DNA of 64,000 nucleotides from Asterionella formosa. Its lineage: Eukaryota. Positions 1-64,000 of this stretch are shown piece after piece. The stretch is taken from assembly GCA_002256025.1 (NCBI GenBank), contig NKIB01012935.1, positions 1 to 64,000 of the forward strand, read 5' to 3'. The notes under the pieces were generated by a model. It did not search any database and was not told the DNA's origin. It was given only the letters and a program-made list of their open reading frames with translations. A program made the translations under genes and the position numbers. The first letter of the stretch is position 1, and the number at the start of each line of letters is the position of its first letter.

Positions 1-650
1 CTACAGCGATAACTCTAGCAAGTACAATATAGAAAAAGAAGGAAAGGATGAGTAGCTGACAACAATTGAATTCGTAAATTCGTTTTGAAACAGCTGCTGC
101 ATATTTTAACATTCAATGCATGTTGCCATATTGCTTCGAAATTGAGATTTGCCGCAATTGCATCCTTCTTTTTGGAGCAGCTACAAATACTCGAAAGAGC
201 GAAAACTCTAGCAAGTACAATATAGAAAAAGAAGGAAAGGATGAGTAGCTGACAACAATTGAATTCGTAAATTCGTTTTGAAACAGCTGCTGCATATTTT
301 AACATTCAATGCATGTTGCCATATTGCTTCGAAATTGAGATTTGCCGCAATTGCATCCTTCTTTTTGGAGCAGCTACAAATACTCGAAAGAGCGAAAACT
401 CTAGCAAGTACAATATAGAAAAAGAAGGAAAGGATGAGTAGCTGACAACAATTGAATTCGTAAATTCGTTTTGAAACAGCTGCTGCATATTTTAACATTC
501 AATGCATGTTGCCATATTGCTTCGAAATTGAGATTTGCCGCAATTGCATCCTTCTTTTTGGAGCAGCTACAAATACTCGAAAGAGCGATAACTCTAGCAA
601 GTACAATATAGAAAAGAAGGAAAGAATGAGTTGCTGTCAACAATTGAATT
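1..650. repeat. Tandem array, 193-bp unit, ~3.3 near-identical copies (may continue upstream of the window)
   Basis: Unit AACTCTAGCAAGTACAATATAGAAAAAGAAGG... recurs with a 193-bp period; identical spurious ORFs at 15/208 and 113/306. Confidence 0.95.
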
Positions 651-743
651 AGTAAATCAGTAATATTAGTAATAATTTTGGTTCCTAGTAGTTCATTTGC
701 CCTTTGACAATAGTCAATTCGTCAAAATTGAAATTCATTTTCA

Positions 744-1385
744 CTAAACTGGAGTGAAGTTCAATTGTCTTGCAACTTCTTTCATTGACCGTTTGAAATA
801 CTCATATTCACTCCTAGTTTCATTTGCCACCTTGATTCTTTCATCTGTCGTCTCCACTGATTCTTCGTCTAATTTGCTTTTCTTGAACCTGTAAAAGTCC
901 CTGTGCAACTTTGCGTAGATCTTCTTCTTAGCCACTTTGTATTTCCTCTCGCCCTTTGCTGCAACCTCCTCGAATTTTTTAATGTAGCTCTCGTCATTCA
1001 TCATCCCTTATTTAATTTCATTTCCAAAAAGGTCTGGGGGTGCAATGTTCTGATCAATACAAGCCTTATAAATTTCATTCTTTTTCTTCATCCGAAGCTC
1101 CACATACATCTTTTTCTTCATCTCTTGGAAGTACCAATCTGTGGCACCCTTGACTTGGTCTGGGGGAAAGTGAATAATCACGTTCAAACTCTTTGTACTC
1201 TTTGAACTCTTAGTACTACCAGTTGTTATCCTTGAAGTTCTTCCTGAAATAACTTGTGGAGTCAATCCACCGATGGAAGATGCCGGAGTTGTGCTTACTG
1301 GAAGAGAAATGGCCACTAGATCATTACGAACTCTAATGGCAGGCACACTGTTGTTCCCTGGCGTAACTTCAATGAAAATTTCCAT
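744..1385 (-). CDS. Hypothetical accessory ORF(s) of the Plavaka-type element (1008-1385 and 744-1004, same frame, separated by one stop)
   Basis: 125-aa and 86-aa Lys/Glu-rich ORFs in the same frame, directly downstream of the 1452-2681 pseudogene. Confidence 0.4.
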
Positions 1386-1451
1386 CAGTTAGTCAATATT
1401 TTCCATGAACATCAGTTCAACAATTCCACTTTGTTCACTTCCCCGAAGTGA

Positions 1452-2681
1452 CTAACCTTGTGGAACTCCAGCCAAAACAAGAAGATTGGACTTAAAGCTG
1501 ATCTCCAACTGCCTGCTCATGGCAGTTGTCCTTTGATGAACAACTATGTCATACAGGCTGTTGAACCTGGCATATCCCTTTGCGTCCCAGCCCCCATATC
1601 TCTTTCCCTGTCCTCCAGTACCGGTATAAACGTATTTTGGTGCAGGCGTATCATCTTCATGACCTTTCATCATTCCCTTATGCAACCAGACATCCCAACA
1701 ATTCTCCAAGGCCAACAATGAAAAAACCTAGTCAGAAACACTAACAATGTCACTGAGATGCTTCTTAGCACACTGTCGTTTCCAAGCCAGCTTCCGCCCA
1801 ACCCTGGAATAAAAGTACTCAACTAGATGGAAGAAAGGATGATTCTTGGCTCCTTCTCCATCACCTGTCTCCTGAATAGAAACATAACGGCTGTTGGAGA
1901 TGGTATGCTTATTCAGATGAATGTGCATACCATCACGAAAAAGTCCTGAAGTTTTGTAGATTGGAATGGAATGATTTGCAAGTAGTAAACAATGAGTATG
2001 TTAACCAAGTCAAGAACAAATCAGGCATACCACCAAGTCAAGTTGTTTACTTACTAGCAAAGGCATGTTTGAGAGTGGTAACAACGGCATTTCTTTTCTC
2101 AGACATCACTTTATTAATATCATTCTTATATGTCTGCCAAATTGACTCGAAGTCCTTATCAGTTCCCATGAATAGACTTGGGAAGTGAGCACGAAATGAG
2201 AGTGCCAGACTAGTTGGTCCCCTTTCATCAAGTTCAATATCACCTGTGATAAACTTGACTTTTGGGAAAAGTTCAAGTTTGACCCATTGACCAACATTTC
2301 GGGTCCAATGCTTGTCTCTTCCAATGCCATGGCCACCAGAAAGTTGAAGTCTTCCCGAAGATCTTCAATCTCCTTTCTACTTTTCTTCAACTCAGATTGA
2401 AGAAACTCTAAGGAAAGGTTTGTTTCAATTCCCTTGTGATCAGAAATAGTCGAAATGTTTTTCTTACCATCAGTTGATAAAATGAGACTTTCATCCTCGT
2501 CACTGAAGAGATCGCTGTTCTCTGCTCCAGGAATAGATACTCCATTGTCGCTTTCACTGTCGGATGCAGAGGAAGCCTCAGCCTGAGACAGCTCCTGAAT
2601 ATGTTTTGACATGATATCCGAAATAGCTTGCCAGAGATTTATAGGAATTGGATCTCGAACAATCACTGATTGATCACCCAT
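1452..2681 (-). pseudogene. Uncharacterised transposon-associated protein with SD(E)xFxLLALENxW...KY...GW...G..RFN.L motif, disrupted
   Basis: ORFs 1728-1928 and 1452-1718 are in frame across a TAG (VSD*VFSLLALENCWDVW...GGWDAKGYARFNSLYDIV). Upstream ORF 2106-2681 is acidic/coiled-coil and probably joins by a frameshift. Confidence 0.55.
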
Positions 2682-3172
2682 TTATTCGCAAAAGTGGACA
2701 TTTTCCCTTTGCAAATGGCCATTGTTGCTGTTCTACCGGTCTACCGGTAGTCTGCTACACTAATAATAATCAAGCATCATCACCTTCAAAATTCAACAGT
2801 TACTGAATGGCGCGGCAGTAAAAGTACTTGCTACTGGTAGCTACTAGCAGCGATTCAGGGAAATTATACGCACAAACAAGGACCAGGTATTGTATACAGT
2901 ACATCCGAGTATTCGTGCGTCTTGTACTATTTATCTAGTAGGTACTAGATGCAGGTGCTAGGATTCAGACACAAAAATATTGCAACTAGCTACTACTGGC
3001 TTCCTGCCTGTTTGCCGGAACAGAAAAACTGCCAGCCAGCATCCTCACGTGACTCTATATTTCTCTAATAATTGCACTTTTTCGCAACAATTGCGTTACT
3101 CTCCTCTTCTCTCTTTCCTTTCTCCCTTCGAGACTTCTTTCTCGCTCAAGAACAGACCAGCCAAGCTGTGCG

Positions 3173-3976
3173 ATGGTTTCTGTCCTTTCGAGGATCACAG
3201 GGCTCAGTATGGTGATGATGATACTATGTATCCTCATTACCACATCAAGACGAATTTCAGTGTTCCTTTCACTACTGACCAGTTTAAGAGTACTTCTTGC
3301 GACAGTATGGACAAGTTACTTGAGATTGGCATGTTCAAGGATTTCCAGAGAGATCCTGAATTGTCCATGAAGAAACTCTATCTTCGATTGATCAACCATG
3401 AAGAAACTCTATCTTCGATTGATCAACGCGAATGAGCATGAGTCCTTTCTCCCTCAACGCTATTGGTTGGTCCCATTCAGTCCTGAGTCTATGAGTCTGA
3501 TCCGCGAGGGATACAGGACTCATGTGGATTATCCACTACTCTATTTTCTTGCTTTTTTCACTCATGTGAGCAAAAGTCTCGAGGCTTTAGGAAGATTGTA
3601 CATTGGTCGCATCAATGTACGTGACCCTAATGCTGATGATAGGCAGTACAAGTGGAAAGTTAGGATCACCCAAATTCCCCTTGACACCTTTGCCACCTCT
3701 AAAATCCCTTTGGAGATCAAAGAGATTATGACTTTCTTGTCCAAATCTTTTGGTAACAATTGGAATTCCGTTGTTACCAACCAAGCTTTATACGCAAATC
3801 AGCTCCAGAAGAAGCTTCATGGCAACTTCGTCATTACCATTGAAGAGAGGGAGAACTTGGAGAAGAAGTTCAAGCCCGTAGCTATGGTTGTTGTGGAGCA
3901 AAAAGAGTTTCCAACTCCTATTGCTTGTATTCACTATCTGGTGACAAGTAATCATAACTCACGGACCCAATCCTAA
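3173..3976 (+). pseudogene. Hypothetical accessory gene of the element, frameshifted by a 31-bp tandem duplication
   Basis: ORFs 2980-3435 and 3398-3976 become one frame if one copy of CCATGAAGAAACTCTATCTTCGATTGATCAA (3365-3395/3396-3426) is removed; start uncertain. Confidence 0.5.
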
Positions 3977-6469
3977 TTCAATAACACCGTAGATCTGGCC
4001 AAGCACAATTGTCTCAACTGCTGTTTCTTCATCTAACTAAGCAAACTTTGCCCAATCATACCAGAAATGACCACCACGGTAGCTTGGATGGGCATGAAAT
4101 ATTACGTTGTCACTACGAGTGTGGTCGGCCGCACATCACTTCAATTTCCATTGACAAAATGAAAGGAAGGAGTTGGGAGCTTAGAACTCGCACCAGATCT
4201 CGGTCAACCCCAGTTTTGCAGATGCTACTTGATGATGATGAAACCCTGGCAATCTCAAATTCACCATTTCCATCTTCTTCAATCAGAAGAGAATATCGAG
4301 TACCTCCTGTTTTGGATTTCACAATTCCAACGCCAGCTGGGACAGCTTCCAACTTGTATTGTAAATCTTCAATATCTTCGCCAAGAAGCTGACTACAAGC
4401 GGTTCCTATCACCATGTTCTCCACCATTCTCGCCCCACTTTGAATGTCCATCACGACAGCTTTCCGTTTCTGGGAAGTCCTGGCTGGTAATTTACACAAG
4501 AATTTAAGATTCTTTTCCATTGGGCCTCCATTAAAAACCTGTGGACTTCCGAAACGATAAATGTTTCTTACAGTATGAATCTGTTGATGAAACTTCGCAA
4601 GCTTCATTCCCTGAGAAGTTGTTGTTCTCGGGCATTCTTTTACCAGCTTAGTAAAATAGTTGACAACGCTTTGGTGTTCCTGTGGTAAATTTCCCACATC
4701 ATAGGTCTCTTTACTAAACCAGGAATTGTAGCAGAGCATCCCTTCGAATAGGCCTTGAAAGTTTCGAATTTCTTGATTGGTCATACCACTTTCTTCTCAG
4801 CAGATTTTGATTCCAGCATCACATGCCATTACATCACAGGCAATAAGCATCACTCCGATTCTTTCGTTGGCAGTTATTTTCGTTTTGCAACCATGAAAGC
4901 CGAAATTGAAGGAACAACGAGGAAAGTCTCGGTCACTCTGGTGAAGGAAGAGTTTAGATATTTTGTTGAACAACTGGTCAAACAGTTTTCGAATGGAATT
5001 ACCCTTCACTGTTTTGGGGCACCCGATCATATAAGAATATAGCTCCATGAGGTGATCCATTATTACTTCTTGAATGGAATGGAGTTTTTCAGGAGGAAAG
5101 TGCCCATTAACACCAAGAGGATCGCCACCAAAACACAACTGATACCAAAAGGGATAGATGAATCTTTGGCTCACATTATCCAATAAATCTTTTATGCCCC
5201 GGATTAATAGTTCCTCGTAATCAATCTGACCTACAGGACTGCATTCATGAGATGGATTGTCCGTTGAATCAAGCGGACAATCAAATTCACGACACATTCT
5301 GGCAGTCTTTAGATATGTTTTCTTTCGTCCGCATTGTCCATCTAAACCTTCAGCATCACCAAGAATTAGACCAACCGGAACTTTCACATTTAGTGTAAAT
5401 TGATTGCCTCCGAAATTGAAAATGTGTTTGAATCCACCAGCTTGTTGGACATTCTTGACCCCCTCAAGAATCACACCAAGGACAGCGTGATAATCGGATT
5501 CCTTTTGATCAGGGGTTAGGGACTGGATTTCAGATAGACTTGATGAGGTCAGCTTTAGGATCAATCCGATTGGCCGCCATGCATTGACCTTATTTCTCAC
5601 ATTGGTGGTAAATATACCAAGTGACATTAGGACAGGCTCCATTGTATACTTTCCTTTTTCAACCGTGTGTGTCTTGTCAATAAAGAACATGAGTGGCACA
5701 AGGATCTGACACTGGTGGCTGGACTGTGGTGCTTTACACAGATTGACGAAATCAAATGACACATTTTGTGGTGACATAAGTGTGTCATTTGTCAAGAGAT
5801 TCTTAACCTGAGCCATGAAATCAAAACATACAACATCCATCAGCTTTCCATCATGCAATATGGCCTGTTTCACCTGGGGAGTTAAATCATTCATGTTAAA
5901 TCGGTTTTGAAATTCTTTCAGAACAGTGGTCCTCCTGGGAGGAGAAGATTCAAAAATGAATCCAGCTTCCTGAGCTGTGCTGCAGAAACTCATGATTTGA
6001 TCATACATATAAAGAGGAGAACGGGTGCCGAGCAAAAGACTAAACAGTCGAGACTTCATAACATCGCCAACTGAGAATGGTATACCAGGATCGGCGGAGG
6101 AAAACCTAATCCCTGTGGTGCTCAGGACTGGAATAGTATTGGTTTCATCCTGTACCACTATTTCGCTTGTATTTTCTTCATCTTCTTTTTGATCAATGTC
6201 GTATGTATTGGTATGATCGCCAAAATGTAGTGTTTGAACATGACAAAATTTGGCCCTTTTCTTTAATGACAACGAAAAGTCATCAGCAGGTGCCGTGATG
6301 GTGGAGATTGATGAAATCCATCATATTCTTCCTGACCGTCATCTGGACCAGTTGCTGGTTTACGAAACAACTCAGCAGCTGTTTCGCATTTGGGGCTATG
6401 TGCGTAATGACGGTTAAGGGAAACAAACGGACCCTTACCACATATCAAACAGCAATCGTCGTCGTTCAT
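3960..6469 (-). pseudogene. Plavaka-family transposase, nearly intact
   Basis: N-terminal Zn finger CLICGKGPFVSLNRHYAHSPKC (frameshifted). Core motifs PLMFFIDKTH, EPVLMSLG, YHAVLGVIL, ILGDAEGLDGQCG, EKLHSIQE, HQSDRDFPR. In-frame TGA at 4797-4799. Then LAKFHQQIH...FGSPQVFNGGPMEKNLK. A frameshifted C-terminus reads FHAHPSYRGGHFWYDWA. Confidence 0.8.
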
Positions 6470-7351
6470 GGTGATAAAACACGATTAAATAGCGATTATG
6501 TACCGATATTTGTTTCATAGAAAGAGACAACGGCCGATATAGATATTTGATCCATCATTTGTAAAACCACAAAATAAAATATCTCATTCAATTCGATTTA
6601 ACACAGCTATACATTCCATGCTACTTTCACTAAGGCCAGCCACTTGCTAGAGATATGACTGTTTACTATTTGAAGTATCTCGGAAATACCTCTCATTTTC
6701 GACTGACTACAACGGTATTCGATGAACACTAATATAGTACCGGTATGCGACTCCTTTTTCTATAGAACTCCGGGTGCCAGTATATATAAAACATATCTAC
6801 CAACGTTTCTTTTGATTTGATTTGTTAACCAAATTTTATTTGATAAAATAATCATTGTAGACAAATTGTAGCCTTTCCGAAAAGAAATAGCTTTGGTTGC
6901 AGCTCTTTTTTTCTACTCAGGCCGACTACAGTGACATGATGATCAGATGAACACGAATACATGCAACAGCTATTTCTGTGTAACAAAATTCGCATATTCG
7001 ATAGATTTGCTACAGCTAGATATTTTCCCTGTTGGAGTCTTCATTGTAGCGGTAGTTTTGCTTATAGACGCTTCGAAATGGTGGGAAAAGTAGTTGAGTT
7101 AATTCAGACATCCTATGTAGTGCAATCTAGCGGCATTACTGGTACTAACATTTTGCAAATCACAACGTTGAAAATCGTGACGATTCACCATGTTCGTCAG
7201 ATTATGTAGAATGTACACATGGCTAGTACAAAGCAAAGGTATAGGAGGAGGACCGTCCGTGCCAGGTTTCTTTTAATGGAAAACAGCTACTGGCTAGAAC
7301 GTGGTGAAGGAACACATTATAACTTTCGTGGTAAAATGCATTATGCATTGT

Positions 7352-7455
7352 GGTTATTGTTATTGTTATTGTTATTGTTGTCGTTGTCGTTGTCATTGTC
7401 ATTGTCATTGTCATTGTCATTGTCGTTGTCGTTGTCGCTATCGCTATCGCTGTTG
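7352..7455. repeat. Compound hexamer microsatellite (TTATTG/TCGTTG/TCATTG/CTATCG)
   Basis: Directly visible; reads as D/N repeats on the minus strand within a decayed ORF region (~7300-8650) that has three LSVxKExxxQSKFM-like repeats. Confidence 0.9.
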
Positions 7456-9328
7456 TTTCTGCTGTTATCCTTTTGGATCTTATTGTTGGAAACTAGGAGC
7501 TAGCTCATGGTGCATCGTGGTTACTGTGACTGTATGTCTACCCTTCTCTTGCTTGTTCTTTGCCCTCCGTTTGAACTGAATATGAATTGTTTGTTAAGAA
7601 ATGGAAAAAGGTCTTATGTGAGTTTAAACAGCTATCATCTTACTCTGTGAGTCATGTTCTTCTCTTCCAGAAAAGCAACGAGGACTCAGTTGCGGGCCGG
7701 TTCTGGAAGAAACAGACAGGCAATTGTTTTGTTATTCCTCGTCAGTAGTACAGAAAGGATGCATCTGAAAGTTCGAGAAATATTTGGTAAGCAGTTAATA
7801 TTTTGGAAAATGGAGACAGGTTGTGTGTTACATTGTTGTTGTTGTTCCTCTCGTTGCTCTGCATCATCGTGTTCTTCGACTGTGTTCGGAACTATGTTTG
7901 ATTGTTGTTGTAGTTCCTCTACCTCCATTTCGTTTTTCCTCTTGCTTGTTCCGTTTGTATTTGGAACAGTGGTCAGTCATGAACTTACTCTGTGAACCTT
8001 GTTCTTTTCCTACGGACAATCAAACTGTTTTTGGCAGGGCAGGGTTGAACCTTGGGAAGAATGAAATGTGTTGTACTCTGTATCAGGCAGGCTATCAATA
8101 ATTTGTTTTTCGCATTGTCGAAACGATTCCTCTGGTGCGAAGGGGACAATAATATACATGGTAAGCAAGTGCAATGTTTTCTTGCCTTTTGTTGCTTGAT
8201 ACTGTTTGCTGTTGCTTGTTGTGGGCGGATCTCCTCTCCTGTTCTCCTTCGTCTTTGTTCGGAATTGTTAGCGCATGAATTGCTCTTTGTAATGAATTAT
8301 AAAAAGGGCTTGATTGTGTGCTTGTTACTTGCTTGTTGATCATGAACTTACTCTGCAAACGCTGTTCTTTGTCTACAGACAATCTATCTGCTGAGCGAGA
8401 GATTTGTTGGGAATCAGGCTGCGGCATGGTAGCTAAGCACAACGAAAATGATGCCTTTGTAATGATTGTTTGTTCATGAAATTAGCCACTCTGCGATTGT
8501 TGTTCACTGATCGCAGACAATCATATGATCAGGGCTGGGTTGGCCATTGGGGAACCACAGCAGAACCGAAATCATGGCTTCGTAACTTTTTTCTCATCAA
8601 CTCACTCTGCAAATGTTTCCCTCTTTCTACAAAAGACAATCAATCCGAGCAATGAGAATGAACAGCCGGCTCATTTGCTATGAATTGATCTACCAGTAGT
8701 AGTAACATGGATTCCTGCAAGTACTATGAGTAGCCAAGCAATCTTGCGACTAGTTACAGCATCCAGCTGCAAGAATGAACATCCATTGCTTGTCGTATTG
8801 GTTTGAGAATCACGTTCTATAGAAAGTGTAAATATAAACTATATAGCGACGAAGCGATTAATTTGATTGATTTTGCGATTGTAGCTAGAATTTAATTTAA
8901 ACGTTGATTGCTTCAACATAATTATTTGTTTGACTAGCATATATGTTTGTTTAACCTTGAGGTATTAATGTGATCAAAGTAAAGATAAAATGGGAGCAAA
9001 CTAACAGAATTAATGGTAGTCAGAGTGAAGAATATTTGTGAACGGAAATGGTGCGAATTGTAGAGAAAAGTACCGTATTAGAGAGATTATGACTGAACAA
9101 ATTTTTCTTCGTGTCGCAAGAAAATATTGTCAGTTGGCCCCAAAAATTATGTGGGTTTCTAAAATTATTATGGAAGTTGTCGAAACTATTTTAGTTCACT
9201 CCGTCCATATATATTGTATGATGCATCATATTTTATTGTGATGTCATACCCTTAAATTATGTACGTAGCTAAATTTGTCATATTGGGCCACCCAAATAAT
9301 TAATTTGGGTGATCATATTTGACTAGCG

Positions 9329-11765
9329 TTTTTTTTGTGGCGGCTGTACCAGTAATCGGCATTGTAGATGGAGGAGATTATGGGACAATACTACCGAAAC
9401 TCCTACTGAAGAACTCCCACGCATGTGTTTCGTCCCTACATTGGAAGACGAGCGGTACAAAGACCAATACTGCGCGTCAAGCAACGGAATGGAGCGCTGG
9501 CTCGCGGACACTGGGGCTACCATGCACATCACTATGACTGACGAAAACATGACAAACGTCGAAAATGTCAATGTCTTGGTCATTGTTGGTGATGGCAAAG
9601 AGGTGATATTCTAATTACCATCAAAACGTGCTCCATGTTATTACGCAAGGTACTCTACACTCCACACTTCCACAAGAACATCGTAAGCATCGGGCAATTT
9701 GTTAAGAACAGATGGTGTGAGGCACCACGCATGAAAGGGTCCGAGTTGAATCTACATAAGGAAGGGTACAACAACGAACTTTCCTTTCCTTGTGAGGATC
9801 AATACAACGACGACCTTTCCTTTTCTTGTGAGGATCAAGGCGTCCTTTACTACCTTAAGGGAAAACATATCCTACTAATCCGAAACGGTCTTGTCTACCC
9901 ATGACATGACAATATACCCTACACCCGATCCTAATCCAACGATTACCAAGACAGTGATGCAACTTCCTATGCCAAAGACTACCAAGAAACCAACGCAAAT
10001 GGACATCAGCGAGGCCCATGACAAATACAGCCACATCAGCAAGGCATCCCTTCTTCGCGCAACGCTAAAGTCCCTTGGAATTGAACCTACTGGCAAGATT
10101 CAGTCATGTGAAGCCTGCACACTAGCTAAGGCAAAGGCCATTACACTTTTTGCTTAAAATTGTCCGAAAATGCATAATGAGTTAGTCGGGGGAACTCGGG
10201 ATTTTGACTAAATTTGTAGCAAATCAATATTAATTTCTATCAATGATAGAACCTTTTCCTAACTAAATCTTCAATGACTCTTTTTACTTAGTGTATTGAA
10301 CATCGAAAAATAATAATAAATTTGTACAATTGTACATTTTTGTCAAGAAATCGGTTGCATAATGTATCAGATGTACTTGCGTTTTCGACATGGAACACAT
10401 CATACTACATACAACAAACCTTGTACATTCTGTATATAGAGCGTTACATATTATGTATGCTTGGCATACTTACTACTGGGTACTACCAGTACTTGCATGT
10501 GTGTTTGTACAGCTGCCTGTGGTATGGGGTTGATGAGACAGCAACTCCATCTTGAGCATGACGAAATTATGGATTTGAATATCTTGACGAGTATTGACAG
10601 CGAACAATTTCTTTTTCGCACGAGTATGTAGACTAACATAGACCAGAATATTGTTCAATAAAAACTTTCTGCAATAGTATTGACAACAAAAAGTTGAAAT
10701 CGGTGCTGGAAGTTGTTTTTGGTCGACATTTGCTCAGTTTTGAAGATATGACCAAAAACGAAACATTGTTAAGTCCGCGGTGATTAGCTTGATAACTTTG
10801 ACTAGATAAGGTTTGCTATGTTTTGTAGAAATGGATGAGAAAACTTGAGCGACCACAGTATTCTCGGAGAGGGTACAACATTTTTCAAGATGCAACAAAT
10901 TCAATTACATCAATTTTATAGTGATTTTCATATACACATTAATTGTCATGGTCTATATTTATATGGAATCTTGATAAGGTCATTTGACACTTTACTATAG
11001 ACATACTTTTAGCCATTCAACAATTCACTGCTTTTTTTATGCGAATACAAACTTCACATTGCAGAAATGGTCACGAACTCCCCTGAGTGACAGTTTATGC
11101 ATTTTCGGACACTTTTATGCAAAAATTGTATTCTTTCTAGTACGCTTCCTACGCTGCGACAACGCCGGTGAAAACATGACCAGTCTAGGTATCATCTGCC
11201 CCACGCAGGGTATTCAGATTCAGTATACTCCCCCCCCCACATACTCCTCAACAGAACGGAGTAGTGGAACGAAAATTTGTGACAAAACTAGACCAAGCAT
11301 ACGCCTCCATGTTCAGCGCAAAACTGTCAGACGAATGAATACCACGGGCTACTGCCTGTGGGCCTAGAGTGTCCACATGCACATGCAACTAACAATCTCC
11401 ATCGCTAACTCGAATACGGAAAAATTCCCCAACTGGCTTTTCTACGGTTTCCAATCTTAAATTTATCCTCACCTGATTCAGTTTGGAAGGGTGGTGGGGT
11501 GGGCCACAATTCGGACGCCAAGGCAGAAATTAACCCCTAAGAGTATCAAATGTGTCATGCTTGGCTACAGTCATGACTCCACCTTAAATGGGTCGACTGG
11601 CATGGAATGCCAACAAACCGACAGCGGACATCATGGAAAAATTCACCACAGACAGATCCGGTATAGATGAGAAATTCGACACTAGAGAAGATATTGCCAA
11701 TGACTCAAGTACAGATTCCGAATTATCTCCTTCCCAATTGTCTGTATTTACATCTCCAGTTCCTG
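9329..11765 (+). mobile_element. Ty1/copia LTR retrotransposon pol remnant (protease, GAG-pre-integrase, integrase), interrupted by a MITE
   Basis: WLADTGATMHIT protease motif; AHDKYSHIS...SCEACTLAKAK zinc-binding motif; VRFLRCDNAGEN and (H)TPQQNGVVERKF integrase motifs; multiple stops and frameshifts. Confidence 0.85.
10144..11128. mobile_element. Non-autonomous TIR element (MITE), ~985 bp, TA-flanked (Tc1/mariner-like)
   Basis: Left TA|CACTTTTTGCTTAAAATTGTCCGAAAATGCATAA matches reverse complement of right end TA|CAATTTTTGCATAAAAGTGTCCGAAAATGCATAA; interrupts the copia integrase. Confidence 0.8.
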
Positions 11766-11789
11766 GCTGCTGATATTATATTGGATGAC

Positions 11790-12844
11790 GATTCTGAAAG
11801 ATCCCACCAGGTTATTAAGAAACAGGGACGACCTCCCAGGAATCAGAGAAAAAAAAATGCTGCAACTGCTCCCAAATATGCTAAGAAGCATTGCACATAC
11901 TATTGAGTAATTAGTGTCTTCTTCGATGAGAAACATCGGCAAGATGTTTTGTGTCTTGGGAATAGACCGACTACTATGTGTGAATTGGATGCAAGAAAAT
12001 TTCTCCATAAAGCAGTTTGGGACAAGTTATTGGATGCCTACATGGACATAGACGATGATACAGCTGGATCCAGGGCATTCAAACACACCCAGTTTGAATA
12101 CCCCGAAATTGATGATAACTATCCCCTCGCTTTTGAGACGTTGGTTAGCAAACAATTTTCAGAGGTTATGGAATTTCTAAATGCGCATTACAAGATCTGT
12201 TTCAATAATAACAAAGCTTCTGGTCGACACAATAACTTTGACAATTTCACCCAAAACCGGCCTTATTGTTTGTACTATCATTTATGGCTTCAACAGGTGC
12301 CACATTTCCGTGCCTATGCAGTACCAAGTTCAAGTGATGGTGTTACTATGGACAGCCTTATTCACATTCCCGCAGAGGATGATGTTGCCAAGCTACCTGT
12401 TCAACAAAGAAAAAGGTAGAAAATATGGCAGCAATAAGTTTGAAAACACATCAAAACAAGTGATCGATGCGCTTATGGAACTTTCAAAAGCAAATGAGCG
12501 CTGTACACAAATGACACTTGCCTCTCAAAGTTCCAATGCAGAATTTTCTCGAGCAACTTTTCTTGTAAAACGAGAGAAGGAACTAATTGATGTTGTAAGT
12601 ATGTACCGCGAAAAATTAAAGGAAGCTCGAACTGAAGTAGCAAGGAATGATGTGTCACAAAAATGTGATGGTAAAGAGTATCAAGAGAATGTCAGTTTTG
12701 TTGAATTTTTTTGAAGCCAAACTTTTTGAAGCAATGGATGCACTGAACAAGAATTCTGCAGCTCTAAACAAACAGCTGAAAAAAATGAATCTAGTAATAA
12801 TTAGTTTAACAATTTTTTTCTACTTAGTTCTTGTTATTACCTAA
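11790..12844 (+). pseudogene. Companion (second) ORF of PIF/Harbinger element, frameshifted
   Basis: Overlapping ORFs 11949-12419, 12181-12714 and 12647-12844 (coiled-coil C-terminus) converge tail-to-tail on the Harbinger transposase, the usual two-ORF layout. Confidence 0.5.
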
Positions 12845-12867
12845 TTCCTTCCAGTTGCAGTTGTGTG

Positions 12868-13865
12868 CTACATTAATCCTATCTCACTCAGTTCACGCCG
12901 TCGGCGCAACACATTAGCCGGAGGTCGCCTAAAACCATTGGTGGTGACAACATCAAGAATAATTTGCCGAATCTGTGAAGTACCTTGTACTAAATCCAAC
13001 TTCTTCCTGACAGTTGGAAGATAAGCCCACTCAAGAGGACCATTGGCCATTGGATCAACAAGCTCCAAACTAGTCAGAAATTCCATTCCATTAGCAAGTT
13101 CTTTCTTTTTATCATCATCCATGAGTAGGCGAAAATTGTGTAAGCGGGCACAAGCAGAGAGACGAATTGCAACTGATTTCTTCATCCTGAAGGACAAGGA
13201 TATCCTCAGGATCCTCCATTTATTGGTGAGCAACCCAAATGTGATCTCAATTCTAATGCATAGTTGTGAAAGGAAATAGTTATATGCATATTTTTGTTGT
13301 TGATTCCCTTTGACTTCCAACAAATGGACAAACTCTTGATCAGTCAATTTTTAAGGAGCATCGTCTACTATGCATTGTCCTGGACGAAGGTTGGATACAA
13401 TCTGAAAAAGCTTTGTTCTTTCAAATGCCTTCTGATCTGGACATTTTCCTGGTGCCATGACACCAAAGTATAGTAGGAAACAACAATTGCTGTCGCAAAC
13501 AGCTTGAAAATTCAATCCATATGACATATAATAACCAGACCAATATGCTTGAGGGAAGCCATCACAATCTTTTTTCTTGGTTTAGAAATAGGCTGTTAAT
13601 ATCCATCTATAGCACCACCAATGTATCAACGAAATAGTTGCTGCTCCGTTTTTTTCGAGGAATCCATTCATTACTGTTTGTTTCTCCTTGTTTGCTGTAG
13701 GGAATTATATTGATAATGTTGTGCAGGAGTTCACCGCATCAAGGAATGTTTTAGTGATGGCATAAACAGATGGATAAGAAACTCCATAGACATGACGAAT
13801 GTCTATGAGGTTTCCGCCTGCAAGCCAGCGAAGTCCGATGGCAAGGATCAACTCAGGATAAATAT
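12868..13865 (-). pseudogene. PIF/Harbinger DDE transposase (DDE_Tnp_4), C-terminal part
   Basis: IYPELILAIGLRWLAGG, GAIDG, GLNFQAVCD, YNYFLSQL(C)IRIEITFGLLTNKWRIL, ACARLHNF; stops and frameshifts. Confidence 0.88.
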
Positions 13866-15574
13866 CGTCTGCAAGAAATAAAAAGTATCATGCATATAGG
13901 ATCAAGGGTATCGTACGCTAAGTGGCACAGGAATTTCGTATATGTGATAATTATTGGATCAAAACTATGATCAAGGTATCATATAACTATGATGATTTTT
14001 TATTATTTTACCGACCTTGAAGTATGATGATAATAAGAACATTATCATCACACAATGTATATAAACTGATCAACAACATTCTCATCAATATCATAAACCT
14101 TCTCATATTATTTTCACTTCTCGTGATTGCCTGATGTAAATTATTACTACAACGCATCCTAAAATCAGCTCAACTCTATGCTATCATGTGAATTGTTTCA
14201 TCATATATCTATCTTAAACATGATCATAATTCTAATCACAAGCATTGTTCAAAATAGATTGAAATGGATCGTAATTTAACTATCAAATTTAGCAATACTA
14301 TATATAATTCTACAAGCCAGTGACTCAATGTTTCTCTCTCTACTTGACTCAATGTATATTCCTGTCTCGCCCTTTTCTTCCTCTATTCTGAATCTTTTGC
14401 CAAGCAATGCCTTACTACTATTGCGTCTCTCTCCCTGGCTGCTGTTAGTGTCATTCTGAACTCGCCGACTATTCCGTTGTTTGATCGGTTTTATTGTCCT
14501 ATGCAGTTACAGTAACAATGATAAGGAATGACTTGTTAGCTAGACATATTACACTGGCACAGCATCACGCCTTTACATCGTATCCTCTTGCTTGCTTCAC
14601 TTACCACAAATCAAATCAAGTGATGCATAAGTCTGTAATAGTAGTGAATTGTCAGTAAATTCTCGAATAAGTAAGTTTCAGGTATCCAATGTTGTCGAAT
14701 AAGACTTACCGATTCATTTTCGTTAGCTTAACTTTGAGAGAAGGTAAACGTGGAGTGTCCATCAGATATGTCCCAACAGAAGTGAATAGGGCCAACGACA
14801 AGAGCACTTACCAATTTTGTTTTGTTTTACATTGGTGCTCCCCAACAAGCAAAACGAGCTGTTGAATCAACTGAGAAAAAAGGAAATGTGCATTTAGTTT
14901 ACAATTTGTTGTTGTGCTGCCTCCCAACGATTGTCATCCAAGTACCACATTGATTGCTTCATCACCTTAAACATACTCCATCCTTCGAAGGCGCAATGTG
15001 TCGAAGCCACGATGTTTTTCGTTATTGCGTTAACTTTTCCTTTCTTGTCATATGCTTTACTACAAAATTTCTTTTCATGAAGCAGGCATTGTTTGTTAAC
15101 ATGACAGAACGATTTCAAATATATTTGACATGTATATAGTTATGAAATTTGTAAAAATATAAATATATCAAGTGTTGTACATTTATAAGATTCAAAGACA
15201 CTCTGAATATGGCACGTCTGGTAGCTAGTATTGTTGAGATGATCATATTTGCATATAGATAATTCGAAAATATTCAATGCACCATGTGTCCATTGTTTTC
15301 CACAACTTCGTGTACCGGTACTGTTTCTGAAATTTTTTTGCATCAATATTTTCTACGTCCGTCAGTAAAAAATTATTTAGGCCATTCAATTGGAGTAAGT
15401 CACAACCCATTTGTATCACTTTTTTAACGCAAGGATTTTGGTAGCAAATTATTTAAGCCCCTTTTTTGGGCGGGAGTTCTTCATGTATACTGGCACATCA
15501 TATGACAATAACATTTTATCATATATATATACATAGTGCCAGTAGCAGGTAGGAAGTGATATACTGGCGGGGGT

Positions 15575-16030
15575 AGTCAGAGTAGTAAGCGAGCAACAGA
15601 ACACCATATGATCAGGACTGTTGCTACTGCAGTGGGACAGTAAATCATCATAGTTTTTGGATTGTATGATCATAAAATCGAAAAAGGATAGTCGGAGTAG
15701 TAAGCGAGCAACAGAACACCATATGTTCATGACTGCTGCTACTGCAGCGGTATAAAAAGCATTATAGTTTCAGGATCGTATGATCATTAAATTGAAAAAA
15801 GATAGTCGGAGTAGTAAGCGAGCAACAGAGCACCATATGTTCATGACTGTTGTTTCTGCAGCGGGACGGTAAATCATCATAGTTTCAGGATCGTATGATC
15901 GTAAAATTGAAAGAGGTTAGTTGGAGTAGTAAGCTAGCAACAGAACACCATATGTTCAGGACTGTTGCTACAACAGTGGGACAGTAACAAAGCATCATAG
16001 TTTCAGGATCGTATAATCGTATTATTGAAA
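15575..16030. repeat. Tandem array, ~115-bp unit x4, inside the Plavaka-type element
   Basis: AGTAGTAAGC(G/T)AGCAACAGA...CCATATG starts at 15581, 15696, 15810, 15925; whole units are similar, with no unique spacers. Confidence 0.92.
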
Positions 16031-16233
16031 ACAAGATATGCTATTACTCAAACTCAGTTCTGATTTTGTATATGATAATGTCAATAGCACTGTTGGTTTT
16101 ATGGTATCATATCTAGACTGCGTAAAATATTACATGTAGTGGCTGATGATTCATTTTATTGTAGCTAGCAACACCTGATTTTAAGATCATTGAACTTTAA
16201 GGAAGACAACGACAACAGTTATCAAGTAGTACA

Positions 16234-17420
16234 ATGTCTTCAAGAAACCATAAAGAGGTTCATGGAAACAAGCGACATGTGGCAAATACTGCCGGTATGG
16301 AACAAAGAAGCAAGTACCAAAATGAGTCAACAAAGAAAAAGCGAATAGGCAATTATCCAAAGGAACCCAATCGGCGACAGGGAGTTAGTGGGGGTATTAA
16401 CCCATCGCCGATGGGGACACCATCAGCTCCTAGTACAAAGGATGCCGTAATTGATACTGAAAGCGATGATGACGTTTCTTTTTCAGTTGTTGATACAAGG
16501 TCCAATCACAAACAGGATTGGTTTGCCCAATGTTGACCTGCCTAATTAGGCTATACACAGTGAAACCGAAGTTAGGCAAAGAATTGGAGAGTGACCCAGA
16601 GCTTGCCGATTTCCGATTTCATATGGAATAGTTCTGGTGCACTGCTTCCGATGAATCAGACCATTGAAGCAGCGTACCAACAAGGCACGTTTAGATTACA
16701 TCAGAATCTATTGAATAATCACTTTAAAGGAATCTTTGGTAAGCTCTTGCAGGGTGGGAGATGCTCTGAAAGCATGATGTTTTGAGTCGGTGATTATTTT
16801 CTTATCAAATATGATTGAATTCAAAAATGCTAACATAATTCATGACACACCAGCTGGTTTAACAGAATATAACTTCCAGACTAAGGATATTGATGATTTT
16901 ATTAGGTGGGCGTTGACGCTTTATCGTTTTGCGCAGTCAAAGGACATTGAAAGGGGAAGCCATGGACACCAAGTCTGGCGTGATGTTCTTGCTCCAGTGT
17001 ATTATATAGGCAGGACAAGCCGTGGAGAACCATTCTAACAGGAGTAAAAGCTGGTGTGACCAAATGTCAACAAAGTCTTCGGGCACAGTGTGAATTGCAA
17101 TCACGTGTTGTTGGTTCGCTGATCATTGCCAGTACAGAAGCCTTTTACTTCTTGGCGCTGAAAGGAAAATTCCGATTGCAACAAAAATATTTGGGTCTAT
17201 CCAGATATGCATGAAATTTCAGAGAACAATATTCGTCATTCTACTGATTTTGTCGACATTGGTGGGAAACCACTTATCAGAAAAGTGTGAGCAAGGGAAG
17301 AAATTTCAGTTTCAAATGGTCTCACTGATCAATGGACTGATGATTTACTCGTTCATGCAATATAAGTAAATCAACACTGGACTTTCACAAAAGAATCGAT
17401 CTGAATATGAAGGAATCCTA
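16234..17420 (+). pseudogene. Degraded hypothetical accessory gene of the Plavaka-type element
   Basis: Successive short + strand ORFs (16234-16536, 16591-16785, 16790-17038) with coding-like composition upstream of the transposase. Confidence 0.35.
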
Positions 17421-18099
17421 GTAGAATTGATACTTCCACCACAAATATCATCTACTAACCACACTCATACTTCTCATTTCCCAACGCAAGTGAAGAGGAT
17501 GTGCATCAATATGTTGAACCACTTCAACCAAATGTTCCTGAGAAGAATAATGACCACATTAATAAACTGGACATTGATGACAACGTTGATTTTGAATGGA
17601 TCTAATAGAATCCAATGCATACTTAGTAGTTACATAATAAATATAGTTAGTGTGAGACTTCTACAATGCACAAACCATATCATAGATGTTAGGAAAACAT
17701 CGATGCTGCTCCATACTACTAGTAGTGCCGCCTGTACTGTATGTAGCGGTATACCTCCATTTTTACTACTATGGTGGAGTGATAATTTCACGACTCTGTG
17801 TTGTCCAGCACAGCATCATCGGAGTTATGCTAAAATTTCTATTTTTTATTCATTTTCATTCTATCCTGTTCATATCCTGACTTTGTCATCATTTGAAATT
17901 TGCAATGTCTTTGCGGACATTGCAATGGTGTTATCTGTGTAACTACAAATTTCGGAAGAACAAATCCCCATCTGAGTCTCACAATCGAAATTGTTGCAAC
18001 CGTGTTTTTTATGCCGCAAATGTTCACTGTCGACATTGCATGCAAGAACATCGAGTTCCTGGAATACATAATGAAACTATGTGTTGCGGCAATGCGCGC

Positions 18100-20810
18100 A
18101 TCGAATCATTCAAGGAAAGAAGTTAATGGCAGTGTAACTGCTGCAGCATTTAGGGAGAGTAGACAACAAGAAGAGATTATGTGTACTTTCCTTGAATCAA
18201 GTGGCCACAATCATCCATTTCATGACGACAGCGACGATTCAGTTTATAACAATATTCAGTCACAACAAGACGAACAATTGAGACTAAAAACTCTCCAAGG
18301 ATTGAATTCAGAAACCATGCAATATTCAGATTTCCAAGATCACACCGGCTTTCTCCCGTGAAAAATCAATGGAAATGCGCGTCCAGACCTCCTCAATTTC
18401 AACTTCCAAGTAAACATTCTCTAAACATGCATCCAATCGAATTAGAACTCATGTTATTTTTTAACGAGAATTATCTTCCACCAGTTTACTTTGATCATCT
18501 AATGAAATGGCTGTTTAAGGCAGAAGCAATGAAATATTCTGATGGAAGGTATCAAGCTCCATCTTACCAGACTTTGAAAAAACACATGGATATTTCATTT
18601 CCACCGACATAAGCTGCTGGTCAACTGTTGACCAAACAAATACAGATTGATAACGATTCAAACATGATCATCCCATGCACACTCCATTATTTCGAACCAG
18701 TACAGCTCATGGCAGGATTGCTACATGATTCTGATATCATGCAACATTTTGTATGTCACCCACAAGTGAAACTTACAACTTTTGGAGAACGCATACATGA
18801 CAAAGTAACTTCCGTGACTTGGTTTGAAAATTCATTCAACAATTCTCCTGCATCAGAAAATGGAGTGTTGAAGACAGGGTGTTTATTTGTTGCCCTAGCA
18901 GTTTTCAGTGATGGTTCTTCACCACCACATTAAGTCAGTGATGTGGAGAAACAAATGAATAATAAGTTATCTGGTGAGCAACGACTTCTCCTTATGTTGA
19001 CTCACATTATACCATTCTGTTACAGGATTTCTATTGTCGCCTGCCTTTCAAAGATCCAAACAAGTCATACAATATTTGGGTTCATGGTCTTGGTATGACA
19101 AAAGTTTATTTCCAGATTGGAATGATCATTGGTGATACAGAAGAGCACAACAAAATTTGTGGTTTCAGGGCAATGGATTAAATCGACGATTTGTTTGTCG
19201 TGATTGCCTGGTTTCAACTGAAGATGCTGATAATCCCGATATTGGATGTGAACGTCGTAAAATGTCAGATGTTAAAGATTTTTAAAACAAATATCTTGAC
19301 AAAAATGCATATCCTGATGGAAAATTACCATGTATCCCACCTGAGTATTGTGTCTCCCAATCTAATGGAAAATACACAACAGCAAACGAGTGGTGCCGTG
19401 TTATATCGCATAATCCTATTATGCCTGCACTAATAAATCATTTTTTTGGTGGTGACGTAGCAGGATTAATTGGTGTAACTTCATTCGAGATTCTTCATCA
19501 ATTACTACTTGGAATATTTAAGTACATTTTGGAATCATTGTACAATTATCAGACTATCCGCCCCTGAAGATAGGAAATTATTTTTAAAGAAAGAAAATCA
19601 CATATCCCAGAGAACATCTCCGATCATGAACATACCACAGAAACAACAGACTCTGCTTTTCTTGATCAAGAGCAACCGAAGAAACAGGCAAAGACCAAAG
19701 AGGACACACGCACCAGTTACCAAAAATATCTACACTGGCAAAGATCAAGACCCAGCACTTGTACCAGCACCAGAAATAAATGTATTTTCGAAACTTTACT
19801 TCGAACAAAGTGCTAGATACATCAATAGTCATTTGGAAAGGCAAAGCGATCTTGATATTCAAAAATTGTCATACAGATCTGGGATGACAGCTTTGTCGAA
19901 AATGTCAGGGCAAGACAAGAAATTCCCGGATTTTGTCTGTTAACTTTTTTTTCAAGGGGTGGAATGATGGGTTCAGAGAACATGCACCTAGAAAAGGATT
20001 TCACATTGCTGTTATGGTTATGAATATCTATCAATGACACTTTATTCATACCGGAGTATACATCAAAACATGTATTGATATTCTAGAGGAAAGGGTTAAG
20101 AGATTTATGTCAGCTACTAAGATTATGATTGGTCCCCAACAGGAAATGATATCTCAAATTGGCTTACGAATGGCAAAATTTCATGGAATAAAACATTACC
20201 CTCATTTGATTAGGAAGCTCGCTAGGATCTCCTCTTAATTTCTTTGGTGCATATTTGGAGTCTTTTTTGAAAGACAAATTGAAACGAGCGACCCAGTAAG
20301 CGTGTCAATGGATAATTACATGACATTTTAACAAGGTCATATGAAACAAGGCAGTTTTCCTTGGCACGAAAAATTGTTTCTGCAAGTGATACATTACATA
20401 CAGAAAACAAACAAAAGAAGATGAGTAAAGTATTACATATAAATGTACCTGAGGGTATTATTGATTTCGAGGGATGATTCCGGATACAAGGATGTTGCCT
20501 AGTACTAGTACGTCGCCTGATAATTTGGGAATATCGCCTACCAAGATCCATTCACCATCCCTTCCTGTTTAAGTTCAATTCTCAGCTTCATCATCAAATG
20601 GTCTATTGACTATAGCAGGTGTCCCTAATAAGATTGGGCATGTATCACGGAGTGAGGATGCACCCTTGTCTCAATTGTTTCATCTGCTTTGAAACCACAG
20701 GAATCAAGGAAATCTCTGAAACCGCAAGAAGTTTTGGAACAGATACGGAAAGATATCTTTTATGTTGTCATGCCTCCACGTGGTCATTTATGGAAATCAA
20801 TCGGGTGGGA
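18100..20810 (+). pseudogene. Plavaka-family transposase, heavily degraded
   Basis: Fragments across frames: YFDHLMKWL, LFVALAVFSDG, IGMIIGDTEEHNKICG, CRDCLV, FFGGDVAGLIGVTSFEILHQLLLGIFKY, ERQSDLDIQKLSYRSG, MAKFHGIKHYPHLIRK, GSPLNF, DWAC. Confidence 0.72.
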
Positions 20811-20961
20811 CCAAGAACTAACAAGCGAACGTTGATAAATACACAAGAATAATATAAATAATAGTGATAATATAGTTTCACATACTAGTTAAGTTATTAG
20901 AAGGTTTTCACAAACTAAAATGTCCTGAGGAATGATGAAATTGGAAGATCCCAATGGTCCA

Positions 20962-22570
20962 TTATTTGTTCTTTTTCACTCCTAGAGAACCTAAGATGGT
21001 CCTTCTCGTTTCGTCCGAAAATTTTCTTCTCCACTTTTCAACTGCAGTTCGATATGAGCCTGCAGACTTTTTCAATTTGATTCCAGAAGGGCTACCATCA
21101 GTTACATAATATTTTTTATAACATTTTGTCGATTTTGATGCATCCAGAAACTTGGCCAAGAGGTGCATGATTATACCATTTGAAGGGAGCAAGTTTGTCA
21201 TTACTTTGTTGTATCATGGATTTTACGTAGACAACTTCATCCTTCTTGAAAGAAGAGTTGCAAGGAACTCGTCCAAATACTTCGTTCAACATTTTTAAAT
21301 CTAAATAGGATGTCAAAATTTTGTCGATACAAAATTGAAGAACAGTTATTTCCAACTGAAACATATCCCCATGAGAATTTGTCGTTGTCACTTGAGGCCA
21401 AACTGTTCCAAGATGAAAGTATGTTGACTTGGTTGGTGGGTCAGATCTAATGGATAAGAAATCGTCTATTCGATTTGTTGCTGCCACCTGACGTTTTAAA
21501 GCTTTCCAGGACTCAGTCTCCAAACGGAAATGTGCCCGTTTGCCAAGAAATTTGGTTTTGCCATTCCTTTCTAATTGCAATAGAGTTTCCAAGACTTTCA
21601 CATTTGGATTTCAAGTTGACCACATCATCCTTCTTGAAAGATGAATTGCAAGGAACTCGTCCATATTCTTCGTTCGACATTTTAAATCTTTATAGAAGCT
21701 CAAAGTTTTGTCGATACATAATTGAAGAACAGATAGTATTTCCAACTGAAACATATCCTCACGAATGTTTGTCGTTGTCACTTGAGGCCAAACTGTTCCA
21801 AGATGAAAGGTTTTTGACTTGGTTGGTGGGTCAGATGTAACAGATGACAAGTCGTCTGTTCGATCAGTTGCTACCACCTGACTTTCCAGGACTCCGTCTC
21901 CAAACGGAATTGTGCCCGGTTGCCAAGAAATTTGGTTTTGCCATTCCTTTCTTGTTGCAATGGAGTTTCCAATACTTTCACAATTGTAAATGTTCCACAT
22001 GACCATCCACTATTATCTTCAGGTTGAAATAACATGGAATCATGTTCAGTGGCCATAATGATCTGCAATGGTGCTTTGGTGTCAGTATAGAAAGATTCCG
22101 ATAAACCAATTTCTTCAGGTGTACGGTATTCTTGTGGAAGATATCCTGTATCGGTGCATAACAATTCTAATTGTTTGGTGCATCCAGGGATGATGCAGTA
22201 CTTACGAGCAAGGTGAAATACTTGATCATAATGTTCATCCGCACTTGCATCTTTTCCTGGATCAAGGACTTGACATAATCCATCATTTATAGCAAAAAGA
22301 TAATGCACAAAATGATTCTTTTCCTCCTCATCTGATCTTTTACAATTAACAATTAGCACATAGTTACTGTCATGATGAAGTGGATGACAATCACCTTGGT
22401 ATATATATGGTTTGTTATTAACCTTTTCTGGGTTCTCATCCAGATCAAATATAACCTTTACATCAGCCAGTTGGATGAAGTTCATGAATTATAAATTGGA
22501 TCATAGAGTTAATTGTTTCAAGGTCCCAATATGCAAGATCTTTAAAATCTGAAGATGATTTTTTGATTCC
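20962..22570 (-). pseudogene. Ulp1/C48-like cysteine protease-domain gene carried by the element, frameshifted, with an internal ~388-bp duplication
   Basis: YWDLETINSMIQF (frameshifted, upstream of 22485), VLIVN...NHFV, QVLDP and FQPEDNSGWSCGTF occur in Ulp1 order (W..D/E.IN, H, D, Q..C); duplication ~21236-21600 vs ~21624-21980. Confidence 0.55.
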
Positions 22571-23681
22571 TTTGACTCTATAAAATACAGAGGCGTAATT
22601 GCATATTTCTTGTGAGGTACGTGTGTACAAATCTTTCCACAATTTTAGTTGACACTTGTCCCTCTATTGATGGGGATGACATGATGGACACCGACTTTTC
22701 CAGGAGCAAACAACAATGACGAGACCCATTTGTCGCTCTATTGATGGTAAGAAATATGCGGACAAGTTCAATAGTGAATACAAGAACAACATACCAATGA
22801 AAACAAGTCAACAGTGTGTGTTCGCACACGCCAACAAGCAGGTTTGAGGCAACGGACAGTTCCAACAAGCAAATGACAATACGGATGTCAAATTTTTCCT
22901 TCGAGCAAACAACAATGAAGAGAGCCACTCGCTTTCGCTCTCTTGTTGGTATCAATGATGTAGACAAGTTCCTTAGTAAATACAAGTACAGGATGCCAAA
23001 TGCAGAAACGAGCGATATGAAAAAGAAATTGTAATCAGAATCATTCTATAACTATAGCTATGTGGACAGTAGTCTGTTTTGCACATTTTCGTATCTCCTT
23101 CTATGCTGAATATCAATAGTAGATGTAGTATCATGTGAGAATTGAAAATGTCAACAAGAACAAGTAGGATGTGTTTGTTTACGGGTTGTTTGGCGAGATT
23201 GTAATGCTGGTGGTTGACGAAACGGACTTACTATTTGCGCTGTGTGCGGAACCATTACGAGTTCGAATGATTTCTTCTCTGTAAACTCTTAATTGAATGA
23301 TTATGAACAATGTTTCACTGACATGATGATTACTAAAAGATATAATGATCACTTGACCAACAATTGAAGACGTTATAGCAAACAATCATTCCACTTGTCA
23401 TCGCTAGTATTTCGTTGTTGTTGCAAAAATCGGGGTGATGACGGATGGAAATGACGAGCCAAATTGCATTACTTTAGCTGGTACATTATCCTACCAAGAA
23501 ATTCGAATACAGTAGGAATCTAATAGAAACAATACATATAAAATTTAAAAATGTGTAGACAAAAGGGCTACTATTTAAATTACAAGGGCATTTATCAAAT
23601 TTTTTAGATGATATTATGATCAGATGATCACAATCCTATACTATTGCATCATGGAAATATGATATTTTTTATTTGCAGACG

Positions 23682-24060
23682 ATGCTGATTTGAGCTGTAT
23701 AAAGCGGAACTTGCATTTGGTTTAACACCATTATTAACTGTGATGGAAGGTCGAAGGAGTTCCAGTATTTGATTGAAAGCTTCAAGAGACATGCAATAGT
23801 CACGATGAAATCTATTCTCATGAAGAGGAAGCTTTGTGACATGCTCATTCCAGTCAATTCGTTGATGCTCCCATTTTGGAATTCGCACTGGCTTCGAGTT
23901 TTGTTCAGAGGACTCCAAAAATGAGAATGCAACTGCTGAAACTAATAAAAAGCTCTGTTGTTCCGCTTCTATATCAAGATTGTCAATCATGACATCCCAA
24001 CTGTCAGGTTCTTCCGGTCGATTTGTAATTGTCGTTACAGTAATGATAATTGTCAGACAC
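23682..24060 (-). pseudogene. PIF/Harbinger transposase, N-terminal part (separated from 12868-13865 by the insertion)
   Basis: RIDWNEHV...FHRDYCMSLEAFNQILELLRP (Harbinger F..Y.MS...F..L motif); continues in frame across the excised insertion. Confidence 0.8.
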
Positions 24061-24199
24061 GATGAATAATTTAAGCGCACATTGCAAATATTTTTGCTGA
24101 GTTTGATGCACATGTTTTCAGAGACATAAAGAAAACGGATAACTGTTTTGCCGTTACAGAGATATATTTGTGAAATGTATCTCTGTGAAGATTCAATTT

Positions 24200-24252
24200 T
24201 TTTCTGAAGATACAACATAAATAATTTGTATCTCTGTTAAGATTGGCCCTAA
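24200..24252 (-). mobile_element. Probable Harbinger terminus (GGGCCAATC... followed by TAA)
   Basis: ...GATTGGCCC|TAA just upstream of the transposase; GGG-type terminus with TAA target is typical of PIF/Harbinger; matching other end not found. Confidence 0.45.
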
Positions 24253-24259
24253 CACAACG

Positions 24260-24860
24260 TTTAAATATCATTTTTGTTTGTTTTAAATGGAACTCTTTCA
24301 ATCTGGCGCCGGTTCCTATTTAATTCAAATTTGCAAATGGGCACTCGAATCATGGGAATTATAGTAGGAAACTCCCTGTTCCACGCCGTTTTTACAACCC
24401 TAGCGATATTTTCTCCAAACTAGGGTTAAGCTGGGGCCGGAACCTTCCCCGCAGTTACACATTGCGAGGTCCGTTTTCTTCCAAAATAATTCTATGATGT
24501 ACCTTAATCAACACATTAAGTACAAGTACATAAAATAGTTAAAGGTAAAAATAGCTTTCACCAATACGACCACTTTGCATATGCTTAGGTACAGTCATGG
24601 GTCGACTTAGGGGTATGTTCTATCTTCGGATATGGTAAGGACCTCATTTCTGGAAAGAAACTGCAGTTATGTATCGTAGATTCGTAACTTTCACAAAAAT
24701 GATCAAAAAAGGGGCTACGAAGCTTTTCTAAAGATCTACGATACATAACTGCAGTGTCTCTCCAGAAGTTAACTCCTGAAGTTATAGGGTACACGGCAAT
24801 CTACTTTGATCTTGATGAAACCCCGCAGATGTAGAGCAATCCTCTTCCAAAAAGTCTACC
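24260..24860. repeat. Dispersed non-autonomous repeat family with GGTT...AACC termini (two adjacent fragments)
   Basis: 24260-24446 aligns with 40726-40912; 24447-24860 aligns with 39725-40130 and 53641-53890. Confidence 0.8.
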
Positions 24861-24959
24861 TCCTAAAAGGACCTGATGGAGGGGACGAAATAGATGGTCA
24901 GCTCGTGTTAGTTCATGGAACTGTTAAATTTGGCGGACCAGCTCAAAATTGATGAAAAA

Positions 24960-25250
24960 ACTACAATGTATTTGGAACCGCGCGCTTGTATCCTAATGAA
25001 TAGTGGTGATAGGTATTGTTTTTGCATCGCTTTTCCAAAAATGTTTGACTGGGCGTCCTCTCAAACAAAATCGTGAGGAAATAATTACAGCAATTTATAA
25101 ACATATGTTAAATTGGTTTTAATTTTGTTAGACCCTAATTATTAATTAAAGAAATAAGAGTCTATGTTTATGTCTATGGAACTCTTAAAAAACGTACTTT
25201 TTCGAGCAAGCCAACCCTCACATAGAAGATTGGTATGTTGGCTACGTAAT
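24960..25250 (+). repeat. Dispersed repeat end; diverged inverted copy at ~29460-29760
   Basis: ATATGTTAAATTGGTTT...AAGCCAA(C/G)CCTCACATAGAA...CTACGTAA shared in opposite orientation. Confidence 0.65.
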
Positions 25251-26771
25251 CTTTCATATGCAAACAGTAAAGACACACATTGATACAGCTGTTTCCGGAT
25301 GGAGGGAGTAGAAACTTAGTATGCTTTCTCACTTTCCACGTTTGCGGAACAATAAATTTGTTTTGACAATTTCAGCTTTCATGACACACAATTTTATCTT
25401 GTCAAAGTATTTTTCCTGAATGCAAGTCATTCAATCTCATCTATGTGAAAAAACGACACGAAGAATTGGAATGCTCACAACAAGCGATTGACCTATAGAC
25501 AAAGACAATGTTTAGAACCAAACAATACCAGTGTCTATATGTTGAGCAGCGCAACTATATCCAGGAGCTCTACTTAAGTAGATACCAGGTACCAAATAGC
25601 CCAATGGATCTGACACGTCTTATTGCGACAATAGGGAATCCAGAGTCATGATTCAGTATAGCGATTTTGGGACTAATAATTTTAGCCAGCCAAGTGCTAG
25701 CGCCAATTCCTACATACATACAGCTCATTCATTGAGTCATCATATCTTCTCTTTTTAAGCAATTGCTAGAAATGGTTCTTCAACAGAGAAAAATTGATAG
25801 TGGCTTTGCACGTTCAGGGTGTGAGTGATGTAGATTGGATGATGCAACATGGGGTGCTGGAACTTGATGTCAATTGTACTGTGAATTCAAACTGTTGTCA
25901 TCATTGATTAAAAATTAATGTAATTACCGGTAGTCGTGCTCGTCACTTTCTTAGAAATTGGCCATGTCATCTATCTGACCATCACCAATGTTCAATCATC
26001 ACTGTTGATGTGTTAGTTTTAGATCAAATTTGGTCATCCTTGCATGTGCATAATTTGCCTGCATGACCCCTGAAAGAATGCTCTAATTTCATATGGTACC
26101 AATGACAACTTTCTCAACATGGCAACAACTTTGAATGATCCCAGGTTGATTTCTCATTCAATCCTGTTCCAGTTTCTGAGTTTGCAAACCTTCAAATGCA
26201 CTCGTCTCCTGAAGCAAGATCTCAAGGTGGTGGGCTCATGTACAAAATCTTTCATTAGGTTTGTGCCACTGCTTGGACAAATAAAAACCGGGAAATGCAG
26301 CATTTTCTAGGCTATCTATCTATAGGCTCAAACAAGCCAACATTTCCTTGTTGATGTTAGGGTAACCCCATTCCACGAAACTTAGTGTACTACCGGTAGT
26401 TAGGTAGTACACGACTAGAAGTACATTGAATCAAAATTGCCTCAACCTGGCATGGCTTGGCTTCAGGACCAGCATGTCCACCTTCAGTCCATGAACAAAA
26501 TGATCATCAATTACTAAAGCCCTAGAACTACTAGAACGAGAGAAACAAAGAACTGTCTTAAAAGCGAAGTATCGAGTAGTATGATAATGTTGGTTGATGA
26601 TATGTCATTTATGTTGTCGCTTTACGTCCAGGGCGCACTTTCTATTTTCCATACTTTAAAGTAGTAAACCTGTTCTTTGTTCTAAGTACCAACCGTCACT
26701 CGACGAATGCGTGACACAAATACATATCATTCATACATTGCAACAGCCAGAGCCACCAACGTCCATCTAGG

Positions 26772-27896
26772 CTACAAGAAATAGTCTGGTGGAGGATTTT
26801 TGATCGGTACACCTCGTGCTTCCTGTGGAGCGGCATCGAATATTTTAAACGATCGTTCCAAATTCTCATCGAGCTCCAATATGGCTGCCACATTTCCACA
26901 TCGGTAACAATAGTTAGGAGCACTCCAGACAGTCACTAATGCATCACTGAACATAGATCGATGGCCTTCCATGACCAATTGATGAGCTCTCGCAATCAAA
27001 TCCAGGTCGTTCCGTTCATTAAACATACTAACAATATCTCCACCGAACAAATACCCTGCACCCCTTGGCGATAAGCCCCATCCATCAATTTCTTCTGGAT
27101 CTGACCACATTAAGTCACACATAGCACCATCGTGAGGGACTTCTTGCTTTCGATCTATGACCCTGATTTGATCTAAAGTATTGATGCTAGGACTCAGCCC
27201 TCCGTGAACAGTAAATATCTTGTCTTCAATAATGGCAGAAAGAGAGAGGTAATCAAATATTTCCGTACAATACCTCCACACATTGACGCTCCCGTATTTT
27301 CGCAAGCATTCGTCGTAAAATCCATAGACCTGCGTAATTTGACGCGATTCATGATTGCCTCGAATGAGGGTAATGCGGTCGGGATATCTGACTTTGAGGG
27401 CCAACAGGAGCAGGAACGTTTCCACGGAGTAGTATCCGCGGTCGACGAAGTCACCAAGAAAAAGGTAATTCTTATCAGGGCATTCGCCTCCGACTTTAAA
27501 GAGTTCGACCAAATCGTAAAACTGCCCATGAATGTCCCCGCAAATCTGGCAGAAGCGAAACAGTAGTTGTGTGAACAACGAGATGAAATCGGCAGCAATG
27601 ACATCGCGGTAGTGTACAGAACGAAAGGATTATCTTACCGTCACCGGAGCATCCACTCTCTGCACATTGCTTTCATCAACCAGAATCTCTCGAGCTCGTA
27701 AGCAAAGTGCCTTGACCTCGCCCTCTCGCAAGTACTCACATCGCTTGAGACGCTCAATCTGTTCGTCCAAGCAGGAATTTCCGGACGCTGTCAGCGACGA
27801 CGCTGCCATGTTCGTTGTCAAGCTGCTTGCTTGCATCACGTGAGGAGGCATGACGGTCGCAGCGCCAGCTTCTGTAGGGTTTTTGGTGGCCATCAT
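26772..27896 (-). CDS. PPP4C: Serine/threonine protein phosphatase 4 catalytic subunit (2 exons: 27896-27639, 27545-26772)
   Basis: GDIHGQ, GDFVDRG, RGNHE, HGGLSP and [11 protein letters not shown] motifs, C-terminal DYFL; PP4-type [16 protein letters not shown] and [14 protein letters not shown] intron 27638-27546 joins APVT|ICGDIH; start ATG uncertain (27896 or downstream). Confidence 0.93.
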
Positions 27897-28047
27897 GGTG
27901 CTGGTCGGAATTCGGAAAATGCGGGCATTGGAAATAGAAGCAGAGACCTGTGACGACGGAGGCACCGTGCAGGCGGATGATACCAGGATTTCTGGCTATA
28001 TAGTCGTGGGGTGTGTGACAATCCACACACACGTTCCATTTTCTACT

Positions 28048-29101
28048 GGAAAGGCCATGCACGTTTTATGCGCACTTTTTCAGTTTCTTTCGACTCACTC
28101 CCTCCCAATGATTCCTCCAATGCCTACCGGAAGGGTTACTGGAAGGCTAGGTTGCTTTCCATTCTAAACTCGCTTAAGTAACTTTTTATGCCGTTAAATG
28201 ATCATTCATTAAGTCCAAATCGTGTTCCGATCGTCGTAATCGTGTCCACCTACTTCTACTGGCAATAGTACTCAGGAACTGGAAGACGGTTTGGTTATAG
28301 TGTTCACAAATCACTCAACAACTTCTAGTCGTAGTCAGCAAAATCTATTTGTATAGTCAGCAATTTCTAATCATTGTCAGCAAGTTCGAGTTGTTATCAG
28401 CAAATTTCTAGTCAAATGTAGTCACCAACTGGATCAGTAGTCATAAACAAAAGAGTCAAATTGAAAATATCAATAGACTATTATTTGATATTGTTGACTA
28501 GCAAATCAAAAAAATTGGTTCAACCTACAGATTACTGTAGTGTAGCATGTTGCATACAGTGAAAGTGTTGTATCTTGTCATAACTTCGTCGTTTTGAATT
28601 GTGCATCATCTAAACTACATAAAGCAATGTGCCATCGTCTCAGCAACTTCAATTTTCGTTGTCATTACTAGTGATCTTCTACAATTGTATTGTATGTATC
28701 ATGCATAATATATGTACCAAATAGCATAGCATCATTCTCATTTTCCATGGAGAAATTCGTAATTTCCGTCATGGTCAAGGCGTAGATGGCATGATGCAGG
28801 ATTCTCCAGGAAGGCCCAGTAGCATACTTTTATATGCATTTCTTCAGTTTCGACTCACTCCCAATGACTTGTCCCATGCCTACCAGACCAGATAAACTGG
28901 CTTTACATTCCAAACTTTCTTAAGTAACTTTCTATAACAATGTTAAATCATCCTTCATTAAATCCAAGTCGTGTTCTGATCATCGAAATCATGTTCACCT
29001 ACTGCTACTACTGGTAATGGTACTATTCAGCAACTGGACGACAGTTTCGTTATAGGATTCATAAACCGCTCATTAACTTCTAGTCATGTTCAGCAAATTC
29101 T
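28048..29101 (+). repeat. Two diverged ~300-bp direct repeats (28048-28350, 28809-29101), likely DNA-transposon end fragments
   Basis: Both begin GGAA(A)GGCC and share TTCGACTCACTCCC...TTAAGTAACTTT...ACTTCTAGTC; GTCAGCAA subterminal-like repeats follow. Confidence 0.7.
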
Positions 29102-30303
29102 ACCGGACCTTCCACCATCATATTTATGTGTATGATAGCAGCAGTTGCAATGATGTCGCTAGCTTTGTGCTCGGTACCAGTAGTAGTTAACCACTAGCAC
29201 TAGCTTTGACTATGAGTCTAACTTGGAGTTTAATCTTTTATGACTAATAGGTCCCTGGTAATATTATGCACTATGAATATGATAAGTACATTAAAAAATC
29301 AAGTACATGGGCAGTCCACTGCCCAAGCACCCCAGCCATCTGGGCCATGGCAGAACACAACAGCAACAAATGAAATAGGTTACCAGTACTCCCTCTGGGC
29401 GAAAGCAATTGCGTCAATTTGAAGCAACTCCAGTACTGAGTAGCTTATTTCTAGGACACATTACGTAGAAAATTTATCATTTTTCTATGTGAGGCTTGGC
29501 TTCCTCAAAAAAGTTAGTTATTTAGAAGTGAGTATAAGCTCGTAATCAATAATTAAATTATTAGCATCTAAATAAATTATTCGAAACCAATTTAACATAT
29601 AAATATTGTTAGTGTACATGTACATATCACCAAATGCTGTTTTACTTTGGCCAGCCCTTCAAATATTTGCAGGAAACTGAATGCAACATATCACTATGAT
29701 AATTATAGCATGAATAGAGCACATGTTGTTTCATATATACATTCTATGGTTGTTGCACTTACATGAATCATACCACCAGACATATGATGATTCTAATCAT
29801 CAAAACAAGCGCACCATTGTTTTCTGCCTTCCCATCATTGCCACTTTCCATGATCAATGTCAAGTTACTGTTGTTCTATGACACTGTCATGTCCTGCTTT
29901 GTATGTATGTAGAGAATAGATGGTTTGAAGAAAAAGGATCCTCATACATCTGCATTTTGCTCAAGATGGCCATAAGTGAAAGTCGAAAAAGCGCAAAAAC
30001 TTTTTGAAATGTAGTTGCCAATTTCAAATTAATACATATATATCAAATATGGATCTGTAGCTAAGCGCAAGGCACACATTCGGGCAATTAAGCCAGAGAA
30101 AATTGTAGGAGTCAAAATGGCCCAAGAGAAATTTTAAGAATTGATGCAATTGTTTTCGCCCAGAGGGATTACTGGTAGTACATATGCGCTATGCAAATGG
30201 TTACTCTTTCTGTACATGTCCTGCGGGCAACAACACGACAACATCCAGAATTCATCTATTTCGCTTTGGCTCTTGTATCCAGTTTGCCCCCCTCCTGCCC
30301 AAG

Positions 30304-31374
30304 TCAGATGTTATTGTTATCCGTGCGCGAGTCTCTCTCGTCTTTACCATGAGAGCAAGGCTTTGATTGAGTCATCACAGCAACTTCCCAGGGGTTCCAT
30401 TCTTCCTTATGTGGTTTAGAATACCGGGGTTTAAAACAAGAGGCGCGATTTTTTTGCAAAACAAAAATCAGGGAAGCAATTTGCTGACACATTTTGGGAG
30501 ACACTGCCTCCAGCAGTAAGGCAGGTAGGCGAACCAATAGGCGCAATAAAAATTCGCACCCATAGATTTCCACTAAGGGTATGTTTTTCATTCGTTCCGT
30601 AATGAATAGGAATTGCGCACGTTCCGTTGGATACAGAAGACAGACGGGGAGAGCCGATTCCAACAGGTCGGAGAGGGAAGAGACAAACTTTTGGGATTTG
30701 GACTCAGCTGCTTCCATGTTGGCTTCGTCCGGTGCTTGTGCTTTCCTTTGGAGTCTTACGTAGTGCTGCAAGACACTATGTATAGTAACCGTTGCTGGAA
30801 GGACATGTACATCACGAGCTGGGGCCCAAGGCGTAAATCCATCATAGCCTCCTTCAAATCCAAGTCGCATAATTCGGTCCTTGTCGTCCGCAAGAATTGT
30901 TTTCAATGTGAAAGGTAGCTCGCAATAGTCTCTTAACGTCAGTTTTAAGCCCCCTTTGGGCCCTTGTTTTATTGAAGGGGAGATGTTGTTTCCGTGAGTG
31001 GTGCCAGCCTTTGACTTGGCAATGGCAGGTTCCGTAGTGTCAGATGCTGCGTGTTTGCGCTTCCGTAGCTGTTTCTTCATGGCTTCGACGTTCGCCTCGG
31101 ATGCTTCCAAGATGTCCTTCTCTTCCAACCACTTGTCCCATCGGGCATTCCAGCCCAAATAATGGACAAAGTAACGCCATCCATTCTTCTTGTATTGAAA
31201 TTTTCGAATGATGCCTTCGTACATGGAATCCTTATCGGGACAAAGGACCTTTTCTTCCTGCCGAAATTTCGGATCTTGACTAACTAGTAACGCGCTTGGT
31301 GGCGACAACTGATCTGATACACGGTCCATTTGCATTTTTGGGTCTTGATTGTGTTCGCTATTTTCATTCATCAT
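30304..31374 (-). CDS. EAF3: MRG15/EAF3-like chromatin protein (Tudor-knot/chromo-barrel + MRG domain)
   Basis: YFVHYLGWNARWDKW chromo-barrel; LPFTLKTILADD, LPATVTI, LLYPTERAQF and IYGCEFLLRLLVRLP MRG motifs; intact ORF, first ATG 31374. Confidence 0.88.
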   Translation of the reverse strand: MMNENSEHNQDPKMQMDRVSDQLSPPSALLVSQDPKFRQEEKVLCPDKDSMYEGIIRKFQYKKNGWRYFVHYLGWNARWDKWLEEKDILEASEANVEAMKKQLRKRKHAASDTTEPAIAKSKAGTTHGNNISPSIKQGPKGGLKLTLRDYCELPFTLKTILADDKDRIMRLGFEGGYDGFTPWAPARDVHVLPATVTIHSVLQHYVRLQRKAQAPDEANMEAAESKSQKFVSSLSDLLESALPVCLLYPTERAQFLFITERMKNIPLVEIYGCEFLLRLLVRLPALLLEAVSPKMCQQIASLIFVLQKNRASCFKPRYSKPHKEEWNPWEVAVMTQSKPCSHGKDERDSRTDNNNI

Positions 31375-31689
31375 GCTGCACTGGAATACTACCGCAGTAT
31401 CGGGGCTCGTTGTCAATCAGTTTGAAATTGAATATAGCTACCGGCATGCATGCCATTGTGACGGAAGCAGCGACTGTAGCGAGATGAATGAAATCCAAGA
31501 ACTGTGTCGCATGAATTAATTTCGAATTCACTTAACTACCGGTATAGTACCGGTACTACACTGAGGTAGCTACAATATGGTAGTGCTCCCTTTGTTCAAC
31601 TACGATATAGTTGAAAGTAAACTTCACGCCTTCGCCGATCATGACGAACAAGCGCAAGCTTCGATAATTCTCCGAACAGCCCTTGGCGG

Positions 31690-31815
31690 TAGGTTCCTGC
31701 ATTTCAACCCTAGATTAGAGGTAGGGTTAAAAACATCAGTCAGAGTAGTCAAACATACACTTCTAAGGAGTAAAATGTAAACGTACATCACTAAACGGAG
31801 CTTCCACCAATAAAT
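31690..31815 (+). repeat. Terminal fragment of GGTT...AACC MITE family
   Basis: AGGTTCCTGCATTTCAACCCTAG...GGAGCTT(C/T)CACCAAT aligns with 40911-41030 and, inverted, 43440-43566. Confidence 0.75.
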
Positions 31816-31849
31816 AAATTAAAGCAAAACTAGACCATGTTGATAGGTA

Positions 31850-33958
31850 TGAACCAACCTTCGCAATGCCCTTGATACTACAGGAGGATTCTATTGGCTA
31901 TGATGACCTATAGAGATGGGATAGTAGAATAGTTTGCTAGTGACTATGAGTTTTGTCTAGAGCAGCTTGCAGACATCAAGCCTGAACATATCTACAAATG
32001 GATGGCTGTGCAGACTTAGTACTATGGTAAACCAAACCCAACAAGCCAAAACGGCAATCCAATACATGGCAGATTAACCTCATTGGAATATTACAAGAAG
32101 GCATTGTCCTACCTCATGTCTCGCCAGCTCTCGACTTGGAATGTCATGACCAACTGTGGAAAACCAACCAGGCAGATCTGCACTTGTTCTGAACCTACTA
32201 ATCAAGGCTGTAAAGAAAAAGGAGTTCCGCAAGCAAGGAAAGGCATCAGCAGGAACACATCATCCTCTTCAAGCCCAAGAATTTACCAACATAATCACTC
32301 ACTTCAAAGATGCAAAGACAGTACCCGCCGCTACCAGCTGGTTTCTCGATGTTCCTTCCAATTCCACATGGTTGGCCGGATGCCCTGAATTAGGAAAACT
32401 TGAAACCCAATCTTCGGTTTCTTGCCTTTACCCTGATAGTATGTCAGCTGTGTTGGTCCAAGAATGTCAAGGATGAGAGGGATGCACCAGATCAATTCCT
32501 CATGAGTGCAATGGAGCCACAGTATTTTGTGCTACTTAACTTGGTAATCCACCTCGATACAGAAGAATGTACAATGGCAGCTCACTGGAGAATGACTGGG
32601 TGTTTCCTGCCTCTTTGAACCGATATTCCTCAGAATGCAAAAAATAAGGCATATTGTATCCTACGAGATGAATTTTGGTCAGGCAGTGAATTCAACAACA
32701 AGCTACACAGGCATCATTAGATTAATCGGAACACAAAGCCTTCATACTAAATATCCCTCAACCCATGCACGAAGGAATGGGTGCTCCTGCGATGATATAG
32801 GCAGATTTCCGCGGTTGCTGGAAATGACACACAAAGCAAGTAGGCACTTAGATTGATGTTGATCTTCCATGATATCCTGATGACAAGGTGGCAGCAGCCC
32901 TGTGTATTGGATGAGCATGTAAGTATGTGCTCAAAGAGAGTTGCGTTGTGACTGGCTGATGATTGGATTTTCGAAAGAACTGTTGCTCCAAATATCCGTT
33001 TGCAGTTCCCATGTGAAGTAGCACAGACGCTAGCACTGCCACTAGTACTATGTGCCATTTTTGAGCCACGCCTACAAGGCTACCTACCAGATATACTGAC
33101 AGGGCCTGTCAGGTCGGAATGCGCATTTGTGCCTCGCCATCCAGTAGCTGGTTCCAATCCAGTGGAGAAATTTCCTATTATTACTGGTGCAGAAGGTGAG
33201 ATATATATTGACGAAATTGGTGCGGATCTCGATCAAGCTGGCTGCCTGGTAGTGGTGTATGCAAGGTGGTACCACAAGGGGAACCGCCAGCAGATGGAGC
33301 ACAACGACGACTAGCTGGAGCTGGTCAGCAGAGGAGGAATGAGGTACTCAGGCTGTGTTCACTACAGAAGGAAACACAATGAGACATGAAGCAAGGAGAT
33401 GCAGGCGCAAATACTAGAGGTGGTACTCAAGACAGCTATGCCAAAGGGCATGACAAAGTTGAATACAAGTCTCAATCGCCTTACAAGAATGCCTGGTCTC
33501 AAGGTCGCCCCTGTATCTGTGCCAAACTTTTAATGACGTAAATTTCGAATTTCAGGCTCCATGAGTTAATAAAAATCAAAACGACAATGAAAACCAAGTC
33601 GAACAAGATGTATTCAGATTAGACGTGGGCGTAATGCTTCTGGAGCCAGAATATCACAGCAGTCTTAGTAGGACCTCAAAGACACTGTTTGTACTCTGGC
33701 AGAAGCTTGAAGCGGGAATTGGTGGTCGAGAGCTCTTCACAAAGGTTGAAAGGGGGCATGTGGTAAAGTCCCTCTAGTGTTGGCGCAAGTTTTTTTCGGG
33801 AAGCAGTGGCATCATGCTCAGTTCGAGCTGGATATACTGTTCATGTAGCCATTGACTGCATTTATGAAGCATATGGTGTTGAAAAAACGGTCTCCCAGAT
33901 AATCAAACAAATGATGAAGGATTGTCACAATGGTGGGCATCCACTTCTACAAGTTTAG
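31850..33958 (+). pseudogene. Crypton-type tyrosine recombinase with C-terminal GCR1_C-like domain, degraded
   Basis: IKPEHIYKWM, LEYYKKALSY, LIKAVKKKE.RKQGKAS, WSKNVKDERDAPDQ, IGT(Q)SL(H)..KYPSTHARRNGC, DVDLP.P.DKVAAALC; terminal VRAGYTVHVAIDCIYEAYGVEKTVSQIIKQMMKDCHNGGHPLLQV*; many frameshifts. Confidence 0.75.
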
Positions 33959-35198
33959 GTTCCTGGAAACAACAATACATCATAGACTAGTAGCATTAAC
34001 ACTAAAATGTATTCTAGATTTTCAATATTCTACAATCATGTAGCAGCAAGCCAAAAATTTGTCCTCCACATCGTCATTGCTTTCTTCAGAATCAACTGTG
34101 GTGATGGCACCAATTTCCTGTCGAAGTTTTTCCAAAAGGGGTTTTGCAATGCATCATCATTGGCACTGAACACTAAAACTTACCTTTTTCTTCAAAATTA
34201 ATTTGTAACAAGGCCAATGACAAAATAATTGGAAATGATAAAACCAATCTCTCCAGCATTCTGAAGTCTTCGTAATGCGTAAAATACATGTTGTGCTTCT
34301 CTCCGGTGTGGCCCTAACAAGCAAGGTGGCGCATCAAGGCACTGAAAATTCATAGAATCCAATGCTGTGTGACTTGAGAGCTGCTCTATGACCACTAACC
34401 ATCTTTGTTTTGTCGTTGTCACTGCATCCTTTGCAAGTTTGGATGCACATAGCAACACGGTCAACTGCAGCAAACTTAATTATGCAAATGTCGACTTTTC
34501 AGAAGGATAGTAAAAAGGTCACCATTCAATTTCTTGCCTTCCACTCGAATTAGCTAGGGGAGCGTTGGGACAATTCTACTCCATCAAATGAAGCAGAGCT
34601 TCTACAGTTTCAGCATTCAAATCAATAGCAGCCAATGTAAAATCAAGGGGCAAAGCTACATGAAGTGTTCCTGCAATTACAACCTCCTTGGCAATTCCAC
34701 TCAATTGACTCAAGTGCAATCCAGCAGATGCCAAAACCTCCTTCAGCATCGCCACCAGCATTGCTCGTCAAGTTCCAAAAGAGCGTCAGAATATGCTTTG
34801 GCTTCAGTATTTTGATTCCGCTCGTTCCATCAAGTATTGAATGATATTTCCAAGGATCTGGACGCCTGCAATTGACGAAGATTAACAGGCGGTTTACATA
34901 TGCTCACCAGTGAGCGATATTACAATCATCACCTACATCACATATATCGGGTATACACCCATACTGCATTCTATATCGCTACCGGTAGCTTTGTACACAG
35001 TGCTGAAGGCAATACACGCCCGAGGTGGTCTCTTGCCTGCGAGTATACATGTGTTCGAGGCTGGGTGGCGCAAGTACTAGGTTGACCGTATGAGTGGCGC
35101 CCCCGGCACTGCAAGAAGGTCACACTACGAGTGCCTTCCCAGCCGAGTACACATGTATACGAGAAGGCAAGTAGCCGCCGTGAAGGGTATTGTTGAGG

Positions 35199-35830
35199 CA
35201 ATTCCCGCTCTACCTATCGTTGCGTCATTCGCTTACCTACTACCCACAAATAAAGCATAAATGTCAATTTTAGCGTACTATTGCCCATCATATAAAATAT
35301 ATTTTGTTTATTTCCTATCTTCACCTCGAAAATTGCGAAAGGTCCGATATTGCCCCATCATTAAAATACAATTTTTTTATTTCATATGTTCGAATGTTGG
35401 CAAGACAACAGACGCCAATTGCCCCTCGGTTTTCCAGCCCTGGCTGGGATTGCCGAAATCGGCAAGGGGTCTACTTAAGGAACCCATTTTATATACTACG
35501 CAGATTTTCAAAATTTATATCTGCAATTCACCTCGTTTTTGTTTGTCTCCTGAAAAGTGGACTCCGGCAATTCACCTTTCACCATGCCAATTGTCGTCCA
35601 TCATAACCGGGTTGAAGCGAAATCAGTTCCGCGATGACGCCAGTAGCAATTCGTTGTCTAACGGATGCGGTTGGTTGTTGGATTGCTTGTGTTCTCGAGG
35701 TTGTCATGCTAAAATCGGCAATTTTAATGCCGAAAAATTCGATATGCCCCATATTGCCCTGAAATAAAAATTACTTAAGAAATTACTTAGAAGTACCCGA
35801 GTGGCAAGACGATAGCTTGAGCGGGAATTG
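35199..35830. mobile_element. ~630-bp MITE with imperfect TIR CAATTCCCGCTC.A.CTATCGT and TATTGCCC subterminal repeats
   Basis: Left CAATTCCCGCTCTACCTATCGT vs reverse complement of right end CAATTCCCGCTCAAGCTATCGT; no clear TSD. Confidence 0.65.
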
Positions 35831-36069
35831 CTAGTTGATTGCTAGTACACTAGCTTTCACCACGGTCGTAAAAGGTTGCACGGTGGGTTGAAATTCTTGC
35901 ATGTACCATCCTGGTACTCCAATAGTTAACTCGCCACAATAATTCCTTCCGACGGCGTTGCAAAACAGAGTATGATTCAGTCACAATCGTTCTGCTTATC
36001 ATTCAGTTATGTGCTTGGATCGTTGAACTTTTAAGCTACCCCGACCCGTGGCCCTGTTCCTTGAGAAGA

Positions 36070-37107
36070 ATGTCACAGAAATCGGATACTCTGTCTCAAA
36101 TTGGCAAAGACCTTCTCAAGGCAGTCGATCTAGCAGATCAAACGCTGTGCGAAGAGCTTGTCGATGCAATTGAAAAGGAAGGTAGCAACATGACAATAGC
36201 ACTACTAAAATCTTCCAATATTGGGACATTGTTGGGGAAGGCCCTCAAGGGTTTCAGACGACACAAAAGAACCGACGGAACGGCGTGGGAATCTTTGGTA
36301 GAGAGCGGCACTCGGTTGGTTCACCAATGGAAGTCAGCAGTGGCGACAGAAGAGAAAGAAAAGAGCAAAGAAGCGAGAGATATCGTTAATCATCTAGTTG
36401 GACTACCAAAGTCGGTATCAGAATACAAAGATCGACTAACGAAACATTCCAAGGAACTCTTCAAGGATCCTCCTGTGTTGCCACCAACGAAGATTGATGT
36501 TGGCACCACTCAGTTCGGATTGCCGAAACGAGACCCCAAGTCTGGAGTTTTGTTCTTTCCTGGCGTGACCAATAAATTCACTCCCAATAAATCTCCCGAA
36601 CAAGTGCTTCGAGGGGGTTCCTTTGGAGGTACATACTTTCGTCCAATTCATTCCGCAGTAACGAACGTAAAGTATACGTCAAAGGATGCACTAGAATCCA
36701 GCATCGACCCCCGTTGGATTGTTGGCATTGACAAGGCTATGATGTTGACCAGTGCAACGTATCGTGTAAAAGTCAACAAGTATGGAGTTAAGTGTGGTGG
36801 GTCACTAGGTATGTGGGAGTCGAGTGGTTGGATCGCTGAAAGCGATCCTTATGGGTGGTTTCAATGGTATTGTCGGTTTTACCAAGGGCGTCGCTGCAGT
36901 GACGATGATCGGCAAATATCTAGATGGTTGAAATCAGCAGGCCCAAAAGGTCGTTTTCGCTCGCAGCTTTGCAACAAGATATTGCAGGCGAAGGCGAAGT
37001 TTGACGATGCAAATATATCACCAGTGATTCGTCAGACATTGCTACATTGGGGATTGGAAATCGACGAAAATGTTTTGGAGGAGCATAGAAAGCGAGTGGG
37101 AAGATAA
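36070..37107 (+). CDS. Conserved hypothetical protein: TFIIS-N-like helical N-terminus fused to a FGGTYFR / DPYGWFQWYCRFY domain of unknown function
   Basis: Intact 345-aa ORF. N-terminal MTIALLKSSNIG...LVHQWK resembles TFIIS N-terminal/Med26 domains. C-terminal PNKSPEQVL..GSFGGTYFR, NKYGVKCGGSL..WE..GWI...DPYGWFQWYCRFYQGRR.DDDRQISRW and SPVIRQTLLHWG form a motif set I recognise as widely conserved. Confidence 0.85.
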   Translation: MSQKSDTLSQIGKDLLKAVDLADQTLCEELVDAIEKEGSNMTIALLKSSNIGTLLGKALKGFRRHKRTDGTAWESLVESGTRLVHQWKSAVATEEKEKSKEARDIVNHLVGLPKSVSEYKDRLTKHSKELFKDPPVLPPTKIDVGTTQFGLPKRDPKSGVLFFPGVTNKFTPNKSPEQVLRGGSFGGTYFRPIHSAVTNVKYTSKDALESSIDPRWIVGIDKAMMLTSATYRVKVNKYGVKCGGSLGMWESSGWIAESDPYGWFQWYCRFYQGRRCSDDDRQISRWLKSAGPKGRFRSQLCNKILQAKAKFDDANISPVIRQTLLHWGLEIDENVLEEHRKRVGR

Positions 37108-37152
37108 TTATGCGTGGCATTGATTTCCGCCATTGCTATTGTCTAGTTTAAA

Positions 37153-37944
37153 TTAGTTGGCATCGTTTCCAAACGCCACTTGAGGATTCTGATAATCAAT
37201 CTCGTCATGATAAGGTCCATCTTGTTTGATGTCAGGACACGCAGTTGCCGAATTCGCCCATTGACCTGTCTCTGGACAAGGCGTCACAGCCAAGGAGGGA
37301 TACGAGCTTTTGAGTTGCTCTAAGATAGCTGATCCCACAAAGTCATTGCCTTCCCTTGAAAAATGAAGGCCATCATTAAAATATGATTCCCATCCCACCG
37401 ACTGTTGCATGAGTGACCACAAATGTATGCACGCTATGGAATTTGTGTCCGCCACTGCCTTGGCCGCTGTGGCGTACTTCTCTGCCCCTTCCAGAGTACG
37501 CTCGAGTTGTCCTGTCGCCTTGTTGCCATAGCGCGTTTTCTGGTAGTCTAATCTCTGCTGGTGCACGACCGGGGGTGCAGAGAGAATCAGAACTTTGGCA
37601 TCTGGGTAATGATGGCCGCAGAGGGCTATCAAGGTTTGCAAGTTTCGGCGAAAGTCATCTAGTGGGACATGGTGCCTTGGATTCAAGAGCGGATCGGATG
37701 CATCATTGGCACCAAAGAAAATAGTGATGATCTTCACATTTTTACCCTGTTTCCATACATCGGAGGTGTCAGCATATCGGAGGTACCATTCTGTATTGTA
37801 TCCAGCCATTCCTCGATTGATGACATCTGCCCGCCGTTGATAGGCGTCGGCCAATGTGCCGCCCCATCCATCCGAGGAGAGCTGTGTCAAGGAGTCACCC
37901 AGCAGTAGGATTTTGGCTCTTCCTGTCTTTGAAGTGATCGTCAT
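37153..37944 (-). CDS. IAH1: SGNH/GDSL hydrolase, isoamyl acetate-hydrolysing esterase 1-like
   Basis: ILLLGDSLTQ, RRADVINRGMAGYNT, IFFGANDA and DGLHFS blocks; alternative upstream ATG at 38019. Confidence 0.9.
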   Translation of the reverse strand: MTITSKTGRAKILLLGDSLTQLSSDGWGGTLADAYQRRADVINRGMAGYNTEWYLRYADTSDVWKQGKNVKIITIFFGANDASDPLLNPRHHVPLDDFRRNLQTLIALCGHHYPDAKVLILSAPPVVHQQRLDYQKTRYGNKATGQLERTLEGAEKYATAAKAVADTNSIACIHLWSLMQQSVGWESYFNDGLHFSREGNDFVGSAILEQLKSSYPSLAVTPCPETGQWANSATACPDIKQDGPYHDEIDYQNPQVAFGNDAN

Positions 37945-38097
37945 TGTTGAATTGCGCTTGTGCGCTATGAATCGAGAATGTAAAACAGCTAGGAGAAGAA
38001 TGCAAGTAATGATGGGCATGTTATTTACGTAGGAATATGATGTAAAAGCTAATCAAAGATGGACCACCCGTAATTGTACCCCTGGTACCTGGCACCA

Positions 38098-39599
38098 GGA
38101 AGGTGCGGTAATTGCGCGAAATGCGCACTTTTTTGGTTTCAGCCCGCCTGAAGGGCTGCAAGTACGACCGACCGTTGGAGTCGGCTGGCTTGCTATCCAT
38201 GTTCGTCCTTTTAAGTAATTTTAAATCATAAACGTACTTAGTGATTCGGCGTTTTCTCCTAATGAACCCTCCAATTTGCTCACTACACGAAAGTTTTGCT
38301 CATCGCTCATAGCATTTGCTCATCGCTAATTAAATTTTCTCAGTACCTTCAAATTCTTTCTCATAGCTAAAAAAATTTGCTCATTGCCACTAACTATTTC
38401 ATTTTCAAACAGTTACCTGTAAAGGCAGGAGCTGGCCCAGATTTTATCAATGTAGAGTTATGTCCGAAATATTGTTTTCACGAAAATAAATATTGTATAG
38501 CTTGCTGCATCCTGAACCTACATTAGGTAGCCACCGTTGCTTCCAGCCAGAACAACATCACTTTAGTACCAGTGAAATTTTGTGCATAAATAACATACAC
38601 ATGAATACATTTAAATAATTTTACCATCCGATCTCGTTGTTGTCATGGTTGAGTTCCTTCATGATGACCTTGAAATCGAGTCCATTGCACAGCGATGGTT
38701 GTGAAATTGCTGAAGTAGCTATATTGTTGCTGCTATAGCACCCTATTTGAGGAATTCCTGTACAGTTTCAACTCCAGGTACCCTACCGACAAGCTCAAGA
38801 GGTTTTGCACGTGATTTGGTTGGTGAAGTAGGCGTGGATTTGCCATGCTCAACACTAAATAGGTCGTATATAAACGAAATTATGTGCTCCCATGCCGCTT
38901 GATGCGTTTACTGAAAGCGCTGATCATGGCGGTAACGTTGATAAATCAAGCGGCGCGGGAGGTTGTAAAATTGATGAGTCACCAAACAACAGAATAATAC
39001 CGACATGGCCAATGTGATTTTAACACGATTTTTTGGGCGCAAAATATTACCGATTAATACATACATAGTAGGGTCAGATTTTTGCTTATACTAGGCCTAC
39101 GGGGTCTTTGTCGTGGCCCCTCATTCAAGCCAATAACGGTGGTATAATTAAAATAGCTCAATGACCGGTATTGCATAGAATTTACTGCCGGTATTTATTT
39201 GTTACTCTAATAAAGACAAATGATGAAGACGAAATTGTTTCAGCCTAAAAATTACGAGGTTTTATTTTTTGCCCATGACTTTTTTGCTTTTGCTCTAACC
39301 TTATCATTTTTGCTCTATCCCGAACTTTTTTGCTCAATCGCTAAATTTTTTGCTCACTAAGCGAAAATTTCGCTGATTGCTTAGAGCATTTGCTCATCGC
39401 TAAAAAATTTACTCAGCCACTGTAAATTGGCTTGGTTTAGCAATTATTACCTTTTTGTAATTACGCTTATAATTTGTATTTACGTAAGAAAAAACCATTT
39501 GCTAGAAAGTCAGCCGACTCCATCGGTCCGTTGTGGTTTCGAAGCCCTATCGGGCTGAAACCAAAAAAGCGCTCAGAAGGCGCAAATACCGCACCTTCC
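38098..39599. mobile_element. Non-autonomous element with ~140-bp imperfect TIRs (MULE-like)
   Basis: GGAAGGTGCGGTA.TTGCGC...TTTTTTGGTTTCAGCCCG...TGGAGTCGGCTG at the left end matches the reverse complement of 39460-39599; TTGCTCATCGCT subterminal repeats; possible degenerate 9-bp TSD (CTGGCACCA/CAGGTACCA). Confidence 0.75.
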
Positions 39600-39679
39600 A
39601 GGTACCACCAGCAAGTTGCGACAATTGTGCTAAAGCTAAATGTTAAGCTAACTTTATCCGAGATTAAATTGTTTGTTGA

Positions 39680-41955
39680 AGGTTCCTGCATTTGAACCCC
39701 TAGGCAAAAATTAAAATATTGCGGCCCCGCAGTTACACATCGCGAGGTCTGTTTTTTCCAAAAAAATTTTATGTACATCAATCTACACAGTACGAACAAC
39801 TAAATATAATAGTTAAAGGTAAAACTAGCTTTCACCAATGCGACCACTTTGCATATGCTTAGATACAGTGCGTCATTCCTCGACTTAGGGGTATGATCTA
39901 TATGGTAAGGACCTCATTTCTGGAGAGAAGTGGCAGTTATGTATCATAGATTCATAACTATCCAAAAAGTACTAAATAAAGGGGGCCATCAAGCTTTTAA
40001 AAAAATCTACGAGGGATAACTGCCACTTCTCTGCAGAAGTTAAATCCTGACGTTATAGGGTACATGGCTATCTATTTCATTCTTTATGAAGCCCCGTAGA
40101 TGTAGAGCAATCCTCTTCCAAAAAGTCGACCCGATCGGCTTTTTCAACAGCCGCCAAAATATTGGAATCAGAATTTGTACGAGCAAAAACGTTCTCGTAT
40201 ACTTAGAGTCTTGCACAGGTATGTTTCGCTGAATAATTCTCAGTCCGAAAAGACTCCTGGGTGCGTTCCCGCGTTACTACACATATTCTGATTGGTTTAA
40301 TTGAATTTATTCACCTGCTCCAGATTCGCTGAAGTATCCCGGTCTTGTAAAATCTTGCCAGCCACACTTGAACCACACGTATTAGATGTGCTGAGCGAAT
40401 GCTGGTTAAAATATAAAATCAGTACCGGTACTACCGGTAGTTTCATCCTGTCTTCCATCATGATGGCTGAACGACCAAGATTATGTACTACCTGGTACTC
40501 CGAGTACCGAAATACTGTTACTCTGGGACTCCAGTACTGATTTACATACCGGTATATACCTTTGTGAGTGGAGTGATATAGAAACTTCATCCAGCCACGT
40601 CGAAAAAAATAAACGTATAAACTCTAACCATGAACATCCATGTTGGAATACTCCTGATTTATATAGGTGTTTTGGCGTTGAGCAAAATTATGTCTACATT
40701 CAGCAACCAAAATTTATCATAAACATTTAAATATCATTTTTGTTTGTTTAAAATGCAACTCTATCACTCTGGCGCCGATTCCTGATTAATTCAAATATTC
40801 AAATGGACATTCGAATAATGGGAATTCATAGTAGGAAACTCCGTGTTCCACGCCGTTTTTACAACCCTAGCGATGTTTTCTCCAAACTAGGGTTAAGCCG
40901 TGGCCGCAACCTGCATTTCATTCCTAGTTTAGAGGTAGGGTTAAAATTATAATATTGAGTCAGAGTATTCAAGCACACACTTCTTACGAGTAAAACATGA
41001 AGTGTATCGCTATACGGAGCTTTCACCAATATACACCCTTTTCATATGTTTAGATACAGTCATTGACAAAAGCAGGGGTACAGGTCAACGCTATATATCG
41101 TCAGTATATAAAATCTGGCGAGAAACTACAGAAAGGAACGGTTTTCTAGCTATGCTATAAAGACTAGAAATTTCGGGGGAAATCACTTTATTTGGCATAG
41201 TAAAAAACCGAAGTTCCTTTCTGCAGTTGGTCACCAGAAGTTATATAATGATGCCATTTGAAGGTTACCTAGCTATGTATTTAAATCGGCTTCAGACCCA
41301 GCCAACTTTAAGCTATCGTTGTCCAAAAATTCGACAAAATCGGCCTTTTCTACGGTCTCCGAAATATTGGAATCAGAACCACTTCGCGCCGAAACGTTAT
41401 CATTGGAATGGTAGTCTTGTGATGCAATATTTAGTCGTGAAATTTCCAGTACCAATAATTCCATTGTAAGTGCGGGCAGTATCATAAATGTCCTGATTGG
41501 CTATGGCGAAATACTCGACTCTGTTTGATTTGTGAGAGGAATTGCAAACCCACACCAGCCACATTGGATACACATGTAACATTTCTTTGGTTGTATCGGT
41601 AGGCCGGTACTCTATCCAGTGCAGGTACCAGTAGATTATCATCATTGGACATCATACGTGTGGTACCTGGTACCACTCGTTGATTGCACTTTCAAATATT
41701 TGCCGAGCCGCAGGGTCTTATACAAGGAAAAGAAATCGTTGGTACATATACATACAGTGATGAATAATGTCTCTCTATATATTTAGCTATTTCAAAAAGG
41801 AATCTATGTATGTACTCGCAAATTTCCACTGATTTGAATATTTCAAACGGAATCATGTCATTCAAAAATAGCTCCTATAAATTCTTAGTTCCAGGGAATT
41901 TCGGCAACCCTGAGCAATATTTCAATTTTTGCCTTAAGGTTGAAATGCAGGAACC
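39680..41955. mobile_element. Cluster of adjacent GGTT...AACC MITEs (39680-40912 and 40911-41955), with internal insertions
   Basis: Termini AGGTTCCTGCATTTGAACCCCTAGG, GGCCGCAACC and AAATGCAGGAACC|TTAA; internal similarity to 24260-24860, 31690-31815, 50825-51180, 53641-53960. Confidence 0.75.
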
Positions 41956-42299
41956 TTAAGCAAAATGACCGCAACTTGCAGGCGGTACTAGGGGTATCTG
42001 GTACCAGGCAAGGAGTACCATCAGCAATGCGTGCAAGAAAAGGTGCGGTCATTTTCATGAAGCAGACAACGTTTTGCCGGACAGGCGCTTATGTCAATTT
42101 ATGTAGTATACTACCAGGTAGTATAGAATATAGAACAACGTCTCGTGGATATACTATGCAGTGTATTAACCAGCCTCAACTGGACGGAAAAATGTGGACT
42201 AATTTTCCCACAGATTGAAATAGTCTGCTAGCTATGGGAGAGAATTTCGAATACGGCGTACATCGTATGTAAATCACCAAACATATGACCGGGTAACAA

Positions 42300-43280
42300 A
42301 GATGCGGGCAAGTTCAACAGTGAATAAAAGAACAACATACCCATGAAAACAAGAAGTCGACAGTGTGTGTACGCACACGCCAAGCAGGTTTGAGGCAACG
42401 GACAGTTCCAACAAGCAAATGACAATACGGATATCAAATTTTTCCTATGATGATACCGATACCAGGCGGGTTTTCCATGAGCAAACAACAACGAAGAGAA
42501 TCACTTGCTTTCGCTCTCTTGATGGTATCAAAGATGCAGACAAATTCAATATTAATTACAAGTGCAGCATGCGAAATGCGGAAATGAGCGATATGAAAAA
42601 GAAATTGTAAGCAGAATCATTCTATAACTATAACTATAACTATGTGGATAGCAGTCTGTTACATTTTCGTATCTCCTTGTTCTATGCTGAATCTCAATAG
42701 TAGATATAGTATCATGTGAGAATTGAAAATGTCAACAAGAACAAGTAGAATGTTCTTGTTTACAAGTTGATTTGCAAGATTTGCATGCTGGTGGTCGACG
42801 AAACGGATTTACTACTTGCGCTGTGTGCGGAACCATTCCGTGTTCGAATGATTTCTTCTCTGTAAACTCTTAATTGAATGATTATGAACAATGGCTGGTT
42901 CACTGACATGATGGTTACTCAAAGATTGTATGATGATCACTTGACCAACAATTGAAGTCGTTATCGCAAACAATCATTCCACTTGCTTGTCATTGCTAGT
43001 ATTTCGTTGTTGTTGCAAATATCGGAGTGATGACGGATGGAAATGACGAGCCAAATTACATTACTTTAGCTGGTACATTATTCTACCAAGAAATTCAAAA
43101 GCAGCAGGAATCTAATAGAAACAATACATTTAATAAATAAATATACATTGTCAAAAGGGTTACTATTTAAATTACATGGGCATTTATCAAAATTATTAGA
43201 CGATATAACGAAAATTTATGATCAGATGATCACAATCCTATGATGCATCATCAGAATATGATAGTTTTTATTTGCAGACG
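42300..43280 (+). mobile_element. Second copy of the right ~1 kb of the 13866-23681 Plavaka-type element
   Basis: Aligns with ~22755-23681 (paralogous ORFs 22816-23034 and 42365-42610); similarity stops exactly at TTTATTTGCAGACG. Confidence 0.88.
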
Positions 43281-43289
43281 GAGTTGGCC

Positions 43290-43566
43290 CAGTAAAATCC
43301 ACTATTTTCAGCATAGTTAAAAAAATCGAAGTTCTTTTTGCACTTTCTCTCCAGATCCTTATCCTGACAATATATAGCACTGACCTATACTCCTACTTTG
43401 ATCAATGATAGTATCTAAGCATATGGAATGGGTGTACCGGTATATTGGTGAAAGCTCCGTTTAGTGATATAAATTTATGTTTTACTCGTATGAAGTTTAT
43501 GTTTCACTATTTTTTTGAAATTTTTTTTACCCTTTCCTCGAGCTAGGGGTTCAAATGCAGGAACCT
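43290..43566 (-). repeat. Terminal fragment of GGTT...AACC MITE family, followed by TTAA
   Basis: ...CTAGGGGTTCAAATGCAGGAACC|TTAA; inverted match to 40911-41110. Confidence 0.75.
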
Positions 43567-44072
43567 TAAATTAGGAAGCTTCAATAGACCTACTATAGAA
43601 AGCCAAGAGCCTGGCCAACATTTAGTTATGTACCTTGATTTGTTGTCGGGCTCACCATGAAATTTGACTAAAATAGTTTGAGTCGAAACATGGTGTAAAG
43701 TTTATTCCTATGACTCTCATGCCTCTAACTGGTACGAGTACCTGGTACCTGGTACATACGACACTATGATGCATGTTTAGATCTTCATAATCTGTAGTAT
43801 ACCGGTACCTGGTACCAGGAACTGGTCCTGGTAGCGTAGCTAAAAGGAGGGGCAGGTTCAATCCGATTGATGCAGGTGAGACAACATATCGGTATATGGA
43901 GGTACCGGTATATGATATGCCAGTCTACGGTACAGGAGTACATGTATGCAAAAACCAACCAGTACACCAAACAATCATCATCAACAATTCTTTTCTGTAT
44001 CTTACAATCCGATCCGCGCCTTCATGCGAATACGAGTAGCCGCCCATTCCAAACACAAGTGACCTGACCACC

Positions 44073-44957
44073 ATGGCATCCCAAGAAGAACGAGACCTCA
44101 TCATGGCAGAGTATATGGCATCTGTACAACGCGAAGGCCAGAATGACGAGGACGAAGCCGACTTTGATCCCGACGATGATGACGACGACGACGATGATGA
44201 TGATGACGACGAGGAATTTGACGAAGAAGCTCTAGAAGAGCCCCTCACTCTAAGAGGAAAACTTTATTTTGAATGCAATCATTTGCATTACAGGGGAAAT
44301 ACATCAGAAGGTGACCAATTCACCTTTTCTTCATCCAAACCACTCCATTGGAATCCTAGTCTGCCCTTTGACGACGGAAGTAACGGAAAGTCTGCTTCTA
44401 GCAGCATTAATACTAGATCCATTCAGATGGAAGGGGGGATCGGTACGGCAAAGAAGGCGAATGTCACATGTATGATCGAATCTACTTCGACTACCGTTGC
44501 TCCTTCTGATTCCAAACCACAAGGTAAATCAACAGGTGACACGGATGACGGCGACGACAAGAAGCCAGTGGCAGAGGCTCGTTCCCAAAACAAAACAAAA
44601 GCAGATATGGTTTACTTCATTACAGCAACTTCCTTAACGTTCAGTTTTACAGGCCCCCTACTCCAAAATGGTGAACTGGTTTGTGTCTATGATCCCATTC
44701 GACCGGGGCGTCCAGTTGCTACTGCAGCGTCAAGGCTACACGACGAGGATGAGGATGACGAAGATGATGCCGCGGACGAAGGTATTGGATATGATGAACT
44801 TATTGCCCTGCATCAAGATGCGGGCATGCCTGTGGAGCAATTGAGAAAACGAGTCTACAGCGGTGCATCAACGAGAGTAGAAGAGGACAATGACACTAAG
44901 AAGTTAAAAGCAGCCCACTCAACAGACGACGAGGATGATGACTTCGAAGGCTTTTAG
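44073..44957 (+). CDS. Hypothetical highly acidic protein (poly-Asp tracts)
   Basis: Intact 294-aa ATG ORF with gene-like GC content; convergent with the next gene (77-bp gap). Confidence 0.8.
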   Translation: MASQEERDLIMAEYMASVQREGQNDEDEADFDPDDDDDDDDDDDDDEEFDEEALEEPLTLRGKLYFECNHLHYRGNTSEGDQFTFSSSKPLHWNPSLPFDDGSNGKSASSSINTRSIQMEGGIGTAKKANVTCMIESTSTTVAPSDSKPQGKSTGDTDDGDDKKPVAEARSQNKTKADMVYFITATSLTFSFTGPLLQNGELVCVYDPIRPGRPVATAASRLHDEDEDDEDDAADEGIGYDELIALHQDAGMPVEQLRKRVYSGASTRVEEDNDTKKLKAAHSTDDEDDDFEGF

Positions 44958-45034
44958 TCAGGCGCGTAAATATTAGGTTTTCAAGCACAAAAGTGTTGTT
45001 ATAAATGATGGACAAAGTATTCGTTTTGAAAACT

Positions 45035-46369
45035 TCAAATGTTCTTTAGAGTTCTAAACGAATGAACAGTTGCCTTCATGTATGCCGCGAGAGCCCGTTG
45101 TTGATTCTTTCGATCATCTACAAGAACTACTTTGAGCCGGGCAATCTCTTTCTCCGCTTTTTCCAGTTTAGCTGTAACATCCATTAACTTTCCTGTGTGA
45201 TAATTTTCGAGTTCCCTAATGTGCGACTTATGCTTCTTTGCCATTTTTTGGATCGATTGCTGATTTGAAAGTTCCTCCTTTACTTGACGCTGCATATCTG
45301 TTAAAATTTCATCGTGTCGTGACTTCATTTCTGAATAGCTCGCATGAATTGCGTCTCTGACGGCTACAAAGCGGTCGTCCACCATATCCTGCGCCAGCTC
45401 CTCAATTTGCTCCATGTCAATTGTGAGATGTTGAGGTGGAAAGGGAATTCTAGCGGGGGCTGTTTCCTTTGTCCAACCAGTAGTGGTAAGAAGTATTCTG
45501 TTGACAAAGTAACTGGCATCGTTTTGCTTGTCAGCGTCGGACTGTTGCGCCGAGAGCAGTTTCTGAGTAAACAGTCCGGCGAGCGCTTTTGTGGTCCTGG
45601 AGGGACCACCTGGTATATCAGCGGGGGTAGGGGAAGGTGCACTGTTGCCACTTGGTGCGCGAGAATTCCTGTGTGCATTTTCCGTGGGAACGAGGGCAGC
45701 CTTGGAAGGTTTAATATTTGCGTTTGTCATTTCGTTTATTTTGGACGACTTGGGAGCAGACAGTTTCGACTTCTTGGAAACTGGTCCAGGTGATTTAGGT
45801 TTATTTTCCAAGGCATTTTTAGACGCATCTTTTCGCTTTTTAGGTGGCTGAGGAAGGGAGACCCTTGCATTCTGGGGTGATGCTCTGAACGATGCAACGC
45901 TCGGTGATTCCCTGTAATCGTCGTCACTGCAGAGCGTGATAACTTTGTCCTCTTCGTTTTTTGCTCGTGTTGGATCTGGGGATTTTAAATTGGGTGCAAC
46001 TGACGGATGTTGCAAGCTCGCCGCCCATGAATTCCCTCTGGGGTCCTGGAAGAATCCAATGGGGATAATGTTCCTTGGATCTACATTTTCTGTTTCGGGC
46101 ATCGCCTGTTGGTTCAACATCACATTTAATGCATGTTGCGTTAGCTGTTCATCTTGTGCCAGTTGCATTGCAGTACGACGGTTGTATTGAGCTCGATTTA
46201 AAACGGCAAGTTGGAGGTCGGTAGGGGATGGAGCTATCATGGACCCGTTGGCAACAAAGAATGATTGCAACCGAGATGCAGCGGCCACACGGCGGGCTCG
46301 AAGCAGCGACGCTGTAGCTTCGTCGTACCCGTCGTCGGCTAGTAGGTTCATGTGTGAAAACCCAGACAT
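45035..46369 (-). CDS. Hypothetical protein, disordered basic middle (possible NLS PPKKRK) and C-terminal coiled coil
   Basis: Intact 444-aa ATG ORF with gene-like composition. Confidence 0.8.
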   Translation of the reverse strand: MSGFSHMNLLADDGYDEATASLLRARRVAAASRLQSFFVANGSMIAPSPTDLQLAVLNRAQYNRRTAMQLAQDEQLTQHALNVMLNQQAMPETENVDPRNIIPIGFFQDPRGNSWAASLQHPSVAPNLKSPDPTRAKNEEDKVITLCSDDDYRESPSVASFRASPQNARVSLPQPPKKRKDASKNALENKPKSPGPVSKKSKLSAPKSSKINEMTNANIKPSKAALVPTENAHRNSRAPSGNSAPSPTPADIPGGPSRTTKALAGLFTQKLLSAQQSDADKQNDASYFVNRILLTTTGWTKETAPARIPFPPQHLTIDMEQIEELAQDMVDDRFVAVRDAIHASYSEMKSRHDEILTDMQRQVKEELSNQQSIQKMAKKHKSHIRELENYHTGKLMDVTAKLEKAEKEIARLKVVLVDDRKNQQRALAAYMKATVHSFRTLKNI

Positions 46370-46864
46370 GGTGCAGACTTATACTGGTTCTAATAGTAAC
46401 ACAAGAAGAGATAGAGACGAATTGATTCAGATGATGATGGCTGAACAGTGACCACACTATTGAGGGACGAGGGTCATCAAAATCGGCGTGGTACATACCA
46501 GGTACCTGGTACTGTATACCGGTACGTACGATACCGGTATTTAGCGAACGTTCCTGTACCAGGTACATACATAAATATGTACGCCTCCATGCCGCCTGAG
46601 TGTTAGCCCATGGTACCAGGTACCCTGGTACGGTACAGGGTACCAGGTACCTGTTAATAATTCTAATCATACATAGTTCCATGGAGGGAGCTACAGGTAG
46701 CTGATGGTACGTAATATTACCCTGGTATGTGGTGCTTGGTGAGTGAAAGAAAAAGAAAACATTGCAAGCAACTGTTAATTGCAATTGCTTGACCGACAAC
46801 TGACTCTTGTGCTCGTTCCCTCTGCTTACATTTTACACATGCTTGTTACCATCACATATTGAAC

Positions 46865-48424
46865 ATGAAACGTCCCCTGCTACCAGTACCCATCATGAGT
46901 GTTCTTTTCGCAATTCTCCGATGCATTGTCCTTTGCCAGTCTTCGTCTGTGGCATTTTCCCTTGTCCCTGTTCCACATCATTTTCATTATCGCAATAATT
47001 GCAAGCACATGCACCCTCATCGAACATCAACTTGTATACGAGCCGAGGAGGGACCAGTTATGTTCGATGACTTTGGTGGTGAAATTCTTGGCGACTCTGC
47101 ATCGGGTTCAACACCTCCGCTACTGCAAGAACGAATTTCCGACTTTAAAGCTGCACTAGTGAAAAAGGACGCGCAACTTGCCAAGAATTGGCGCCAGGGC
47201 AATTGGAAGGTTCGAGGCTTTTCATTGGACAAGTGCAGTACTGATGACGCGACCGCTATTCACGTATCCAAAGTTGCCCCGGGACTCGACGAACACTCCA
47301 TTGTAGTGGGACGATCCGATGGGAGTGTTGTTTTGGTGACACTGGGAACGGAATATTGGACCAACTTTCGTGCTGCACCCGTGAAGCAAGGCGATCCCAC
47401 TAGTGACCTATTGCTCCAGCAGCCAGAGCAAGAAGACACATCACAGGAACCTTTTGAAATAACACATCAATTCATGGCCGGCGCGAATGCCATATCTGCT
47501 ATAATGGTGGCTGATCATGCTGACAAGGACGATACTGTCCTTGTTACGGCAAGCAACGACGGAGTCATTCATCTATGGGCCTACCCGGATACGAGTAACG
47601 ATAAGGTGGTGCCACTCCGAACGTTAGAATTTCATCGGGGGTCTGTCGTAGCTCTCAAGAAGGTCAAAATGGCGGACAACAAAGAATTGCTATTTTCGGC
47701 AAGTCGCGATGGCACCATGGCCTTGTGGGACTTGTGGACAGGGGATTTAGTATTCCACTGTAGTATGTGGAAGGAGGAAGAAAATAACGGGTCTAACAGT
47801 ATTACATGCGCTGATGTGGAAGGATCACATATTTATGTAGGACTGTCGTCGGGCTACATTGTTGGGTACCTGGTGGACGAAATGGTGCAGGCCGCCAGTG
47901 TTGGCGACGCCTTTCCCAAACCAAACGGAAAATTCAAGGCACATGATGCTGGTGTTACGGCTTTGTCATGTGCCGGAGAAGGGTCCCTGCGGATATCGCG
48001 TCCAGATACCAAGAGTTCCATTTTGTTGACAGGGGGTACCGACGGCATAGTGAAACAGTGGGAAATGATTTCCGACGATTCTTCGCCTACCTCGACGAAA
48101 TTGCAACATTGGCCAAGAATTTCAAGTCAACGTATGAAACGGCGGGCTCATCTCTTTGAAGGGCACTCTCCTGGGCCGATCACTTCTCTTGCATGTGCGG
48201 ACCCATCCAAGATTTTATCTGCAGGTGCCGATGGGACTGTTAGAGCCTGGAGTCCTTCCAAGGGTACAGAAATGTTTAGAATGGATGGTTTTACCGACTC
48301 TCTCACGAGTCTCTGTCTTGTGGAGGACTTGTTGATAACGGACGGGATGGAACAGTTTGTCTGTGTCCACGACTTCGATGTCAATGATAGTGAATTCGAA
48401 AGTGGCTACGAATTGGAATGGTAA
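46865..48424 (+). CDS. WD40-repeat protein with bipartite (signal peptide + ASAFAP-like) plastid-targeting presequence
   Basis: WD repeats (TASNDGVIHLW, SASRDGTMALWD, TGGTDGIVKQWE, SAGADGTVRAW); hydrophobic N-terminus ending SSSVA|FSLVP followed by a His/Arg-rich transit-like segment. Confidence 0.88.
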   Translation: MKRPLLPVPIMSVLFAILRCIVLCQSSSVAFSLVPVPHHFHYRNNCKHMHPHRTSTCIRAEEGPVMFDDFGGEILGDSASGSTPPLLQERISDFKAALVKKDAQLAKNWRQGNWKVRGFSLDKCSTDDATAIHVSKVAPGLDEHSIVVGRSDGSVVLVTLGTEYWTNFRAAPVKQGDPTSDLLLQQPEQEDTSQEPFEITHQFMAGANAISAIMVADHADKDDTVLVTASNDGVIHLWAYPDTSNDKVVPLRTLEFHRGSVVALKKVKMADNKELLFSASRDGTMALWDLWTGDLVFHCSMWKEEENNGSNSITCADVEGSHIYVGLSSGYIVGYLVDEMVQAASVGDAFPKPNGKFKAHDAGVTALSCAGEGSLRISRPDTKSSILLTGGTDGIVKQWEMISDDSSPTSTKLQHWPRISSQRMKRRAHLFEGHSPGPITSLACADPSKILSAGADGTVRAWSPSKGTEMFRMDGFTDSLTSLCLVEDLLITDGMEQFVCVHDFDVNDSEFESGYELEW

Positions 48425-48696
48425 ACAGATATGTTGATGCCTCGGTTTTCATTAGAAAATCTTCTCAACCTGCACATAATAATGGGAATATTTTGTCTAG
48501 ATTTATGCCGGCTAGAACTGGCTTTATTGCTATACTGCTCTCCCAGCACGGGATGTTGGACGAAGAACCAAATGGTCACTCCCCATCCTGGAGAATCTCA
48601 CGAACAACGTGCATACAGGTGATAGAAATCATAAAAACACAGATTGTTTTGGCAATTAAAAAAAGAAAGGAATTGAAACAGAGTACCGGTATGGGA

Positions 48697-49678
48697 CTAC
48701 ACCATTTGAATTTCATCGGCATGTCTGTAGCTATCGTCAATCTCCACTTCGGCAACACGATTTGGTCGTGCAGCATTTTTGTGATGACCGACCATGTTCG
48801 AGAAGAGATTGATTCTTTTCGACAACGCACCCTGCAATGGGTGCTGCTTAGTTACTACCGATCGCCTACGGTACGCAGCCATCGCAACAGCAGCACCGGC
48901 AACAGCGGCCGCGCCAATCAACCCTAGAAAACCCTTGTGAGCAGTTTCTGGAGCGACATTTGCAGAGCTTTCAGCGCTGCTTGCAGTTCCTCCGCTACCG
49001 CTACTTTAAGTTTTCCAATTGGCAGGCAATAAAAGTAAGCGAAATGTATTCCGGCCAAAATTGACAAGGTGGATCGACGTACCTTCCTCCCGATCCACCG
49101 GAGTAGTCTCCACCGCTTGAGCTTCCAGATGCATCTCCACCGTTCGAGCTTCCAGATGCATCTCCGCCGCTCGAACTTCCAGATGCATCTCCACCGCTCG
49201 AGCTTCCAGATGCATCTCCACCGCTTGAGCTTTCAGATGCCCCTCCATCACTGGTGCCTCCAGATGCACCTCCACCGCTAGTATCTCCAGATGCCCCTCC
49301 GCCACTGGATCCTCCCCCACTGCCACCAGATCCACCCCCACTGCGAGTACGACAAACAGTTGGTCAGCGCTGCAAAGGAAACGAAACGTCGATCCCATAT
49401 ATTCCAAATTGAACAAGACTGCTTTACCTTCCGGATGGTTTCTTCTTAGGTTTCTCAGCTGGTACTTCAGTGGCTGTACGGAAGGAAGGAAACCGGATGG
49501 TGAGAATGATATGCAAGGTCCTGATTATAACTATACAGCACTCAAAATGTCGACATAAAGGCAATGACTTACCGGGATCGAGTTGCCGTGTTGTTCCAAT
49601 CTCCTTCGCATTCGCCAACGACAAGGCCAACATCATAACTACCAGAGACATGAGCACTAGATGCATTGGGAGCTTCAT
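48697..49678 (-). CDS. SAP-like (silicalemma-associated protein-like) type I membrane protein, Gly/Ser repeat ectodomain; 4 exons (49678-49573, 49473-49428, 49340-49083, 49003-48697), 238 aa
   Basis: Three GT-AG introns give one open frame of 717 nt: signal peptide, RQL (RXL) motif, Lys cluster, 9-aa SSSGGDASG repeats, TM (FLGLIGAAAVAGAAVAMAAY), tail RRRSVVTKQHPLQGALSKRINLFSNM. Confidence 0.8.
49100..49310. repeat. Coding minisatellite, 27-bp unit (SSSGGDASG), about 8 degenerate copies
   Basis: GAGCTTCCAGATGCATCTCCACCG recurs every 27 bp in exon 3 of the SAP-like gene. Confidence 0.9.
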
Positions 49679-49874
49679 CTTCTTGTTTGTTCTAGAGGGT
49701 ACCGGTAATTGCTTCGAGCGTGGTGATTTGATGATTAGGTTTGAGATGATTCAACGAAATAGATGCACAATGCCTCGCCTAATGTTCAACAAACTGAAAC
49801 GAAAAAAGATTGAGATGGTTGATTTGCCTTTTAATGCTTAACTGCTACCAGGAGGTGCTGCTGGCGGCTAGATT

Positions 49875-49882
49875 TGACGTCA
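49875..49882. promoter_or_regulatory. TGACGTCA (CRE/bZIP-type palindrome) ~200 bp upstream of SAP-like gene A
   Basis: Exact palindrome; function inferred only. Confidence 0.3.
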
Positions 49883-50654
49883 TAAATATTTTGCACGGAA
49901 TAGGCGCCAGCATAGCATATTTCTCCGACTGGTAGCCAGCCAGCACGTTAATTAAAATACTCTATCCTCAATTTTGATTCATGCAAATACTCAAGTATGA
50001 ATGAATGTTAAAAATTTGATTGCGAATTCATTCCCCCAGAACACATTCGTGCCCACTACACGGTGATTCACAGGCGCTGGTTCCTCCTCCCAAACCTACC
50101 GTACAAGGTAGGAGTACCAGGTTCTGCGAAGAGGATGGTTGATAGAGTAAGACAAGGAAATCAACTTCCAGACCTGGGAAGTGAGTTTGCCGTCCAATAA
50201 ATATATTTATTACAAACAGACAGCTAAAGCAAAGTGCCATTCGTAGTTATGACCGACATATTGGTCTACCGGTATTCATGTATGTATATAGTGTTTAGGA
50301 GGATGGTGGTCCAGTAGAAATTGAGCGACGGTGGTAGTGGGACTAGTACTTGGCAACAGGAATAGTATAGCCCATAGTCCCCGGGCGGTCCTTCCTCTTC
50401 AACATCGACACGGAGACTATTTATTGTTTGCACCTGGTACTCATGTTGACTGCTACGGTGTGTGCGCACAAAAAAGCATGGAACACGTCGGAGTGTCAAT
50501 GTGTTTGAGGGGACAAGCAATAATAGCCATAATGGATACCAGGTACATGGGCGAGGGGTGCAGCCAACAGCCATGAAGCGAGCGAACCACACATCGATAG
50601 TCAGTCGTGGATGAGGTTCCCAAAACACGTCAACAGCCATGGATGGTCCACCAC

Positions 50655-50735
50655 CAAGCACCAGGGTACCCTGGTACCTGGTACCTGGTACCAGGTACCC
50701 TGGTACCTGGTACCTGGTACCAGGTACCGGTACCG
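50655..50735. repeat. GGTACC/CCTGGTA/TACCAGG quasi-palindromic low-complexity tract
   Basis: CCAGGGTACCCTGGTACCTGGTACCTGGTACCAGGTACCCTGGTACC...; similar tracts at ~41660, 43730-43830, 46490-46650, 59920-60010, 61300-61370. Confidence 0.85.
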
Positions 50736-50824
50736 GTGCTGGGGTATGCAGATTGGAATTTTTTGAATTGCCCCCATCATCAGGATTCGTGACTTTGCCA
50801 GCAGACATACCATACCAAAATTAA

Positions 50825-51180
50825 GGTTGTTGCATTCAAAACCCTAGGCAAAAAATAGAATATTGCTTAGGGTTGCCCAAATTCATTGGAATTAAGAACT
50901 TTATTGGCTATTTTTGAATGACATGATTCCATTTGAAATATTCAAATCAGTGGAAATTTGCACTTATGTGCATACCCGTAGATTCCTTTTCAAATTTGCT
51001 AAATATATAGATGACATTTCGGCTCATAGTCATTCTGATTCCGATATTTTTGCGAATGTAGAAAAGGCCGATTTTGTCGAATTTTTGGATGACAATAGCT
51101 CAATGTTGGCTGGGTCTGAAGGCGATTTAGATACATAGGTAACTTTAAAATAGCATCAGTATAAATGAACTTTCCAGTGT
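50825..51180 (+). repeat. Partial GGTT...AACC MITE preceded by TTAA
   Basis: TTAA|GGTTGTTGCATTCAAAACCCTAGG; inverted match to 41265-41400 plus 41770-41955. Confidence 0.8.
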
Positions 51181-51184
51181 CAAG

Positions 51185-51940
51185 ACAGGCAGTCATTCCA
51201 ACATCCGAAGATAGCTAGTTTGCATCGCAAAAAAGGCGATCCCACACTCTCTCTCTCCAAAATGCATGCTTTCACTACCTCAGCCAGTACCTTTGATTCC
51301 AGGCTCTGCCATCCAGCACCCAAGTACCTCTCCACAATAGACACTGGTGCATGGGGGAGTGCATAGCGTTTCAGCCAGCGCGGTACCCCCAAGCACCATG
51401 TCCACTTCTGACTTCGGAATGGTCTTAGGACCAATTCCTGAAGGCAGGTTTTGAGGACTGAGGCCTAGGCATAAGCTCTGGCCCGTCGGGAACCAGCCAA
51501 GGCATATTGGCAACATCCATGCCTCCTTCCAAAGGCCTACTGATGGCACATCCCCTGCCCTCCTGGCTCCAATGCAAGCCCGAAGGCATCGGTTCAGAAG
51601 AACCTGCATTTTGTCCACGAGGTGACGGTTCATGCCATACAGCTCAGCCCCGAAAAGGAGGCGGGGGGAACTTATACTGCGACAGTCAGCAAACGCATGG
51701 CCAATTGCACCACCGGGCACCGAAGAAACGGGACCAAGGCGGCAACCACTGTAGCCCGCCCTTGCTTGACTCTATGGTCCACCATGGACAAGATAGACAA
51801 ACATGGTGTCATGATGACTCCCAGGTACATATATCTGTCCACAACAGGGAGTGGAAGTACCTCCAGTTCCAGTCCAGCCACATCTTGTCCAGGGACAAGA
51901 GGTTCAGTGGCCAGATCTGGCGGTAGGAATTCCATCAAAA
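51185..51940 (-). mobile_element. Non-LTR retrotransposon (LINE) reverse transcriptase C-terminal fragment
   Basis: LPVVDRYMYLGVIM (RT YLG motif), PRLLFGAELYG, QVLLNRCLRACIG; frameshifted; visibly GC-richer than flanks. Confidence 0.72.
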
Positions 51941-53335
51941 CGAAATCAAGCAATCATTTCCTTTGTTGGTTGCAGATACACTGATGCGTTGTCCTGATCA
52001 CAATTTCCGTTTCATATTTTACTTATGAATCTTATTATCAACTAGTGTCAGTTATTATGCAAAATAATCTCCCAGTTGCTTATTATTCTCGCAAACTTTC
52101 TGCTGCTCAAAAAGGTACACCACTATTCACAAAGAATTACTTTCTGTGGTAGAAAGCTTCAAAGAATTTCGCTTTATGTTATTGGATGCTGTCCTAAAAG
52201 TTCACACTGATCATCATAATCTTTTCTATAATACCTTACATACTCAAGGTGTTCTTTGGTGGAGGCTTTATATTGAAGAATATCACCCTACTTTTCACTC
52301 TGTGAAGGGAACTGATAATGCTATTGCACATTCTATCTCTCGCCTCCCGAGGCTTGAGTCTTTGGTGGGGGATGATATTGGGCCGAAATGTTTAGCTGCA
52401 ACATCACCTTCCACTTTCTCAATTTAATTAAATGATGATCCTCTGCTTACCTTTTTTTCCTTAATCATCCAGTTTTGACAGAATATTCAACGTCTCTTGG
52501 ATTATAATTCAATATATGATAGACAATTTCTGGATATACAATTGATTCTCAATCAACAAATAACTTAAAATTTCCTTCTATCAATTTTCATGAGATGCAT
52601 TTAAAATGTTTTGTGAAGAATCCAGGGGATACTCGGTGTATTGCTATCCCTATGCACGTCATTATTAGTTCTTGTTATTAATTGGTATCATCAGATGTTA
52701 GTTCATTTCGTGGGCATGACAAGACTAAATGCTACAATTTCTAGCCATTTTAATCGCCCCATATTAAAAGCAAGAGTGGAACATACTGTAAGCACATGTG
52801 AAGCGTGTCAACGTCCAAAACTACCTGGTGCTGGTTATGGTGACGAACTTCCACCTAGAAATGTTTTGTTATTAGCAAGAGTGAAACATACTGTAAGCAC
52901 ATGTGAAGCATGTCAACGTACAAAACTACCTGGTGCTGGTTATGGTGAATTTACACCTAGCTAGGAATGCATTTTTATTACCTTGGTCAGTAGTTGCAGT
53001 GAATTTTTAATTGGTCCATGGATGATAACAGTGCTGGCTGCACAAACGATTGAATTTTGTACTGTAACTTGTGTTGATACAGTTACCAATTTAGCAGAAA
53101 TTTCACGTATCAATGAAAAAAATCAGAATATATTGCAATGAAGATTGAAAATGATATTTTATCCCAATTTAGAACATTGTATACATGATAATGGCGGTGA
53201 AATTACTGGTATTATTTTCCAACACAACTTAGTGTTGAATGGAATTAAAGATATCTCTAATTCATCAAGAATCCAAAAGCTAATGCTATTTATGAACGTC
53301 TAGTACATCAATCTATGAGTAACAGTTTATGTTAA
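51940..53335 (+). mobile_element. Ty3/Gypsy pol remnant (RNase H, integrase zinc finger and core)
   Basis: PVAYYSRKLSAAQ, KELLSVVESFKEFR, VHTDHHNL, WRLYIEEY, WYHQML.H...CEACQR, IGPW, IHDNGGE, NPKANA; 105-bp tandem duplication at 52770/52875. Confidence 0.88.
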
Positions 53336-53640
53336 AAGGCTCATACATACTTTGTTGTAGTCGATAGAACGGGGATAGCTATTATTTAATCAGTTCTGAA
53401 GTAGAACAGCATACATTTATGGAGATCTAAGCCATTTAATTTTACCCATTTTGATTCATAGCTAACGTTGTCTTTCAGTACATATTTTTTAATGCATCAT
53501 ACACGAAGATTATTAGTAACCCCAAACCGTTTTTAACTCGATTGATACCACAAAAACCTTTTTATTTTTTTTGTTACCCAAAAACCTTTTTATCAATTTT
53601 GTTGATACTTTTATTACTGGTTTTAGCTACCTGGCTTTTA

Positions 53641-53960
53641 AGGTTGCGGCCCCACAGTTATGCATTGCAAGGTCTGTATTTATTTTCCTAAAAAAATTTT
53701 ACGATTTACTTCAATCAACCCATTACGTACAACTAAATAAAGTAGCTAAAGGTAAAATTAGCTTTCACCAGGATGACCACTTTGCATATGCTTAGATACA
53801 GTGGTCATTGGTTGACTTAGGGGTATGTTCTATCTTCAGATATGGCAAGGACCTCATTTCTGGAGAGAAAGTGCAGCTATGTATCGTAGACATTTTTAAA
53901 AGCTCGATAGCCCCTTTTTTGCTTTTCTCAGGATAGTTACGAATCTACGATGCATAACTG
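53641..53960 (+). repeat. Partial GGTT...AACC MITE preceded by TTAA
   Basis: TTAA|GGTTGCGGCCCCACAGTTA...; aligns with 24447-24750 and 39720-40020. Confidence 0.8.
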
Positions 53961-54349
53961 CAGCATCGTTCTCATTTTTCGTCGAGATATTCGCTATTTT
54001 CATCATGGTCAACGTTGCCATGACATAATGAAGGATTCTCCACCCGCTTGCAACTACACAACTACCAGTACTACTACACTACGGTGTTTTATAAACACAA
54101 AAGAATAGCAGTATTTCAGCTAAATAATTATTTTCCAGGCAGGTACATATTTGCGAATCAGGTACCTGCATGAATCCAGCGATACGTATTATATCCAGTG
54201 TCTGTATGCAATAGACATTGTTCATTTCTTCATCGAACACACTAACGAGGTATCGGTATATTTTTACGGATGCGTGTTCAGTGTCATCATTAGCTAGAGT
54301 ATCATTGGGCAGGTCGTATCTAACTGTGATCGCAGCAGCGTTGAAATGA

Positions 54350-54357
54350 TGACGTCA
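54350..54357. promoter_or_regulatory. TGACGTCA (CRE/bZIP-type palindrome) ~635 bp upstream of SAP-like gene B
   Basis: Exact palindrome; function inferred only. Confidence 0.25.
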
Positions 54358-54990
54358 CAGTAAGCGAAATTGCTACTTCAAGCAAAGCGAATCAGAAGCA
54401 AATTGCAGAATAAGCAAAACAGAACAGTCTCAATATTTAGGCTGAAACAGATTAAAGCTAAATATATACAGGAACAACAAGCCGGTCGGGATGGTTTTTT
54501 AAACGGATATCAAGAAGAGACACATGTATTAATATGGAATTGGAATCAGCATTGTCGGTACGAAGTCTTACATGGAACTAGGTATGGCAAAATTACTGCA
54601 ACTTGGAGGTAGACTGTATCGTTACTCGCTTTAAATTCAGCTGGCTTGCGAATTCGGCGAAGCTCAACCGACGAAAAGCCAGTAGATTTGAGTTACTATG
54701 GGGGTATTGGAAACACATAATGTCTATCATGCCATGTGCTTGCGGTTGGATCTACTTCTTTAGCCATATCGCCTGCATTTTGAATGATGGTATAAGGAAG
54801 TAACATAAGCGTTGAACGACAGGTGCGTTGCAGGATTTGAATGACCAATCTTCGTAGTTGAGGATTTCAATTGAATTGTCCCGACCAAAGCAACCAATCG
54901 CCGCGCTCACTCGAATCGATATCCGTTGACATACCGCATGCTATTCCTTGCTCACAAATCTTCATCCAAGGCCAAACCATCTTTTCGAAA

Positions 54991-55862
54991 ATGACTGCCT
55001 CGATTGTTTCCAGGTATCTGGTCCTGGCGCTCCTGTTCATGGTTAATCGCCGTGGTGGGGCACAACAAGTCTATCCGATGTCGTCTGAGCTTGAAGATGA
55101 GAATCACAACATGCTTAGGAGACACGAGCCATCTATAGAAAATGAACAGCAACGACGAGAACTCTGGGGATTTTCTAATTTGCTTTGTAAGTCGATCATG
55201 AATGTTAACTTCAGTTGGGCACCGTGCTTTCTGCATTTTGATCTATCGATGAATGCTGACTGTGTTTTGTTTCTCAGATCACTTGGGTGTTTGCCCCGGA
55301 CCTCAAATTTGCGGACCACCACCATGCCACATCCATGGACCCCATCCAGAGCATTGGCATTGCGATAACAGCACGAGCGCAAGTAGCTCAACTACCCAGG
55401 AGACTTATAATTCCGGAAGTTCTAGTACCAACAACACAAGCGTGTATAGCCAAGAAGTCACAGATAAGTCGGCTGGAAAGAGCCAATCCTCCACAAGTTC
55501 TGCAAACTATTGGATGTATATTGCTGGAGCTGCTGGTCTCACTGCTTTAGTTGCAGGCGTAGCGTACCGCAAGAGAGTAAGTAGTTGTCGATACCAGTAG
55601 TCAATGGGCACATCACATGTTTGTGTAAGTTCGTGTCTAACCATTCACTGTCTGATTTGTCGAACAGTATGCAACACGGGAGGTGGAAGGGGATCATTTG
55701 CTTCACGGCAGCTTGGGCAAGCGATTGGGTTTTATGCGAGGGGGAAGCAAGCTGCCTGCCCTTCCAGATTCGCCACCTCCAAGCTTTATTGAAATGGCTA
55801 CAGCACATGAAAATCCAGGAGCGGTTCATTCTGGTATTTCCACTGACTTTGTAAAGCTTTAG
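54991..55862 (+). CDS. SAP-like type I membrane protein, Cys/Pro/His motif plus Ser/Thr-rich ectodomain; 3 exons (54991-55186, 55278-55576, 55668-55862), 229 aa
   Basis: Two GTAAGT...CAG introns give a 690-nt frame: signal peptide, propeptide ending RREL (RXL), WGFSNLLYHLGVCPGPQICGPPPCHIHGPHPEHWHC, Ser/Thr tract, TM (YWMYIAGAAGLTALVAGVAY), tail RKRYATREVEGDHLLHGSLGKRLGFM. Confidence 0.82.
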
Positions 55863-57649
55863 ATTTTGATGTCAAGTCATGGCTTATTTAATCTCTCTCT
55901 TGTTGTTCACGAGAAGTATTGGACTCTTTATATTTTTTATTTGAACATCTATATTCATATTGGCTTTCTCTATATGTTATTTAAATAACAAATACAATGC
56001 AACTAAAAAAATTCAGTGTTCCCCTTCATTTATGAGTATTTTTTGCCAAATTTCTAAACACATGTCGGTTGCATTCACTGAAGTTCTGCAGTTTGGAACA
56101 ATTAAACTACAAGTGTCAAGAAATACTGATAATACCAATTCATCGATGACAAGTGCAGATGTCTACTTAATTGCATGACCTCTTATGGAAAGAAAATGGC
56201 TTCTAGATTGGTTCAACTAGCTTCGAAGGGGTATCTCATCAGGAACCCTTATAGACATTTGCAATAATATTGATGCACTTAGAGTAGCAATAAGGCACTT
56301 AATAAATGAAATTGTATCTGATATTGGTGCACTTATGCACTTGACCTGCTGCTTATTATTTCAGGTGACATGAACTCGGATTAATCCTGACTCTGGCCTT
56401 ACACTTAATACTGTACTTGTAGTTTGCCTAGTTTAGTGACTGGGAGAGCAACTTGCTCGACAAGTTCAAATTGGCTTGAGGTAACATTTTATCCAATTGG
56501 TTAACAATCACAATTTCATTCCTCATGTATTTTTCACCATACATGTTTGGTTTGTTTGTGTTTATACAACAGGTATCTCTGGCAAGCTGCATCACATGGA
56601 ACAATGCTTCAACATGGAAAGAAGTTGATGAGGTGTAACGCACACAAGCAAAGTCATTGATGAGTGAGCCTTTTGATCCGCCCAGGTTAGCAAGTTCAGT
56701 TCTTCCATCACATGAGAAAAGGTTTTTGGCAATTACTAGTTACCAGTATTTTTCGATACATGTAAATATCACTTGCTTTTTGTCCTGGCACTATCAACTC
56801 TATATCTCAATCATGTCACTTGGCATCAATTAACAACATATGCCATGGAATGTACGGATAGATGGGAAATTGATCAAGGAAGGAATGGAACAAAATTCAT
56901 CATGGACAAACTTGTACTCACAATGGTTAGCCAACTGTTTTTTCATGTACTAAGCTTTTAACCTCAATCACTTGATTGCATTTTTCAATAAAAATCTTAT
57001 GTCCACTGCTGGTGTACGCACATATTATAAAAGATCTACAATATTCAGCTAGTCGAAAATTTTGTAGTAGAGCTCATTGTAAAAAATTGACTGCGTTCAT
57101 TTCCTCTTGTCTTATTTCTTCAAAGTCACACTTGTAGCATTAAAATTTGGACCGGTCGAAATGTTTAGCAAGATCATGCCAGAGTTTTCTGGACTGATTG
57201 TATGGTGCTCTCGAACAATGAAATAATCCAAGCCGCACCAGGAGTTTGACAACCAGGGTCCAAGAACAACCTATAACATTGGCTGTGAAGAAGTAAGTTT
57301 GTAACATGGAAGCAACCCACCAGCCAACCCCCTGCTGGCTTGTCAGCTACTAGATTAAATATCATGTGTCTAAATGTTATGACTTTTCAACTCACACATT
57401 GTTATTGGCGACAGAAAATGGGGTGATAATGTAGGTCTGGAATGGATTTTTTTCAGGGAAGAAAACTGCTCTATTTTTGTTGTCCGATGATTTGAGGTAT
57501 GAGTAAAGTAAATTAATAACTTACCCTGAACTTCTACATTCATTTGACATCTCCTCAGACCTTTTGAGAGCAGGAGCATTCTGATGAAATCAGGAGCGAG
57601 TCTTGTTGCTGTCTGAAACTGTGCTAGCTACTGCCAACTAACAAGGCTC

Positions 57650-58100
57650 TGTGAATCATGAATGGCAAGTGTGCTTATCATGCTGGCTGCTGTTGTATTT
57701 CTACTCAATTTTTACTAACACTTCGTTACTATGCGAAACTTCACAGATCTTCACATGAGCTAGCTACCTTGACTCCAATAATGGGGTCCGCGAAACAGTT
57801 GAATGGTGAGTGTGTGTCGTCTTGCTGCTGTTGTAATTATGTAAATCAATTTACTGACTTACTGTTGCTATTCAAAACTTCGCAAGTTCATGAAAGCAAT
57901 AGCAACTTTGAGGGAAAGAGAGTGTGGTGCATTCCTGTGGCGATCCCCAGTCACAATGCCAATTCAAGGATGGCCATCATGCCATTCTGAATGAATAGCC
58001 TTTCTTGCATTTGATAGAACTTTTTGTGTCAATCAAAATGCCATTTCAAGGGTGACCATGGCGTTCTGAATGAACAGCTTTTCTTGCATTGATAAAATTC
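57650..58100. repeat. Two diverged short tandem duplications (~140 bp and ~82 bp period)
   Basis: GAATGG..AGTGTG...GCTGCTGTTGTA at 57660/57801; ATGCCA.TTCAAGG...TTCTGAATGAA.AGC.TTTCTTGCATT at 57955/58038. Confidence 0.55.
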
Positions 58101-61100
58101 TATAAAAATTTGTTGAATGACCTTCAGATAAATAGTTGAACAAAACTCTGATAAATAGTTAATCCACATGCAGATAGTTTGTAAGTTGAAGTAAAAACTT
58201 CTGTTTTTCAACTTCTTGATATTGTCCTTGTGCTTTGAATGTATGCATTGTATACATAAAGGTTCGGAACCTTTTTCTCAGAAAATCATTCTTTAAAATT
58301 AGATTTTAATAAAATAGAAATTAATGGGCAAGCGCGAAGCCATTAGAAAATTTTAAATGTTGAGTTACATCACTGTAGGAGACGAATTTGAGCGCCTGTC
58401 ATCGCCAAATTTCATTTTCGGCGAATTGAACGCAACTTGCAGGTAACAGATTTGCTGGAACGGACAACGTGACACAGGACAGGCGATCAAAAGACCAAAT
58501 AGAGAATGTCATCAACTCACTTTTCGAATCAACAGTATCACGACTTGTTAGTGATGTAAATAATGATTCCGTCTAAACAAGAAAATCTCAAAACGAGGCA
58601 AAAAAATGACCATGGCTGGTGCAATAGAGGGGAGGTCCGAAGCAAAAGTAAACATAAGTCAGCAAAAGTTATCAAAAGTAAGCAAATCTTGCTTACGTTG
58701 CTATATTCTCCAAATTCAAAAGCGTTCTCCTTTTCCGGCCGAAGTGATGAAAACAACCTATCTTAATCAACGGTTTTCAGAGTCATTGGGATTGGAAATT
58801 CGTAACTGCCAGCATCATCATAGCAACGAGCCGATATAACTATTATAAACTGCCGGTATGTATTTAAAGTACGTAGGCATATTATGTATGCATGCATACT
58901 ATACACTACCGGTATATCGACTGTCAACTATAATGAAGATAATACTGAAGTATACCGGTCCTGATGTTCTGTGTATGTGGGGAATAGACCATTGTATATA
59001 TTAGAGTACTTCATATGGAGTCACCACGAGTACATATACTTTGTACTATATTACAGTAAATAGACGACATAGTCTATTACTGGTAGGTATGTCTATGTAT
59101 AATATACATATAACCGAAATGAAGTGAAAACAATCAATATGTAACTACATATATTGAAAAATAGTGAAACAAAAATGTAACTACAGTAGTATGAAATCAT
59201 GCATCTGTATAATAATAATCTAAATATATTCTAGCTGTGTATGACCATTAGTGTGATGATCAGCAGATATCACTTGATTGGCAATCTAATCTGTGGCACT
59301 GTTCTATCTGGAATATATACCTCATACATTTTGTCAATTTGCAATGTGGCAGTGAAAAAAATGCAGCTCAAAGTAGGTTAGTCATCATATCCCACACAAC
59401 GCTTTGCCAAGCAACAATACTCCACCTTTCTTCCTCTATCCTGTACAACCCTTGTAACATTTTTAGCCACCTAACAAACCTAGTTCCAACTTTGAACAAA
59501 TAGTTTATGGTGTAACAGAAAGACTACAATACTGACAGAATTGCTTCCTCGTCCCTCCTACCTCTTTGATGCACATCCTGCATCATTTCTGTTGGTTCAT
59601 CAACTTGTTAATTGTTGAAAACTTCTTTCTGGACTCTCAATCATCATTCTGCATACTTGTCACTCGTGCTACCGCCAATAATACTAGTAGTCAGAAGTCA
59701 AAACTCCATCAAGATGAGAGTCGATTGGCTGATGTCATCCACCATACTTTCAAAACTAGGCGACATTGCATCTCGATCTGCTGGGAGTACAACCCAAGTA
59801 TATAGTTCCAAAAACAAACTGGCAGCTCAGACTTCTCTCTTTCACCTGGTGTTGGTGTCCCATCACTCACATCTTCCTCTCCTTACCTGCAGGTAAGAAG
59901 TAGTCTACTGCTCCTGCATACCGAGTACCAGGTACCTGGTACCAATGGTACATGAGTGAGGATGCGGTTTAATTTTTGTGTACAACCGGTACCAATTGGT
60001 TCCTGGTACCAGTACACTCTATAAACTCTAAAAGCTAATATGTACTCGTTCAGTGTATATTCCTATGATGATCGTGCGTACAGTTATGGTTTAATTTTTC
60101 GATACCTACATACTGTTGCAACACGGTTCTTCCACTTGTATTTTCAGATCAATACCGGCCGTGCCAGTATTAAAATGACCAAGTAGACACATATCAGAGG
60201 CCAACAGGAAAATACAACTTGGGTTTAATTTTACCAATTACAGTACTGTATCTGACCTATGGTACAGTATGTACCACGCTAGATATACTAGGTATATAAT
60301 TAGAGGATGGTATAAGTCCTATATAACGTTGACCTTATAGGCTCTTCTATACAGACCATATACTTGTTTCCTCTCACGCCACTGTAGAGATTTACACAAT
60401 ACACACTGTGTATCCGAAGTAACTTTGACGCAATTACCGTCTTGTCCATTTCGTCTTTCTCCATATTTAGTCTGTGTTGTAGTTTCGTAGATACATCGCT
60501 GGAATATATGAAAGCGATCCATTGAATAATAGAATAACGAGCCAGGAATACTAGTAAGTAGAAGTAGCATAAATGGTTTTTTTGAATTCGGTGCTAAGTA
60601 AACGTGTCCCATTCCCGAATCCGGGTTTGAGGTCCGGATCCAATCTCCGGGTTCTGTGACAGCCGAGTTGCGCTTTGCCGAGGGAGGGACGTAGGGTGGG
60701 TGATTTAGACTATAAATTGCGAAAGGCTTGGCGATGCTTTAGACTGCTTCTCTGAATCGTTATTCAAAGAATTGTGTGCTTCACCCCTGTACTACTACTT
60801 TCTTGTTTAACCTCACGTGGTTGCTGTCTTCTTCCCTTGTTGTCTTAGCTACCGATTCTTGGTTGCTCGATTCACCGCTATATTAATTTCTCAGCTTCGA
60901 CTCCTTCGATTCACATCGCGTGGTTTTTCTAGTGCGTCCGGTCCTCGTCTGGTATAACTCCATCACGTCTGTCCTTGTCCGTAATATAAATTATGAATAC
61001 CACGTCAACCATAAGTGAAAGGTGTACACTTTACATTACGCACAAGACTACCTGGTACCATGGAACCCATACGTAGTTCATCGACATGTACACGAGAGTG

Positions 61101-61554
61101 ATCATGATTAGTACGTGATGCTATACACACGGTTACTAGTACTATGAACATATTGCATAATGTACCCGCAGCTATATCTTACGTCATATCTATTGGTAAA
61201 GATGTATCTCTAGAATAGACATACCAATGCTAGGCTAAATAAATCCTGACACTGTACCGGTAGGGCAGTATCGAATGGCGACTAGGAGTACATGCATATA
61301 CGGTACCTGGTACCTGGTACCAGTTACCAGTATAATGAAGACAAAAGTATTCCGGTACCAGGGTACTTACTGGTAAGCAAACAATTTTGAAATCTCATCA
61401 CCATCACACTTCCATCATTCCCATCTCACAATGACAATACAAACATCTTCATCAATGCCTTTGCGAAGGCAGTCTTCGCCCCCGCCTTCAACGCTTAGAC
61501 TGGAATGTTCAACTTTGCTTAAGAAGAAATCATACATGCTGGTGGATGCTTAAT

Positions 61555-62420
61555 CAATTGATTTTTAACGGGTGCCTCCTGCTGTCCATCGATGCAATGC
61601 GGCCGAACATGCCATCCACACTTTTCAGAATCATATTATTGCCAGGCTCTGCATTGTTGACAAGGATTTCCTCTGCACCTCTGGGATCAACTTTTGGACC
61701 CGGCAGAGATCTCACTTAATCTACTTCTTAGTGGTGGGTCGCATATCAGCAGCCCAAAATTATCTGCATGCGACCAGGTCAATGGGATTTACGATTACAA
61801 GCATAGCCCCTTGGCACCCCCTTTTTGAAGGGTTCTTGTGCATTTATGCTAGACCACCAAAACGCAGCACTACATGGTCACCACACACCCTTGGTGGCTG
61901 GTATGTAGCTAGGCCCTGCCACCGATTGTTCCTATTGTTGCTATCGCATATGGATGTGGGAAACCCGGTCTACTTGCATCTGCAATACAATTTACTGGTA
62001 TCTGTCCAAAGTGGTTTTACCACATAACTCATCCACCGACATCATTGTGACAAGCTTGCAGGATATTGCACATGCCTTAGCACACCCCAGTCCGCGCTCT
62101 CCTGTGGCTCCCCTCCCCACAACACATAAAACCGCTATTCGACAGCTCATCAACCTGTTGTCTCAGTCCCTCCCTGATGCAGCACCCCTACCACTACTGC
62201 TCCTGTCCCATCACTGAGGGTGGCCATTTCCCCAGAGGCACCACCAACTCCCTTCCATATCATCCCAAATGACATCAAGCCAACCCTCCCCTGGCGATTC
62301 CCTATTTTCATCAATGAGGGTGCCCACTCAAGCACCTCTCTCGATTGACAATCCCCATACTATGGCAGATCTGGTCCATACTCCCTCAAAGCCTGTTACC
62401 TCTATTTCCTGGGGGGGGGG
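61555..62420 (+). mobile_element. Diatom CoDi-like Ty1/copia integrase C-terminal fragment
   Basis: VPPAVHR(C)NAAE(H)AI(H)TFQNH, FPLHLWDQLL, PLAPP, TWSPH..GWY, WETRST; frameshifted, followed by a Pro-rich linker. Confidence 0.8.
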
Positions 62421-62426
62421 CGGGGG

Positions 62427-62475
62427 NNNNNNNNNNNNNNNNNNNNNNNNNNNNNNNNNNNNNNNNNNNNNNNNN
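62427..62475. other. Assembly gap (N run)
   Basis: 49 N bases after a poly-G tract. Confidence 0.99.
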
Positions 62476-63079
62476 TTCCGATCCCCAACAAAACAATTCT
62501 CCTTGGAAGCCAATCTCATGACCGCAACTTTCTGGTAATGTAGCACCATCAGGTTTAATAAAGGTACCAACTAAAAATTGAGAATCATACAAACTTTCAG
62601 TTCTGTAATGATAGTCATACCAAAACTGGGTAATAACATGGTTTGAGACGAATATTTGTAATATGCATTATAAATCTGTATTAGACAAAGTCCTTCCTTT
62701 GCATATAAGGAACAGCATTGTTTGTACTTGAAAACTGTAATCTTGTACCAGTTATTTCGTCATAGTAGCACAAAAGTGGCTGTCGACGTTTTTTGGTAAA
62801 AATCGCCGCTTCATCCTCATCCTCTCTGACTTTTGCTTCCATTTCCACAATGTCAACCTAGCGACTTTAAATTCCCTAGGAATCTTGCCCCGCCATCACC
62901 ACCAATTCTGTTTCCTCACGAGTAGCACCAGCAACCACCCCAGCAATTGATTTGTTTTATTTTCTTCAAACACACCAGCAGGAGGAGGAGGTTGGTGGTG
63001 AGATATCATTTGATAGCAGCAGGATCTAAATGAGCTGACAAGCACAGAGCAGAATGACAGACACACAATGTTGAACATA

Positions 63080-64000
63080 CCTGTGAGAATTTTGGTGAGG
63101 GCAAGGAGATGAGAACAGCAGATGCAGAAGGCAGTGATAGTCAACAAACAACAAGCACAATAACTGGAGGAAGACAAAAGCGTGCCTGCAGCTGCTGTAT
63201 GGGAGCGATGTTGGGAACGAGCGACATAAAATTGCCATTAGGGAAATATGTGATTTGTTTGCTGTTGCTCAACAAATTCAAAAATGCCAACAGGTGAGTA
63301 AAAATGAAACACTTGCAATGATCATAGCAGAAGCGAAGGAAAGAAGGAATGGGCTACCAGAAGAAACTTTCATGAATAGAATCACAATTGTCAACAGAGT
63401 GGTCTCACAAAAAATGGGGCACCAACATGGGCGGAAGGGGAAGCCCAATTGCGCTGAATCATGCGAAATCCTCTATCTGTTAGTGATGGTCTTCGACTTG
63501 CCAAATCCCCCTAATATCTGGAACCAAAATAGGAGACAGCATCAATTCATGGCCGGAGACAAACTCATTCTTGTTCTGCATTTTTGGAATGGTTTACTGG
63601 AGAGGGTTCATGAAAAGGAACAAAGAAATAGCGACCGCCAAACGATGTGTTAGTTTTGAAAACAAGCAAGCCGATTGGTGCACTTACAATAATTTTGAAG
63701 AAATGTATGAGCAAGTGTACAAGATGGTTGCGGGAGGGTTTGCTGTTGAATTCGCAAATAAGGAATGGTTTAATAAAGAAGGAGCAGTTGTGGTCCTTGA
63801 GGAAAAGGATGCATGGGGACTCCAGACAAAGTATAATTTGATTCATCCTGACCGGCTGCTTTTTGTTGATGAGGTGGGATCAAACACATCTCAAAGTGAA
63901 GATGGTAATGTGGCGGGAGAGTTATTTCTCTGTGGAAAGGGTGAGCGACCACAGCAAAGATCGGCACATAGCTAAAGATGCACACCACTTTAACGTTCTT
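63080..64000 (+). mobile_element. pogo/Tc1-mariner-superfamily (DDE_1-like) transposase fragment, runs off the window
   Basis: YWRGFMKRN (CENP-B-type HTH end), DWCTYNNFEEMY, LLFVDEVGSNTSQ (first catalytic Asp region); frameshifts upstream. Confidence 0.65.

What the first reader, a model, noticed from the sequence alone, without database searches (positions are those of the whole stretch)
13866..23681. Exact boundaries of a 9.8-kb Plavaka-type transposon, defined by insertion into a Harbinger gene
Seen: inverted termini CGTCTGCAA...TATCAT flanked by AT on both sides. Removing 13866-23681 plus one AT fuses the two Harbinger halves in frame (...SSNQH|IYPELILAIGLRWLAGG). Inside are a Plavaka transposase remnant, accessory ORFs, a tandem array and ATCATA-rich subterminal regions. 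Established: Plavaka transposases are related to the CACTA/Mirage/Chapaev group, which make short TSDs. Inference: this gives the TIR, a 2-bp TSD and the full cargo of a diatom Plavaka element with CG- rather than CAC-starting ends; to my knowledge such ends are poorly documented.
Basis: partly seen in the sequence, partly recalled or inferred. Interest (0 to 1): 0.72.

Follow-up and report, generated by a model that had tools for sequence, protein, structure and literature searches.

The report
Dead diatom Plavaka transposon, CG ends
A 9.8-kb cut-and-paste jumping gene has landed inside another jumping gene in a diatom-like genome; its ends and 2-base target duplication are real and differ by one letter from those described for fungal Plavaka elements, but this copy is broken and has lost about a quarter of the element.

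Summary
Boundaries confirmed. 13866-23681 is one copy of an abundant family (827 end matches, control 0) inserted in a Harbinger transposase gene; 18 of 19 other Harbinger copies have the length of the predicted empty site. Family ends are a 23-bp inverted repeat starting CGTCTGCAA. 11 of 21 paired copies have an exact 2-bp duplication (shuffle mean 1.7), of varied sequence, so AT is a target duplication, not part of the end. The transposase is Plavaka-type (Pfam over cut-off in sister copies; D-D-CxxC-H3H-E). 'Full cargo' is wrong: this copy lacks about 2.85 kb in four deletions, two inside the transposase, and has a private 390-bp duplication. The right comparators are fungal PlavakaA (TGT ends) and PlavakaB (CATCA ends), both with 2-bp duplications (PMC12730594); CG is one transition from each. 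Two accessory genes: one orphan, one with Ulp1-like motif spacing (profile and fold tests inconclusive). I found no paper on diatom Plavaka ends. The scan noted this family or a sister before, on other contigs of this genome. A modest variant of a known kind.

The parts
13864..13865 (.). left copy of the 2-bp target site duplication (AT)
   Evidence: empty sites
13866..13891 (+). left terminal inverted repeat (family 23 bp; here with a 3-base insertion)
13892..14265 (.). left subterminal region with ATCATA/TATGAT words, some at 22-23 bp spacing; candidate protein-binding sites (inferred)
15574..16031 (.). tandem array, 4 x 115 bp, also in sister copies; shares a 21-23 nt word with a motif cluster in the segment deleted at 22651
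16234..17605 (+). accessory gene A remnant, no family match; about 482 bp deleted at 16500
17905..20850 (+). Plavaka-type transposase pseudogene (about 1,170 aa in the family reading; start and end approximate). Catalytic D at 18910 and 19134, CxxC 19196-19207, H-x3-H 20182-20196, E 20258; about 117 bp deleted at 18917 and 482 bp at 20684; many stops and frameshifts
20962..22651 (-). 3' part of accessory gene B with H..D..Q..C motif in Ulp1-like order; its 5' part lies in the 1.77-kb deletion
21217..21986 (.). 390-bp tandem duplication, absent from the sister copies that span it (L091, L093, L094, L099, L100, L107)
23659..23681 (-). right terminal inverted repeat (23 bp)
23682..23683 (.). right copy of the 2-bp target site duplication (AT)
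11681..13865 (-). host Harbinger element, downstream part: 3' part of its transposase gene (PF13359 DDE_Tnp_4, 25.9 bits, cut-off 24.8) and a convergent second ORF; truncated at about 11681
23684..24249 (-). host Harbinger element, upstream part: 5' part of its transposase gene and its end (..GGCCC followed by TAA)

Best explanation
It is a dead, internally deleted copy of a ~12-kb, three-gene cut-and-paste DNA transposon of the Plavaka lineage (CMCT group), of which the genome holds roughly 400 copies. An intact member's DDE transposase bound the 23-bp CGTCTG-starting inverted ends (probably helped by the repeated ATCAT/ATGAT words), excised the element and joined it to a target with a 2-base stagger and no clear sequence preference. 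Repair of that stagger duplicated AT inside a Harbinger transposase gene. Shown: ends, duplication length, empty site, transposase class, deletions. Inferred from the CMCT/DDE family: the cut-and-paste chemistry and the role of the subterminal words. The copy later (or during gap repair at its parent site) lost four segments and gained stops. CpG deamination, probably from DNA methylation, turns the CG ends of many copies into TG or CA. Gene B is probably a divergent Ulp1/SUMO-type protease (about 60%); gene A is an orphan, most likely a DNA-binding or anti-silencing helper (weak inference).
For: 827 end matches at <=1 mismatch against 0 for the reversed control. Flanks outside CG differ among the 60 end loci fetched. 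11 of 21 convergent end pairs have identical 2-bp flanks, 6 differ at one base, 4 at both; 0 of 100,000 shuffles reach 11. None of the 21 has a 3-bp match (read). The 11 duplications are AT x2, AA x2, TG, TT, TA, CA, GA, TC, AG. Empty Harbinger sites. Plavaka PF18759 over cut-off in same-family copies: 32.9 bits, 37 and 32.3 bits. Atlas first hits are Plavaka clusters at 0.96. D332-D440-CxxC462-H787xxxH791-E811 align with 9 intact relatives. CpG transitions 9.6% against 2.4-3.0% at other cytosines. Gene B: H-D spacing 17, as His514-Asp531 of yeast Ulp1; Q..GxWSCG is kept in relatives at 41-45% identity.
Against: 10 of 21 pairs lack an exact duplication, more than 4-5% divergence alone would predict; some pairs may be chimeric or mis-paired. 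For L091 I used the outer left end; the inner left end would be a miss. The window's own transposase fragments do not pass the Pfam cut-off (best 15 bits). The family is only 20-24% identical to the best intact relatives, and I could not build a tree with labelled fungal Plavaka proteins. No fetched copy is full length (longest pair 10.9 kb), so the ~12-kb layout rests on a majority reading of broken copies. For gene B, Pfam found nothing and the Atlas Peptidase_C48 row is a weak lead (0.81, rank 6); Q-C spacing is 9, against 6 recalled for Ulp1.
Confidence: 0.88

Rival explanations
1. AT is part of the end (AT is its own reverse complement), or the element has TCG ends and inserts between A and T with no duplication.
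For: At this one site both readings give the same empty site.
Against: Bases outside CG vary among copies; only 2 of 11 exact duplications are AT.
Confidence: 0.02
2. It is a divergent EnSpm/CACTA-type (or other CMCT) element that only resembles Plavaka.
For: PMC12730594 reports EnSpm families of rust fungi that resembled Plavaka transposases; the CxxC and H3H motifs are shared across CMCT; one Atlas row is Transposase_21 (0.90, rank 30); Ulp1 cargo is known in plant CACTA (PMC2528002).
Against: No CAC ends and no 3-bp duplication; Pfam Plavaka over cut-off; 22 of 30 Atlas hits carry the Plavaka family; the ends follow the fungal Plavaka pattern (CATCTGGAAAT of PlavakaB-1_GyCo matches 9 of 11 bases).
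Confidence: 0.08
3. The family is a mix of actively transposing end variants (CG, TG, CA), so CG is not the sole functional end.
For: Of the first 100 exact-core ends listed, 64 start CG, 22 TG, 9 CA, 5 other (counted by hand).
Against: 31% TG+CA equals the CpG decay of the first 500 bp (mean 0.28); in the 21 pairs changed ends are one-sided, always opposite a CG end, although most pairs were picked from lists enriched for CG ends.
Confidence: 0.1

Closest known systems
PlavakaA and PlavakaB of Agaricomycotina fungi (Kojima 2025, PMC12730594; abstract, passages, section 3.1.6, supplement parts 1, 19, 20 and a term search seen)
   Same: PF18759 transposase with D-D-C(2)C-H(3)H-E; 2-bp duplication of varied sequence; short inverted ends of pattern YRTCNSNAAA; length of order 6-12 kb
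   Different: Ends start CGTC, not TGTC (A) or CATC (B); diatom-type host; accessory genes are an orphan and an Ulp1-like gene, no TET/JBP gene found; 20-24% identity to the nearest intact transposases found
Giant red-algal Plavaka elements of Bostrychia (bioRxiv 10.1101/2025.02.11.637652; passages seen, supplements closed)
   Same: High-copy, mostly degenerate Plavaka families with accessory genes and an internal tandem array
   Different: Those are 17-19 kb with PAG1-3 (methylase/SET, ParB-2OG oxygenase); no such domain was found here; their terminal sequences are not in the passages I could read
Plant CACTA/EnSpm elements with a ULP1 domain (PMC2528002; passages seen)
   Same: CMCT-group transposase next to an Ulp1-like gene
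   Different: CAC ends and 3-bp duplications; different transposase family

Membership tests
Plavaka lineage (CMCT group) | Transposase matching Pfam PF18759 | tested here: met
   Same-family copies over the 26.3-bit cut-off: 32.9 bits, 37 and 32.3 bits; window fragment only 15 bits; Atlas 0.96
Plavaka lineage (CMCT group) | DDE triad with C(2)C and H(3-4)H between second D and E | tested here: met
   (family reading aligned with 9 intact relatives); codons readable in the window
Plavaka lineage (CMCT group) | Terminal inverted repeats and 2-3 bp target duplication | tested here: met
   23-bp inverted ends; 11 of 21 pairs exact 2 bp
Plavaka lineage (CMCT group) | Transposase groups with fungal Plavaka in a tree | not testable with these tools
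   No labelled PlavakaA/B proteins could be fetched; supplement sequences and tree are cut
PlavakaA | 5'-TGT..ACA-3' ends | tested here: not met
   Majority end is CGT
PlavakaB | 5'-CATCA..TGATG-3' ends | tested here: not met
   Majority end is CGTCT (same calls); PlavakaB-1_GyCo itself starts CATCT
EnSpm/CACTA in the strict sense | CAC ends and 3-bp duplication | tested here: not met
   0 of 21 pairs with a 3-bp match; CG ends
Ulp1/Peptidase_C48 (accessory gene B) | His-Asp-Gln-Cys catalytic set in order | tested here: inconclusive
   H82, D99, Q178, C187; H-D 17 apart, Q-C 9 apart; motif kept in distant relatives; motif alone is not proof
Ulp1/Peptidase_C48 (accessory gene B) | Profile or fold match to C48 proteases | tested here: inconclusive
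   Atlas lead 0.81; low-confidence model, pLDDT 47, so fold searches are uninformative
PIF/Harbinger (host element) | DDE_Tnp_4 transposase, GGG..CCC-type end, TWA-like target | tested here: met
   25.9 bits over cut-off 24.8; end ..GGCCC followed by TAA, TTA, TTA, TGA in 4 copies looked at; the end and target rule is recalled

The most novel reading that the evidence does not exclude
This is a third, CG-ended Plavaka subgroup of diatoms, and a CpG end is the ancestral or intermediate state of the lineage. Methyl-CpG deamination on one strand gives TGTC (PlavakaA) and on the other CATC (PlavakaB), the two changes seen accumulating at these ends in this genome. Host methylation would thus have driven the divergence of transposon end sequences.
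Probability: 0.2. Interest if true: 0.62.

Novelty: new variant of a known kind. Interest (0 to 1): 0.36.

Why it matters
It gives exact ends, duplication length and gene layout for a Plavaka family outside fungi and green or red algae, in a diatom-type genome where it occupies several hundred sites. That is useful for repeat libraries and extends the CMCT end rule (mostly CA..TG) to CG..CG. If the CpG-intermediate idea holds, it links host methylation to how transposon end specificity changes. The copy itself is dead and teaches no new mechanism.

Tried and rejected
AT as part of the end, or no duplication: rejected. 3-bp duplication: 0 of 21 pairs. Excision footprint in Harbinger copy L115 (3 extra bases at the junction): it shares only 2 of 44 window-specific variants, so it does not descend from this insertion; slippage is more likely. 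The read joint that skips the element in run X1 has the junction type of other Harbinger copies (L127/L128), so it is no evidence for an empty allele. Unusual hypermutation of the terminal CpG: not supported, the rate matches nearby CpG sites. Homology search with a natural transposase piece against longer proteins found nothing. Gene B: Pfam of 31 aligned members, PDB profile search, two low-confidence models and fold searches gave no C48 match; this is no evidence against it. The representative search gave 51 hits, nearly all short fragments of close relatives; P0060 was dropped as a spurious repeat protein and P0046 as a poor aligner before alignment A4, which holds 30 of the 51 hits. Gene A: no Pfam family in 5 natural fragments. 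Ends of the sister family on C12973 were not found. Of the 20 one-ended 8-10 kb stretches fetched (11, 9), few gave a second end. RNA run X23 holds only short pieces near the ends, too little to say anything on expression. Paper searches for a diatom Plavaka description; the two papers holding both words are on a green alga and a mushroom (listing only); a diatom TE preprint has no CACTA/EnSpm/CMC wording. Repbase was not searchable.
Full report
Observation. The window reads AT, then CGTCTGCAA from 13866, and the reverse complement ends at 23681, followed by AT. Joining the flanks with one AT gives a continuous minus-strand frame through SSNQH|IYPELILAIGLRWLAGG. The downstream half matches Pfam DDE_Tnp_4 (25.9 bits, cut-off 24.8), as expected of a Harbinger transposase. 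Of the 19 other Harbinger copies fetched (best 20 loci of 40 matches), 14 read CAT-ATT exactly, 16 have one AT, 18 have the empty-site length, and one has three extra bases. The boundaries are therefore exact.

Ends and target duplication. Because AT is its own reverse complement, this site alone cannot separate a duplication from a longer inverted repeat. Other copies do. A 21-base end pattern has 827 matches at up to one mismatch, and the reversed control has none; that suggests about 400 copies. Among the 30 left-end and 30 right-end loci fetched, similarity stops at the C and the outer bases vary. The family repeat is 23 bp with one mismatch; the window's left end carries a 3-base insertion. 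I found 21 convergent left/right pairs, the window included. Eleven have identical 2-bp flanks, six differ at one base, four at both; shuffling gives a mean of 1.7 and never 11 in 100,000 trials. None has a 3-bp match. The duplicated dinucleotides are of nine kinds, so there is no clear target preference. Against: ten pairs are imperfect, more than 4-5% divergence predicts, and for L091 I took the outer of two left ends.

Transposase. The window's own fragments are too broken to pass Pfam (best 15 bits). Copies of the same family, 88-91% identical in DNA, do pass: 32.9 bits, 37 and 32.3 bits (identity). A natural 424-residue piece gives Plavaka clusters as first Atlas hits (0.96, 22 of 30 hits). 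A majority reading of the copies gives about 1,170 residues with D332, D440, CxxC at 462, H-x3-H at 787 and E811, aligned with nine intact relatives. This is the signature that PMC12730594 gives for the CMCT group. The family is distant: 20-24% identity to the best 15 of the intact relatives compared. The genome also holds other Plavaka families with long open frames. Seven silicon-transporter matches support a diatom host.

Not the full cargo. Against sister copies the window lacks about 482 bp at 16500, 117 bp at 18917 (just after the first catalytic D), 482 bp at 20684 and 1,770 bp at 22651, and has a private 390-bp duplication. Contigs of run X5, from another study, run on into other sequence at three of these points. 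The full element is about 12.0-12.3 kb; the longest paired copy fetched is 10.9 kb. Among 115 loci with at least 1 kb aligned, divergence from the majority reading has median 4.4% and minimum 2.4%. The family looks inactive, with the caveat that young copies may be collapsed in this fragmented assembly.

Accessory parts. Gene A (plus strand, upstream of the transposase) has no Pfam match in five natural fragments. Gene B (minus strand, converging on the transposase) has H, D, Q and C in Ulp1 order, with H-D 17 residues apart. Yeast Ulp1 has His514 and Cys580 (PMC2172760, passages) and Asp531 (search listing only); Gln574 is recalled. Relatives at 41-45% identity keep the FQP..G.WSC motif. Profile and fold tests were inconclusive, so I put Ulp1-like at about 60%. 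Ulp1 domains are known cargo of plant CACTA and Mutator elements (PMC2528002, passages). ATCATA/TATGAT words are enriched at the left end (7 in 400 bp, 0 of 5000 shuffles) but not at the right end of this copy (2; 561 of 5000). In three sister copies they recur at about 22-bp spacing near both ends and in a cluster within the segment lost at 22651, which shares a 21-23 base word with the 115-bp array. A role as binding sites is inference by analogy with CACTA subterminal repeats (recalled).

How it works. Shown: paired ends, 2-bp duplication, random targets, a DDE enzyme of the Plavaka type, insertion into an older Harbinger. Inferred from the family: excision at the ends and joining with a 2-base stagger; internal deletions from aborted gap repair or later decay; silencing by CpG methylation. 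CpG transitions run at 9.6% against 2.4-3.0% for other cytosines, and are higher in the outer 2 kb on the left (0.27-0.28 per site).

Comparison with what is known. PMC12730594 describes PlavakaA (TGT..ACA, 2 bp) and PlavakaB (CATCA..TGATG, 2-3 bp) in fungi and says CMCT ends are CA..TG in most cases. Its supplement shows starts such as TGTCGGAAAAAT, CATCAGCAAAAC and CATCTGGAAATG (11 of 71 places of the term seen, plus Figure S2). CGTCTGCAAAT fits that pattern and is one transition from each subgroup at the first two bases. It fails the stated end rule of both, so I file it in the Plavaka lineage but in neither subgroup; a tree could not be made. Plavaka is also reported from red and green algae and an ichthyosporean (passages); the original 2014 description is recalled, not read. 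I found no paper on diatom Plavaka elements; Repbase and preprint supplements were not visible. Intact relatives in public collections are already labelled 'Plavaka transposase' by one source.

The bold reading. Of the first 100 exact-core ends, 64 start CG, 22 TG, 9 CA and 5 otherwise. TG and CA are the PlavakaA and PlavakaB starts. In this genome they look like decay after insertion: the rate matches nearby CpG sites, and changed ends are one-sided in the pairs. Whether the same change once founded the fungal subgroups is open (20%).

Verdict. Earlier notes of this scan describe what appears to be this family, or a sister, on other contigs of the genome; I reached the reading before seeing them. 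New variant of a known kind, interest 0.36.

Noticed in passing
window 4113-6320 (-): Broken transposase of a different Plavaka family, 92% identical in protein to L072, whose family has near-intact frames on many short contigs; its ends were not defined.
   Followed up: partly
window 42292-43280 (+): Orphan right end (about 990 bp, 88% identical) of the same CG-ended family, with no left end found in the window.
   Followed up: partly
L115 (G000:C14413, Harbinger junction): Harbinger copy with three extra bases at the insertion point, resembling a footprint; not related to the window copy, probably slippage.
   Followed up: yes
L003:1229, L008:39, L099:5899, L104:8650, L108:1919: Ends of related families that share the first 9-11 bases and then diverge; one starts CG, four TG.
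   Followed up: no
L140-L141 (G000:C12973, about 9200-14100): Sister family, 71-74% identical in DNA, with the strongest Plavaka score in the genome (63 bits) and a weak match to gene B on the same strand as its transposase.
   Followed up: partly
window 41270-41401 / 51010-51141 and 41805-41872 / 50907-50974: Two inverted-repeat pairs about 9-9.6 kb apart, possibly the ends of another large element.
   Followed up: no
window 38090-39607, 29381-30177, 10142-11130, 35198-35831: Short elements framed by 39-60 bp inverted repeats, MITE-like.
   Followed up: no
window 24256-24860, 39750-40131, 40722-41270, 53683-53971: Several copies of a hairpin-rich repeat next to the Harbinger end; may be the foldback family of note e1-7576463.
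   Followed up: no
window 26772-27995 (-): Intact-looking PP2A/PP4-type phosphatase catalytic gene (named from recall of the sequence motifs).
   Followed up: no
window 5-657; 49059-49328; 50660-50734: 193-bp tandem array at 98% identity; 27-bp proline-rich coding-like repeat; GGTACCT runs scattered in the window.
   Followed up: no
window about 11300-11680: Sequence left of the truncated Harbinger resembles a copia integrase remnant (recalled motif, not tested).
   Followed up: no
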